From an uncultured Lentisphaeria bacterium (lineage in GTDB: Bacteria; Verrucomicrobiota; Lentisphaeria; JABSQK01; JAJFLO01), in contig OX638337.1 of the NCBI GenBank assembly GCA_951812855.1, forward strand, positions 150,001 to 182,000: a stretch of 32,000 bases of DNA. The letters are read 5' to 3'. Below are positions 1 to 32,000 of the stretch, in pieces. The first letter of the stretch is position 1. Each line of letters begins with the position of its first letter. The notes under the pieces were generated by a model. It was not told where the DNA came from, did not search any database, and was given only the letters and a program-made list of their open reading frames with translations. Both the position numbers and the translations under genes were made by a program.

Positions 1-102
1 AAAACGACATACAAAGCGTAGTTTAATCTTACTGCCCCCCCTGCTCTGTTTCTCAATATCCATTTGAACTTACATTAAAATTGTCTTCATTTCATATTAG
101 AA

Positions 103-966
103 ATGCCCACATTACAAAATATTTATTCAGAAATTGTCACTAAATTTCACTCTCACAATATTACAAGTCCGGAAGTCAATGCGGAATGGTTATTATCAAA
201 GATACTTAAGCTGAAAAAAAGTGATTTTATTCTCAATGACGATTATCCGGTTTCAAAAGAACAAACGGATAAAATTCAATCATTTGTTGCACGTCATGTG
301 AATGGCGAGCCGATTCAATACCTAACCGGTTCAACAGAATTCTATAATACTACTGTTTTAGTGGGACCCGGGGTATTAATCCCCCGACCGGAAACAGAAC
401 GGGTAGTTGATATTGCATTAGAATTATATAAGAATGATAACGGAGCTATTCTTGACCTGTGCACAGGGTCTGGATGTATTCTTTTTGCTTTGTCAAGAGA
501 ATTATCTTATTCAACTCAATGTGTCGGAATAGAGATTTCAGACACTGCAATCAAGTGGGCCCTGAAAAACCTCAATAATGATTCTGAATATTTTTATCCC
601 TCAAATATTTCATTCATCCAGGGGAATCTGTTTGAACCGCTAAGACGTGATTTTAAGTTTGAGCTTATAACCGCAAATCCGCCTTATATTTCCAGTACAG
701 AGTTTAATAATCTCCCTTTCACCGTTAAAAACTTTGAACCTCAGATGGCACTTTTAGCTGATAATAACGGTTTAAGGATATTAGAAAATATAGCAGAAAA
801 AGCATGCGATTACTTAGAAAGAAACGGTTGGCTCATTTGTGAGATTGGTGAAGCTCAAGGTAAATCTGCATTAAAATGTTTCGACTATTATGGATTGAAA
901 AATACTAAAATTTTGACGGATAACACGGGTCGGGAAAGAATTATCACAGGGCAGAACAAAGATTAA
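103..966 (+). CDS. prmC: release factor N5-glutamine methyltransferase (PrmC/HemK)
   Basis: 287-aa ORF. It has a SAM-binding 'ILDLCTGSGCI' motif and the catalytic 'NPPY' motif (ITANPPYIS). Length and layout are typical of HemK/PrmC. Confidence 0.85.
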   Translation: MPTLQNIYSEIVTKFHSHNITSPEVNAEWLLSKILKLKKSDFILNDDYPVSKEQTDKIQSFVARHVNGEPIQYLTGSTEFYNTTVLVGPGVLIPRPETERVVDIALELYKNDNGAILDLCTGSGCILFALSRELSYSTQCVGIEISDTAIKWALKNLNNDSEYFYPSNISFIQGNLFEPLRRDFKFELITANPPYISSTEFNNLPFTVKNFEPQMALLADNNGLRILENIAEKACDYLERNGWLICEIGEAQGKSALKCFDYYGLKNTKILTDNTGRERIITGQNKD

Positions 967-1117
967 TTTTCTCAAAAATAGTTTAAATGTTTTCTAATAT
1001 TCACAACGGGATTTGACAATTAACATACACAACTTACTTGTTATAGCCTTTGATTTTAAATTGTTGATTGTTAAGTTCAACAGGAATCTCATCAATCATA
1101 AATCGTTATAAGTTACC

Positions 1118-1195
1118 GACCCCATCGTCTAGCCAGGCCTAGGACACTGGGTTTTCATCCCAGCAACACGGGTTCGAATCCCGTTGGGGTCACCA
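1118..1195 (+). tRNA. tRNA-Glu (anticodon UUC), CCA encoded
   Basis: Hand-folded cloverleaf. The acceptor GACCCCA pairs with TGGGGTC. The anticodon stem is CTGGG/CCCAG with loop TTTTCAT (anticodon TTC). The T arm is ACGGG-TTCGAAT-CCCGT, followed by discriminator A and CCA. It is close to the E. coli tRNA-Glu sequence as recalled. Confidence 0.9.
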
Positions 1196-1239
1196 ATCCC
1201 TCAGCAACCCAACCAGTCTAACATTAATTTGAATGATCT

Positions 1240-1878
1240 ATGATTGATATAAAATATTTTACATTCAATGGATTCCGGGAAAACACGTTTTTGCTTTTTG
1301 ACAAGACCAAAGAATGTGTGATTATTGATCCGGGATGTAACGACCCGTATGAAGAAAAGCAACTGGTTGATTTTATTGAAGATCACGATCTGACTCCTAA
1401 AATTATTCTCAATACACATTGCCACATAGACCATGTCATGGGAAACAAATTCATTGTTGACAGATTTAATATCCCATTATTATTCAACAAAATTGAGTGT
1501 CCTGTTCTTAACGCTGCGGTTGGCTATGCAGACGCCTGTAATATTCAGTACACCCCCTCCCCTGCGGCAACTGATTACATATCCGAAGCCGATACCATTG
1601 AATTTGGCAAATCAAAATTATCAATAGTATTTGTTCCCGGCCATAGTCCCGGCCACATTGCATTTGTTTGTGATGACCAGAAATTTGTCATCAGTGGTGA
1701 TGTATTATTTCAAGGAAGTATTGGCAGAACAGATTTACCCGGTGGTGATTTTGCTGCCCTGGCAGAGAGTATTAAGACTAAATTTTTTACTTTGAGCGAC
1801 GATTTTCAGATATATCCGGGACATGGCCCGTCAACCAATATTGCATTTGAGAAAGCAAATAATCCGTTTTTATCTTAA
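1240..1878 (+). CDS. MBL-fold metallo-hydrolase (glyoxalase II / YcbL-like)
   Basis: 212 aa. Contains the HxHxDH motif 'HCHIDH', a downstream 'PGHSPGH', and 'GD..F..S.GRTD', as in hydroxyacylglutathione-hydrolase-like proteins. Confidence 0.8.
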   Translation: MIDIKYFTFNGFRENTFLLFDKTKECVIIDPGCNDPYEEKQLVDFIEDHDLTPKIILNTHCHIDHVMGNKFIVDRFNIPLLFNKIECPVLNAAVGYADACNIQYTPSPAATDYISEADTIEFGKSKLSIVFVPGHSPGHIAFVCDDQKFVISGDVLFQGSIGRTDLPGGDFAALAESIKTKFFTLSDDFQIYPGHGPSTNIAFEKANNPFLS

Positions 1879-1923
1879 AACTATTTTTGATCTCCGGTTT
1901 TTAGAAAACATTCTAAAGAATAC

Positions 1924-2802
1924 TTACATTTTTATCGCTTTATGGGCTCTTTCCTGATGCTCGATATTTTTACATATCGTTACCAGATCACAGCCTGCAG
2001 ATAAACAATTCTTAACGGCTTCTTCAATTGAATAATTGGTTGCGATTGCTCCCATTTCTAAATCATCTGATATAATGAGTCCGTTAAAATCTAATCGTTT
2101 ACGCAGGATGAACGTTATAATCCGTTCAGAAAAGGTCGCGGGTTTAACCATATCAAGTGCTCGGTATGCTGCGTGACCAATCATGACAGCATCAACTCCG
2201 GTTTTGATTGCTTTTACAAACGGCTGCCAGAGTTTTTCCAGTTCATCCTGATCCAGGGTAATCAGTGTTTCAAGTTTATGCGTATCATCTCCAGCGGGTC
2301 CCAGTCCTGGAAAATGTTTCGCAGTACATTGTACCCCGGCCGTATGCATGCCTTCAATAAACGCGACACACATGTCACCGACAAACTCCGGATCACTCCC
2401 GAAACACCGATCTATCAGGAGTAAATTAGTTGTCGGGCATGCAACATCTGCAAGAGGGGCCAAATTTAACGTTATACCAAGACCTTTAAGTACCTGCCCG
2501 GATTCTCTTGCGTACTCAAAAACCTTTGACGCATCATTTAATTTAGCCAAACTGTTTGCTGAGGGTAATTCAGGTAATATTTCAGAAAATCGAACCACCC
2601 TGCCCCCTTCATGATCCACGGCGATTATCAGGTCGTTTCCAAGAAGATCTTTTAAAGATGTAATGAATTCCTGCAATTGTTTTTTTGATGAACAGTTTCG
2701 TTCAAAAAGTATAATTCCCCCGGGTTGAATTTGATTTAGTCGTTTCTCGTCATCATCAGAGAGTTCAGTTCCGGGAAGATCAATAAAAAATGGGCTTTTC
2801 AT
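1924..2802 (-). CDS. nagZ: glycoside hydrolase family 3 N-terminal-domain protein, NagZ-like beta-N-acetylhexosaminidase
   Basis: 292 aa. Carries the GH3 signatures 'VDHEGGRVVRF' and 'KHFPGLG'. It is a single-domain, signal-less form like NagZ, but somewhat short for the family. Confidence 0.65.
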   Translation of the reverse strand: MKSPFFIDLPGTELSDDDEKRLNQIQPGGIILFERNCSSKKQLQEFITSLKDLLGNDLIIAVDHEGGRVVRFSEILPELPSANSLAKLNDASKVFEYARESGQVLKGLGITLNLAPLADVACPTTNLLLIDRCFGSDPEFVGDMCVAFIEGMHTAGVQCTAKHFPGLGPAGDDTHKLETLITLDQDELEKLWQPFVKAIKTGVDAVMIGHAAYRALDMVKPATFSERIITFILRKRLDFNGLIISDDLEMGAIATNYSIEEAVKNCLSAGCDLVTICKNIEHQERAHKAIKM

Positions 2803-2840
2803 TATGCATTTTCCTGATTGTTAAGTAAATCAAATTTAGG

Positions 2841-4382
2841 TTATTTATTGTTTTCCTCGTTATTTTTGAAAAATATACAAGTAAAAAATGTCCAGCTTGT
2901 GCCAATCCCAATTGCCCATGGCCAGGCTATTTTAGTTATCTTTAGTGGTGATAGCAAAACGGTGCGAAAATCAGTTAAAAAAAATACAGAGTCCGATGTG
3001 AGGAAAATAACCAGAATAACACTGCTTGTCATAGCAAGTGCATTGATGTTATCCCGCCCTCGGTTCTCAGTAAGAACAGCCAGAAGGAAAATACCCAACA
3101 ATGCACCATACGTATAACCGACTATCTTAAATCCTAACCACAAAATAGATTCTGTCTGAACAAATTTCATGCCGATTCCGGCTAAAATTATGCTGAATGC
3201 CAGAATCAGATATCGCGTAATTTTGAGTGCGGTTTCATTTGTAATCGTTGCGTTTGAATATCGTTTTATTATATCAATATAACAGGAGGACGCTAATGCA
3301 TTCAGTGCTGAATCAAGAGATGACATTGCCGCAGCCAACAGGCCGGCGATAAGCAACCCCCTAAACCCTGGATTCAAAACTGTTTTTATGAAATACGGAA
3401 ATATCTTATCTGCCTGATTTTCCGATAACAATCGAATTACGGTGTCATCGGGAAATACTGAATAGTAAACGAATAAGGATGCTCCCACGGACAAAAATAT
3501 CAGGGTTATGGGAACATTAAGCAAGGCAGTCATAATGAGTGCCTGCTGACTGTCTTTTGCTTTTTTACAGGTTAACATTCGCTGAACAAGATCATGATCT
3601 GTCCCGAGTGCAGCGAAGGTACTCAGGCAGCCAAAAACCATACCGGCGACAAGTGCATTTGGATTATTAAAATTGAAAATAAAATCATGATGGGATGGAT
3701 TGAGAGATACATGAAACAACTTAAATTTTTCATGTTCAATGCCAATTGATATAAAATCATTCCAGCCGTTTGGCAACGCATAAATCACCGTGAGTACAGC
3801 GATAACTGCTGCTGAGATAAATAGAAAAAACTGTAAACAATCCGTCCATATAACCGCTTTTATTCCTCCTAAAAGTGTATAAATGACAGCGATCAAGGTA
3901 ATCACAATGATTGCAAGATTAATGGGGACTTGGAATACCACCGACAATGCGATCGCACATCCGGCAAGTCGAACGCCGCTGGCTAACAGTCGCGTTACTA
4001 AAAAAAATAATGTTCCGGCATCATGGCTGCGTGGCCCAAAACGCCCTCCAAGAAATTCATATACAGTCGTTACCTTTTTACTATAAAATGGTTTGAGAAA
4101 CAGAAACGCGATCAGTAGACGGCCAATAAAATCACCCAACCCGAGTTGGAGATAACGAAAATCCCCTGTATAAGCGGCCCCGGGTACGCCGATGAAGGTC
4201 AGTGCCGACAATGATGTTGCATATATCGATATCATAACGCTCCACCATGGCATCTGTCTGCCCCCGAGAAAGTAATCCCGTTCTGTACTCTCTTTCTCTT
4301 TTGAATAATAGCCGATGGCAATGACTGAAAGACCATAAAAAACTAATACGGTCCAGTCTAATAATAACAGATTTGAATCCAT
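2841..4382 (-). CDS. sodium:solute symporter (SSF) family transporter
   Basis: 513 aa and highly hydrophobic, with roughly 13 predicted TM segments. N-terminal 'YFLGGR' and the overall pattern are typical of the SSF family. Substrate unknown. Confidence 0.75.
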   Translation of the reverse strand: MDSNLLLLDWTVLVFYGLSVIAIGYYSKEKESTERDYFLGGRQMPWWSVMISIYATSLSALTFIGVPGAAYTGDFRYLQLGLGDFIGRLLIAFLFLKPFYSKKVTTVYEFLGGRFGPRSHDAGTLFFLVTRLLASGVRLAGCAIALSVVFQVPINLAIIVITLIAVIYTLLGGIKAVIWTDCLQFFLFISAAVIAVLTVIYALPNGWNDFISIGIEHEKFKLFHVSLNPSHHDFIFNFNNPNALVAGMVFGCLSTFAALGTDHDLVQRMLTCKKAKDSQQALIMTALLNVPITLIFLSVGASLFVYYSVFPDDTVIRLLSENQADKIFPYFIKTVLNPGFRGLLIAGLLAAAMSSLDSALNALASSCYIDIIKRYSNATITNETALKITRYLILAFSIILAGIGMKFVQTESILWLGFKIVGYTYGALLGIFLLAVLTENRGRDNINALAMTSSVILVIFLTSDSVFFLTDFRTVLLSPLKITKIAWPWAIGIGTSWTFFTCIFFKNNEENNK

Positions 4383-4628
4383 AATTTTGTTAATTTTCTT
4401 GGGTTCACTGCGTTTTATCCGATACTAATCGCAAGGAATTAAACATGCACGTAAGATTAAATTTATGTTTTCACTACAACAGCGGCTTGCCCCTTTGTCA
4501 TTCATAGATATGTTAATTTTCAGTTTGATTAAAGCTAATTGACATTTTAGGATTGTAAAATTGCGACATTAATTCTTCCAGTTTAAAGTCGAAAATGAGT
4601 CAGTTTTTAACTGATAAACCCGGCATGC

Positions 4629-6647
4629 ATGAATATTTCTCATTTAAATCCCCAACAGCAGTATGCCATTCGAACTGTCGATGGTCCCCTGTTAGTGTTA
4701 GCCGGTGCGGGTTCCGGTAAAACAACGGTAATTACCCACCGAATCGCCTGGATGCTGCATCAGAATATCAAAGCAGAAAATATCCTTGCAGTCACCTTTA
4801 CGAACAAAGCTGCCAGGGAAATGAAGGAACGAATTGCAAAACTCACGTCATCTAAGATAAGACGTAAGTTGAACATCGGTACATTTCATGCATTTGGCTG
4901 TAAAATCCTGCGGTTTAATATCCGGCACCTCGGTTATAGTCAAAAATTTGGAATCGCTGATGAGGGGGATCAGATCGGCCTGATTAAACAGGTTGCTCAG
5001 GATATGGGATTGGATAAACAGGATCATGAGATATCGTTTTTGCAATCAGGCATAAGTAATGCAAAAAATAATTTGCAATCTCCTGAGGAAGTCAGGGACA
5101 GCGGTGATCTTTCCTGGTTTAAAACACTGGCAGTTGTTTATGATCGATATCAAAATTTACTGCAGAGTATGGATTTAGTTGATTTCGATGACCTTCTTTA
5201 TTTGCCGATTCGATTATGGCGTGAAAATGAGGAAATTCTTGATAGGCATCAACTCCAATTCCGCTATATACTTGTTGATGAATATCAGGATACCAACCGG
5301 TTACAGGCTGAAATGATAAGACTCCTGGCTGGAAAGAATTTGAATATCTGTGTTGTTGGCGATGATGATCAGTCGATATACGGATGGCGCGGAGCGGAGA
5401 TTAAAAACATATTAAACTTTCCGGATCGGTTTATCGGAACTCAAATCACCAGACTTGAACAGAATTACCGTTCGACAAATACAATTCTTAAAGCTGCAAA
5501 TGCAGTTATTAAATACAATAAAGATCGTCATAACAAAACCTTATGGTCAGATTCCGGACACGGTGAAACGGTAAAAATTATTACTGCTGATAACGAAACA
5601 CATGAAACAAAAATCGTCGTTGATTTATTAAAGAATTCCCGGTTTGAAACTAAAAACAGCTATGAGAATATGGCTGTTCTCTTCCGGTCAAATTTTCAAT
5701 CACGATTATTTGAGATCGCTCTGAGAAAAGCTCAAATCCCCTATCGACTTATTGGATCACGATCATTTTATGAACGTCGGGAAATCAGGGACGCGTTGGC
5801 TTATCTAAAAATTATTCATCGTGAAAAAGATGATCTCAGCCTGTTAAGAATTCTAAATGTTCCGACACGGGGAATTGGCGATAAAACTGTCGATAAGATG
5901 AAATTATACCGTGAGCAAACTGGAAAGCATTTTCTTCGTTTTATAGATTTAACCGATTTCTTAAGTTTACTTAATGATTCAGCTCAGGAGAAAATTAAGA
6001 AATTCATGACCTGTTATCGGTTGGCTCTCGATCAGTTTAGTCAGAACCAAAATCTGGCTGAAAATATTAAAGGGTATCTTGAAAAAATTGGATATATTGA
6101 CGGACTGAAAAAGATTTATAAAAACAACGATGACTACGAATCCCGGTTTGAAAACGTCATGGAGTTAATTAATTCTGCGGTACTGCTGTCCCAAAATTCC
6201 ACAGAAAAAATTACTCTTCAGGATTTTTTAGAATCATACTCCCTGGCGGAAGATCCGGCACAAACTCATAAAAAGGATAAGACGGAAAATCATGGGGTAA
6301 GTCTCATGACGGTTCATACCGCTAAAGGAACAGAATTTCCTGTTGTAATTGTCGTTGGTTTAGAACAGAATTTATTCCCTCATGAACGGTCACTTGCCGA
6401 CCAGCAAATTGAAGAGGAACGTCGATTGTTTTATGTTGCAGTTACACGTGCAAAAACTCATTTGTTTTTAACACGAGCCAAAACCCGGGTAAAATACAAT
6501 ACAAAAAATCATACCTATCCATCACAATTTATTTCGGAATTACCTGACGATGCGGTTGAATTCTCTACATTGAACGAACTTTTCAAACCCGCAGAAGCAG
6601 ATGATGTTGATGCTATTCTGGCACAAATGCGGAAACGGTTCGCATGA
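4629..6647 (+). CDS. SF1 ATP-dependent DNA helicase (UvrD/PcrA/Rep family)
   Basis: 672 aa. Motifs seen: Walker A 'GAGSGKT', motif II 'VDEYQDTN', 'QNYRS', 'TVHTAKGTEFPVV' and 'YVAVTRAK'. Confidence 0.88.
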   Translation: MNISHLNPQQQYAIRTVDGPLLVLAGAGSGKTTVITHRIAWMLHQNIKAENILAVTFTNKAAREMKERIAKLTSSKIRRKLNIGTFHAFGCKILRFNIRHLGYSQKFGIADEGDQIGLIKQVAQDMGLDKQDHEISFLQSGISNAKNNLQSPEEVRDSGDLSWFKTLAVVYDRYQNLLQSMDLVDFDDLLYLPIRLWRENEEILDRHQLQFRYILVDEYQDTNRLQAEMIRLLAGKNLNICVVGDDDQSIYGWRGAEIKNILNFPDRFIGTQITRLEQNYRSTNTILKAANAVIKYNKDRHNKTLWSDSGHGETVKIITADNETHETKIVVDLLKNSRFETKNSYENMAVLFRSNFQSRLFEIALRKAQIPYRLIGSRSFYERREIRDALAYLKIIHREKDDLSLLRILNVPTRGIGDKTVDKMKLYREQTGKHFLRFIDLTDFLSLLNDSAQEKIKKFMTCYRLALDQFSQNQNLAENIKGYLEKIGYIDGLKKIYKNNDDYESRFENVMELINSAVLLSQNSTEKITLQDFLESYSLAEDPAQTHKKDKTENHGVSLMTVHTAKGTEFPVVIVVGLEQNLFPHERSLADQQIEEERRLFYVAVTRAKTHLFLTRAKTRVKYNTKNHTYPSQFISELPDDAVEFSTLNELFKPAEADDVDAILAQMRKRFA

Positions 6648-6689
6648 TCCGGTTCTACAACGCAATGATATTCGTCGTATTAAGGATTA

Positions 6690-7538
6690 TCAGTCTATAT
6701 TGACCTGGCCTTTAAATACAATTACTGCGGGACCCGTCATATACACGTGATTATTTTCTGCCCATTCAATTTGAAGGTCTCCCCCCTTCAAGTGAACAGT
6801 TACATTCCGGGAAGTATGATTATTCAGCATTGCTGCAATTCCGACCGCGGCAGCACCGGTACCACATGCCATTGTCTCCCCGGATCCTCTTTCCCAGACT
6901 CTCATTGAAATTGAATCTGAATCCTGAATCGTGGCGAATTCAATATTCATTCGATTGGGAAACAGTGGATGACATTCCAGTTCCGGACCGAGTTTTAGGA
7001 TATGTTCATCTATAATTTCATCTACGAAAATGACACAATGTGGATTTCCCATAGAAACACAGGTAATCTTAAATTGATGCTCCAGGATCTGGATGGATTC
7101 ATTTATAATCTGATTCTTATCCAGTGCAACAGGTATGTCACGACCATTTAAAATGGGTTCGCCCATCTCGACTCTAACATTCGCCACGAAACCATCATCA
7201 CCAAGTATCAGATTCAGATGACGATTTCCTGCCTGAGTTTTAATACAAATGTCGGTATTTTCAATGTAATTATTATCATAGACATATTTGCCTATACACC
7301 GAATTGCATTGCCGCACATTTCGCCTTCAGATCCATCGGCATTGAACATTCGCATTTCAAAATCAGTTGTATTATGGGGAAGTATCAGCACGATTCCATC
7401 GCCTCCGATTCCAAAATGTCGATCTGACAGTCTGATTGCCAATTCATTTGGATTGGAAATCAGACTTGAATTTTTAATACAGTCAAAATAGATATAGTCA
7501 TTACCGAGACCTTCCATTTTTATAAATTCTGCAACCAT
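6690..7538 (-). CDS. dapF: diaminopimelate epimerase
   Basis: 282 aa. The N-terminus 'FIKMEGLGNDYIYFD' aligns with E. coli 'FSKMHGLGNDFMVVD'. The two catalytic Cys contexts 'CGNAIRC' and 'ACGTGAAA' are present. It overlaps lysA by 19 nt. Confidence 0.88.
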   Translation of the reverse strand: MVAEFIKMEGLGNDYIYFDCIKNSSLISNPNELAIRLSDRHFGIGGDGIVLILPHNTTDFEMRMFNADGSEGEMCGNAIRCIGKYVYDNNYIENTDICIKTQAGNRHLNLILGDDGFVANVRVEMGEPILNGRDIPVALDKNQIINESIQILEHQFKITCVSMGNPHCVIFVDEIIDEHILKLGPELECHPLFPNRMNIEFATIQDSDSISMRVWERGSGETMACGTGAAAVGIAAMLNNHTSRNVTVHLKGGDLQIEWAENNHVYMTGPAVIVFKGQVNID

Positions 7539-8752
7539 TCACATTCTCCAATTATGGTATCGACCAGTTCCTGATTTGTGAGTCGTTTTCTGGCTGATTT
7601 TATTTCATTTTTATAAACAAAAACTTCAGCCGGCATCGCTCTTAAATTATAAACACCTCCCATTGCATAACAATACGCGCCTGCATTTTCTATCGATAAA
7701 ACATCGCCTTCTCTAATTTCTGAAATTGCCCGTTTCTCAGCAAACCGGTCACCGGTTTCACAGATATTTCCACAGACATCATAATTCTTATGTTTACCAT
7801 CACAATTACTTATATTGGCAATATGATGATAAGCCTCATAAAACATAGGACGAATTAATTGAGGGAAACCGGAATTCGTTCCTGCAATCAGCCGTCCACG
7901 ATTATCTTTTAACGTGTTTACGGTGACCAGCAGATAACCGGATTCTGCGACAATAAATTTTCCCGGTTCAAAATACATTTCAAGTTCCCGACCATATTCG
8001 CTGCAGTAATCGCTGAATATAGTTCCTATTTTCTGTCCAGGTTTACCATAGTCAATACGCGTTTCCTCCGGGTGATAAGGAACCTGGAATCCCCCTCCAA
8101 AATCAATGAATTCCAAATCTGGAAAATTATCTCTGCCTGCGATGCTTAACAGGTTACGTATACTTTGGAAGACCGCATTGGTGTCATCAATTCCAGATCC
8201 GGTATGTTCATGAAGGCCAATAACTCTTAAATTATAGGTATCCGCAATGGACTTAACGGTGTCAACATCTTCCAGCAACACACCAAACTTTGTCAATTTT
8301 CCACCCGTTTGAATTTTTTTATGGGCACCGGCAACCACATCCGGATTGAACCGAATACAAACCTTTGATCCCTGATATTTTTTACCGTACCGCTCTAAAC
8401 GGGATAATGATCCAATATTCAGTAATACCCCGGATTCCTGGACATCATCAACTTCAGAATCAGTCATATTATTTGCTGTGTAGAGTATATTTTCAGGTTT
8501 GAATCCTACTTTCTTTGCTAATAAAATTTCTGCCGGACTGACTGTATCTAACCAACCGCCAAGTGAATAAATTAATTTGAGTACCGAAAGATTATAGTTT
8601 GCTTTCATCGCATACAATATTTTCAACTTCGGCCAGGAAATATAATTGATTAGATCATTATAACGTTTTTCAATTAAATCACCATCGTATACATAAAGAG
8701 GTGTTCCGTATTCATTTGCTAATTCCAGTAATCGGTCATTATCAATCGCCAT
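7520..8752 (-). CDS. lysA: diaminopimelate decarboxylase (PLP fold-type III)
   Basis: 410 aa. Contains the 'YAMKAN' PLP-lysine motif, 'HEHTGSG', 'GGGF' and 'CETGD'. Its position directly upstream of dapF supports lysA over other group IV decarboxylases. Confidence 0.82.
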   Translation of the reverse strand: MAIDNDRLLELANEYGTPLYVYDGDLIEKRYNDLINYISWPKLKILYAMKANYNLSVLKLIYSLGGWLDTVSPAEILLAKKVGFKPENILYTANNMTDSEVDDVQESGVLLNIGSLSRLERYGKKYQGSKVCIRFNPDVVAGAHKKIQTGGKLTKFGVLLEDVDTVKSIADTYNLRVIGLHEHTGSGIDDTNAVFQSIRNLLSIAGRDNFPDLEFIDFGGGFQVPYHPEETRIDYGKPGQKIGTIFSDYCSEYGRELEMYFEPGKFIVAESGYLLVTVNTLKDNRGRLIAGTNSGFPQLIRPMFYEAYHHIANISNCDGKHKNYDVCGNICETGDRFAEKRAISEIREGDVLSIENAGAYCYAMGGVYNLRAMPAEVFVYKNEIKSARKRLTNQELVDTIIGECEWLQNL

Positions 8753-8781
8753 AGTTTTTTCTCCTGATTCACCATAAAATC

Positions 8782-9330
8782 TTAGTGTCGTTTGTAAAAG
8801 TAAAATGCGACATTGCCATAAGTCTTCTGTTCAAACAGTACTAAATTAGTAAATTGATGCTGTTCAAATTCAGATGGATTGATTTGGACAATAACCAGTC
8901 CGCTTTTCTCGATCCATTCCGGATATTGATCTAACAAGTCCAATGTCCGAATCCATAATTGTTTATATTGAGGGGGAGCAATAAATATCAGATCATAAGA
9001 TGTCGATTGTGTTTTCAAATAGTTAAACACGTCTGTCTGCAGAAGTAATGCACTGTCACTGAGTTTTGTATGTTCAAGATTCCTTCGAATTACTCCGCCT
9101 GCTTTTCTCGAATTTTCAACAAAACAGACGAGTTCAGCACCCCGACTCAATGCTTCAATGCCTACTGAACCTGTCCCTGCAAAAAGGTCGAGAAAAGATG
9201 CATCAACAATCCTGTTTCCAAGAATGTTGAATAATGATTCTTTTCCACGATCAGTTATTGGCCGGGTTCCGCTGCCCTCAGGCATTGAATACAATTTTCT
9301 TCCTTTGGCTAATCCGGATATTACACGCAT
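8782..9330 (-). CDS. rsmD: 16S rRNA (guanine966-N2)-methyltransferase RsmD family
   Basis: 182 aa. N-terminus 'MRVISGLAKGRKL', 'TRPITDRGKESLFNIL', the SAM motif 'DLFAGTGSVGIEALSRGA', and an 'APPQY' (DPPF/Y-like) motif. Confidence 0.8.
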   Translation of the reverse strand: MRVISGLAKGRKLYSMPEGSGTRPITDRGKESLFNILGNRIVDASFLDLFAGTGSVGIEALSRGAELVCFVENSRKAGGVIRRNLEHTKLSDSALLLQTDVFNYLKTQSTSYDLIFIAPPQYKQLWIRTLDLLDQYPEWIEKSGLVIVQINPSEFEQHQFTNLVLFEQKTYGNVAFYFYKRH

Positions 9331-9538
9331 GGCAGTGTTGAATTTAAACCCTTAAACTGAAGGCACAGAGTTAACGAAGTCTTTATTATTGGCAAAATAG
9401 TTTATAAAGGTGTAATTACGGTTATTACAGCCAACCATGATTAGACTGATACAGATCGCCGATTCTATCGATTATCTACAAGATGGAACTTACTCCGATT
9501 TATACACATACGTGTTATACACCTATTTAGAACGTTAC

Positions 9539-10420
9539 CTATTTTTGCTCGCCGATATGCATCAGTGGAAGTGGGCTTGGACTGTCTGCATTCAGAAAAT
9601 AAATTTTGGATGCCGGATCTTTAGAAATTGACTTTAATGCTTCCAGAGCCTGTAGCTGAAGATAGGTTGGATTATCGCTAATCGCATCATTTATTGCTTT
9701 GATCTCAAATGCCTGAGCTTCAGCCAATACTTTCTTCATCTCTGCTGATTTTTCTGCTGCTTTCAGTTCAGCTTCAGCGGATGCAATTTTTTGATCCTGT
9801 TCCGTTCTAAACCTTTCTAATTCAGCTTTTTGACGTTCTACGGCCTGTTCACGTTCCTTTTTGGACTCGATGGCTTTTGTTATGAATGGAGGAAGGGTAA
9901 TATCTCTTAATAAAACTTCTTGTACCTCTATACCTTTCTCGCCCAAATAGTTTTTAAGACCACTCTCTAAGGAGTCCTGCAGCGTTTCCTGTGTTTTTTC
10001 CAGGAAAAAATCTTCTGCACGTTTTATTGACTTTCCCTGTTCGCGAACCAGGGATCGCAGTGTTGGAATGAGATGAACGACAATGGCTCGTTCGGCTGAA
10101 CCTGTATCCCGGAGGATCCTCGGTGCCTGATCGCCTATAATTCTGAATTGAACACTTAGTTCTATTGAAGTCTGAAGTTGATCCTGAGACGGTACACTTA
10201 CTGTTTCTTTATGAGTTTTCTGCCGTGCATCAAATATTGCCCAGCCATAAAGGGGATTGACCGGAATATGCATTCCCTCTGTAAATGGTTTTTCTTTTAC
10301 TTTACCGAATAATGTAGCAACACCAACATGACCTGCTGGAACCACTTTAAATAATCTTGGCCCTACAAGCACCAAAACAACGATGATGACGATCGGTACA
10401 ACTCCTAATCCTTTATTCAT
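9539..10420 (-). CDS. SPFH/band-7 (prohibitin/HflC-like) membrane protein
   Basis: 293 aa. It has an N-terminal TM anchor, an SPFH-like core, and an Ala/Glu/Lys-rich coiled-coil tail (EREQAVERQKAELERFRTEQ...). No NfeD partner is seen adjacent. Confidence 0.75.
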   Translation of the reverse strand: MNKGLGVVPIVIIVVLVLVGPRLFKVVPAGHVGVATLFGKVKEKPFTEGMHIPVNPLYGWAIFDARQKTHKETVSVPSQDQLQTSIELSVQFRIIGDQAPRILRDTGSAERAIVVHLIPTLRSLVREQGKSIKRAEDFFLEKTQETLQDSLESGLKNYLGEKGIEVQEVLLRDITLPPFITKAIESKKEREQAVERQKAELERFRTEQDQKIASAEAELKAAEKSAEMKKVLAEAQAFEIKAINDAISDNPTYLQLQALEALKSISKDPASKIYFLNADSPSPLPLMHIGEQK

Positions 10421-10574
10421 AATTAAACCCCTTTCTTAAATATTTTGATTGCGGAATTTCCTGATATGTAATACTTTTACAACTCTATAGCATTTATCTT
10501 GAACTTCCAGTACAATCGCCTGTTATCCGGGCTGTTTCTATCAATTATAGATTATTTTTATAACAGGAGTAACT

Positions 10575-11972
10575 ATGAGTAAGACATTGCTTGATAAAAT
10601 ATGGGATGCCCATGCTGTTTGTGAATTATCCAGTGGACAAACGCAGTTGTTTATTGGCTTGCATTTAATTCATGAGGTAACAAGTCCACAGGCTTTTGCC
10701 ATGCTGCGGGAACTTGGATTGTCGGTAAAATATCCTGACCGAACATATGCAACCATAGATCATATCGTTCCGACACAGTCACAGCAGCGGCCGTTTGCAG
10801 ATGGTCTTGCTGAAGAAATGACACAGAGTTTAACCAAATCCTGTGAAGAATTCGGTATTACATTTTATGATCTGCGAAGTGGTCAGCAGGGCATTGTACA
10901 TGTAATTGGACCTGAAAAAGGGTTGACTCAACCCGGCATGACAATTGCCTGTGGCGACAGTCATACATCAACCCATGGTGCCTTTGGTACCATTGCGTTC
11001 GGTATTGGCACCAGCCAGATTCGAGATGTTCTGGCAACCCAGTGTCTGGCTATTTCCAAACCTGAAGTTCGTAAAATAGAAATTACCGGAAGTTTGTCCG
11101 AGGGGGTTTTTGCAAAGGATATAATTCTCGCAATTATTCATCACCTTGGTGTAAAAGGGGGTATTGGATATGCCTACGAATATTGCGGCTCTGCAATAGA
11201 AGCTCTGAATATGGAAGAACGATTAACAATATGTAATATGAGCATTGAAGGCGGTGCACGATGTGGGTATATCAACCCCGACGACGTTACCATTGATTAT
11301 TTGCGAAATAAAGAAATGTCACCGGCTGGCAGTGCATTTGATCGTGCTGAAACATATTGGAAGAGTGTTGCAAGCGATGATAATGCAAGTTTCGATGATG
11401 TATTTAAATTAGATGGAAAAGACATCGAACCCATGGTTACCTGGGGTATTACTCCAGGGCAGTCAGTACCCGTTAATCAGCCGATACCCTCGCCCTCTTC
11501 TGCACCTGGAGAAGAGCAGGAATCTTATCAGGAAGCTCTGGACTTTATGTCATTCAAAGGCGGTGAGTTGATTAAAGGTACTCCGATTGATGTTGCATTT
11601 ATTGGTTCCTGTACAAATGGCAGAATTTCAGATTTGCGTGAAGCTGCAAACATTGTTCAGGGCAACAGAGTTTCAAAGAATATTAAGGCATTGGTTGTTC
11701 CCGGTTCAATGGCGGTCGCTGCTCAAGCTAAACAAGAAGGACTGGACCAAATTTTCTCAGAGGCCGGATTTGAATGGCGTCAGGCAGGATGTTCAATGTG
11801 CCTGGCAATGAATCCGGATAAACTTAAAGGTCGGGAAATATGTGCATCGTCAAGTAATCGCAATTTCAAAGGCAGACAAGGCAGTCCAACCGGGAGGACT
11901 TTATTAATGAGTCCCTCAATGGTTGCCGCAGCCGCAATTGCCGGAGAAGTAACCGATATTCGTGAAATGTAA
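10575..11972 (+). CDS. leuC: 3-isopropylmalate dehydratase large subunit
   Basis: 465 aa. Aconitase-family motifs '[12 protein letters not shown]', '[12 protein letters not shown]' and 'CSMCLAMN' are present. An AGGAG Shine-Dalgarno sits 5 nt upstream. leuD follows. Confidence 0.9.
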
Positions 11973-12069
11973 ATAATCCACAGTTCACTATTAGAAGACA
12001 GTAAAAAATTTCAAATTTATTCAGATATAAATCATCAAACCCCGATAAAATATTATTAAGGATTTAGTT

Positions 12070-12672
12070 ATGGACGACGCAAAAAAGATCATAATCAGTG
12101 GACGCTCAGTTCCATTAAGAGGAAATGATATCGACACCGATCGAATTATTCCAGCCCGCTATTTGAGATGTGTTACTTTCGATGGACTTGGTGAACATGC
12201 TTTTGAAGATGATCGGGAACAGGATAACAATCACCCGTTTAATCAAAGCCGATATACTGGGGCGAGCATTTTGATTGCCGAAAAGAATTTCGGCTGTGGC
12301 TCATCACGTGAGCATGCTCCGCAATCATTGAACAAATGGGGAATTAATGGAATTATCGGTGAATCATTTGCGGAAATATTCTTTGCAAATTGTCAGGCTA
12401 TGGGAATCCCGTGTTTAACTGTTTCACATGAAGATTGCCAACAATTACTGAATGCATCTGAAGCGAATCCGGATGCAGAAGTCACCATGAATATCAGTGA
12501 TAAATCTGTCATGGTGGAAAACTTAAATATAAGTGCATCACTAAATGACGGATCACAGCAGGCTTTTTTAAAAGGAACATGGAATGCAACAGCGGTACTT
12601 TTACAGGCTGAAAATAAGATAAATAACACGGCATCATCATTACCCTATTTAGACAATTTTGCACATGCTTAA
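12070..12672 (+). CDS. leuD: 3-isopropylmalate dehydratase small subunit
   Basis: 200 aa. Contains 'NFGCGSSREHAP' (aconitase swivel domain). Located 97 nt downstream of leuC. Confidence 0.85.
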   Translation: MDDAKKIIISGRSVPLRGNDIDTDRIIPARYLRCVTFDGLGEHAFEDDREQDNNHPFNQSRYTGASILIAEKNFGCGSSREHAPQSLNKWGINGIIGESFAEIFFANCQAMGIPCLTVSHEDCQQLLNASEANPDAEVTMNISDKSVMVENLNISASLNDGSQQAFLKGTWNATAVLLQAENKINNTASSLPYLDNFAHA

Positions 12673-12797
12673 TGTCTGATTCAACTTCGAACAACCATGA
12701 ATAGCGTATGTGGTGACCTTATTTATTTCAGTTGGTTCCGGCAATAAAGCCGACGCTGTGTCGTCATCGCTGTGCTGATAAATCGTTTAAATCCTGT

Positions 12798-12829
12798 AAA
12801 AAAAAATAGAAACAAATTCATGTTTCTAT
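12798..12829 (-). terminator. orphan intrinsic-terminator-like hairpin (minus-strand sense)
   Basis: A perfect 9-bp stem ATAGAAACA / TGTTTCTAT (12806-12829, 6-nt loop). On the + strand it is preceded by an A9 run, which is a U-run after the hairpin only on the minus strand. No minus-strand gene reads into it. The stem is AT-rich. Confidence 0.25.
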
Positions 12830-12890
12830 TCGGACCCGCCCTGCCCTGACTCCGGTCCAAACGGAGCATTAACTCTTCGCCGGGTAACCA

Positions 12891-13109
12891 GTGAAACATT
12901 TAAAGGCGGGAGTTCTATATCGTCATTTGAGATGTCAAAAGAAACGCTGCCGCCTTTATGGAAGTGGCAAACGAATCATTATCTCCAACCGTGAATCGTA
13001 TCGCACCTCACAGGAAATCATTAATATGTTACGGAATTATTCTAAAAACGTATTGACCATTACCGCTGATAATGCATTGGAGTTTGCATGTCATCAATTG
13101 GTCAATTAA
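12891..13109 (+). pseudogene. IS30-family transposase remnant (internally deleted)
   Basis: The 72-aa ORF joins an IS30-like mid-region ('LYRHLRCQKKRCRLYGSGKR...ISNRES', compare IS30 'HLRR..RHGRR..RKGERG') directly to the '...TITADNALEFACH' block (compare 'TxDxGxEFAxH'). The segment carrying the first DDE aspartate (GxWEGD) is missing. Confidence 0.6.
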
Positions 13110-13151
13110 ATTAGTCTGTATAATTCCCCAAAAGAAGGTCTAAGGATAATA

Positions 13152-13625
13152 GTGGCAAATCTTTATCTCGAATTTGATCAAATTATACGTCGGTTTACGA
13201 ATGCAAACATTCGTTACGCTGTCGTTGGCGGACTTGCAGTTGGATTTTATGGGTATTTGCGGGCAACTGAAGATATTGACTTTATGGTTGATACCTCAGA
13301 TGTCAGTCAGGTCGCGGAAATTCTGGTTAATTTGGGATATAACGACAAAAAAGATCCCTGGCGTTTTAAGGACAACCAACTACAACTGCGACGGTTTATT
13401 AAACATGGAGATGATCCGGATAATATATCAGTAGTGGACGTATTGGAAGCCGCCACATCAGGAAACCTCAAGGTACTTGACAAGGCAGTTGATATTAAAT
13501 ATGCAGATATTTCAATTAAAGTTGTGACCGCATCAGATTTGATTCTTATGAAGAAACCCCAAAATTCAGACAAGGACAAGCTGGATATAGATTACTTGAA
13601 AGACCTGTTAAATGAGAAAAAATAA
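13152..13625 (+). CDS. small nucleotidyltransferase-fold (Pol-beta superfamily) protein
   Basis: 157 aa with a GTG start and an AAGGA Shine-Dalgarno 5 nt upstream. The motif 'VVGGLAVGFYGYLRATEDIDFMVD' is the GG...R.T.DxD minimal NTase signature. The exact family (DUF6036/MNT/AbiEii-like) cannot be resolved by eye. Confidence 0.5.
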   Translation: MANLYLEFDQIIRRFTNANIRYAVVGGLAVGFYGYLRATEDIDFMVDTSDVSQVAEILVNLGYNDKKDPWRFKDNQLQLRRFIKHGDDPDNISVVDVLEAATSGNLKVLDKAVDIKYADISIKVVTASDLILMKKPQNSDKDKLDIDYLKDLLNEKK

Positions 13626-13809
13626 CAGTAAAAATTTCGACGCAGAAAGAGTAATCAAGCGGATAAGTGATTTAAGACATCTTAGTCTTCAACTCGCAAA
13701 CGCAGGACTCAATGCAGAATTATTTAAGATAGATATTAGTAAGTATACGGGTCCTCTTCCTTCAGAGTATGAAATATTGAATCTGGCAAATCAGTCAAAA
13801 AGACTTTAA
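13612..13809 (+). CDS. hypothetical small protein (possible partner of the NTase)
   Basis: 65-aa ORF overlapping the NTase 3' end by 14 nt. No recognisable domain and only a weak RBS. Confidence 0.3.
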   Translation: MRKNNSKNFDAERVIKRISDLRHLSLQLANAGLNAELFKIDISKYTGPLPSEYEILNLANQSKRL

Positions 13810-13888
13810 AGTAAAGACCTTTCCCCGGCGTTCCTTTGTGGATTAGGTATAGATTTTCATTCTGGATAGAAAATTTTCTGAATTATTA

Positions 13889-16800
13889 TTAATTCGCCTC
13901 AGTAACGTTCCAGCCACCCCCAAGGGATTGATAGAGACGGACAAGCAAGCGATTGGCTGATTCGTGGGCAAGGATGATTTGTTTCTGTTTATCATGCATA
14001 TTCAATATTGCCTTAATCACATCGTGGTAATCCGACAGTCCATTCGCATATAGCGTCTCTGCAATTGTCACTGATTTGATGGCAGATGCAGCAGCAGCAT
14101 TTAATTGCGTTATTTGTTTTTGTTCGTTATCAAACGCAATTAAATTACTTTCAACTTCTTCTAATGCATGAAGAACGGTTTTCCTATAGGCAGTCATTTC
14201 CTCCCGCAGACGAAGTTTCTGTGCTCTGACTTCTTTTTTGATATAGAGACTGCTGAGAATCCGCCATTTAAAGGATGGACCGAAGCTGTACGTTTTACTT
14301 TCGTTTCGAGCCAGCTTGTTAAAGTAAGTTGAGTTCAGCCCCAAATTACCGTCTAATGTAAATTTAGGAAAATACTCGGTTCTGGCGATTTTTAAACGAG
14401 ATGCTTCGGCAGCAACACGGTGCTCTGATTTACGTATATCCGGCCTGCGTCTTAAAAGATCAGCAGGTATTCCTTCTGCTATATGTTGTTTTGGAGAGAG
14501 TAAGGAAATTTGATCCATCAGCATTGAATCCAATGCCCCTGAAACTTCGCCTGACAGAAGGCAGATACGATTGAGTGTTTGTTGTTTTTGTGTTTGGACT
14601 TGAATCAACTTAACCTGTTTAAGCAGCTGCTGTTCATTTACATCGTTAATATCCCGTTCATCAGCTGTTCCCGCATTGAATTTAGCCTTTACGAGACGGT
14701 AATTTTCCTGCAGAAGGTTAATGGTTGATTTTATTAATGACTCCTGTTCCTGCAAACTTCGATAGATAAAATATTGCTGTGCCAGATCTGCTGAAATCAT
14801 AACATGTAAATTATATAAATCTTCTGATGTCGCATGAAAATCATGTGTCGCAATATTAATGGATTCTTTAATTCGCCCCCAAAAATCCAATTCCCAGCTC
14901 GCATCCATGAACAAATCCCAGTTACTGATTGATTCAATCGTTTGAAAATTGTTCTTTATATTCTCTGAATACTGCTTTCGCCTGTAGTCACCTTCAATTT
15001 TTATAGATGGCAACCGGGTACTTTCTTCCCGTTCGATGAGCACTCTTGAACGTGCAACACGTTCCAGGCCAATCGCAATATCAAGATTCGTCAGTTTTGC
15101 CTTATTAATCAGATTTGTTAATATCGGGTCATTAAACTGATGCCACCACTGATCAAGATCACCGTCAGCAGGTGGTGAGTACGACGGTATGGACCATCTG
15201 TCAGGCAGTTTAAATTTATAATTATCGTCAATTTTATTATTTGATTTACATGATGAACCAATCACAATGATCCCCATAAGTATGAAAAGGGTTCCGGCAT
15301 TGCGGAAACGTTTTATGATTTGAGAAAATCCCATAAACAAACTCAGAAGTGCAGGGATTAATACCAGTGTAAAAACTGTAGACAACACCATGCCGCCGAC
15401 AATCACAGATCCTAACCCGCGATAGAGTTCAGAGCCGGATCCGGGAATCAGAACAAGCGGCATCATACCTCCTACAGATGTCAGCATGCTCATAAATATC
15501 GGACGAACGCGACTCTGTACCGCCAGTGCTATTGCTTTCCTCTCAGATAAAACAGGGCTTCTGTCATCGTTCTTTTCGTTATTCTTTAACAGATTGTTCG
15601 TTTGTGCAACAATTAATATTGCATTATTAACGACGACTCCGATTAATATAAAAAAGCCCAGAATAGTCAGCATATCCAGATTTTGAGTGGGGACATAGCG
15701 ATTAATTATACTCCAATGATGAAGAATGGCCAGGCCAATAAACCCGCCAAACGTAGCAAACGGGACACTGACCATAATAATCAAAGGCTGAATCCAGCTT
15801 TGAAACAAAATACACAACAATAGATAAACCGCAGCAATTGCCAGAAAAAATGAACTCTCAGCGAAACCGGAAATACTTCCGTCACCAAATAACGTTTTCC
15901 GAATATCCTGCAGTTTACCTGCTGTTCCCTGTATTTCTAAAAAAACTTTTGGAGAAATTACGCCTTTATCTCGAAGATCAGCGACAGTTTCTTCTATAGT
16001 TGCAACCGCCGCCTCAAGCGGAATTTCACCCGGGGGCGTTAATTCGAGAGAAACAGCTCGCTGCCTTTCAACCCGCTTGATTTGATCCGCTGCATCTGAC
16101 CATTGAAAACTCCCCAGACGTCTAAGAGAAACTATTTTTCCGTTTGAATTGACAACCGGTATATCAGGCAGTGTATTTAAGTGATCAAGGTCCTTACTGG
16201 TTTTTGCGATCAGTTTTAAATCAATTAAATCCCCCGAATAATCATAATCTCCTAAAATAATCCCGTCACTGACTCCCTGTACTGCCAGTCCAAAATCCTG
16301 AACTGACATGGCCATCTCTGAGAGATTAAAGTGATCAGGAATGATCTGAAGTTCACGGGAATTGACATTGAAATTTGCGGGGTCCGGTCGAAGTGTTCCT
16401 GGACCAAACTTCTCCATTAACGCCCCAAACAACGGGCTTGTTGACGAAGAGATTAAATCCAAATCGCTTCCAACCAGGTTGATTTTAATAGCCGAACCAG
16501 TTGAACCGCCAATTCGAAACAGTGGAAATTGGAATGCGAACGCATATGTTCCAGGCAGAACAGACGGCATAGTTGCTTTTTGAAACAGTGCTATATTGTC
16601 AATTGCTTTTTGAGAATCTTCACTGATTGCACCATGAAATAAAATACCATTCCGGGCAACAAGAAAATATTTCACTAAAGCAGCTGGCTCAACTGTCTCT
16701 CGAGTCTTACTGAATGGTATCTCTATAGGCTTTCGATCCGGGGTATCTTCCCAATAAGGTTGAATAGTATTTTCAACCCGCTGTCCTAATTCCTGTAATT

Positions 16801-18538
16801 GATCAAGATTATAGCCGGGTGGCGGCATCATTAAACCAAACGTAATATTTCGATTGCCTTTTGGTAAATAGTCCATTGGCGGAATCAACTTAATTGTTCC
16901 CAGAATTGTTATACCAATAAAGCACAACACAACCAGGACTTTTAAGACAAAACTGCCATTAATAAAGTAAATTAATCGATACATAAATGCATTTGTTGCG
17001 GTTCCTTTCTTCCGTATTCCATGCTTATGCAACAACGCTGCTCCGGCAGAAGGAATAACGGTAACAGCAACAAGATAACTGAATCCAACTGACGCAATAA
17101 TGGCGATAGCAATATCTTTAAATAACTGCCCAACCTGATCTGATATCATCAAAATCGGTATAAATACGACAATCGTTGTCAGTGTTGAAGCAAGAACCGC
17201 ACCGGCGACTTCTTTTGTTCCCTCATAAGCGGCCTGTAACCGTCCTCTGCCCATTTCAAGATGACTATAAATATTTTCGAGTACAACAATACAATTGTCG
17301 ACAACCATGCCAACAGCAAACGCCATTCCAGCTAAACTGACAACGTTAATGGAACGTCCCAGACTAACCATAATCACAATTGCACCTAAAACTGAAACCG
17401 GAATGGATAATGCTATAATCCCAACGGATCGGAATGAGCGTAAGAACAAAAGCAATACAACTATTGCCAGCGAACCGCCGATAAATATATTGTTTTGAAC
17501 AAGTTTAAGAGCTTGATTTATATAATTTGTGGAGCGATAAGAAAGTTCCATTTTAAGCCTGCTGGTTAATCCTAATTCCCGGGCATGCCCATCGAGTAAG
17601 CCTCCAGGTAAATGCAATTTGTCAATTTTAGCCTGAAGATTTTTCATTATTTCCAAAACATTACTTCCGGGTTCTCGTTGAAAGTTGAATGCAAGAACAG
17701 GGTTGCCATTTGCCCGGACAAATGAAGTTTGCTCCTTAAATGTTTCCTTGACCGCTGCCACATCAGCGACATAAACAATTCCGTTTGTATCCTGACGTAA
17801 AACCACATTCAATATTTGACTGACCGATGAGAACCGCCCAACCGTACGTATTCGAACATCGGTTTTTCCCTGTTTCAACGCTCCCCCGGAAATATTTAAA
17901 TTGGAACTTGTAAGAACATTCACAAAATCAGCAATCCGAATGCGATGCTGGGCAAGTTTCTCCGGGTCAAATTGTACCTGAACCTCGCGTTCTCTACCTC
18001 CGAGCACGTTTACTTCTGAAATACCCGGTACCCGTTCTAATTGGGGTTTGATTCGATCTTCAGCAAAATCAAGGAGAGTTTCAATTTCTAAAGACTTGTC
18101 CTCAGAGATCAGGATAAACCAGGCAATATAATCCTGACTCTCCGGGTCACTTGCTTCTATAACCGGTTCATCAACATTTTCGGGATAAGCAGGAACTTCA
18201 CGAAGTTTATCGCTAACCTCACGAAGTGCAGATTCTTTTTTAACTCCCGTAATAAATTCAAGTCGAATTTCCCCTCTTCCACGGCTGCTGATACTTGACA
18301 TACTCTTCAGGTTAGATAATCCCTGAAGTTTTTCTTCCTGGGGATCAATTATTTCGGATTCTATTTCATGAGGGCCGGCATTCTCCCAGTTGGTTGAAAC
18401 TGCAATGATGGTATCGTCAATTTCCGGCATCATTTGTACTGGAACAACCTTTAATGCAACAATACCCGCTAATAAACAAAATATAACTCCAACCGAAATT
18501 GTAATCGGTTGACGTGTTGATAAACGTATAATATCCAT
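13889..18538 (-). CDS. fused efflux RND permease (aa 1-~1068) plus NodT-family outer-membrane factor lipoprotein (aa ~1069-1549)
   Basis: A single uninterrupted 1549-aa ORF. The N-terminal ~1068 aa have AcrB/HAE-like 12-TM architecture. The junction reads '...LIPALLSLF-MGFSQIIKRFRNAGTLFILMGIIVIGSS-C-KSNN': a charged n-region, an h-region, and a lipobox-like GSS|C with the Cys codon at 15248-15250. The C-terminal 481 aa have OMF hallmarks ('WWHQFNDPILTNLI', C-terminal 'LYQSLGGGWN'). Confidence 0.8.
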   Translation of the reverse strand: MDIIRLSTRQPITISVGVIFCLLAGIVALKVVPVQMMPEIDDTIIAVSTNWENAGPHEIESEIIDPQEEKLQGLSNLKSMSSISSRGRGEIRLEFITGVKKESALREVSDKLREVPAYPENVDEPVIEASDPESQDYIAWFILISEDKSLEIETLLDFAEDRIKPQLERVPGISEVNVLGGREREVQVQFDPEKLAQHRIRIADFVNVLTSSNLNISGGALKQGKTDVRIRTVGRFSSVSQILNVVLRQDTNGIVYVADVAAVKETFKEQTSFVRANGNPVLAFNFQREPGSNVLEIMKNLQAKIDKLHLPGGLLDGHARELGLTSRLKMELSYRSTNYINQALKLVQNNIFIGGSLAIVVLLLFLRSFRSVGIIALSIPVSVLGAIVIMVSLGRSINVVSLAGMAFAVGMVVDNCIVVLENIYSHLEMGRGRLQAAYEGTKEVAGAVLASTLTTIVVFIPILMISDQVGQLFKDIAIAIIASVGFSYLVAVTVIPSAGAALLHKHGIRKKGTATNAFMYRLIYFINGSFVLKVLVVLCFIGITILGTIKLIPPMDYLPKGNRNITFGLMMPPPGYNLDQLQELGQRVENTIQPYWEDTPDRKPIEIPFSKTRETVEPAALVKYFLVARNGILFHGAISEDSQKAIDNIALFQKATMPSVLPGTYAFAFQFPLFRIGGSTGSAIKINLVGSDLDLISSSTSPLFGALMEKFGPGTLRPDPANFNVNSRELQIIPDHFNLSEMAMSVQDFGLAVQGVSDGIILGDYDYSGDLIDLKLIAKTSKDLDHLNTLPDIPVVNSNGKIVSLRRLGSFQWSDAADQIKRVERQRAVSLELTPPGEIPLEAAVATIEETVADLRDKGVISPKVFLEIQGTAGKLQDIRKTLFGDGSISGFAESSFFLAIAAVYLLLCILFQSWIQPLIIMVSVPFATFGGFIGLAILHHWSIINRYVPTQNLDMLTILGFFILIGVVVNNAILIVAQTNNLLKNNEKNDDRSPVLSERKAIALAVQSRVRPIFMSMLTSVGGMMPLVLIPGSGSELYRGLGSVIVGGMVLSTVFTLVLIPALLSLFMGFSQIIKRFRNAGTLFILMGIIVIGSSCKSNNKIDDNYKFKLPDRWSIPSYSPPADGDLDQWWHQFNDPILTNLINKAKLTNLDIAIGLERVARSRVLIEREESTRLPSIKIEGDYRRKQYSENIKNNFQTIESISNWDLFMDASWELDFWGRIKESINIATHDFHATSEDLYNLHVMISADLAQQYFIYRSLQEQESLIKSTINLLQENYRLVKAKFNAGTADERDINDVNEQQLLKQVKLIQVQTQKQQTLNRICLLSGEVSGALDSMLMDQISLLSPKQHIAEGIPADLLRRRPDIRKSEHRVAAEASRLKIARTEYFPKFTLDGNLGLNSTYFNKLARNESKTYSFGPSFKWRILSSLYIKKEVRAQKLRLREEMTAYRKTVLHALEEVESNLIAFDNEQKQITQLNAAAASAIKSVTIAETLYANGLSDYHDVIKAILNMHDKQKQIILAHESANRLLVRLYQSLGGGWNVTEAN

Positions 18539-18540
18539 GC

Positions 18541-19668
18541 TTATTCAGCTCCGGGAAGAAGGGAGACGGGCATCATTGGAAATAAACGTTCATTGCCTTC
18601 AGTAATAACACGGTCTCCGGCTTTTAAATCTGGACACTGTACTGCTGCTATTGCCCCAGTCCTGAAAAGAATCTGAACAGGTAGGGGAACAGCGTTTATC
18701 TCCTGCGGTGTAGACTGTGCTTTAAAAACAAAATAACCCGCTGCATTACGCATAATTGCATCATTGGGAACGAGCAAACGATCTGCGTAAATTCCATTCG
18801 GTACCGTTGCTGTAATTGACATACCGGGAATGAGACCATGCTTGTTATCGTCGTTTAATTCTGCAATGAGGGTATAATTCCGGGACTGTTCATTAACCCG
18901 GGGAATAATTCGGATACCTTTTACAGACAGTTGAAAATTATGTGCTTGTATGGAAATATGTTCCGGTTTTAAATATTCTGTTTGAATCGTCTCAGAAATA
19001 TTAAGCCAGGCTTCTAATCTTTCACTGCTCTGTAATCGAACAAGATTTCCTCCGGAACTGACCCGACTTCCCCTTCCCAGGTATTTTTCGGTAATAATCC
19101 CTGTAAAAGGTGCCTTTATTTCTGTATCGGTCAATGATGTTTTTATGCGGCCGAGTTGTTCTTTTAAAGTAACCAGATTTGCCTGTAAAATTGAAATCTC
19201 TCCGGCTGCTTTGACGGTTAATAATTTTGCCTGACGTAATTGTTGCTGACTGACAGACCCATTAAAACTCTTCTCTGCATCCAGTAATGAATGGTAGTCT
19301 TGTTCATGAATTTCAAGCTCGTTATAAAATCGGGCGATTCCAGATTCCGTTTCCTTTATCTGAGCATGTGTCACATTTATATCATGGACAATCCGGCGAC
19401 TGTCTAATTTTGCAATTACATCTCCTTTTTTTATATGCATACCTTCAGTTACAGAAAACTCATCAATACGTCCATTTTCCAGCGAAGCAATATCCGATTC
19501 TAAACCAGCACGCAGAGAACCGGTAACAATCTTCAAATCTGCAATGGTTTCATATTTCACAACGGCTGTACGCACCGGGCTTGGACCCTGCCCCCAGACT
19601 ACACTGGCTGACAACGCTATAACCAAATAAAAATAATTCATGTTATTCATAACAGATTTCATCACCAA
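18541..19668 (-). CDS. efflux RND periplasmic adaptor (membrane fusion protein, HlyD/AcrA family)
   Basis: 375 aa with a signal/anchor N-terminus, lipoyl-like and coiled-coil hairpin segments, and a beta-barrel C-terminus. Its stop lies 2 nt before the RND ATG. Confidence 0.85.
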   Translation of the reverse strand: MVMKSVMNNMNYFYLVIALSASVVWGQGPSPVRTAVVKYETIADLKIVTGSLRAGLESDIASLENGRIDEFSVTEGMHIKKGDVIAKLDSRRIVHDINVTHAQIKETESGIARFYNELEIHEQDYHSLLDAEKSFNGSVSQQQLRQAKLLTVKAAGEISILQANLVTLKEQLGRIKTSLTDTEIKAPFTGIITEKYLGRGSRVSSGGNLVRLQSSERLEAWLNISETIQTEYLKPEHISIQAHNFQLSVKGIRIIPRVNEQSRNYTLIAELNDDNKHGLIPGMSITATVPNGIYADRLLVPNDAIMRNAAGYFVFKAQSTPQEINAVPLPVQILFRTGAIAAVQCPDLKAGDRVITEGNERLFPMMPVSLLPGAE

Positions 19669-20016
19669 TAAAATACTGACAGTTTAATCTGATCTCCCCG
19701 AACAGTTAACTCTCTAACCGGCTGGTATTACAGAGGAAACTAAAGTAGAGCGGGAGAGCTTTAAATCAAATCATATAAACCCATTATTTGATTGGAAGAA
19801 GCAAAGAAGATAGAGTCATTCTCAGCTTCCTCAACAATGCATAGCGTATTCATATTTGTTATGAAAAAATCCGTTTTCCAACTAATTTGTCAAATGATTC
19901 GCTTATAATTGAAATACAAAAAAACTATTGAACCTTTATGATCATGTATATAGTTTGAAAACTTATTTTTATACTCGATTTCTTTAGTGAATAAAACTGC
20001 GGATTTTAAGGAGAAT

Positions 20017-21066
20017 ATGCTGGATTCAACATCAGCTCCCTTCGACACGTGTATCGATGATATCTTATGTCGTAATCCAGATGACAGAAAAAAAGGTACT
20101 GTCATTGGATTTTCGAGAGATAATAGACCTGTTGAAGCATATTGTATAGGAGAAGGATCCCATCAGATTAGTTTAATAGGCGGCTGTCATGCCGATGAAC
20201 CCGTCGGGCCGAGATTACTGAAACATTTGGTAACCTATCTCCAATCCCTTTCATCTGACGATCCGTGGCTAACCCATTTTACCTGGTGGATTATTCCACA
20301 TACTAATCCTGACGGTGAAATCAAAAATAAGTTATGGTACACTGAAACCGATGAGCAATACGACTGCCTAAATTATTTCAAACACGTTATCAGAGAACCT
20401 CCCGGAGATGATATTGAATTTGCGTTCCCGAATAACTCACGGGATAATGATACCCGCCCTGAGAATATTGCGATTTATAATTGGTGGATGTCCGCACCTC
20501 ATCCATTCCATCTTCATGCGTCGCTTCATGGAATGGCGATCGGTGCCGGCCCCTGGTTCCTCGTCGAAAAAGAGTGGTGGCCGAGATGTCGACGGTTGCA
20601 AAAAATCTGTACGTCAAGAGTTGCTGAACTGGGCTATAAGCTGCACGATGTACAGCGTCATGGTGAAAAGGGTTTTTTTCGATTGGATAAAGGATTTTGT
20701 TCCCATCCGGATTCCCGGGCGATGCGTCAATATTTTATCAATCAGAATGATTTAGAGATGGCAGAAAAGTTTCGTCCCGGCTCAATGGAAACAATTCGTT
20801 CATTTGGCGGTGATCCGTTGACCCTGGTCAGTGAGATGCCGCTATTTATTATCCCGTCTGTATCCTCAGACCACACATTTATTCGAGAATGGAAAAAGAA
20901 AATTCATGATTGGTGTAAACACAAATCCGGGAATTCTCCAGACTGGGCAAAAGACATCTCAATAACCCCAATGCCCATTAAAGATCAAATGAAACTTCAA
21001 TGGACCTTTATCACCGGCGGAATTAATGTGATACTTGATCAAATCAGTGAATCAGGTCAAGAATGA
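20017..21066 (+). CDS. M14-family zinc carboxypeptidase-like protein (no signal peptide)
   Basis: Contains the 'GGCHADEPVG' (HxxE zinc motif) and 'IIPHTNPDGE' signatures of M14 peptidases. ATG 20017 is preferred because AAGGAG sits just upstream at 20008-20013. The track's GTG at 19987 has no RBS. Confidence 0.7.
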   Translation: MLDSTSAPFDTCIDDILCRNPDDRKKGTVIGFSRDNRPVEAYCIGEGSHQISLIGGCHADEPVGPRLLKHLVTYLQSLSSDDPWLTHFTWWIIPHTNPDGEIKNKLWYTETDEQYDCLNYFKHVIREPPGDDIEFAFPNNSRDNDTRPENIAIYNWWMSAPHPFHLHASLHGMAIGAGPWFLVEKEWWPRCRRLQKICTSRVAELGYKLHDVQRHGEKGFFRLDKGFCSHPDSRAMRQYFINQNDLEMAEKFRPGSMETIRSFGGDPLTLVSEMPLFIIPSVSSDHTFIREWKKKIHDWCKHKSGNSPDWAKDISITPMPIKDQMKLQWTFITGGINVILDQISESGQE

Positions 21067-21110
21067 GAGTGGTCGTTTATGAAGGTGCAGATTTCAAAAC
21101 AACAGGCAAG

Positions 21111-22028
21111 TTACAGATGGTTGTCTGCGGTCGCTTTTAATAGCTTTTCGTAGTGCTTCTTCCGTTCTGTATAGTCATCGACTTCATCGGTCTTATCCCG
21201 TTTCTCTGCCCCGATAATATAAATTCTTATTTTCTCAATAATCATTTTTAATGAACTCGTTCTGTATTTGAGGGATAAATTTGAATCATTTATTATTTTT
21301 TCCAGTGCCCGAATTCTGAAACGGTCCATTCCCCAATATTTTCGGGATAACTGATCATCATGCCCGCCCCGTTTAATAATCAGAGGTTCTTCAATATAAG
21401 AAACAGGATAATAAGCACAGATTCTAAGCCAGAGATCATAATCTTCACATGCAGGAAGGGATTCATCAAAATTACCGATAGAATCGAAAAGTGAGCGGTG
21501 AATGATAACCGAGGAAGGTGAAATAGCACAGAGTGGTAAACATTTATCGTAAATCCATCCCCGGTGTTTTTTATGTTTCTTCATTTGATTTATCCGTTTT
21601 TCATTCCGAATCCAAATTTCGTTTGTATGACAGAGTTTAATGTCCTGATTTTGATTAAGCTGCTCAACCTGCATTGCTAATTTTTTGGGTAACCATTCAT
21701 CATCAGAATCTAAAAAAGCCAACCATTTAGACTGTGCTTTAGACAGACCGAGATTTCGTGCTGCACTAACACCTTTATTTTCCTGATAAATGTACTTAAC
21801 CTGAGGATAGTCTCCTTTCACCAGCCCCTGAGTATTATCCGTGGAGCCATCGTCGATAACAATAATTTCATCGGGCTGCAGCGACTGCCCCAGAATAGAG
21901 GTTAGTGCCCTATCCAGAAAATCCGCTCGATTAAACGTCGGAATAATAACTGAAATGGATGAATCAATTGACATTAGATTTAACAGCCTGTTCTGGATTC
22001 GGTTGAATAAACTTGAAAGCCTCAACAC
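21111..22028 (-). CDS. family 2 glycosyltransferase
   Basis: 305 aa. GT-A N-terminus '[23 protein letters not shown]', 'IVIDDGSTD', 'DSDDEW' (DxD). The start is uncertain: GTG 22028 or ATG 21974. Confidence 0.8.
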
Positions 22029-22076
22029 AAACCCCTATTCTGTCGATTTCATAATTTAGTAAATACAGGAGTAATT

Positions 22077-22313
22077 TTGAAACTCTCCGTTATTGTCCCG
22101 GTTTATAATGAAGTTAATACCGTCCTCGATGTTATCGAGAAGATAGAATCGGTCTGTATTGACAAAGAAATTATAATTGTCAACGACTGCTCAACGGATG
22201 GAACAAAAGAAAAATTAGATACATTGGCAGACAAAGATCATATCAAAATTTTGCATTATAAAACTAAGGATACCCCTTTGAAAATACCTTTGAAAATATT
22301 TTCCGTTGAATAG
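22077..22313 (+). pseudogene. 3'-truncated family 2 glycosyltransferase (only ~61 authentic codons)
   Basis: TTG start with AGGAG 5 nt upstream. '[23 protein letters not shown]...[12 protein letters not shown]' is a GT2 N-terminus. Homology stops at about 22257, where repeat copy A begins. The remaining codons ('[17 protein letters not shown]') are read out of the repeat. Confidence 0.75.
22258..22298 (+). repeat. island repeat copy A: 29-nt core plus one extra CCTTTGAAAATA unit
   Basis: ATAAAACTAAGGATACCCCTTTGAAAATA at 22258-22286 is identical to copy B and differs from copy C at 1 nt. It is followed by CCTTTGAAAATA at 22287-22298. Confidence 0.9.
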
Positions 22314-22413
22314 GCATAACCCTCTCTACGTAAAGTAATGCACATTTCATCTGCGATAGTATTCATTAAAACCACTTATTTTAAGGACTGATTAGCTTCA
22401 TAATACAATATAA

Positions 22414-22428
22414 TCTGTCAATTTGACA
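22414..22428. promoter_or_regulatory. perfect 7+1+7 palindrome CTGTCAAtTTGACAG overlapping a consensus -35 (TTGACA)
   Basis: Read directly from the sequence. TTGACA (22422-22427) is followed after 18 nt by TATGAA. It lies about 180 nt upstream of the first gene of the AT-rich module. Operator and promoter function are inferred only. Confidence 0.3.
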
Positions 22429-22491
22429 GGTTTAGGTTTAACCCAATATGAAAGCAATAATGCCTGAAAATAAGTTCAATATAAAATAGCA

Positions 22492-22503
22492 GGGCAAATT
22501 TGC
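22492..22503. promoter_or_regulatory. perfect 12-bp palindrome GGCAAATTTGCC just downstream of a TATAAAAT box
   Basis: Read directly. The TATAAAAT box lies at 22479-22486. Function is unknown. Confidence 0.25.
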
Positions 22504-22574
22504 CTAACAATGGGTTCCAAGGGAGGCTCAAGTTCTATAATTCAACAGAGAATTAAAGGCATCTTAAATCCAAC

Positions 22575-22592
22575 AATAATAATAATAATAAT
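22575..22592. repeat. (AAT)6 microsatellite abutting the Shine-Dalgarno of ORF 22607
   Basis: aataataataataataat is followed directly by TAAGGAGAG and then ATG at 22607. Confidence 0.9.
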
Positions 22593-22606
22593 TAAGGAGA
22601 GAAGAT

Positions 22607-23080
22607 ATGAAGAAGTTATATTTATTACCCCTTATAACAATTTTATTAAGTGGCTGTGAGCCAGCACCGCTTAAAATCGATCATAAAACACTTAAAAGAG
22701 ATGTTTCAATTTATTCCGGTCGTTTAGATGTCGACGTAAAGGTTAAATTTATGGGTAGTCAGGCTCTCTACAATCTTCATTTAAAGCCGGTTATAACATC
22801 CAATTTGAAGGATGGAAAAACAGAAGTTGATAAATCAAACCTGACATGGTTTGAAGAACAGATAAAAGATTATGATTCATATAAGGCTGTCTTTATACAA
22901 CTTAAAGATGTTGATGGATTTAAGCTCGCAGAAGAAGAAGTCAGAGTCTCTGAAGGTGGTGTAAGAATTCTTGACTCTGACTCTGAAGCTGAGTCTTACA
23001 TCTATGAAGGCACGTTCAGTGTTGATCCAGAAATTGTTCAGTTTGCCTCATACATAGAAATTGTATGGAATCTAAAGTAA
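22607..23080 (+). CDS. hypothetical lipoprotein
   Basis: 157 aa with a strong Shine-Dalgarno (AAGGAGAG). The signal 'MKKLYLLPLITILLSG|C' has a canonical lipobox. The mature part has no domain I recognise. Confidence 0.7.
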   Translation: MKKLYLLPLITILLSGCEPAPLKIDHKTLKRDVSIYSGRLDVDVKVKFMGSQALYNLHLKPVITSNLKDGKTEVDKSNLTWFEEQIKDYDSYKAVFIQLKDVDGFKLAEEEVRVSEGGVRILDSDSEAESYIYEGTFSVDPEIVQFASYIEIVWNLK

Positions 23081-23148
23081 GTGCCTAACGCCCCTACTGT
23101 GAAAATCATATACAAATGAAAATAAATCTAATAAAAAAAGGAGACGTA

Positions 23149-23760
23149 ATGAAAATAAATCTAATATCTATATTATTTCTTTTAATATCATCACAGCTAT
23201 ATGCAGCTGATCCATTGAGTTTCCGAGTAGGGTTTGTTGTTGAGGCTGAAGACAGCATTAAAGGGAGAATAGAGAGCTATATATCCAGAGAGTTACGATC
23301 GCTTGGTGATGTAATTCAATCAAAAGAAAATTATGATTATTTCTTATCGATTATAGCTCTAAAGTTACGAACAGAAAGTGGATACGATACAGGAGTAGCT
23401 CTATCAATCACGATAGTTTCGAAGTTTGAGAATAAGCATATGTCCTTCATACTCGAAGATCTCAAAGATGAGGATAAGTCAATAGCCATGGAGTTTACAT
23501 CAAATCTATATTATTACCCATATCACTGGCTTCAAAAAGGGTCGAATGAAGATCTGCAATCAATGTGCAAAGATATCGTCGCCGACTTTGATATTAAGTT
23601 TTTACAGAGTTATAGAGATATCTATCAAATAATACTGGATAATAAGAATAAGATTCGAGGTCTGGATGAAAATGAAATAAAAAAGTTGAAAAATACGATA
23701 CTGAAATATGGGAATAAGAGTGCAACAAAAGTATTTTTAAACACGCTTAAATCCAAATAA
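23149..23760 (+). CDS. hypothetical secreted/periplasmic protein
   Basis: 203 aa counted from ATG 23149, which has AAGGAG at 23138-23143. Signal peptide 'MKINLISILFLLISSQLYA|ADP'. No recognisable domain. The track's start at 23116 is an 18-nt duplicate of the true start region. Confidence 0.65.
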   Translation: MKINLISILFLLISSQLYAADPLSFRVGFVVEAEDSIKGRIESYISRELRSLGDVIQSKENYDYFLSIIALKLRTESGYDTGVALSITIVSKFENKHMSFILEDLKDEDKSIAMEFTSNLYYYPYHWLQKGSNEDLQSMCKDIVADFDIKFLQSYRDIYQIILDNKNKIRGLDENEIKKLKNTILKYGNKSATKVFLNTLKSK

Positions 23761-23778
23761 TAATGAAAGGAGAGAGAA

Positions 23779-24507
23779 ATGCAAAAAACACAAAGGGAAA
23801 ACAAAAAAGAGAAAGGATATGTGTATATATTGACAAATCCAAGTTTCCGTGAAGATTGGATTAAAATTGGTAAATCATTGAGAGAAGTTGATGTTAGATC
23901 AAGAGAATTAGATAATACTGCAGTTCCATTACCATTTGAAATTTTTGCCACTCTAAGAACAGAAAAATATGAGAAGGTTGAAAGAAATTTGCATAAAATT
24001 TTTACAGATTTAGCTGATATAAGGATTCGCAAGAATAGAGAGTTTTTTAATATAACACCAGAAGAAGCACTTGAGTATTTAAAAAATATAGCAGATCTTA
24101 TTGATGATGTTGATGGTGTAAAATTAAATGCTCCTGATGATGAAATTGAAACAAATGATGGGAAAAAACCAACCTACAAAGGTAAATACAACGTTAATAC
24201 TGATGAAATTTTTTATTTTGCAAAAGATACGACTGACGCTAAAATGAAGATTATTGATGGAAACAGATATATTGTTTTGGCAGGTTCCAAAATTGACTCA
24301 AAAATTTATAGTAATGGAGATTTTGTAAAAAAACTAAGAGAAGAGAACGCTAGTAGCCTTGATGGTGAAAAAACAACTTCTGATATAGAATTTACTTCAC
24401 CTTCAGCAGCTGGTAGTTTTGTTAAGGGTGGTTCAACAAACGGAAAATATTATTGGCGAACAAAGGATAATAAAAAACTTGATGACTTTATTGAATATAT
24501 ACAATAG
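23779..24507 (+). CDS. GIY-YIG superfamily (T5orf172/MUG113-like) domain protein with C-terminal DUF4357-like domain
   Basis: 242 aa with Shine-Dalgarno AAAGGAGAG. N-terminus 'GYVYILTNPSFREDWIKIGKS...R..EL......PF.....L........E..LH..F...R....REFF' fits T5orf172. C-terminus 'IVLAGSKI...DIEFTSPSAAGSFVKGGSTNGKYYWRTKD' fits the DUF4357 pattern (F.SPS.AA...G...NG...W). Confidence 0.7.
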   Translation: MQKTQRENKKEKGYVYILTNPSFREDWIKIGKSLREVDVRSRELDNTAVPLPFEIFATLRTEKYEKVERNLHKIFTDLADIRIRKNREFFNITPEEALEYLKNIADLIDDVDGVKLNAPDDEIETNDGKKPTYKGKYNVNTDEIFYFAKDTTDAKMKIIDGNRYIVLAGSKIDSKIYSNGDFVKKLREENASSLDGEKTTSDIEFTSPSAAGSFVKGGSTNGKYYWRTKDNKKLDDFIEYIQ

Positions 24508-24632
24508 TATTATTATATCCGGTCAAAGTTATTGTAGCAGTTTGCTTTTGCATATTTAAAGTGATTAAAAATTTAGAATTTTGATTGTGGACAGCTGTGC
24601 TTTTTCGGTTTTTTTTCGGCTATAATATATAT

Positions 24633-24661
24633 ATAAAACTAAGGATACCCCTTTGAAAATA
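24633..24661 (+). repeat. island repeat copy B (29-nt core only)
   Basis: ATAAAACTAAGGATACCCCTTTGAAAATA. It is preceded by TATAAT plus an (AT)n run at 24621-24634. Confidence 0.9.
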
Positions 24662-24856
24662 TTATGCCTTCCTTCGCCAGCATCCCAACCCCCAAAGTAT
24701 ATTTCAGTAAGAATGTTTCAGGCGGGTCTGTTAGATTATTCAAGAATGATTTTCACTTTCCAAAATATACCTTATACTAAAGAACACCCAGTTGGGGTTT
24801 TTTGCCGATGCTGACAGAAAAACCAGGCAGTTTCTGCAATCATCCCATAAGTTTTC

Positions 24857-24867
24857 AAAACTAAGGA
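24857..24867 (+). repeat. left-half copy of the island repeat (AAAACTAAGGA) forming the upp' leader/RBS
   Basis: An 11-nt exact match to the left half of the core, 6 nt upstream of the upp' ATG at 24874. Confidence 0.5.
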
Positions 24868-24873
24868 ACGGCT

Positions 24874-25065
24874 ATGTCATTTTCTCCTTTTATCCAAGTT
24901 GATCATCCTTTGGTGCAAAACAAATTGACGACCATGCGACATCAAGAAACCCCCACCGGAAATTTTCCGGGCACGGTGGAACGAAATTTCACTTCTGATG
25001 GGATATAAAGTGACCCGCGACATCGCACTTTCACATGAAAGGATCGAAACGCCTTTAACGGGGCT
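24874..25065 (+). pseudogene. upp: uracil phosphoribosyltransferase 5' fragment, frameshifted and truncated
   Basis: From ATG 24874 the frame reads 'MSFSPFIQVDHPLVQNKLTTMRHQETPTGNF'. After a +1 shift near ttttCCGGG the next frame reads 'RARWNEISLLMGYKVTRDIALSHERIETPL'. Together these track the B. subtilis Upp N-terminus ('[54 protein letters not shown]'). The homology ends at about 25065, and the rest of upp is absent from the window. Confidence 0.7.
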
Positions 25066-25786
25066 GAGCACCAACTGCTTTCACTGTGGCGATACATTGT
25101 CCTTAATGGAGCAGATACCGGCTCAGTCAATTGATCTGGTTGTTACCTCGCCGCCTTACAACCTCAGGCAGTCATCCGGTAACGGAATGAAAAACGGTAA
25201 CGGTGGAAAATGGCCAAAGGCGAAGCTGATCGAGGGCTACGAAGCACATAACGACTGTATGCCGCATGATGAGTATGTTGCCTGGCAGCGAAAATGCCTA
25301 ACGGCAATGATGCGTCTGATTAAGCCGACTGGTGCAATCTTTTACAACCACAAATGGCGCGTACAGAAAGGCTTGCTACAGGACAGAGCAGACATTTTAG
25401 AAGGTTTTCCCGTTCGTCAAATCATCGTCTGGCAACGTAAAGGTGGTATCAACTTCAACCCCGGTTATTTTCTGCCAACGTATGAGGTTATCTATCTCAT
25501 TGCGAAGCCCGATTTTAAGCTTGCGCCAAAGGCTAATGCGGTTGGGGATGTCTGGGAAATCCCACAAGAATCCAACAATCCTCATCCGGCACCGTTCCCA
25601 ACAGAACTTGCGCAGCGGTGTATAGGCTCGACAGATGCCGAAGTGGTGCTGGACCCCTTTATGGGGTCAGGAACCACCGCTATTGCGGCGGAGTCCGAAG
25701 GGCGTGCGTGGATTGGCATCGAGAAAAGCAAAGACTATTGCCGGTTGGCCAAAGAGAGAATGGCCGTCTACAGGGAGCAACAATGA
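24998..25786 (+). CDS. beta-class DNA methyltransferase (SPPY type, probable N4-cytosine) of an MvaI/BcnI-type R-M system; the first ~24 codons are upp-derived
   Basis: Motif IV 'VVTSPPYN' precedes motif I 'VVLDPFMGSGTTAIAA', which is the beta-class order. The conserved N-terminal 'FHCGDTLSLMEQIP' has only one in-frame ATG upstream of it, at 24998 inside the upp' fragment. The stop overlaps the REase ATG (ATGA). Confidence 0.85.
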   Translation: MGYKVTRDIALSHERIETPLTGLSTNCFHCGDTLSLMEQIPAQSIDLVVTSPPYNLRQSSGNGMKNGNGGKWPKAKLIEGYEAHNDCMPHDEYVAWQRKCLTAMMRLIKPTGAIFYNHKWRVQKGLLQDRADILEGFPVRQIIVWQRKGGINFNPGYFLPTYEVIYLIAKPDFKLAPKANAVGDVWEIPQESNNPHPAPFPTELAQRCIGSTDAEVVLDPFMGSGTTAIAAESEGRAWIGIEKSKDYCRLAKERMAVYREQQ

Positions 25787-26451
25787 TTACCACAAAACAA
25801 TTGTTTGAGGAGATAAGAGGCCTTTGCGACAGTGGTTGGTATGATCTGCCAAAGACCGGCGCGGGGGCACCAGGAGACTTGCTGGAGAACATTCTTGGAT
25901 TGAAAACGACAAACCACGATGGGCCTGATGCTGGTTTGTGGGAACTCAAGTTTAGTCGAGGTAATTCCCTTTTAACGTTGTGCCATAAAACACCACGACC
26001 TCGCGGCATCATCAAGTACGTTATCAATAGGCATGGGTGGATAGGTAAGAATGGGCGCAAGGGGTTTCGCCATACCATTGAAGGTGAGTCAGGCAGAGGG
26101 TTCAATATAGTCTACGATTCTGGCTCCATCTGGGTACGTCATCAGGATGATATGTCCCCTGTTCCTCATTGGACAGAAGAAGACTTGACGAATGCTATCG
26201 TCTCAAAACTGCGCCGATTGGTTTATGTGACAGGAACAGTGAAATCAGGACAAGTGAGGTATGAGAAAGCCGTTGCTTTTGAGAACATCAAAACGTCTCG
26301 TCTCATGAAGGCGATTGCAGATGGCTTAATACTCGTGGACTTTGATGCCTATATCAAGGATTCAGGGGCAGTGCGCGACCACGGCACTAAGTTTAGAGTG
26401 CGGCCAGAAAACCTCGGGAAGCTCTATGTTGAATCCACTAAAATAGTTTAG
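25783..26451 (+). CDS. type IIP restriction endonuclease, MvaI/BcnI family (PD-(D/E)XK)
   Basis: 222 aa counted from ATG 25783, which has AGGGAG 5 nt upstream. 'GPDAGLWELKF' gives PD-x5-ExK, and 'DGLILVDFDAYIKDSGAVRDHGTKFRVRPENLGKLY' parallels the BcnI C-terminus as I recall it ('DGVLVMDL...GPHDRGPHLRIPISKLDKLY'). The track's alternative start at 25618 lies inside the MTase gene and is rejected. Confidence 0.72.
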   Translation: MITTKQLFEEIRGLCDSGWYDLPKTGAGAPGDLLENILGLKTTNHDGPDAGLWELKFSRGNSLLTLCHKTPRPRGIIKYVINRHGWIGKNGRKGFRHTIEGESGRGFNIVYDSGSIWVRHQDDMSPVPHWTEEDLTNAIVSKLRRLVYVTGTVKSGQVRYEKAVAFENIKTSRLMKAIADGLILVDFDAYIKDSGAVRDHGTKFRVRPENLGKLYVESTKIV

Positions 26452-26630
26452 GGGTGTCAAGTATATCATTCCCATAGATTGAAATTTAAACGAATAAGGA
26501 TTATTGCTGTTTATACCTTTTGTTTGGGGGTGATCCGGACTATACTTTCAGGAACTCGTTGATTGAAAGTACCGAGGAGTTGTGTAGCATCTAAGGCGGT
26601 TGAACTTCAACGAGGATCAGAACCTGAAGG

Positions 26631-26683
26631 ATAAAACTAAGGACACCCCTTTGAAAATACCCCTTTGAAAATATTTGAAAATA
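26631..26683 (+). repeat. island repeat copy C: 29-nt core (1 mismatch) plus CCCCTTTGAAAATA plus TTTGAAAATA
   Basis: ATAAAACTAAGGACACCCCTTTGAAAATA lies at 26631-26659, followed by two further TTTGAAAATA-containing units. That gives 3 units here, against 2 in copy A and 1 in copy B. Confidence 0.9.
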
Positions 26684-26856
26684 CCGAAGGGCAACTTGAA
26701 TCCGCCATCATTGAACTACTCGGTGAGGAGGATTACCCGAATGTGTTGGGTGAGGCGATTGAGCGGCAGCGGCAGGAAGTGTTGATCAAGACATATTTAA
26801 ATGAATTTTTGACATTGACAATCAATAGGTTAGTAGACACTTTTGAAAATCAGTAG
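26665..26856 (+). pseudogene. hsdR: type I restriction enzyme HsdR N-terminal fragment
   Basis: 'TEGQLESAIIELLGEEDYPNVLGEAIERQRQEVLIKTYLNEFL' fits the common HsdR N-terminus pattern (tEa.LE.a.i..L..lGY....G..i..eR....evlL...L...L). It has only about 60 codons, starts at a TTG inside repeat C, and ends at half-repeat E. Confidence 0.5.
26836..26850 (+). repeat. right-half degenerate copy of the island repeat (GACACTTTTGAAAAT)
   Basis: Matches GACAC(CCC)TTTGAAAAT of copy C, with CCC replaced by T. It coincides with the end of the hsdR' fragment. Confidence 0.45.
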
Positions 26857-26928
26857 CTTAGATTCAATTTGGCAACTTGCAGGTCTTCTAACATGTGCTA
26901 TTTGAATACGTCTGGTTCTGGAAAGATT

Positions 26929-27654
26929 ATGACTCTATTTCTTTTTACAGCTGCAATTCTATCATCAACGATTTCTGGAATGATTGGAATGGGAGGGGGC
27001 GTAACATTACTTGCAGCAATGACTCTGGTCCTGCCATTCAATTTAATTATCCCGATTCACGGTATCGTTCAATTAGGCAGTAATTTTTTTCGAACGATTA
27101 TTTTACGGAAGAGTGTTCATAAAGCCTATTTTCGGTATTTTGCACTGGGCACCCCATTTGGTGCATGGCTGGCTTATAGAGTTTTATCCAGAATGACACA
27201 GCCAGACTGGGCACTTGCATTGATCGGTCTGGTTCTTTTATATGTCGTTTTTAAGCCAAAATATTTACCGGAAATTCGCCTCAGTGAGAAAGGGTATCTG
27301 TTTCTTGGAATGGTTGCAGGGGCACTGGGGTGTTTGATTGGGGCGACCGGACCACTGCTGGCACCGTTTTATGTCCGAACCGATCTATCTAAAGAAGAAA
27401 TGGTCTCAACCAAATCAGCATGTCAAATCACCATTCATCTTATGAAACTTCCTGTGTTCTCAGCGTTAGCCTTTAACTATTCAGAGCATGCGTTAACCAT
27501 TGGAATTATGTTGATTGCAGTCGTCATTGGCACAAAAATCGGAACCGAATTGTTACGTAAACTATCGACAACTGTTTTCTTGAATTTCATTAGAATAGTT
27601 ATGTTTCTGATTTCAATCCGACTTTTTTACAAAGTGGCTCTCGTTTATTATTGA
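26929..27654 (+). CDS. TauE/SafE-family (sulfite exporter-like) membrane permease
   Basis: About 241 aa counted from ATG 26929. It is a polytopic membrane protein with 'ISGMIGMGGGV' near the N-terminus and a second 'GATGPLLAPF' half-repeat, typical of TauE/SafE (DUF81). The upstream 20 codons of the track ORF look non-coding. Confidence 0.7.
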   Translation: MTLFLFTAAILSSTISGMIGMGGGVTLLAAMTLVLPFNLIIPIHGIVQLGSNFFRTIILRKSVHKAYFRYFALGTPFGAWLAYRVLSRMTQPDWALALIGLVLLYVVFKPKYLPEIRLSEKGYLFLGMVAGALGCLIGATGPLLAPFYVRTDLSKEEMVSTKSACQITIHLMKLPVFSALAFNYSEHALTIGIMLIAVVIGTKIGTELLRKLSTTVFLNFIRIVMFLISIRLFYKVALVYY

Positions 27655-27922
27655 CCGATTGGGGTTGAGGGGAATTGCGTGAAGCATCATTTAATTCAGG
27701 ATTCAGTGTAACTCACTGAATATTCCGTATTTCTTAATCGATGTAAACGCGTCAATGACTTAAATATTCATAGTTATAATTGTGATACTGATTCGAAGAC
27801 CCTGTCGTCGCGTTTTACTGACTTGAAAAATCCTATGTCATACCAATCACTATTGCCTTTTGGTTTGTTAATATTCACCCTGGGAATGCGAGATAATATT
27901 CAATATTCAGGACGGCTTTTCT

Positions 27923-28111
27923 GTGCCGGACATCATCATAGACGATGCTAATATGGCAGAAAACATAAATAAACGATTAAAGCGTCAAACACGCGTCGCA
28001 TCACTCTTCCCAAACGAGGAATCACGACTCAGATTGGCAAGTGCCATTTTGATCGAAATCACTGACCAACGGGAAACTGAAAAACGGGACCTGAAAGTGG
28101 ATCATAAATGA
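27923..28111 (+). pseudogene. IS256-family (mutator-type) transposase C-terminal remnant
   Basis: 'ANMAENINKRLKRQTRVASLFPNEESRLRLASAILIE' matches the IS256 C-terminal block (TN.iE.lN.eirRRt.vv.iFPn..S..RL..A.L.e). No upstream catalytic part is readable. Confidence 0.65.
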
Positions 28112-28228
28112 CCTGCGATTATCAAATTACAGAAGAAAATTTGCATTACCCTTTTAATTTAGGTTAACGAACACATTTTATAGTAGTTTCGATAGTTAAG
28201 CCTATAATTTTTAATCTGAGTATCTGTA

Positions 28229-29914
28229 ATGAAGTATTTTACATCTGAAATACTAAGTCTTCGACATATTCCCGGAAAACGGCGAAATATCACGATATTG
28301 TTTCGTTTTCTGTTGTTTTTATTAGGTCTGATTCTCCTGTGGAGTGTACTTTTTCACTATTTGATGAAACTTGAAGGACAGGATTATTCGTGGATTACAG
28401 GCATTTACTGGACATTAACAGTCATGTCAACATTGGGGTTTGGTGATATTACATTTCAAACCGATATTGGACGTATTTTTTCTATGTGTGTTCTCGTTTC
28501 CGGAACAGTTTTTATGCTTATCCTGTTACCGTTCACTTTTATTGAATTTTTCTATCAACCCTGGGTTAATGCCCAGGCAGCAGCTCGCACACCAACGATG
28601 TTGCCAGAACACGAGAAGGGGCATGTTATTTTGGTATCTTTTGATACAACAATAGCAACGCTGATCAATCGATTGGAAAAATATAATTATACATATGTGT
28701 TGTTAGTTGCTCAGTGGGAGGACGCATTGGTATTCCATGACCGTGGAATCCGGGTTGTGGTCGGAGATCCCGGTGATCCCGAAACCTATAACAAACTGCG
28801 TGTTGAAAATGCGGCACTGGTTGCTTCAATGGGGACAGATTCTTTCAATACAAATGTTGCGTTTACAGTACGTGGTCTGCATAAAAATATTCCGATAATA
28901 ACGAGAGCACGTGATCTTGATTCTGTTGATATTCTGGAATTAGCAGGTGCAACCCAGGTCATCGAACTCGGTGATATGACCGGTCGTGCCATGGCACGAC
29001 GGACCAGCAGTAACGCATTAACGCATATTGTCGGTAATTTTGACGACCTGTGTATCGCCGAAGCTGCCGCTGCAGAAACACCTCTTGTAGGAAAGAGGTT
29101 AATAGACAGTAACATCCGTGAGCATACGAATTGTACGGTGGTTGGAGTTTGGAATCGCGGTATTTTTGAGACTGTTACTCCGGATATAGAAATCACTGAA
29201 AATACGGTCTTAGTGTTAGCTGGATCCAAAGAACAGTTACAGCAATATGATGATTTCTTTTGTATATACCATATGGCCGGAAAACCGGTTGTAATAATTG
29301 GAGGCGGACGAGTTGGACGTGCTGTTGGAAAATCGTTGGCAGAACGAGATATTGATTATCGAATCGTAGAGATGAGTCCTGAACGAATTAAAGATCCGGA
29401 TAACTATGTGCAAGGTAATGCTGCGGATCGATCAGTTCTTGAAAAGGCTGGTATTTTAAAAACGCCATCGGTTGTTATTACGACCCATAATGATGATATG
29501 AATGTATATCTTTCAATCTATTGTCGCAGCTTAAGGCCGGATATGCAAATTGTCTGCCGTGCAATTCAGGAACATACGGTTGCGGCTCTAACCCGTGCCG
29601 GGGTTGATTTTGTCGTATCAGATGCGACTATGGGAGCAAATACAGTTTTTAATCTTCTGCGCAGAAGCGATATTATCATGGTAGCCGAGGGGCTGGATGT
29701 TTTTCGTATGCGGATGCCGGCTTCTCTAGTCGGAAAATCCATCGCTGACTCAGCAATTCGTGAGATAACGGGATGTTCTGTTGTTGCCGTTAAATCGAAT
29801 GGTCAAACCGAAATTAATCCGGTTCCCGATCATTTACTGAAGAAAGGATCTGAAATTGTGCTCATTGGAACCATTGCCGGTGAAGAAAAATTTGTCTCCA
29901 GGTTTGTCGATTAA
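28229..29914 (+). CDS. potassium channel with 2-TM pore and two TrkA-N/TrkA-C (RCK) modules
   Basis: 561 aa. Pore helix and filter read 'WTLTVMSTLGFGDITF' (the TxGxGD class). The second RCK has a canonical 'VVIIGGGRVGRAVG'. The first RCK ('HVILVSFDTTIATL') lacks the glycine motif. Confidence 0.8.
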   Translation: MKYFTSEILSLRHIPGKRRNITILFRFLLFLLGLILLWSVLFHYLMKLEGQDYSWITGIYWTLTVMSTLGFGDITFQTDIGRIFSMCVLVSGTVFMLILLPFTFIEFFYQPWVNAQAAARTPTMLPEHEKGHVILVSFDTTIATLINRLEKYNYTYVLLVAQWEDALVFHDRGIRVVVGDPGDPETYNKLRVENAALVASMGTDSFNTNVAFTVRGLHKNIPIITRARDLDSVDILELAGATQVIELGDMTGRAMARRTSSNALTHIVGNFDDLCIAEAAAAETPLVGKRLIDSNIREHTNCTVVGVWNRGIFETVTPDIEITENTVLVLAGSKEQLQQYDDFFCIYHMAGKPVVIIGGGRVGRAVGKSLAERDIDYRIVEMSPERIKDPDNYVQGNAADRSVLEKAGILKTPSVVITTHNDDMNVYLSIYCRSLRPDMQIVCRAIQEHTVAALTRAGVDFVVSDATMGANTVFNLLRRSDIIMVAEGLDVFRMRMPASLVGKSIADSAIREITGCSVVAVKSNGQTEINPVPDHLLKKGSEIVLIGTIAGEEKFVSRFVD

Positions 29915-30096
29915 ACGTAAACCAATTTACTCCACCCCGTATTAGTGACATTTACTATAAATCTGTACTTACCTTAGTATACAGAGTCCGGACCTCATAC
30001 CGTTATATAATAATATGACTCCGTAAATAATCAGCCCGGAAATTTCACCTGGACGGGTATTTTTATATGCATAGAAAAATTATTTTATGTCTGCAC

Positions 30097-32000
30097 TTAT
30101 CGAGTCGGGAGACGTCCTGCCTGTGTACCTGCAGTATTTTGATTTCGCATAATTGTATTATTCAGAGCCTGCGAATTTGGCGAATTCTGAAGAGTTATAC
30201 CTGTTAATACGTCATTAATCTTATTATCCCGGACAATCCACTGATCATGCTTTGAACCATCATTACTTAAAGCTCCAATCCCGACAGATACGTTATGGAT
30301 ATGATTATTCAAAATTCGTATTAACGATGTATCGGTATTCATTGCTCGAATACCATAAGACGGTGTCGCCGCACTTCCCGGGTAATCAGCAATTTCAAAC
30401 CCTTGAATTGTCACCCCGCTCACCCCGGAATCAATCGATACTGCTCTGTTGCCAATCCCGCCTGCACCATCGATTTTCGGTGCATTCGCTCCGGCTCCCG
30501 TAACTGATGCTGCGGGTAAATCACCTGTAATTGTCAAATCACCCTTTGTAATTGCAATACTCTCGTTATAAGTCCCCTGATTAACGTTTACCCGGCCTGC
30601 GTTAATCTGACCGGCACGATCGATACCGTCCTGAATTGTTGCGAATGCATCAATTCCAACCACTGAACTGCCGGCATCAACTGCTGTAAACGGGAAATCA
30701 ACTGCGTTACCATTTGATAAATGGGCATAGGCAGCATCTACCCAAATAGTCCCGGGTTTTGAATTCATAAAAAATACCGTTGCAGTTTCTGTATCTTTCT
30801 GCGGCGGATTACCATTATCAATTGCATCAACTACAAATGATAACGCAACCGGAGTTGAAAAATCTTTACCTGAAATATTGGTGGTAACCGCACCTGTAGT
30901 TGGATCTATTGCAACTGTTACACCGGGTAAATCTGAAACCACAGTATTATTAACTGCATAGCGAACCGTATCGCCTGCGTCATTATCAATTGCCTTGACA
31001 GTGCCTACAGATGCATTGGCAGAATCAGACTGCTGATCTTTGAACACAAAAAACTGTAACGGAGTATCCTGAATAACGGGGGGTTGCTTTAGTAATATCT
31101 CTACCGTTGCTGTATTTGAGGATAATGATCCGTCTGATAATGTATAAGTAAACTCATCCCGAAAATCTGCGGTATTACCATCATGTTCATAGCTGAACGT
31201 ACCATCCGCCCCCAAATTAAAATTCTTTGAAAAACTGGGCGATTTTTCTATACTGACAGTCAAATCAGTCAATAAATTATCAACATCAGAATCATTATCC
31301 CGAACGCTTGTTTTGCCATTAATAAGGCGGGTAACAACACCACCCGGGGTTGTTACGATTTGATCATCATGTGCTATAGGCGCATCATTCACGGCTTCGA
31401 TTTTGATTGTAACATCAGCTTCAGAGATTACACCACCTGCTGTAACTGAAAACTTAAATGTATCATCACCGAACTTATCTTTATTCGGAGTATATGTTAG
31501 AGCTCCGGTCGCAGAATCAAGTCCGGATAACGTTCCTGTTTTCGGTTGATCAACAATAGTAAATACAGTTGAATCGATTCCATCCGTCACATCCGGATCT
31601 GTTCCTGAAAGTGTTATCTGTAATCCGGCTGCCCCGTCAGTGTCATCGGCATTATCTTCTTTCATTTGAACATTGGGTTGAGGATTTGCGACAATTGCAG
31701 TATCAACAATTGTAACCTCACTGCTTCCACCTTGTGCAGAGACAAGAGGAGTTGCTTCATCATAAGGATTTGTTAATGCCCGTGATGTCAATTTCACCTT
31801 ATGACCCTTTTTAAATTTATCAGCAGCCAGACTGGCACCTTCTACGCCGGCCGCTTCTGTCGTCAGATTTTCCCATGTATGTTCATAACCGGATACTGCG
31901 TCACCGTCCGGATCAGTCGAAGGAGTGTCTACTGTTGGAGTTAACACATCAGTGGTTTTTGGAGTAACCGGTGTAATTGAAACAGTGGGTGCCGACGCAG
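30097..32000 (-). CDS. C-terminal part of a very large surface/adhesin-like protein (cadherin-like tandem repeats plus right-handed beta-helix), 5'-partial
   Basis: The frame stays open to the window edge, and the track's 'M' at 31947 is an internal GTG. Repeats carry 'VNDAPIAHDD', 'NDSDVDN..LT', 'DGTFSYEHDGN...DEFTYTLSDG' (the cadherin-like/tandem-95 type). The last ~230 aa have PbH1-like repeats ('VTIQGFEI', 'IRILNNHIHNV', 'IVRDNKINDV', 'ITLQNSPNSQALNNTI'). Confidence 0.75.
   Translation of the reverse strand, partial: ASAPTVSITPVTPKTTDVLTPTVDTPSTDPDGDAVSGYEHTWENLTTEAAGVEGASLAADKFKKGHKVKLTSRALTNPYDEATPLVSAQGGSSEVTIVDTAIVANPQPNVQMKEDNADDTDGAAGLQITLSGTDPDVTDGIDSTVFTIVDQPKTGTLSGLDSATGALTYTPNKDKFGDDTFKFSVTAGGVISEADVTIKIEAVNDAPIAHDDQIVTTPGGVVTRLINGKTSVRDNDSDVDNLLTDLTVSIEKSPSFSKNFNLGADGTFSYEHDGNTADFRDEFTYTLSDGSLSSNTATVEILLKQPPVIQDTPLQFFVFKDQQSDSANASVGTVKAIDNDAGDTVRYAVNNTVVSDLPGVTVAIDPTTGAVTTNISGKDFSTPVALSFVVDAIDNGNPPQKDTETATVFFMNSKPGTIWVDAAYAHLSNGNAVDFPFTAVDAGSSVVGIDAFATIQDGIDRAGQINAGRVNVNQGTYNESIAITKGDLTITGDLPAASVTGAGANAPKIDGAGGIGNRAVSIDSGVSGVTIQGFEIADYPGSAATPSYGIRAMNTDTSLIRILNNHIHNVSVGIGALSNDGSKHDQWIVRDNKINDVLTGITLQNSPNSQALNNTIMRNQNTAGTQAGRLPTR

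Follow-up and report, generated by a model that had tools for sequence, protein, structure and literature searches.

How could an outer-membrane channel reach its membrane if it is translated as the tail of an inner-membrane pump? This question is raised by an open reading frame in a 32,000-nt stretch of DNA from an uncultured Lentisphaeria bacterium (the window, the whole stretch analyzed here), which an initial annotation had described as an RND permease and an outer-membrane factor (OMF) running on as a single 1549-aa polypeptide, with no stop codon between them. The ORF listing and the translation confirmed this description: there are zero internal stops, the junction reads LIPALLSLFMGFSQIIKRFRNAGTLFILMGIIVIGSSCKSNN and the C-terminus is LYQSLGGGWNVTEAN, followed by the stop codon. 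The positions given earlier for Cys1097 (15248-15250), M1069 (ATG 15334) and M1088 (ATG 15277) were also right. The ORF consists of an RND permease, an internal lipoprotein-type signal and an OMF, and both halves are complete (Table 1).

Table 1. Positions in the window of the fusion ORF, its parts and the adjacent adaptor gene
Feature	Position	Strand	Basis or remark
MFP periplasmic adaptor, 375 aa if TTG 19668 is the start	18541..19668	-	TIGR01730 RND_mfp
RND::OMF fusion ORF	13889..18538	-	1549 aa, ATG start, ORF listing
RND permease portion, aa 1-1068	15335..18538	-	PF00873 and 12-TM hydropathy
Internal lipoprotein-type signal peptide, aa 1069-1096, MGFSQII-KRFR-NAGTLFILMGIIVIGSS	15251..15334	-	PROSITE PS51257-type lipobox pattern
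Cys1097 codon, predicted diacylglyceryl site and +1 of the mature OMF	15248..15250	-	sole invariant junction residue
Mature OMF portion, NodT/OprN type, aa 1097-1549 (453 aa)	13892..15250	-	TIGR01845
Fusion ORF stop codon	13889-13891	-	

In the RND half, ACR_tran (PF00873) spans aa 3-1068, covering profile positions 1-1020 of 1021 (Pfam, E=1e-178), and a hydropathy scan placed 12 TM segments in a 1+5/1+5 arrangement with two large periplasmic loops (TM1 at 14-32, TM2-6 within 351-494, TM7 at 534-552 and TM8-12 within 898-1069). By homology with AcrB, it follows that the C-terminus of this half would be cytoplasmic. No named NCBIfam equivalog or subfamily (AcrB, MexB, MdtB/C, CusA and others) was reached, with all scores far below their cut-offs; the top subfamily score, for NF033617 RND_permease_2, was 524.7 bits against a cut-off of 1250. 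Since the RND half falls far below the AcrB and MexB equivalog cut-offs, it would belong to a different RND subfamily; its TM4 carries VVDN, compared to the DD of the AcrB type. Judging from these comparisons, it is a true RND of an uncharacterized subfamily.

The OMF half matched TIGR01845 outer_NodT over aa 1128-1542 (NCBIfam, 266.6 bits; cut-off 210) and OEP (PF02321) twice, reaching aa 1540 (Pfam), and a phmmer comparison with the PDB found OprN (E=4.6e-43) and OprM (~1e-36) at full length. In the AF2 model of this half, pLDDT exceeds 90 across most of the fold; Foldseek matched the model to OprN (E ~1e-26, TM-score 0.84-0.85) and, more generally, to OprN, OprJ, OprM, CmeC and CusC with E=1e-23 to 1e-27 and TM-scores of 0.78-0.90. 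The model thus predicts the OMF fold, with 4 beta-strands and long helical hairpins in each protomer. The WW motif follows Cys1097 at a distance of 33 residues, and the aligned residue is at ~33 in mature OprN and 39 in OprM. The predicted lipidation site therefore has the placing seen in NodT-type OMFs, in which the lipobox Cys is residue +1 and stands ~30-40 residues before helix H1. If cut at Cys1097, the OMF would be colinear with mature OprN and OprM, with no extra tether or linker; the Cys-to-WW segment itself was modeled as disordered.

The MFP gene lies upstream, its stop codon (TAA) separated by a 2-nt gap from the ATG of the fusion. Its product scored 155.7 bits against TIGR01730 RND_mfp (NCBIfam, cut-off 94.9), also matched HlyD_3 and HlyD_D23 (Pfam), and has a hydrophobic signal or anchor at the N-terminus, in which inspection found no lipobox. 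These are the components and the order of MexEF-OprN and MexAB-OprM of Pseudomonas aeruginosa, in which an adaptor is followed by a 12-TM RND and a NodT-family lipoprotein OMF; OprN is the closest match to the OMF half, and the mature N-termini align from the (predicted) lipidated Cys. In the Pseudomonas systems, however, RND and OMF come from two genes as two polypeptides, with the OMF signal at the N-terminus of its own chain, whereas in the window there is one chain with the signal internal, after TM12.

We considered that the fusion might be an artefact or a decaying gene, with a stop and a start lost through an error in sequencing or assembly, or through a recent mutation that inactivated it. 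Among unfused relatives the RND and OMF genes are adjacent and often overlap as ATGA or GTGA, and one single-nucleotide indel at an ATGA overlap would suffice. The initial annotation had called for a search for orthologous fusions, and the relatives proved not to be uniformly split: the fusion is conserved throughout a deep clade and recurs independently. The group to which the window gene belongs (F1) comprises ~32 clusters of ~1550 aa at 45-79% identity and 95-100% coverage, all of them fused, with members from Scalindua/Brocadiaceae, Lentisphaeraceae and Planctomycetota MAGs. Several AcrB-like lineages, a second group (F2, ~1690 aa) and other RND subfamilies have been fused separately, all with ACR_tran and two OEP domains. 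Altogether, independent assemblies contributed more than 60 protein clusters with the uninterrupted RND-OMF architecture, well beyond what chance would produce. Loci from independent assemblies (NCBI, ENA, Logan and TARA) have the order (TetR)-MFP-fusion throughout and contain no separate OMF gene; every orthologous locus examined has an MFP gene immediately before the fusion. Both halves are full-length, intact domains, and a near-identical second sequence that differs in one residue (F1085S) is likewise intact at 1549 aa. With dozens of independent assemblies and projects sharing the fusion at 45-79% identity, a one-off lesion is effectively refuted, whatever the reads of this assembly might show, and we give an artefact next to no chance.

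The fusion clade is monophyletic in a neighbor-joining RND tree (built without bootstrap), and the two halves co-diverge (r=0.83), the OMF half to as low as 17% identity. The anchor-to-Cys length varies from 57 to 62 aa in F1 and from 66 to 95 aa in F2, with the frame intact in every case. The fusion is old, conserved and has arisen several times. The unfused Verrucomicrobiota/Planctomycetota operons L017, L032, L042, L045 and L058 match the window locus in RND subfamily, in gene order and in having a lipoprotein signal on the OMF, but consist of two ORFs in different frames with an ATGA or GTGA stop-start overlap, where the window gene is a single ORF. Since such an ATGA overlap would be turned into a fusion by a 1-nt indel, the fusion probably arose in this way from adjacent RND and OMF genes.

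The junction itself has the layout of a lipoprotein signal: a positively charged n-region (KRFR, aa 1076-1079, nt 15302-15313), an uncharged h-region in the range of ~7-22 aa, and a lipobox of the type [LVI..][ASTG..][GAS]C, here IGSS|C1097. The hydrophobic core of the h-region is 13 aa (KD 2.68; 1.61 across 19 aa) and the uncharged run in the window is 17 aa. For comparison, an ordinary lipoprotein precursor of the same organism (ORF 22607-23080) begins MKKLYLLPLITILLSGC. Lipoprotein signals as a rule have their Cys within the first ~40 residues; this one is residue 1097 and follows 12 TM helices, and it is this internal position that makes the signal unusual. The layout of n-region, h-region and lipobox is kept in 71 of 72 fused sequences (33/34 in F1, 31/31 in F2 and 7/7 in the others), with an n-region of median net charge +3 and an uncharged run of median 15 aa, followed by [GAS]-C. 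In P0032, the one F1 member in which the lipobox Cys is missing, the h-region is instead followed by an SPase-I-like 'SNAMA|SE'. In alignments A1 and A2, the Cys is the sole invariant residue from TM12 to the WW..F.D motif, and the rest is hypervariable; this bears out the internal lipoprotein signal that the initial annotation had proposed, and the alignments indicate that the junction signal peptide is under selection. The proposal that KRFR serves twice, as the basic cytoplasmic tail of the RND and as the n-region of the signal peptide, also held, as TM12 of unfused RNDs is followed by a short basic tail at the C-terminus, and in the fused proteins this tail leads directly into the h-region.

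The suggested topology stood in part. Twelve TMs are indeed followed by one short hydrophobic segment, but this had been called a 13th TM, and it is better described as a predicted signal-peptide h-region than as a stable membrane anchor, because the uncharged run is short (median 15). The distinction matters for the idea that the fusion remains uncut, with the h-region as a permanent 13th TM, so that the OMF would be tethered to the inner membrane and yet reach the outer one, or would serve only as a periplasmic duct. Such a topology is self-consistent and the sequence does not forbid an uncleaved form in the inner membrane; moreover, the envelopes of PVC-type bacteria are unusual. Nevertheless, an uncharged run of 12-19 aa, as found within F1, has the length of a signal peptide and not of an anchor, an invariant Cys after G/A/S would be pointless in a plain TM anchor, and in P0032 the lipobox is not just lost but replaced by an AXA-type cleavage site. 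Geometry also argues against a tether. In free OprN and OprM, the Cys-to-WW segment goes from the equatorial domain up to the lipid anchor in the outer membrane (PMC8277102), and its length in the fusion, 33 aa, is the same. By our estimate a tether would have to span more than 150 Å (RND headpiece, adaptor tube and half of the 100 Å OMF barrel), compared to at most ~115 Å for 33 fully extended residues. An uncut fusion is thus highly improbable.

If the chain does not persist as such, the OMF might be made separately from a start between TM12 and the h-region (ATG 15334), with the read-through protein as a by-product or minor species. M1069 is in frame, 28 codons before the Cys, both in the window and in its closest relatives, and a start there would yield a textbook lipoprotein precursor (MGFSQIIKRFR...); in most orthologues, some in-frame ATG, GTG or TTG is found near the junction. 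The initial annotation had seen no good Shine-Dalgarno sequence (SD) before ATG 15334, which we confirmed: the candidate junction starts have none, whereas AGGAG or GGAG precedes about half of the genes in the window, the fusion start among them. An obvious SD is absent from the other half or so, which implies that SD-independent initiation occurs in this organism. However, M1069 is not conserved across F1, one orthologue (L085/P0012) has zero in-frame ATG, GTG or TTG codons between TM12 and the h-region, and promoter-like sites are at chance level. Furthermore, independent translation of the OMF would not select for frame, yet the frame is kept in every one of more than 70 diverged sequences, whose junctions differ in length. 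Initiation within the gene is therefore unlikely, although a near-cognate or SD-independent start may escape a comparison of sequences. Of the two routes proposed in the initial annotation, processing by Lgt and LspA is favored, given the unconserved M1069, the missing SD, the startless L085 and the in-frame indels.

Cleavage might also be carried out by an enzyme other than LspA, such as SPase I, a rhomboid, a site-2 protease or a periplasmic enzyme that attacks the Cys-to-WW segment, with the Cys serving elsewhere, for example in a disulfide. A disordered, accessible junction is predicted, P0032 apparently uses an SPase-I-type site, and SPase I reportedly processes the Bradyrhizobium japonicum FbcH cytochrome b-c1 precursor, a polytopic protein with an internal signal. 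Against this, the full SPII signature ([LVIFST][ASTG][GAS]C) stands right after the h-region in all three independent fusion groups and is identical to that of the lipoprotein signals with which the OMFs of unfused relatives begin. In addition, the NodT family (TIGR01845) is defined as lipoproteins, and the alignments contain no second conserved Cys as a partner for Cys1097. We therefore regard another protease as very unlikely.

Since the join is old, conserved and has arisen several times, the cell would most likely cut the chain at the signal, and we think it likely that the fusion is a polyprotein processed by Lgt and LspA at its internal signal peptide. The locus would then be a two-gene tripartite RND efflux operon, in which an adaptor accompanies an RND and an OMF that are synthesized as a joint precursor and separated afterwards. 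As in AcrB-type RNDs, the 12 helices would insert co-translationally, leaving the KRFR tail in the cytoplasm; aa 1081-1096 would insert N-in/C-out, as signal peptides do, and the OMF part of 450 aa would pass into the periplasm. Lgt would add diacylglycerol to Cys1097, LspA would cut between S1096 and C1097, and the new N-terminus would be acylated. The lipoprotein OMF would be carried to the outer membrane and trimerize there, while the RND would retain a 28-residue C-terminal extension with the spent signal peptide, and RND, adaptor and OMF would assemble in the manner of MexEF-OprN. The fusion would be tolerated because the RND topology orients the OMF signal peptide correctly.

We know of no characterized case in which Lgt and LspA act on a signal peptide that follows 12 TM helices, and cleavage at such an internal lipoprotein signal appears to have been tested by no one in the part of the literature that we checked. 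The FbcH precursor is said to be similar in that a polytopic inner-membrane protein precedes an exported one and is cut at an internal signal into two subunits of one complex, but it uses SPase I, and neither product leaves the inner membrane; the window signal is of the lipoprotein (SPase II) type, and one of the two products would have to reach the outer membrane. SecDF of Thermus thermophilus likewise illustrates that the parts of one membrane machine may be encoded separately in some bacteria and as one polypeptide in others (PMC8277102), although SecDF fusions remain a single uncut inner-membrane protein, whereas the window fusion joins proteins for different membranes.

Thus, a single gene specifies two parts of a drug-efflux machine, its pump in the inner membrane and its exit channel in the outer membrane. 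The fusion may have been selected, yet it may simply be a tolerated neutral event. A fused precursor would provide equimolar synthesis of RND and OMF without re-initiation, and this 1:1 stoichiometry is a plausible benefit of the fusion.

The gene joining the inner-membrane permease (RND) to the outer-membrane factor (OMF) is a single uninterrupted ORF in the ORF listing and translation of the window, and its Pfam and NCBIfam domains cover both halves (see table), confirming the initial annotation's claim of one RND-OMF polypeptide with no stop between the halves; its coordinates for the lipobox Cys codon and for two internal ATGs were also all correct. A full-length hydropathy scan detected the canonical twelve helices (1+5/1+5) in the RND half and a 13th, weaker hydrophobic segment at the junction, with no further hydrophobic segment downstream of it. 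The junction reads ...LIPALLSLF-MGFSQII-KRFR-NAGTLFILMGIIVIGSS-C-KSNN.... The fusion and the adjacent gene for the periplasmic adaptor (MFP) lie among ordinary chromosomal genes (PrmC, UvrD, DapF, LysA, LeuCD, peptidase M14 and GT2). Named LeuC homologs at ~70% identity are scattered and point to no single phylum for the organism. Counts of promoter- and terminator-like sites in 13400-20100 matched shuffle expectation and are silent on an internal promoter either way.

Features of the fused gene and its surroundings (window coordinates unless amino acids are stated)
Feature	Position	Strand	Details
RND-OMF fusion	13889..18538	-	1549 aa, ATG start
ACR_tran (Pfam)	aa 3-1068 of fusion		E=1e-178, entire profile covered
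OEP (Pfam)	reaching aa 1540 of fusion		2 matches
TIGR01845 NodT-type OMF (NCBIfam)	aa 1128-1542 of fusion		266.6 bits vs cut-off 210
RND TM4 segment	aa 403-412 of fusion (about 17303-17332)	-	AGMAFAVGMVVDNCIVVLEN
13th hydrophobic segment	aa 1081-1099 of fusion		KD 1.61 over 19 aa, 2.68 over 13-aa core
M1069, internal ATG	15334
F1085S difference	15284-15286		inside h-region
M1088, internal ATG	15277
Cys1097, lipobox Cys codon	15248-15250
MFP adaptor	18541..19668	-	ends 2 nt before fusion ATG
Region downstream of fusion	12673-13888		1.2 kb, mostly non-coding
Sole ORF of that region	13152-13625	+	157 aa, GTG start; NTP_transf_5 positions 56-127 of 249
Peptidase M14	19987-21066	+	zinc carboxypeptidase
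Small lipoprotein precursor	22607-23080	+	157 aa, MKKLYLLPLITILLSGC/EPAPLK, AGGAG Shine-Dalgarno
Next ORF	23116-23760	+	214 aa
T5orf172/DUF4357 protein	23779-24507	+
N6_N4 DNA methylase	24998-25786	+	overlaps next ORF as listed
MvaI/BcnI-family restriction endonuclease	25618-26451	+

Several other features of this region were noted. TM4 of the RND half carries Asp-Asn compared to the Asp-Asp proton-relay pair of AcrB, and the 'VVDN' is present throughout the window protein's RND subfamily, in both fused and unfused members. The sole ORF downstream of the fusion matches the NTP_transf_5 nucleotidyltransferase profile only in part and may be a gene remnant. The peptidase M14 gene adjoins the MFP gene divergently, and a peptidase M14 gene also lies upstream of MFP in the orthologous locus L083 (263-1291), so this linkage may be conserved. 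The T5orf172/DUF4357, methylase and endonuclease genes (23779-26451, +) possibly form a small defence or mobile island.

Searching 5.8 billion proteins for orthologous fused ORFs, we found 32 clusters of 1522-1591 aa that match the fusion with 45-79% identity and 95-100% coverage. Named carriers include a Lentisphaeraceae MAG, Candidatus Scalindua japonica, a Scalindua sp. and a Planctomycetota MAG; a Brocadiaceae species-representative genome carries the fusion too (L001, 1595 aa stop to stop). In six orthologous loci, retrieved from NCBI MAGs, ENA, TARA and Logan raw-run assemblies, the gene order is (TetR)-MFP-fusion in every case and a separate OMF gene is absent from all six; several of these fused proteins recur on 2-5 independent contigs each. 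P0001, the cluster representative of the window protein, is likewise an intact 1549 aa and has one difference, F1085S, which suggests two near-identical genomes or strains. The fusion is neither an assembly error nor a one-off lesion.

An initial impression of a fusion widespread in Verrucomicrobiota was dropped. In a contig scan with a junction profile, tblastn had merged pieces from different frames, and on a frame check 12 of the 13 apparent junction-spanning loci among the matches listed consisted of an unfused RND gene with an adjacent OMF gene; these 12 loci served as the unfused comparison state. A protein search with the junction profile returned almost exclusively fragments (<500 aa) and no new taxon names.

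The junction sequences were aligned on the conserved SELYRGLG motif preceding TM12. In all but one member of F1, the ~1550-aa fused class that includes the window protein, a basic stretch is followed by an uncharged run and a PROSITE-type lipobox whose Cys occupies one fixed position; between TM12 and the 'WW..F.D' motif of the OMF, alignments A1 and A2 show no invariant residue other than this Cys. A [GAS]-C pair follows the uncharged run in 33/34 F1 sequences, in 31/31 sequences of F2 (the ~1690-aa fused class) and in 7/7 other fused sequences. The F1 run (median 15 aa, range 12-19) has the length expected of a signal-peptide h-region and would be short for a stable anchor, and the median net charge of the n-region among fused sequences is +3. 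Unfused RNDs of the family have a short basic tail after TM12, whereas in fused proteins this tail leads directly into the h-region, supporting the earlier proposal that one charged stretch is both RND tail and signal n-region. From this pattern of conservation, we take the junction to be a signal peptide of the lipoprotein type that selection maintains.

P0032 (1570 aa, JGI metagenome), which alone in F1 lacks the lipobox Cys, has an h-region followed by 'QNSNAMA/SE', an AXA-type site resembling a signal peptidase I site. In this single sequence, cleavability seems to be retained even where the lipobox is lost, which suggests that a lipoprotein-type OMF was exchanged for a TolC-like, non-lipoprotein one with the fusion kept.

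The window also encodes a small ordinary lipoprotein precursor, which suggests that its organism has a lipoprotein pathway; neither this ORF nor the next one (214 aa) has a Pfam match.

We considered whether the fusion might be left uncut, with the OMF tethered to the inner membrane. The OMF half aligns end to end with OprN (phmmer against PDB, E=4.6e-43), OprM, OprJ, SilC, CusC, MtrE, CmeC and VceC, and an AF2 model of aa 991-1549 has a confident OMF fold (pLDDT mostly >90; Foldseek TM-score against OprN 0.84-0.85). The WW motif lies 33 residues past Cys1097, compared to an aligned position of ~33 in mature OprN and 39 in mature OprM. Cut at Cys1097, the OMF would therefore be colinear with the free lipoprotein OMFs and carry no additional tether. 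The segment from lipobox to WW (aa 1094-1125) is modeled as coil with pLDDT <50, and TM12 runs on into the h-region as a single helix (pLDDT 50-70). A membrane-free monomer model is no guide to topology, so only its OMF fold and low-confidence linker were used. In OprM, whose periplasmic barrel is ~100 Å long, the N-terminal segment connects the equatorial domain at mid-barrel with the lipid anchor in the outer membrane (PMC8277102, section 6.2). An uncut tether of 33 residues, at most about 115 Å when fully extended, would have to reach past the RND headpiece, through the adaptor tube and along half the OMF barrel, an estimated >150 Å. Thus, an uncut fusion cannot build the canonical pump.

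The initial annotation had proposed two routes to separate products, Lgt/LspA processing at the internal lipobox and internal initiation, and had seen no good Shine-Dalgarno before either internal ATG. If the OMF were produced by internal initiation, we would expect a usable start near the junction, but M1069 is not conserved, and eight fused loci contain no in-frame candidate start with Shine-Dalgarno support. One of the fused genes (L085, encoding P0012) has zero in-frame ATG, GTG or TTG between TM12 and the h-region, while the organism uses AGGAG/GGAG at about half of the window's genes, including the fusion's own start. Moreover, >70 sequences all keep the frame although the length from the anchor motif to the Cys varies (F1, 57-62 aa; F2, 66-95 aa), which argues against independent translation of the OMF, since that would not select for frame. 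Internal initiation is thus the weaker of the two routes, and internal processing is favored.

We infer all processing steps from sequence, and consider a polyprotein cut at the internal signal both the most likely mechanism and a probable one. The RND half would insert into the inner membrane, its basic tail would remain cytoplasmic, and the h-region would export the OMF part; Lgt and LspA would then modify Cys1097 and cut just before it (S1096/C1097), releasing an OMF that would travel to the outer membrane and leaving the RND with a 28-residue tail bearing the spent signal. In a possible but rather unlikely extension of this scheme, the LspA cut yields products bound for two membranes, and the spent signal escapes degradation and is retained by the RND to work as a 13th helix, perhaps as an AcrZ-like modulator or as a cis-assembly device pairing each RND trimer with its co-made OMF trimer. 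A 1:1 stoichiometry is a plausible benefit of the fusion; alternatively, the fusion may be just a tolerated consequence of tight coupling.

In a neighbor-joining tree of 118 RND halves, built with no bootstrap, F1 is one clade and F2 (31 sequences) a different one, nested among unfused RNDs, while AcrB-like fused proteins fall outside both; an F2 locus also has the order MFP-fusion. An exhaustive HMMER search with aa 800-1549 recovered more fused representatives, with identities of just 28-30%, that belong to clearly distinct RND subfamilies (P0254, P0255, P0256, P0263, P0266, P0274 and P0354), and all scanned distant fused proteins, as well as P0074 (F2) and P0032, have ACR_tran plus two OEP matches. 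We read the fusion as old and as having arisen more than once. Within F1 the two halves diverge together (Pearson 0.83; 435 pairs, not independent), with the OMF half changing about twice as fast (mean identity 31%, minimum 17%, compared to 61% for the RND half). In unfused relatives from Verrucomicrobiota and Planctomycetota, RND and OMF are separate genes that share bases at the stop/start boundary, ATGA in L017, L032, L042 and L045 and GTGA in L058, and their OMFs begin with a signal of their own (M-K/R, h-region, lipobox). This arrangement, visible in the relatives, is to be regarded as the ancestral state, and a single-base indel at the overlap would give exactly the fused layout.

One unfused RND falls within the F1 clade: P0034 (L088, 5001-8216) ends 44 aa past the anchor motif, and the next gene is an AraC gene on the opposite strand. 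We rejected a secondary fission because its locus contains no OMF gene, such that the OMF half was lost rather than split off; this pump must rely on an OMF from another locus, or may be decaying. Proteins of F2 (e.g., P0074, 1700 aa; L089, 5001-10103) have ~560-600 aa after the lipobox Cys, ~110-150 aa more than the window OMF, with a weak OEP match (E=2e-12); an additional region separates the OEP repeats from the Cys. P0333, a 1689-aa protein of the fused class in the representative library, has a long Arg/Pro/Gly/His-rich low-complexity middle that resembles out-of-frame high-GC translation, and is probably a frameshifted or mis-called gene, not a real variant.

MexEF-OprN-like tripartite pumps with a NodT lipoprotein OMF have the same parts as the window system; in contrast, an internal SPase-II-type signal here links RND and OMF within one polypeptide. 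The nearest known functional analog is the Bradyrhizobium FbcH cytochrome b-c1 precursor, whose internal signal is cut by signal peptidase I and both of whose products remain in the inner membrane. Database labels of the fused proteins are generic ('efflux RND transporter permease subunit'); P0065, a JGI entry, is labeled 'AcrB/outer membrane protein TolC'. In an incomplete check of the literature that included a 2021 review of tripartite pumps (PMC8277102), neither a natural RND-OMF fusion nor processing at an internal lipobox turned up.

If the proposed processing is correct, Lgt and LspA would naturally act on a signal peptide that lies behind 12 TM helices, releasing an outer-membrane lipoprotein from an inner-membrane transporter and resulting in an RND with an additional C-terminal membrane segment. 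Were the spent signal also to act as a 13th helix, lipoproteins and efflux pumps would have a mode of biogenesis without characterized precedent, found independently at least three times. RND-only annotation of fused proteins hides the OMF, and counts of TolC/OMF genes made in Planctomycetota, Lentisphaerota and related MAGs, e.g., as outer-membrane markers or to gauge efflux capacity, would overlook it. The fusions are also a natural experiment on subunit stoichiometry and co-assembly in tripartite pumps, and their recurrent origin from ATGA-overlapped genes clearly illustrates the way in which translational coupling can become gene fusion where membrane topology permits.

Follow-up and report, generated by a model that had tools for sequence, protein, structure and literature searches.

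Towards the right end of the window, by which we mean the whole 32-kb stretch of DNA that was analysed, a mosaic of gene fragments and small gene modules is interrupted by short repeats. Its features are listed below in window coordinates; loci L001 and L002 are each ~99% identical to the window, and L013 is identical to it.

22077..22257, + strand: 5' fragment of the GT2b glycosyltransferase gene, ~60 codons, cut at the left edge of repeat copy A
22256..22366, − strand: short ORF running into copy A, called as a 32-aa gene in L001
22258..22298, + strand: repeat copy A, a 29-nt block (22258-22286) with an extra 12-nt tail unit (22287-22298)
22299..24632, + strand: segment 1, 28-37% GC
22607-23080 and 23116-23760, + strand: two secreted or lipoprotein-like ORFs of segment 1
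23779-24507, + strand: GIY-YIG/T5orf172-DUF4357 gene of segment 1 (Pfam T5orf172 5.8e-14, DUF4357 2.9e-12)
24633..24661, + strand: repeat copy B, with one tail unit in the window
24662..26630, + strand: segment 2, 46-52% GC over its restriction-modification genes
24874 to ~25057, + strand: 5' fragment of upp, frameshifted and fused to the methyltransferase gene that follows
24998-25786, + strand: ORF of an N6/N4 DNA methyltransferase (Pfam N6_N4_Mtase 1.9e-40; PADLOC MTase_II 4.6e-116)
25783-26451, + strand: MvaI/BcnI-type restriction endonuclease (Pfam MvaI_BcnI 2.5e-28; PADLOC REase_II)
26631..26683, + strand: repeat copy C, the 29-nt block followed by two more tail units (14 and 10 nt)
26676..26790, + strand: hsdR relic, the start codon and ~38 codons with a 1-nt deletion after the start, in a surrounding ORF at 26665-26856
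26836..26850, + strand: degenerate right half-copy of the repeat, GACACTTTTGAAAAT, near the end of the hsdR-relic ORF
27923..28111, + strand: C-terminal fragment of an IS256-family (Transposase_mut) transposase (Pfam PF00872 on the identical L002 gene)

The 29-nt block, ATAAAACTAAGGAYACCCCTTTGAAAATA, occurs at 22258-22286, 24633-24661 and 26631-26659, with all three copies on the + strand, A and B identical and C carrying one change. This is the arrangement put forward in the original prediction, and it holds both in its coordinates and against chance, as the 29-mer found matches in 0 of 100 dinucleotide-preserving shuffles, even with ≤3 mismatches (0 expected). The three copies have identical left and right boundaries, each sits exactly at a break between unrelated DNA and not within continuous sequence, and beyond the block of ~30 nt and its tail their flanks have nothing in common. 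The window has no further copy in its remaining 27 kb, the 8 kb that L001 adds beyond it has none either, and searches of GTDB genomes, IMG/VR and JGI metagenomes with the 27-nt core gave no exact match. Terminal inverted repeats around the 29-mer were not found; a hairpin in the block would have a stem of ≤4 bp, and it folds no better than shuffled sequence. The block does contain inverted 6-mers, CTAAGG and CCTTTG, with one mismatch, between which lies its sole variable base, and a consensus scan placed promoter-like hexamers over copy A on the minus strand.

The tail of the block varies as had been described (two iterations in A, one in B and three in C). Copy A carries CCCCTTTGAAAATA followed by CCTTTGAAAATA, copy B a single unit, and copy C units of 14, 14 and 10 nt, the units differing from one another solely in how many C residues (4, 2, 1 or 0) precede TTTGAAAATA. 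The right boundary (...GAAAATA) is common to every unit, long or short, the left boundaries lie at -20, -5, -3, -2 and -1, and the last TTGAAAATA in copy C is the start-codon region of the hsdR relic. We infer an unstable stuttering of the start-codon region as the source of the 10-14-nt units, which would expand and contract by slippage or copy-to-copy exchange. The two half-copies also described fared differently. The left one, AAAACTAAGGA at 24857, is exact and lies within the upp leader (24857-24867); four matches to this 11-mer were found, all exact, against ~1 per window expected by chance at ≤1 mismatch. The right one, at 26836, is present and statistically weak, a 12-mer with ≤2 mismatches being expected ~8 times per window; it begins 46 nt past the end of detectable hsdR homology and is possibly a chance match.

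The relic that follows copy C bears on the nature of the block itself. Its protein homologues, one of them named as a type I restriction enzyme R subunit, are 74-84% identical, and its DNA homology to the hsdR of locus L005 extends over 26676-26790 (115 nt), including TGAAAAT-ACC versus TGAAATTCACC. Homology sets in at the start codon, inside the last tail unit (TGAAAAT-ACCGAAGGGCAACTTGAATCC versus TGAAATTCACCGAAGCCCAACTCGAATCA); hsdR homologues begin MKFTEAQLESAII, and one more base in its A-run would make the window read MKNTEGQLESAII. In the block, AAGGA stands 7 nt upstream of TTG. By these alignments, the hsdR after copy C has its own ribosome-binding site and start in the right part of the block (AAGGA, 7 nt, TTG AAA A..). 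The 29-mer consists of TAA, a 19-nt spacer containing AAGGA, and then TTG AAA ATA, the TAA being possibly the stop codon of an upstream gene. The Shine-Dalgarno-like AAGGA and TTG that the prediction placed in the core are indeed there and are accounted for as the translation start of hsdR, and its proposal that the 29-mer is the free-standing recognition sequence of an undescribed element type is not supported, given that the right part comprises the hsdR ribosome-binding site, start codon and first codons. Neither hsdM nor hsdS was seen in the window or among the called genes of L001, so that the link to a type I operon is carried by the 115-nt relic.

The other gene fragments reported beside the copies likewise keep their identities, on the evidence of Pfam, PDB and DNA homology. 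The GT2b fragment matches Pfam Glycos_transf_2 (E = 1.9e-12) and is 79% identical to residues 12-73 of a 238-aa full-length orthologue in locus L014, and the first 61 codons of upp, frameshift-corrected, match PDB Upp 3dmp at E = 1.2e-13. The minus-strand ORF at 22256..22366, in whose frame two of the three strain differences are synonymous, may be the 5' fragment of some gene. The segments are defence modules: the hsdR relic, a pair of type II restriction-modification genes, and a PDC-S57-like GIY-YIG gene (PADLOC PDC-S57 1.7e-49). The closest plasmid homologue of this last gene belongs to a defence island that also contains hsdM/hsdS and a WYL regulator. The sharp contrast in GC between segments 1 and 2 is real (28-37% versus 46-52%, with flanks at ~40%), and the absence of an integrase, transposase or attC-like hairpin inside the array was likewise upheld; in addition, neither the 32-kb window nor the 8 kb of L001 read beyond it holds a recombinase. 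Segment 2 opens on the left with ~195 nt in which a 39-codon ORF is possible and a terminator-like hairpin can be seen by eye; at its right end, 179 non-coding nt follow the endonuclease gene. The IS256-family fragment is a further scar on the right side of the island.

In relatives (L014 and L016) this locus holds an intact GT2b followed by tRNA-Leu(TAA). DNA homology to these loci ends at 22256-22267, and neither the 3' remainder of GT2b nor the tRNA gene is present over 22250-28300. The stretch 22258-26856 is best explained as a small decayed defence island that replaced the 3' two-thirds of GT2b and tRNA-Leu(TAA). Three contigs of one assembly, representing two haplotypes ~1% apart, carry the structure with the segments in the same order and no presence/absence polymorphism; among these contigs, whose divergence is shallow only, there is no sign of current mobility. 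An identical arrangement in relatives, which the original prediction had set against its own reading, is therefore seen on three contigs, at shallow depth only, while the other outcome so regarded, a high-copy repeat scattered through the genome, finds no support in the ~40 kb read of the 1.94-Mb genome. L001 lacks the extra tail unit of copy A and has one unit fewer in copy C, and three of the five multi-base indels between strains lie in the tails. The Y position of copy B is C in L001 and L002 and T in the window, so that at this base copy B agrees with copy A in one strain and with copy C in the other; in L001 and L002 an 11-nt second unit and 23 nt follow copy B, and 11 TA-rich nt upstream are missing. 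The allele switch in copy B and the tail indels point to copy-to-copy exchange, which we count in support of the reading developed below.

Arrays delimited by hsdR 5' relics occur widely beyond this genome. A survey of 66 other, unrelated loci carrying this hsdR family revealed 28 with 2-5 copies of the hsdR 5' end, all on the hsdR strand and mostly 1.1-3.5 kb apart, with L005 and L023 displaying the same layout of cassettes delimited by such copies. The relics start at ATG, range from 24 to >280 nt in length, are 76-93% identical between neighbours and have 0-3 nt in common upstream of the ATG. The cassettes encode RhuM, 23S_rRNA_IVP, AbiEi/Eii, SLFN_AlbA_2 (Schlafen), a deaminase, DUF3800, AAA_21 with HNH, Fic and DUF488, accessory genes that commonly accompany type I systems. 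RhuM cassettes, which are of one type, are preceded by relics 25-248 nt long, and such variation before the same cassette indicates that the left joints are not site-specific. No recombinase was present between the copies in the representatives scanned. Varying relic lengths together with this lack of a recombinase argue for recombination anchored on hsdR homology rather than for an att site.

We therefore favour, at a probability of about 0.5, the stacking of cassettes anchored on hsdR homology, and not on a dedicated att site, as the best reading of the island. In the order of events and by the mechanism that we infer, each new defence cassette would be set in front of hsdR and leave a stub of the old hsdR start upstream of the newcomer, yielding copy A and then the PDC-S57-like cassette, copy B and then the type II restriction-modification cassette, and copy C and then the last hsdR relic. 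The incoming DNA would pair with hsdR on the right, and its left end would join illegitimately or via very short homology. Once one stub existed, the 29-30-nt block could itself supply the short left-hand homology, keeping the copies identical, and the process would work without a dedicated integrase. Later deletions would have removed hsdM, hsdS, the rest of hsdR, the 3' part of GT2b and the tRNA gene; the GT2b joint may display microhomology at such a deletion, a weak case (8 of 11 positions in an A-rich stretch). From the original prediction, the serial insertion of foreign modules at one short sequence and in one orientation is retained, and its att-like site or undescribed element type is not.

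Several observations sit uneasily with stacking on hsdR. Unlike those at the survey loci, the window copies have 20-21 nt in common ahead of the start; they match at 28 or 29 of 29 positions, versus 76-93% identity in the survey. The exact end point, +9, is common to both internal stubs, a coincidence that joints made illegitimately at random would seldom repeat, and the use of the block as short homology, which would explain it, is an assumption. The exact left half-copy in the upp leader falls outside the explanation. The near-identity of the copies, the 20 nt shared upstream and the common +9 end thus leave room for a site-specific process. Here the copies would be att-type core sites left by tandem site-specific integration, with the recombinase encoded elsewhere in the genome or lost, in the manner of accreting cis-mobilisable elements or composite SCC islands. 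Such a history, which we consider unlikely, would give copies with the same boundaries and orientation around self-contained segments of contrasting GC, and would suit a locus that in relatives holds a tRNA gene, the classic integration hotspot; a crossover region could also explain why the sole variable base, between the inverted 6-mers, switches allele at copy B. It is opposed by the lack of a recombinase within ~40 kb, by segments of ~2 kb without mobility genes, by inverted arms of just 6 nt with one mismatch and folding at shuffled level, and by a block that does not derive from the tRNA and coincides with a gene start region. Nor does the core recur exactly in the databases searched, or any segment vary in presence among the contigs read.

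It might instead be argued that the block was duplicated in situ, either by staggered cuts ~29 nt apart, filled in with each insertion, or by replication stalling at +9, after which the template would have switched repeatedly, bringing in foreign segments before the block was copied anew. The fixed right and differing left boundaries, the near-identity of the copies and tails that vary in both haplotypes read would follow from this. We hold it to be distinctly improbable: the survey relics, variable in length and with diverged copies, fit a ruler-like duplication poorly, tail-length change is explicable by slippage alone once a duplication exists, and we know of no bacterial insertion mechanism that duplicates 29-30 nt around 2-kb inserts. 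Very little speaks for the 29-mer as a small repeat, mobile or regulatory, that recurs moderately often in the intergenic DNA of this genome and stands at the junctions by coincidence. Ribosome-binding-site and promoter-like motifs are present and the scan covers ~40 kb of the genome, but the element has no other copy there, lacks terminal inverted repeats and a hairpin, and has each of its three copies exactly where unrelated DNAs meet. A chimera created in assembly through a k-mer common to the joined pieces, suggested by the sharp GC change and truncated genes at the copies, can be set aside, as the same order recurs on three contigs in two haplotypes ~1% apart in SNPs that differ in tail length, and contig names that we read as following the hifiasm pattern (ptg.../atg...) suggest a long-read assembly.

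Several known systems come close to the island. Accessory genes embedded in type I operons include prrC and the Campylobacter rlo genes. Others emerged from a 'guilt-by-embedding' survey of genes inside type I restriction-modification operons (Payne et al., bioRxiv 10.1101/2024.01.29.577857), a preprint in which we found no account of gene entry and from which the terms 'direct repeat', 'recombination' and 'hsdR' are absent. TgvAB are accessory defence genes of the type I cluster on VPI-2 of Vibrio cholerae (PMC11411939), and the passages on embedded genes in that paper hold no account of how the genes entered. As in those operons, defence or toxin-antitoxin genes stand directly in front of hsdR, a PDC-type candidate in the window and RhuM, AbiE, AlbA_2 and Fic in our survey; unlike in those operons, the cassettes here have relic copies of the hsdR start between them, and the type I system of the window has decayed to a 115-nt relic. 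Homology-facilitated illegitimate recombination, described in naturally transformable bacteria, combines one homologous anchor with one illegitimate joint. It predicts a fixed, donor-derived junction on the anchor side and a variable other joint with possible duplication of the recipient, and needs no recombinase gene; the survey loci match on each count, and from this match of patterns we propose that it may operate at these loci. By itself it leaves the same-base stub ends and the shared upstream 20 nt unexplained.

Tandem accretion at one att site, known from cis-mobilisable elements beside ICEs and from composite SCCmec islands, similarly partitions an island by same-orientation direct repeats into segments that mostly lack an integrase. 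There, in contrast, the repeats derive from the end of a target gene (tRNA or rlmH) and the integrase is known; the repeat of the island is the start of a gene, the search for an integrase found none, and repeat length varies in comparable arrays. Integron arrays share with the island short cassettes in one orientation, a recurring separator and a position ahead of a fixed platform; the island differs in having no attC-type hairpin and, in the region read, no IntI integrase or attI, and in that some cassettes hold several genes and gene fragments. In the orphan toxin-immunity modules downstream of cdiA or rhs, retained conserved stretches let homologous recombination reshuffle the modules, and there, as here, short retained stretches of a conserved gene flank alternative modules. 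The stretch retained in cdiA/rhs is an internal 3' region, through which the gene swaps its own C-terminus, whereas here it is the 5' start that is retained, and the modules are genes in their own right.

The 29-nt block that partitions the island appears, from its alignment with homologous genes, to be the relic of an hsdR start. The original prediction had treated it as a free-standing recognition sequence, a description that it does not fit, as the block consists of the junction region ahead of hsdR together with the first three hsdR codons. Copy C of the block is followed by a fragment of HsdR, the type I restriction subunit, whose homologues open with MKFTEAQLESAII, and DNA homology to hsdR genes spans window positions 26676-26790 (115 nt), the alignment at its start reading TGAAAAT-ACCGAAGGGCAACTTGAA in the window and TGAAATTCACCGAAGCCCAACTCGAA in the homologous hsdR. 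This homology starts inside the last of the short units that trail the block, and therefore the TTG of the tail corresponds to the hsdR start codon. The block's final 9 nt align with the point at which hsdR begins in its homologues, an AAGGA lies 7 nt 5' of the TTG, one hsdR homologue has a GTG start codon, and the window reading would be MKNTEGQLESAII given one additional A. The TAA that opens the block may be the stop codon of a former upstream gene. Of hsdR itself, a relic of ~38 codons is all that is present here, and several of the loci surveyed in other genomes (see below) likewise end in a relic; neither the ORFs of the window nor the genes called on L001, a contig from the same sample, include a recognisable hsdM or hsdS.

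The arrangement of the block was as originally described, with three full copies of ATAAAACTAAGGAYACCCCTTTGAAAATA on one strand, of which A and B are identical and C differs at one base; nothing else in the window matches at up to three mismatches.

22258, + strand: copy A of the block
24633, + strand: copy B of the block
26631, + strand: copy C of the block

The copies are spaced by 2375 and 1998 nt and agree over the 20-21 nt that precede the start, and the two internal stubs both stop at +9; when 100-150 nt of their flanks were aligned no similarity was evident outside the ~30-nt block and its tail. The same pattern gave 0 matches in 100 shuffles of the window. The stuttering of the tail was also borne out, comprising units of 14 and 12 nt in copy A, a single 14-nt unit in B, and units of 14, 14 and 10 nt in C, which vary only in the number of C residues (4, 2, 1 or 0) ahead of TTTGAAAATA. 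With respect to the two half-copies that had been proposed, the left half, AAAACTAAGGA, is exact at 24857, whereas the right half at 26836 is only a background-level match. This exact 11-nt left half sits in the leader of upp. Neither the remaining 27 kb of the window nor an additional 8 kb of L001 outside it contains a further copy, exact scans of GTDB genomes, IMG/VR and JGI metagenomes found nothing that matches the 27-nt core, and the block was not found in any of 91 loci fetched from other genomes. A match to the Bacteroidetes-type promoter motif TAnnTTTG occurs in the tail of copy A only, at the wrong spacing to the upstream TTTG. Only the first 6 nt of the block resemble the end of IS256 and no IS interior follows any copy; an IS256 terminal repeat was rejected as the identity of the block. 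On the minus strand, an ORF extends into copy A.

The segments that the copies delimit are defence cassettes, with a PDC-S57-like gene in one and a type II restriction-modification (R-M) pair in the other, and the island as a whole is a stack of such cassettes that has decayed. Segment 1, between copies A and B (28-37% GC), contains two ORFs that match no family, together with a T5orf172/GIY-YIG-DUF4357 gene whose PADLOC match is the candidate system PDC-S57 (1.7e-49). The nearest plasmid homologue of this gene shares its defence island with hsdM, hsdS and a WYL regulator, and an exact look-up of the protein identified no genome other than the source. Segment 2, between copies B and C, opens with ~195 nt that resemble the host in composition; the upp leader comes next, and then the first 61 codons of upp, which are frameshifted (match to the PDB Upp structure 3dmp, E = 1.2e-13). 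The upp fragment is fused to an N6/N4 methyltransferase, which is followed by an MvaI/BcnI endonuclease (46-52% GC). The methyltransferase ORF begins inside the upp fragment (window 24998-25060), its first ~20 codons being upp sequence, and insertion of the R-M pair into upp therefore either preceded or accompanied the arrival of the segment at this site; there is no 29-mer copy at the junction between upp and the pair. To the right of the hsdR relic are a TauE gene and then a transposase fragment that is another scar at this side of the island. Neither a tRNA nor a known RNA family was found in or near the island. Outside it the window encodes an efflux-pump fusion that is unusual as a single polypeptide.

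27923-28111, + strand: C-terminal fragment (62 codons) of an IS256-family transposase (Transposase_mut), between TauE and the potassium-channel gene
13889-18538, - strand: RND efflux pump (ACR_tran) fused to an outer-membrane factor (OEP), 1549 aa, adjoining the periplasmic adaptor gene

The array is no artefact of assembly. L013 (ENA ERZ18545485, contig atg001923l) matches the window at 100% identity, and two further contigs of the same assembly, ptg000035c (L001, 1.94 Mb) and atg002111l (L002), match it at ~99%; the contig names fit the hifiasm pattern, which suggests a long-read assembly. All copies and both segments are present in the same order in L001 and L013, while L002 begins within segment 1 and agrees in order from that point onward; the array is therefore older than the split of these strains. 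No presence/absence polymorphism of the segments was seen among the contigs read (L001, L013 and the partial L002), and the island displays no sign of present mobility. What does vary is the tails, in all of which the number of units differs between the window and L001 (two versus one in copy A, three versus two in C, and in B one versus two plus 23 extra nt), and three of the five multi-base indels in the 13.8 kb compared are located in tails. In addition, copy B carries T at its variable base in the window, as against C in L001. The density of SNPs inside the segments (0.68% in segment 1 and 0.46% in segment 2) is similar to that of the left (0.35%) and right (0.56%) flanks. Differences in length between strain variants were also observed in an (AAT)n run (window 22567-22590; 6 nt) and a TA-rich run (24621-24631; 11 nt), and simple-sequence instability is therefore high in the AT-rich segment 1. 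An M14 peptidase ORF (19987-21066, + strand) contains a 1-nt indel between strains at 20088, near its 5' end, and its listed or called product is 359 aa in the window, 349 aa in L013 and 279 aa in L001; its start is therefore uncertain or variable.

The state of the locus before the island formed can be gauged from more distant relatives. There is no close relative among GTDB representatives, a query with the RND protein yielding only matches of 22-27% identity, and the nearest orthologues of GT2a, the family-2 glycosyltransferase gene beside the island (window 21111-22028), are 67% identical (L014) or belong to a ~70% identical cluster that contains L016. In both L014 and L016, GT2a is transcribed divergently from a second family-2 glycosyltransferase gene, GT2b, which is full length (238 or 227 aa) and is followed within ~70-180 nt by tRNA-Leu(TAA) (1259-1343 in L014, 409-494 in L016). 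In the window only the first ~60 codons of GT2b are retained, stopping at the left edge of copy A (homology ends at 22256-22267), and neither the rest of GT2b nor tRNA-Leu(TAA) is detectable across 22250-28300, so the tRNA gene must be elsewhere in the genome or have been replaced. A remainder of GT2b beside the supposed right half-copy was rejected, the local alignment score of 23 equalling that of shuffled sequence. A tRNA gene is a classic entry point for foreign DNA, and comparison with these relatives suggests that the island occupies the place of a former one, later deletions having probably erased that history. Synteny is not kept in the distant GT2a relatives L019-L021.

Arrays delimited by the retained 5' ends of hsdR are not confined to the window; they make up ~40% of the sampled loci of this hsdR family. 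A scan of JGI metagenomes with the hsdR N-terminus retrieved 70 loci, 26 of which hold two to five copies of the N-terminus by tblastn. A DNA-pattern count, which also picks up short relics and takes in three ENA loci, identified two to five copies of the hsdR 5' end in 28 of 66 loci, all on the hsdR strand. The locus L036 has five such copies in 9 kb (at 507, 2950, 4946, 7760 and 9148), and in L023 a diverged hsdR 5' fragment (94 nt, 87% identity) is followed by an AbiEi/AbiEii cassette and then a full-length hsdR. In L005, an unrelated locus with a homologous hsdR fragment, a 2.1-kb cassette of 23S_rRNA_IVP, a 168-aa ORF and AbiEii is enclosed between two occurrences of ~40 nt of the hsdR start. 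The defence island of L005 also carries three to four copies of a ~400-nt repeat (1408-1956, 2872-3276, 6246-6650), one of which lies directly 3' of the truncated hsdR fragment. The survey cassettes include RhuM, 23S_rRNA_IVP, AbiEi/Eii, Schlafen-AlbA_2/HATPase_c_4 and a deaminase fusion, as well as DUF3800, an AAA_21 ATPase with HNH, Fic and DUF488; no recombinase was found among the representatives scanned. A tblastn search of plasmids with the hsdR N-terminus gave eight single-copy matches and zero arrays. The literature consulted yielded no description of repeated or truncated hsdR 5' ends, and arrays delimited by such relics appear not to have been described before.

Neighbouring copies in the survey loci are similar from the ATG on, with 0-3 nt in common upstream, over 24 to >280 nt at 76-93% identity. 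Relics of 25-248 nt precede the same type of RhuM cassette, whose own left end shifts by 100-300 nt. The hsdR-side junction is fixed for each cassette type, the other junction is variable, and neighbouring copies are different alleles. In 40 distinct sequences (L027-L096), the third positions of hsdR codons 1-9 are 0.85-1.0 conserved, compared with ~0.7 downstream. The conserved first 27 nt are ATGAAATTCACCGAAGCCCAACTCGAA, and their conservation could stem from the demands of translation initiation, from frequent gene conversion or from a site acting at the DNA level. In some arrays an hsdR relic is fused in frame to the HsdS C-terminal tail, which is conserved (LRDTLLPKLISGEL...), perhaps with the joint at a common DLR/NLR motif. 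The fusions hint at deletions between tandem operons; an HsdS tail after relics was rejected as a general rule, being true of few loci only. The fusion also occurs in P0007 and P0008, and at the following sites.

L028, ~805-910: fusion of hsdR relic and HsdS tail
L032, ~775-880: fusion of hsdR relic and HsdS tail
L036, ~9277-9380: fusion of hsdR relic and HsdS tail

A fixed joint on the hsdR side, a variable joint on the other and the presence of different alleles are expected if cassettes enter through hsdR. Incoming DNA consisting of a cassette plus hsdR would recombine homologously within hsdR, its other end would join illegitimately inside the 5' region of the recipient hsdR, and the old hsdR start would stay behind as a stub. 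A process of this kind would be homology-facilitated illegitimate recombination, to which the placing of two operons in tandem and a later deletion would be equivalent. Such hsdR-anchored recombination is the most likely origin of the window array too, to which we would give a probability of about 0.5, the individual steps being inferred. The serial insertion at one sequence originally proposed is right in outline, the sequence being the start of hsdR. If, after the first stub had formed, the 29-30-nt block itself is assumed to have provided short left-hand homology for later exchanges, the features that set the window apart from the survey arrays (near-identical copies, 20-21 nt in common upstream and stubs that both end at +9) can be accommodated, and the allele switch in copy B would be explained as well. 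The sharp boundaries of the block keep two other readings alive. A site-specific att system is doubtful; its recombinase would be encoded elsewhere, none being recognised among the ORFs of the 32-kb window or the called genes of L001 (~40 kb). Duplication in situ, through staggered cutting or through stalling of replication at +9 with template switching, would also explain the common end base of every tail unit, and we consider it quite improbable. It is very unlikely that the hsdR 5' end is a dedicated, integron-like capture platform where machinery acting in trans inserts, and perhaps excises, defence cassettes at a defined site near the start codon; were this true, the sharply bounded 29-30-nt block of the window, in which the central base varies and the tail stutters, would represent the minimal site in its cleanest form, and the synonymous-position conservation of the first 27 nt of hsdR would reflect selection on a DNA site.

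With hsdR as the homology anchor, bacteria may stack new defence genes without the machinery of mobile elements, the hsdR-start stub before each cassette being the visible footprint of stacking. Repeated hsdR starts are thus a possible marker of cassette boundaries, through which new candidate defence genes could be sought in genomes and metagenomes. The window holds a decayed, no longer functional example, a modest case that led to the wider pattern; it is also an unusually sharp one, which keeps a site-specific mechanism in play. The wider pattern of relic arrays is more notable than the case in the window and offers a testable route for the embedding of defence genes.

In common with the survey arrays, in which cassettes of 1-3.5 kb carry defence or toxin-antitoxin genes, the window has a repeated unit that takes in the start codon of hsdR and the codons next to it, and defence cassettes lie between copies that are all on the hsdR strand. 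In contrast with those arrays, the window copies are nearly identical, have 20-21 nt in common upstream and leave internal stubs that both end at +9. An hsdM, hsdS or intact hsdR, another feature expected near such arrays, was not recognised in the window or among the L001 gene calls. With respect to known systems, CRISPR arrays comprise repeats of 28-37 nt, spacers of ~30-40 nt, a leader and usually cas genes; the 29-nt length fits, but what lies between the copies is 2.0-2.4 kb of coding sequence, no cas genes being recognised, and a CRISPR repeat was thus rejected. REP- and MITE-like repeats have many genomic copies and usually inverted termini, none of the latter being found on the block. 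The Xer/dif site is a 28-bp sequence in which two 11-bp, partly palindromic arms surround a 6-bp spacer. As read from the sequence, the only inverted symmetry in the block is CTAAGG...CCTTTG (6 nt, one mismatch), the outer arms not being inverted, and a dif/Xer-type site (IMEX, pdif modules) was rejected on structure. In integron arrays the attC sites fold as imperfect hairpins, and the IntI integrase, attI and a promoter lie at one end. Folding of single strands (both strands of copies B and C) gave z-scores of ~0, near the level of shuffled sequence, with a stem common to all copies of only 4 bp, and an attC site was rejected on structure; no ORF for IntI or another recombinase was recognised in the window or the L001 gene calls. 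Tandem integrative elements at an att site are each bounded by identical direct repeats, as are the segments here (three copies, same boundaries). In such elements it is the end of the target gene, typically the 3' end of a tRNA, that gives rise to the repeat, whereas the block is unlike tRNA-Leu(TAA), and their presence/absence polymorphism was not seen in the L001, L013 and L002 contigs. The closest precedent is the embedding of genes in type I operons, which is already known (PMC11411939; bioRxiv 10.1101/2024.01.29.577857); in the portions of these two sources consulted, neither the entry route of the embedded genes nor repeated hsdR starts were found. Embedding in type I R-M operons has itself served the discovery of new defence systems.

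What the first reader, a model, noticed from the sequence alone, without database searches (positions are those of the whole stretch)
22607..24507. Compact AT-rich three-gene module: lipoprotein, secreted protein and GIY-YIG(T5orf172)+DUF4357 protein
- **Layout.** Three co-oriented genes are separated by 68 and 18 nt. Each has a strong AAGGAG-type Shine-Dalgarno. They fill exactly one repeat-bounded segment, directly upstream of an R-M cassette and an hsdR relic.
- **Third gene.** It joins a GIY-YIG-superfamily (T5orf172-like) N-terminal domain to a DUF4357-like C-terminal domain. From memory, this combination tends to sit inside type I R-M and defence loci, and its function is not established.
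- **First two genes.** These are an exported lipoprotein (LLSG|C) and a signal-peptide protein (LYA|ADP). Neither has a domain I can recognise.
- **Why it matters.** Pairing a cytoplasmic nuclease-like protein with two envelope proteins is not a named defence system that I know. It could be an undescribed envelope-sensing or exclusion module, or simply unrelated cargo.
Basis: partly seen in the sequence, partly recalled or inferred. Interest (0 to 1): 0.7.

Follow-up and report, generated by a model that had tools for sequence, protein, structure and literature searches.

The report
Unrelated cargo genes beside candidate defence nuclease
The three tightly packed genes are real, but they look like three separately acquired passengers in a decayed restriction-modification islet, and only the third (a widespread, untested candidate anti-phage nuclease) has a defence-type pedigree, so this is an ordinary mosaic rather than a new envelope-linked defence system.

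Summary
**Observation: confirmed.**
- Three co-oriented ORFs lie at 22607-23080, 23149-23760 and 23779-24507, with spacers of 68 and 18 nt.
- Each has an AAGGAG-type ribosome-binding site.
- The ORFs encode a lipoprotein, a signal-peptide protein and a T5orf172+DUF4357 protein.
- A 30-nt direct repeat bounds them. A type II R-M pair and an hsdR relic follow.

**The "three-gene system" reading is not supported.**
- Gene 3 belongs to a large family (5,791 homologues) that PADLOC lists as an untested single-gene candidate, PDC-S57.
- About 22 homologue loci were checked, 10 of them full-length. None has a gene-1 or gene-2 relative.
- Seven of the 10 full-length contexts carry R-M or type IV restriction genes.
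- Gene 1 has only two relatives in 5.8 billion proteins, and both look like integron gene cassettes. The window keeps the attC core GCCTAAC just after the stop codon.
- Gene 2 belongs to a large unnamed family of secreted proteins (1,815 cluster representatives). The five homologue contexts examined contain neither partner gene.
- Third-position GC differs: 0.165 for gene 3 against 0.28-0.30 for genes 1 and 2.

**Best reading:** mosaic cargo in a degraded type I R-M locus, with gene 3 as a solitary DNA-reading nuclease.

**Unexplained:** the bounding repeat is the ribosome-binding site and start of the lost hsdR gene, present three times.

**Interest:** low.

The parts
22077..22256 (+). N-terminal fragment (about 60 codons) of a family-2 glycosyltransferase gene. 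It is cut off exactly where repeat copy 1 begins.
   Evidence: Pfam Glycos_transf_2, E 1.9e-12, covers profile positions 1-59 of 168 only. ORF listing.
22257..22300 (+). Repeat copy 1. It consists of the 30-nt leader (ATAAAACTAAGGATACCCC + TTTGAAAATA) plus a second CC-TTTGAAAATA unit.
   Evidence: The sister strain L001 has one unit fewer.
22607..23080 (+). g1, a 157-aa lipoprotein (LLSG|C). It descends from an integron-cassette gene. It lacks about 40 residues that its two relatives have after the lipobox Cys.
   Evidence: Only 3 proteins were found in 5.8 billion. The alignment is A4. The relative in L010 is followed by a complete attC, and the one in L009 lies between attC-type cores read by eye. 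The AF2 model failed with pLDDT 32.
23083..23089 (+). GCCTAAC, the attC R'' core relic, 2 nt after the g1 stop codon. No complete attC remains here.
   Evidence: The sequence is. The same core sits 2-5 nt after the stop in L009 and L010. The attC scan of the window found no complete site.
23149..23760 (+). g2, a 203-aa secreted protein (LYA|ADP). It belongs to a large unnamed family carrying the motifs SYIxRELRSLGDV and C..IVADFD. It has a lineage-specific K-rich C-terminal extension.
   Evidence: (1,815 cluster representatives). The AF2 model has pLDDT 74. Foldseek gives only weak PelC/LptE-like matches, TM 0.3-0.45.
23779..24507 (+). g3, a 242-aa protein with an N-terminal T5orf172 (GIY-YIG superfamily) nuclease-type domain and a C-terminal DUF4357-containing module of about 110 aa. 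It is a PADLOC PDC-S57-type candidate.
   Evidence: and 67 (all family-invariant residues are retained).
24632..24663 (+). Repeat copy 2: the leader plus one TTTGAAAATA unit.
   Evidence: L001 has an extra unit and a 34-nt insertion here.
24998..25786 (+). N4/N6 DNA methyltransferase of a type II R-M pair. GC is 50%, so it is of foreign origin.
   Evidence: Pfam N6_N4_Mtase, E 1.9e-40. PADLOC MTase_II, E 4.6e-116. GC.
25783..26451 (+). MvaI/BcnI-family restriction endonuclease. It overlaps the methyltransferase gene by 4 nt.
   Evidence: Pfam MvaI_BcnI, E 2.5e-28.
26630..26679 (+). Repeat copy 3: the leader plus three TTTGAAAATA units. It contains the ribosome-binding site (TAAGGA) and the TTG start of the hsdR relic.
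   Evidence: L001 has one unit fewer.
26665..26856 (+). A 63-codon relic of the N-terminus of a type I restriction subunit HsdR.
   Evidence: tblastn gives 59% identity over residues 2-50 to the first codons of an annotated HsdR on plasmid NZ_CP084857. There is no Pfam hit.

Best explanation
**Overall reading.** The segment is a mosaic islet, not a three-component system. It lies in what remains of a type I R-M locus. Only the ribosome-binding site and the first ~50 codons of hsdR survive, and that leader sequence is present three times, delimiting two blocks of foreign DNA. Block 1 carries three genes with separate histories.

**g3, the only defence-type gene.**
- It is a stand-alone cytoplasmic nuclease of the T5orf172+DUF4357 family, which PADLOC lists as PDC-S57.
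- Inferred mechanism: the C-terminal DUF4357-containing module (residues ~128-240) binds DNA. It is distantly RAMA-like and probably reads modification state. It positions the N-terminal GIY-YIG-type T5orf172 domain to cut invading DNA. This would make g3 a one-gene, type-IV-like or R-M-accessory restriction factor.
- It needs no envelope partners. In every other genome examined it occurs without them.

**g1.** This is a lipoprotein gene captured from an integron cassette array. It is now partly decayed.

**g2.** This is an intact member of a widespread family of small secreted (periplasmic) proteins. Its function is unknown and its fold is weakly PelC/LptE-like.

**Why they are packed together.** The three may well be co-transcribed. 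That reflects cassette-style packing, not shared function.

**Shown versus inferred.**
- Shown: gene structures, domain content, family sizes, lack of co-occurrence, the attC relic, the hsdR relic and the repeats.
- Inferred: nuclease activity, the modification-reading role, the defence role and co-transcription.
For: **No co-occurrence**
- tblastn with the g1 and g2 families found nothing in 19 genome loci holding g3 homologues.
- Gene calls for the additional close g3 homologues P0014 (76% identical) and P0047 (70%) show no such neighbours either.
- The g2 homologues P0005-P0009 were looked up in five distinct contexts. None has a g1 relative or a T5orf172/DUF4357 gene nearby.
- g1 has only two relatives.
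  - In L010 the relative is followed by a complete 107-nt attC.
  - In L009 it lies between attC-type cores, and the next cassette encodes an unrelated protein.
- The window keeps GCCTAAC 2 nt after the g1 stop codon.

**g3 stands alone**
- It has 5,791 homologues at E<=1e-5. The top 120 all have T5orf172+DUF4357 and are about 235 aa long.
- They occur across Patescibacteria, Alphaproteobacteria, Clostridia and Methanobrevibacter.
- PADLOC single-gene candidate PDC-S57 matches at E 1.7e-49. The model PDLC05040 matches over the full length at E 8e-13.
- Seven of 10 full-length contexts have R-M or type IV genes within about 5 kb: L011, L013, L014, L016, L033, L038 and the window.

**g3 looks catalytically intact**
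- The GYVYIL...WIKIG motif, R40, the R87-E88-F89-F90 block and N91 are invariant or nearly invariant across 28 homologues, and the window copy keeps them.
- T5orf172 belongs to the GIY-YIG superfamily and supplies the nuclease domain of phage ICP1 Gp88 (PMC8263062).
- DUF4357 fused to GIY-YIG/T5orf172 domains, and RAMA fused to T5orf172 nucleases in R-M systems, have both been noted before (PMC4619093; PMC4738411).

**Different composition**
- GC3 is 0.165 for g3, 0.28 for g1, 0.30 for g2 and about 0.35 for host genes.

**Different evolutionary state between the two sister strains**
- g1 carries 10 substitutions, clustered in a conserved motif. g2 carries 1 and g3 carries 0.
Against: **Features that fit one transcription unit**
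- The three genes are co-oriented, have spacers of only 68 and 18 nt, and each has a strong ribosome-binding site.
- They are kept as a block in both sister genomes.
- All three are more AT-rich than the host.
- Together they fill one repeat-bounded segment. They therefore travelled or were retained together at least once.

**Thin sampling**
- g1 has only two relatives, both on contigs under 1.4 kb.
- Only five g2-family contexts, out of about 1,800 family clusters, could be inspected.

**Missing functional evidence**
- No experimental data exist for any of the three proteins or for PDC-S57.
- The DUF4357-RAMA link rests on a weak Pfam hit (E 0.07) and on the literature.
- I could not model g3.
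Confidence: 0.75

Rival explanations
1. The trio, or the pair g2+g3, is a lineage-specific functional module. In this reading the envelope proteins sense or block phage or plasmid entry, and the cytoplasmic nuclease executes the response.
For: - The genes show tight operon-like packing and strong ribosome-binding sites.
- The block is conserved in both sister strains.
- It sits next to R-M genes and an hsdR relic.
- The g2 model weakly resembles outer-membrane lipoprotein folds, including a faint match to the surface-exclusion protein TraT (E 1e-2, TM 0.23).
Against: - No co-occurrence was found in about 22 loci with g3 homologues, five g2 contexts or two g1 contexts.
- g3 has no transmembrane or signal sequence that could couple it to the envelope.
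- g1 is a decaying integron-cassette gene.
- None of the three proteins' relatives is ever fused to, or adjacent to, relatives of the others.
- PADLOC classes the g3 family as single-gene.
Confidence: 0.05
2. g3 is primarily a selfish, homing-endonuclease-like mobile gene rather than a host defence. It spreads by cutting and inserting, and its position next to R-M genes only reflects shared insertion-tolerant hotspots.
For: - T5orf172 domains are typical of phage homing endonuclease genes (PMC10448857; PHROG hits annotated 'homing endonuclease' and 'endonuclease').
- Copies 70-79% identical occur in distant phyla.
- Solo insertions occur inside housekeeping operons: a pilus operon in L033 and a cell-wall cluster in L038.
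- Frameshifted copies occur in L013 and L027.
Against: - The full T5orf172+DUF4357 architecture was not found in 2.9 million viral contigs; only N-terminal-domain matches appeared.
- R-M or type IV neighbours recur in 7 of 10 contexts.
- In L033 the g3 homologue overlaps a D12 methyltransferase gene by 4 nt.
- The family was picked up by guilt-by-embedding in defence systems.
Confidence: 0.15
3. g3 is the restriction component of an R-M system whose cognate methyltransferase has been lost or lies elsewhere. This would make it a type II-like enzyme rather than a modification-dependent one.
For: - Iyer et al. describe RAMA-fused T5orf172 nucleases as restriction enzymes of N6A-modifying R-M systems (PMC4738411).
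- In L033 the homologue is translationally coupled to a D12 N6A methyltransferase.
Against: - In the window g3 has no coupled methyltransferase. The nearest one is paired with its own MvaI/BcnI nuclease and lies in a different repeat-bounded block with 50% GC.
- Several homologues have no methyltransferase nearby: L012, L015 and L017.
- An unprotected type II enzyme would be lethal, yet the gene is intact and identical in both strains.
Confidence: 0.05

Closest known systems
PADLOC phage defence candidate PDC-S57 (single-gene; Payne et al., bioRxiv 10.1101/2024.01.29.577857)
   Same: - g3 matches all four PDC-S57 models. The best is E 1.7e-49, and PDLC05040 matches over the full length at E 8e-13.
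- It has the same size and the same T5orf172+DUF4357 architecture.
- It lies in a decayed type I R-M locus. This fits how PDC candidates were found, namely embedded in BREX, DISARM or type I R-M systems.
   Different: - PDC-S57 is an untested bioinformatic candidate, so there is no established function to inherit.
- In this window the surrounding type I system is only a relic.
PD-Lambda-1 (DUF4041 + T5orf172 single-gene defence)
   Same: - They share the T5orf172 nuclease-type domain (PADLOC E 9.6e-14, g3 residues 9-127 against profile positions 352-470).
- Both are single-gene.
   Different: - In PD-Lambda-1 the T5orf172 domain is C-terminal, behind a different N-terminal region of about 350 aa.
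- PD-Lambda-1 has no DUF4357, so it is not the same family.
Phage ICP1 Gp88 (Odn), an origin-directed T5orf172 nuclease (PMC8263062)
   Same: - It is a T5orf172 (GIY-YIG superfamily) catalytic domain joined to a separate DNA-recognition domain that sets target specificity.
- This is the working model proposed here for g3.
   Different: - Gp88 is phage-encoded.
- Its recognition domain is RepA_N-like rather than DUF4357, and the domain order is reversed.
RAMA/DUF4357-bearing restriction proteins (GmrSD homologues, McrB-type proteins, N6A R-M nucleases; PMC4619093, PMC4738411, PMC11090510)
   Same: DUF4357 recurs as an accessory domain of restriction nucleases and NTPases. It had already been recorded fused to GIY-YIG and T5orf172 domains.
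   Different: - Those proteins are larger, multi-domain or multi-subunit.
- The role of DUF4357 is predicted, not shown.
- The RAMA hit in g3 is weak (E 0.07).
Integron gene cassettes (for g1)
   Same: - The g1 relative in L010 is an ORF followed by a complete attC, and the one in L009 lies between attC-type cores.
- The window keeps the R'' core at the same position.
   Different: No complete attC and no integrase are present in the 32-kb window.
PelC / LptE-type outer-membrane lipoprotein fold (for g2)
   Same: - The best Foldseek matches are PelC, LptE, Cj1090c and DUF330 (E 2e-4 to 1e-3, probability 0.97-1.0).
- Like those proteins, g2 is exported.
   Different: - TM-scores are only 0.3-0.45 and sequence identity is 8-16%.
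- g2 has a signal peptidase I site, not a lipobox.
- There is no sequence-level relation to anything in the PDB.

Membership tests
PDC-S57 (PADLOC candidate) | Protein matches the family's HMMs | tested here: met
   PDLC05042 matches at E 1.7e-49, PDLC05041 at 8.6e-40, PDLC05043 at 1.5e-25, and PDLC05040 at 8e-13 over residues 12-238.
PDC-S57 (PADLOC candidate) | Single gene, sufficient on its own, and found embedded in or next to BREX, DISARM or type I R-M systems | tested here: inconclusive
   Homologues occur without conserved partners. Here the type I system is only an hsdR relic. Sufficiency is an experimental question.
GIY-YIG superfamily nuclease (T5orf172 branch) | Pfam T5orf172 match above the gathering score | tested here: met
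   The score is 52.9 bits against a cut-off of 20. MUG113 scores 42.9 against 22.3.
GIY-YIG superfamily nuclease (T5orf172 branch) | Conserved motif residues (GIY-like, YIG-like, catalytic Arg, metal-binding Glu, Asn) | tested here: met
   G13-Y14-V15-Y16, W27/K29/G31, R40 and R87-E88-F89-F90 are invariant, and N91 is nearly invariant, in 28 homologues. All are present in the window copy. Assigning catalytic roles to them is by analogy.
GIY-YIG superfamily nuclease (T5orf172 branch) | DNA cleavage activity | not testable with these tools
   This needs biochemistry.
Modification-dependent (type IV-like) restriction | A domain that discriminates modified DNA | tested here: inconclusive
   DUF4357 scores 46.8 bits against a cut-off of 38.4. 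RAMA reaches only E 0.07, below its cut-off. There is no solved relative. The function of DUF4357 is only predicted in the literature.
Integron gene cassette (g1) | ORF followed by a complete attC (R''-L''...L'-R') | tested here: not met
   In the window only the R'' core GCCTAAC survives (23083-23089), and the attC scan found nothing. The feature is met for the relative in L010 (679-785). For the L009 relative the cores were read by eye and the scan was negative.
Integron | An IntI integrase and attI nearby | tested here: not met
   None of the ORFs of >=90 aa that were scanned against Pfam has an integrase or recombinase domain.
Type I R-M system | hsdM, hsdS and a full-length hsdR | tested here: not met
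   Only about 50 N-terminal codons of hsdR remain. No hsdM or hsdS is present in the window.
Type II R-M system (MvaI/BcnI type; neighbouring block) | Adjacent methyltransferase and endonuclease genes, both intact | tested here: met
   N6_N4_Mtase matches at E 1.9e-40 over the full profile. MvaI_BcnI matches at E 2.5e-28 over profile positions 3-227 of 227. The genes overlap by 4 nt.
Multi-gene defence system comprising g1+g2+g3 | Conserved co-occurrence and gene order across unrelated genomes | tested here: not met
   No co-occurrence was seen in any locus outside the two sister strains.

The most novel reading that the evidence does not exclude
**Proposal.** The 30-nt hsdR leader (ribosome-binding site plus start codon), followed by variable TTTGAAAATA units, is a recombination site at which circular DNA cassettes are captured.
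- The layout [leader]-AT-rich trio-[leader]-GC-rich R-M pair-[leader]-hsdR is the signature of successive Campbell-type or site-specific insertions of circles that each carry one leader copy.
- If this were general, it would give a mechanism for how defence genes become 'embedded' inside type I R-M loci.

**What speaks for it.**
- There are three copies where none is expected by chance.
- The two blocks have very different composition.
- All three copies differ in unit number between two 99.2%-identical strains.

**What speaks against it.**
- No recombinase is nearby.
- The repeat was not found in JGI metagenomes or in plasmids.
- Slippage together with ordinary recombination could also produce this pattern.
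Probability: 0.1. Interest if true: 0.6.

Novelty: new member of a known kind. Interest (0 to 1): 0.2.

Why it matters
**Main value: corrective.**
- A tidy, operon-like trio next to R-M genes looks like a new defence system. Tracing each gene through public data shows three separate histories.
- This guards against over-calling "systems" from packing alone.

**Leads that remain.**
- g3 adds a clean, intact example of the untested PDC-S57 family, in a diderm host and in a decayed type I R-M setting. It would be a reasonable representative for experimental testing.
- g2 flags a sizeable family of secreted proteins (about 1,800 clusters) with no Pfam or NCBIfam model.
- The triplicated hsdR leader hints at how foreign blocks accumulate at type I R-M loci.

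Tried and rejected
- **attC sites in the window.** A scan for R''/R' cores with a paired stem found none in the window. It recovered the clear attC in L010. The islet is therefore not an intact integron array.
- **A diversity-generating retroelement for the g1 substitution cluster.** I rejected this. The changes are not adenine-specific (TT>GG, G>A, G>C), and the window contains no template repeat and no reverse transcriptase.
- **The 30-nt repeat as a known mobile-element end.**
  - There were no exact matches in JGI metagenome contigs.
  - Only chance-level hits appeared in plasmids.
  - The block has no match in phage genomes.
- **Structure of g1.** AF2 with 4 sequences gave pLDDT 32, which is unusable.
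- **More relatives of g1.** None were found in JGI metagenomes or IMG/VR.
- **g2 in phages or plasmids.** There were no matches. Foldseek against viral structures gave nothing significant.
- **Solved structures by sequence.** Neither the g2 nor the g3 family profile matched anything.
- **Promoter and terminator scan.** It was uninformative in this AT-rich DNA.
- **Source organism.**
  - The housekeeping proteins cluster only with the sister strain and carry no names.
  - The exact look-up of g1 failed.
  - I infer only a diderm bacterium with a genome of about 1.94 Mb and about 40% GC, from the RND/OEP/HlyD genes.
Full report
- The ORF listing and raw sequence show three co-oriented genes.
  - g1 is 22607-23080 (157 aa) and begins MKKLYLLPLITILLSG|C, a lipobox.
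  - g2 has its ribosome-binding-site-served ATG at 23149 and ends at 23760 (203 aa, identical to database protein P0004). Its signal peptide ends LYA|ADP.
  - g3 is 23779-24507 (242 aa).
- The spacers are 68 and 18 nt, and each start is preceded by AAGGAG or AAAGGAG.
- Pfam gives g3 T5orf172 (E 5.8e-14) and DUF4357 (E 2.9e-12). g1 and g2 match nothing in Pfam, NCBIfam, PHROGs or PADLOC.
- The block has 30-35% GC against about 40% in the flanks and about 50% in the next block.
- A 30-mer occurs at 22257, 24632 and 26630, where 0 matches are expected by chance.
- Downstream lie an N6_N4 methyltransferase and a MvaI/BcnI-family endonuclease.
- After these comes a 63-codon ORF. Its residues 2-50 are 59% identical to the first codons of an annotated type I HsdR.
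- Upstream, a family-2 glycosyltransferase gene is cut off at codon ~60, exactly at repeat copy 1.

**2. Setting.**
- The rest of the window is housekeeping: prmC, a UvrD-type helicase, dapF, lysA, leuCD, an RND pump fused to an outer-membrane factor, TauE and a TrkA-type channel. It contains no integrase.
- The window comes from a long-read metagenome-assembled chromosome of about 1.94 Mb. A sister strain from sample ERZ18545485 (L001) is 99.2% identical over 18 kb and has the same islet.
- The housekeeping proteins looked up (LeuC and the UvrD-type helicase) have no other relatives at >=90% identity among 15 billion proteins. No 'empty site' could therefore be examined.

**3. Do the three genes belong together? 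The evidence says no.**

*g1.*
- It has only two relatives in 5.8 billion proteins. None were found in JGI metagenome or IMG/VR scans.
- Both relatives have the layout of integron gene cassettes.
  - In L010 the gene is followed by a textbook 107-nt attC, GCCTAAC...GTTAGGC.
  - In L009 it lies between attC-type cores, and the next cassette encodes an unrelated protein.
- The window retains the attC R'' core GCCTAAC two bases after the g1 stop codon (23083-23089). No complete attC remains.
- g1 also lacks about 40 residues that both relatives have after the lipobox cysteine.
- Between the sister strains g1 has 10 substitutions in 474 nt. Six lie within 23 nt and hit the family-conserved FVGIVGSGS motif. 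g2 has 1 substitution and g3 has 0.
- g1 looks like a decaying passenger gene.

*g2.*
- The word-indexed search found only five relatives. The exhaustive profile search found 1,815 cluster representatives at E<=1e-3 and 1,092 at E<=1e-10. The 150 listed are mostly 160-250 aa.
- The family has conserved motifs SYIxRELRSLGDV and C..IVADFD. It has no Pfam or NCBIfam model and no solved relative.
- The window copy keeps every invariant residue and has a unique K-rich C-terminal tail.
- The AF2 model (pLDDT 74, core above 90) matches PelC, LptE and DUF330-type lipoproteins only weakly, at TM 0.3-0.45. Nothing significant appeared among viral structures.
- The five relatives' contexts that could be examined are:
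  - beside SHOCT and DUF234-ATPase genes;
  - beside a PKD-repeat protein;
  - on a Rep3 plasmid-like element;
  - on short contigs.
- None of these contains a g1 relative or a T5orf172/DUF4357 gene.

*g3.*
- It has 5,791 homologues at E<=1e-5. The top 120 all have the same two-domain architecture and are about 235 aa long. Sources name them 'GIY-YIG nuclease family protein' or 'DUF4357 domain-containing protein'.
- Homologues 50-79% identical occur in Patescibacteria, Alphaproteobacteria, Clostridia and Methanobrevibacter.
- tblastn with both envelope-protein families found nothing in 19 genome loci holding g3 homologues. The gene calls for two further close homologues show no such neighbours.
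- In 7 of 10 full-length contexts there are R-M or type IV restriction genes within about 5 kb:
  - two methyltransferases plus a serine recombinase (L011);
  - GmrSD (L013);
  - an HNH protein plus a C5/N6 methyltransferase (L014);
  - a type ISP enzyme (L016);
  - an N6_N4 methyltransferase plus an overlapping D12 methyltransferase (L033);
  - an Eco57I-type methyltransferase (L038);
  - the MvaI/BcnI pair in the window.
- g3's GC3 (0.165) is far below that of g1 (0.28), g2 (0.30) and the host (about 0.35). This fits a separate, very AT-rich donor.

**4. What g3 most likely does.**
- PADLOC models of the single-gene candidate PDC-S57 match strongly. The best is E 1.7e-49, and one model matches over the full length at E 8e-13.
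- The C-terminal ~110 residues also match PDC-S14, and the N-terminal domain also matches PD-Lambda-1.
- PDC candidates were defined by 'guilt-by-embedding' inside BREX, DISARM and type I R-M systems, and they are untested (bioRxiv 10.1101/2024.01.29.577857).
- T5orf172 belongs to the GIY-YIG superfamily and is the nuclease domain of phage ICP1 Gp88 (PMC8263062).
- DUF4357 had been noted fused to GIY-YIG/T5orf172 domains and to GmrSD (PMC4619093).
- The related RAMA domain was predicted to read adenine methylation in restriction nucleases, including T5orf172 ones (PMC4738411).
- The window copy keeps all residues that are invariant across 28 homologues: GYVYIL, W27/K29/G31, R40 and R87-E88-F89-F90. 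It also keeps the nearly invariant N91.
- I therefore infer a one-gene restriction factor. The C-terminal module binds DNA, possibly modified DNA, and the N-terminal domain cuts it. Nuclease activity, specificity and a defence phenotype are all inferred, not shown.
- A selfish, homing-like lifestyle is a live alternative (and the frameshifted copies).

**5. The repeat.**
- The 30-mer carries a TAAGGA ribosome-binding site and the TTG start of the hsdR relic.
- Each copy is followed by 1-3 units of TTTGAAAATA with 0-4 C spacers. The unit number differs between the two sister strains at all three copies.
- The layout is [leader]-block 1 (AT-rich trio)-[leader]-block 2 (50% GC R-M pair with a possible upp fragment)-[leader]-hsdR relic. 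This is what successive single-crossover insertions of circles carrying one leader copy would produce.
- There is no recombinase nearby, and I found the sequence nowhere else. Slippage plus ordinary recombination cannot be excluded. I leave this as an unexplained lead.

**6. Verdict.**
The 'unrelated cargo' alternative is supported.
- What is present is:
  - a new member of a known but untested candidate defence family (g3);
  - an integron-derived lipoprotein remnant (g1);
  - a member of an unnamed family of secreted proteins (g2).
- All three are packed into one block of a degraded type I R-M locus.
- Caveats: sampling for g1 (two short contigs) and for g2 (five contexts) is thin, and nothing has been tested experimentally.
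- Interest is low (0.2). The triplicated hsdR leader is the only element that might repay further work.

Noticed in passing
window 22257-22300, 24632-24663, 26630-26679: The bounding repeat is the ribosome-binding site plus TTG start of the lost hsdR gene, present three times. Each copy carries 1-3 TTTGAAAATA units, and the unit number differs between the two 99.2%-identical strains at all three copies. This could be a cassette-capture or phase-variable site.
   Followed up: partly
window 22958-22980 (inside g1): Six substitutions within 23 nt separate the window from sister strain L001. All are non-synonymous, and they change the family-conserved FVGIVGSGS motif to GVRILDSDS. g1 carries 10 differences in total, against 1 in g2 and 0 in g3. 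The changes are not adenine-specific, and no template repeat was found.
   Followed up: partly
window 23115-23133 and 23148-23166: There is an exact 19-nt duplication, AATGAAAATAAATCTAATA. The first codons of g2 are thus repeated 33 nt upstream, which creates an upstream in-frame ATG at 23116.
   Followed up: no
window 24874-25008: A 44-codon ORF resembles the N-terminus of uracil phosphoribosyltransferase (Pfam UPRTase, E 0.009, weak). It may be a gene fragment imported with the GC-rich R-M block.
   Followed up: no
window 27953-28111: A 52-codon ORF (...RVASLFPNEESRLRLASAILIEI...) is a C-terminal relic of a Transposase_mut (PF00872) transposase. The equivalent gene call in L002 carries that Pfam hit.
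   Followed up: partly
window 13889-18538 (- strand): A single 1,549-aa ORF fuses a complete AcrB-type RND transporter to an outer-membrane efflux protein (OEP) domain. This is an unusual fusion of inner- and outer-membrane pump components.
   Followed up: no
L033 6001-7778 (also L034-L037): In a metagenome-assembled genome (GCA_964362995.1), the 76%-identical g3 homologue overlaps a D12-class N6A methyltransferase gene by 4 nt. It follows an N6_N4 methyltransferase and a 299-aa unknown protein. All of these are inserted inside a type IV pilus operon.
   Followed up: partly
g2 family (P0005-P0009, P0130-P0277): This is a large family of secreted proteins with no Pfam or NCBIfam model (1,815 cluster representatives; the 150 listed are mostly 160-250 aa). 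Invariant residues are S44, R48, E49, R51, D55 and D149 in window numbering.
   Followed up: partly
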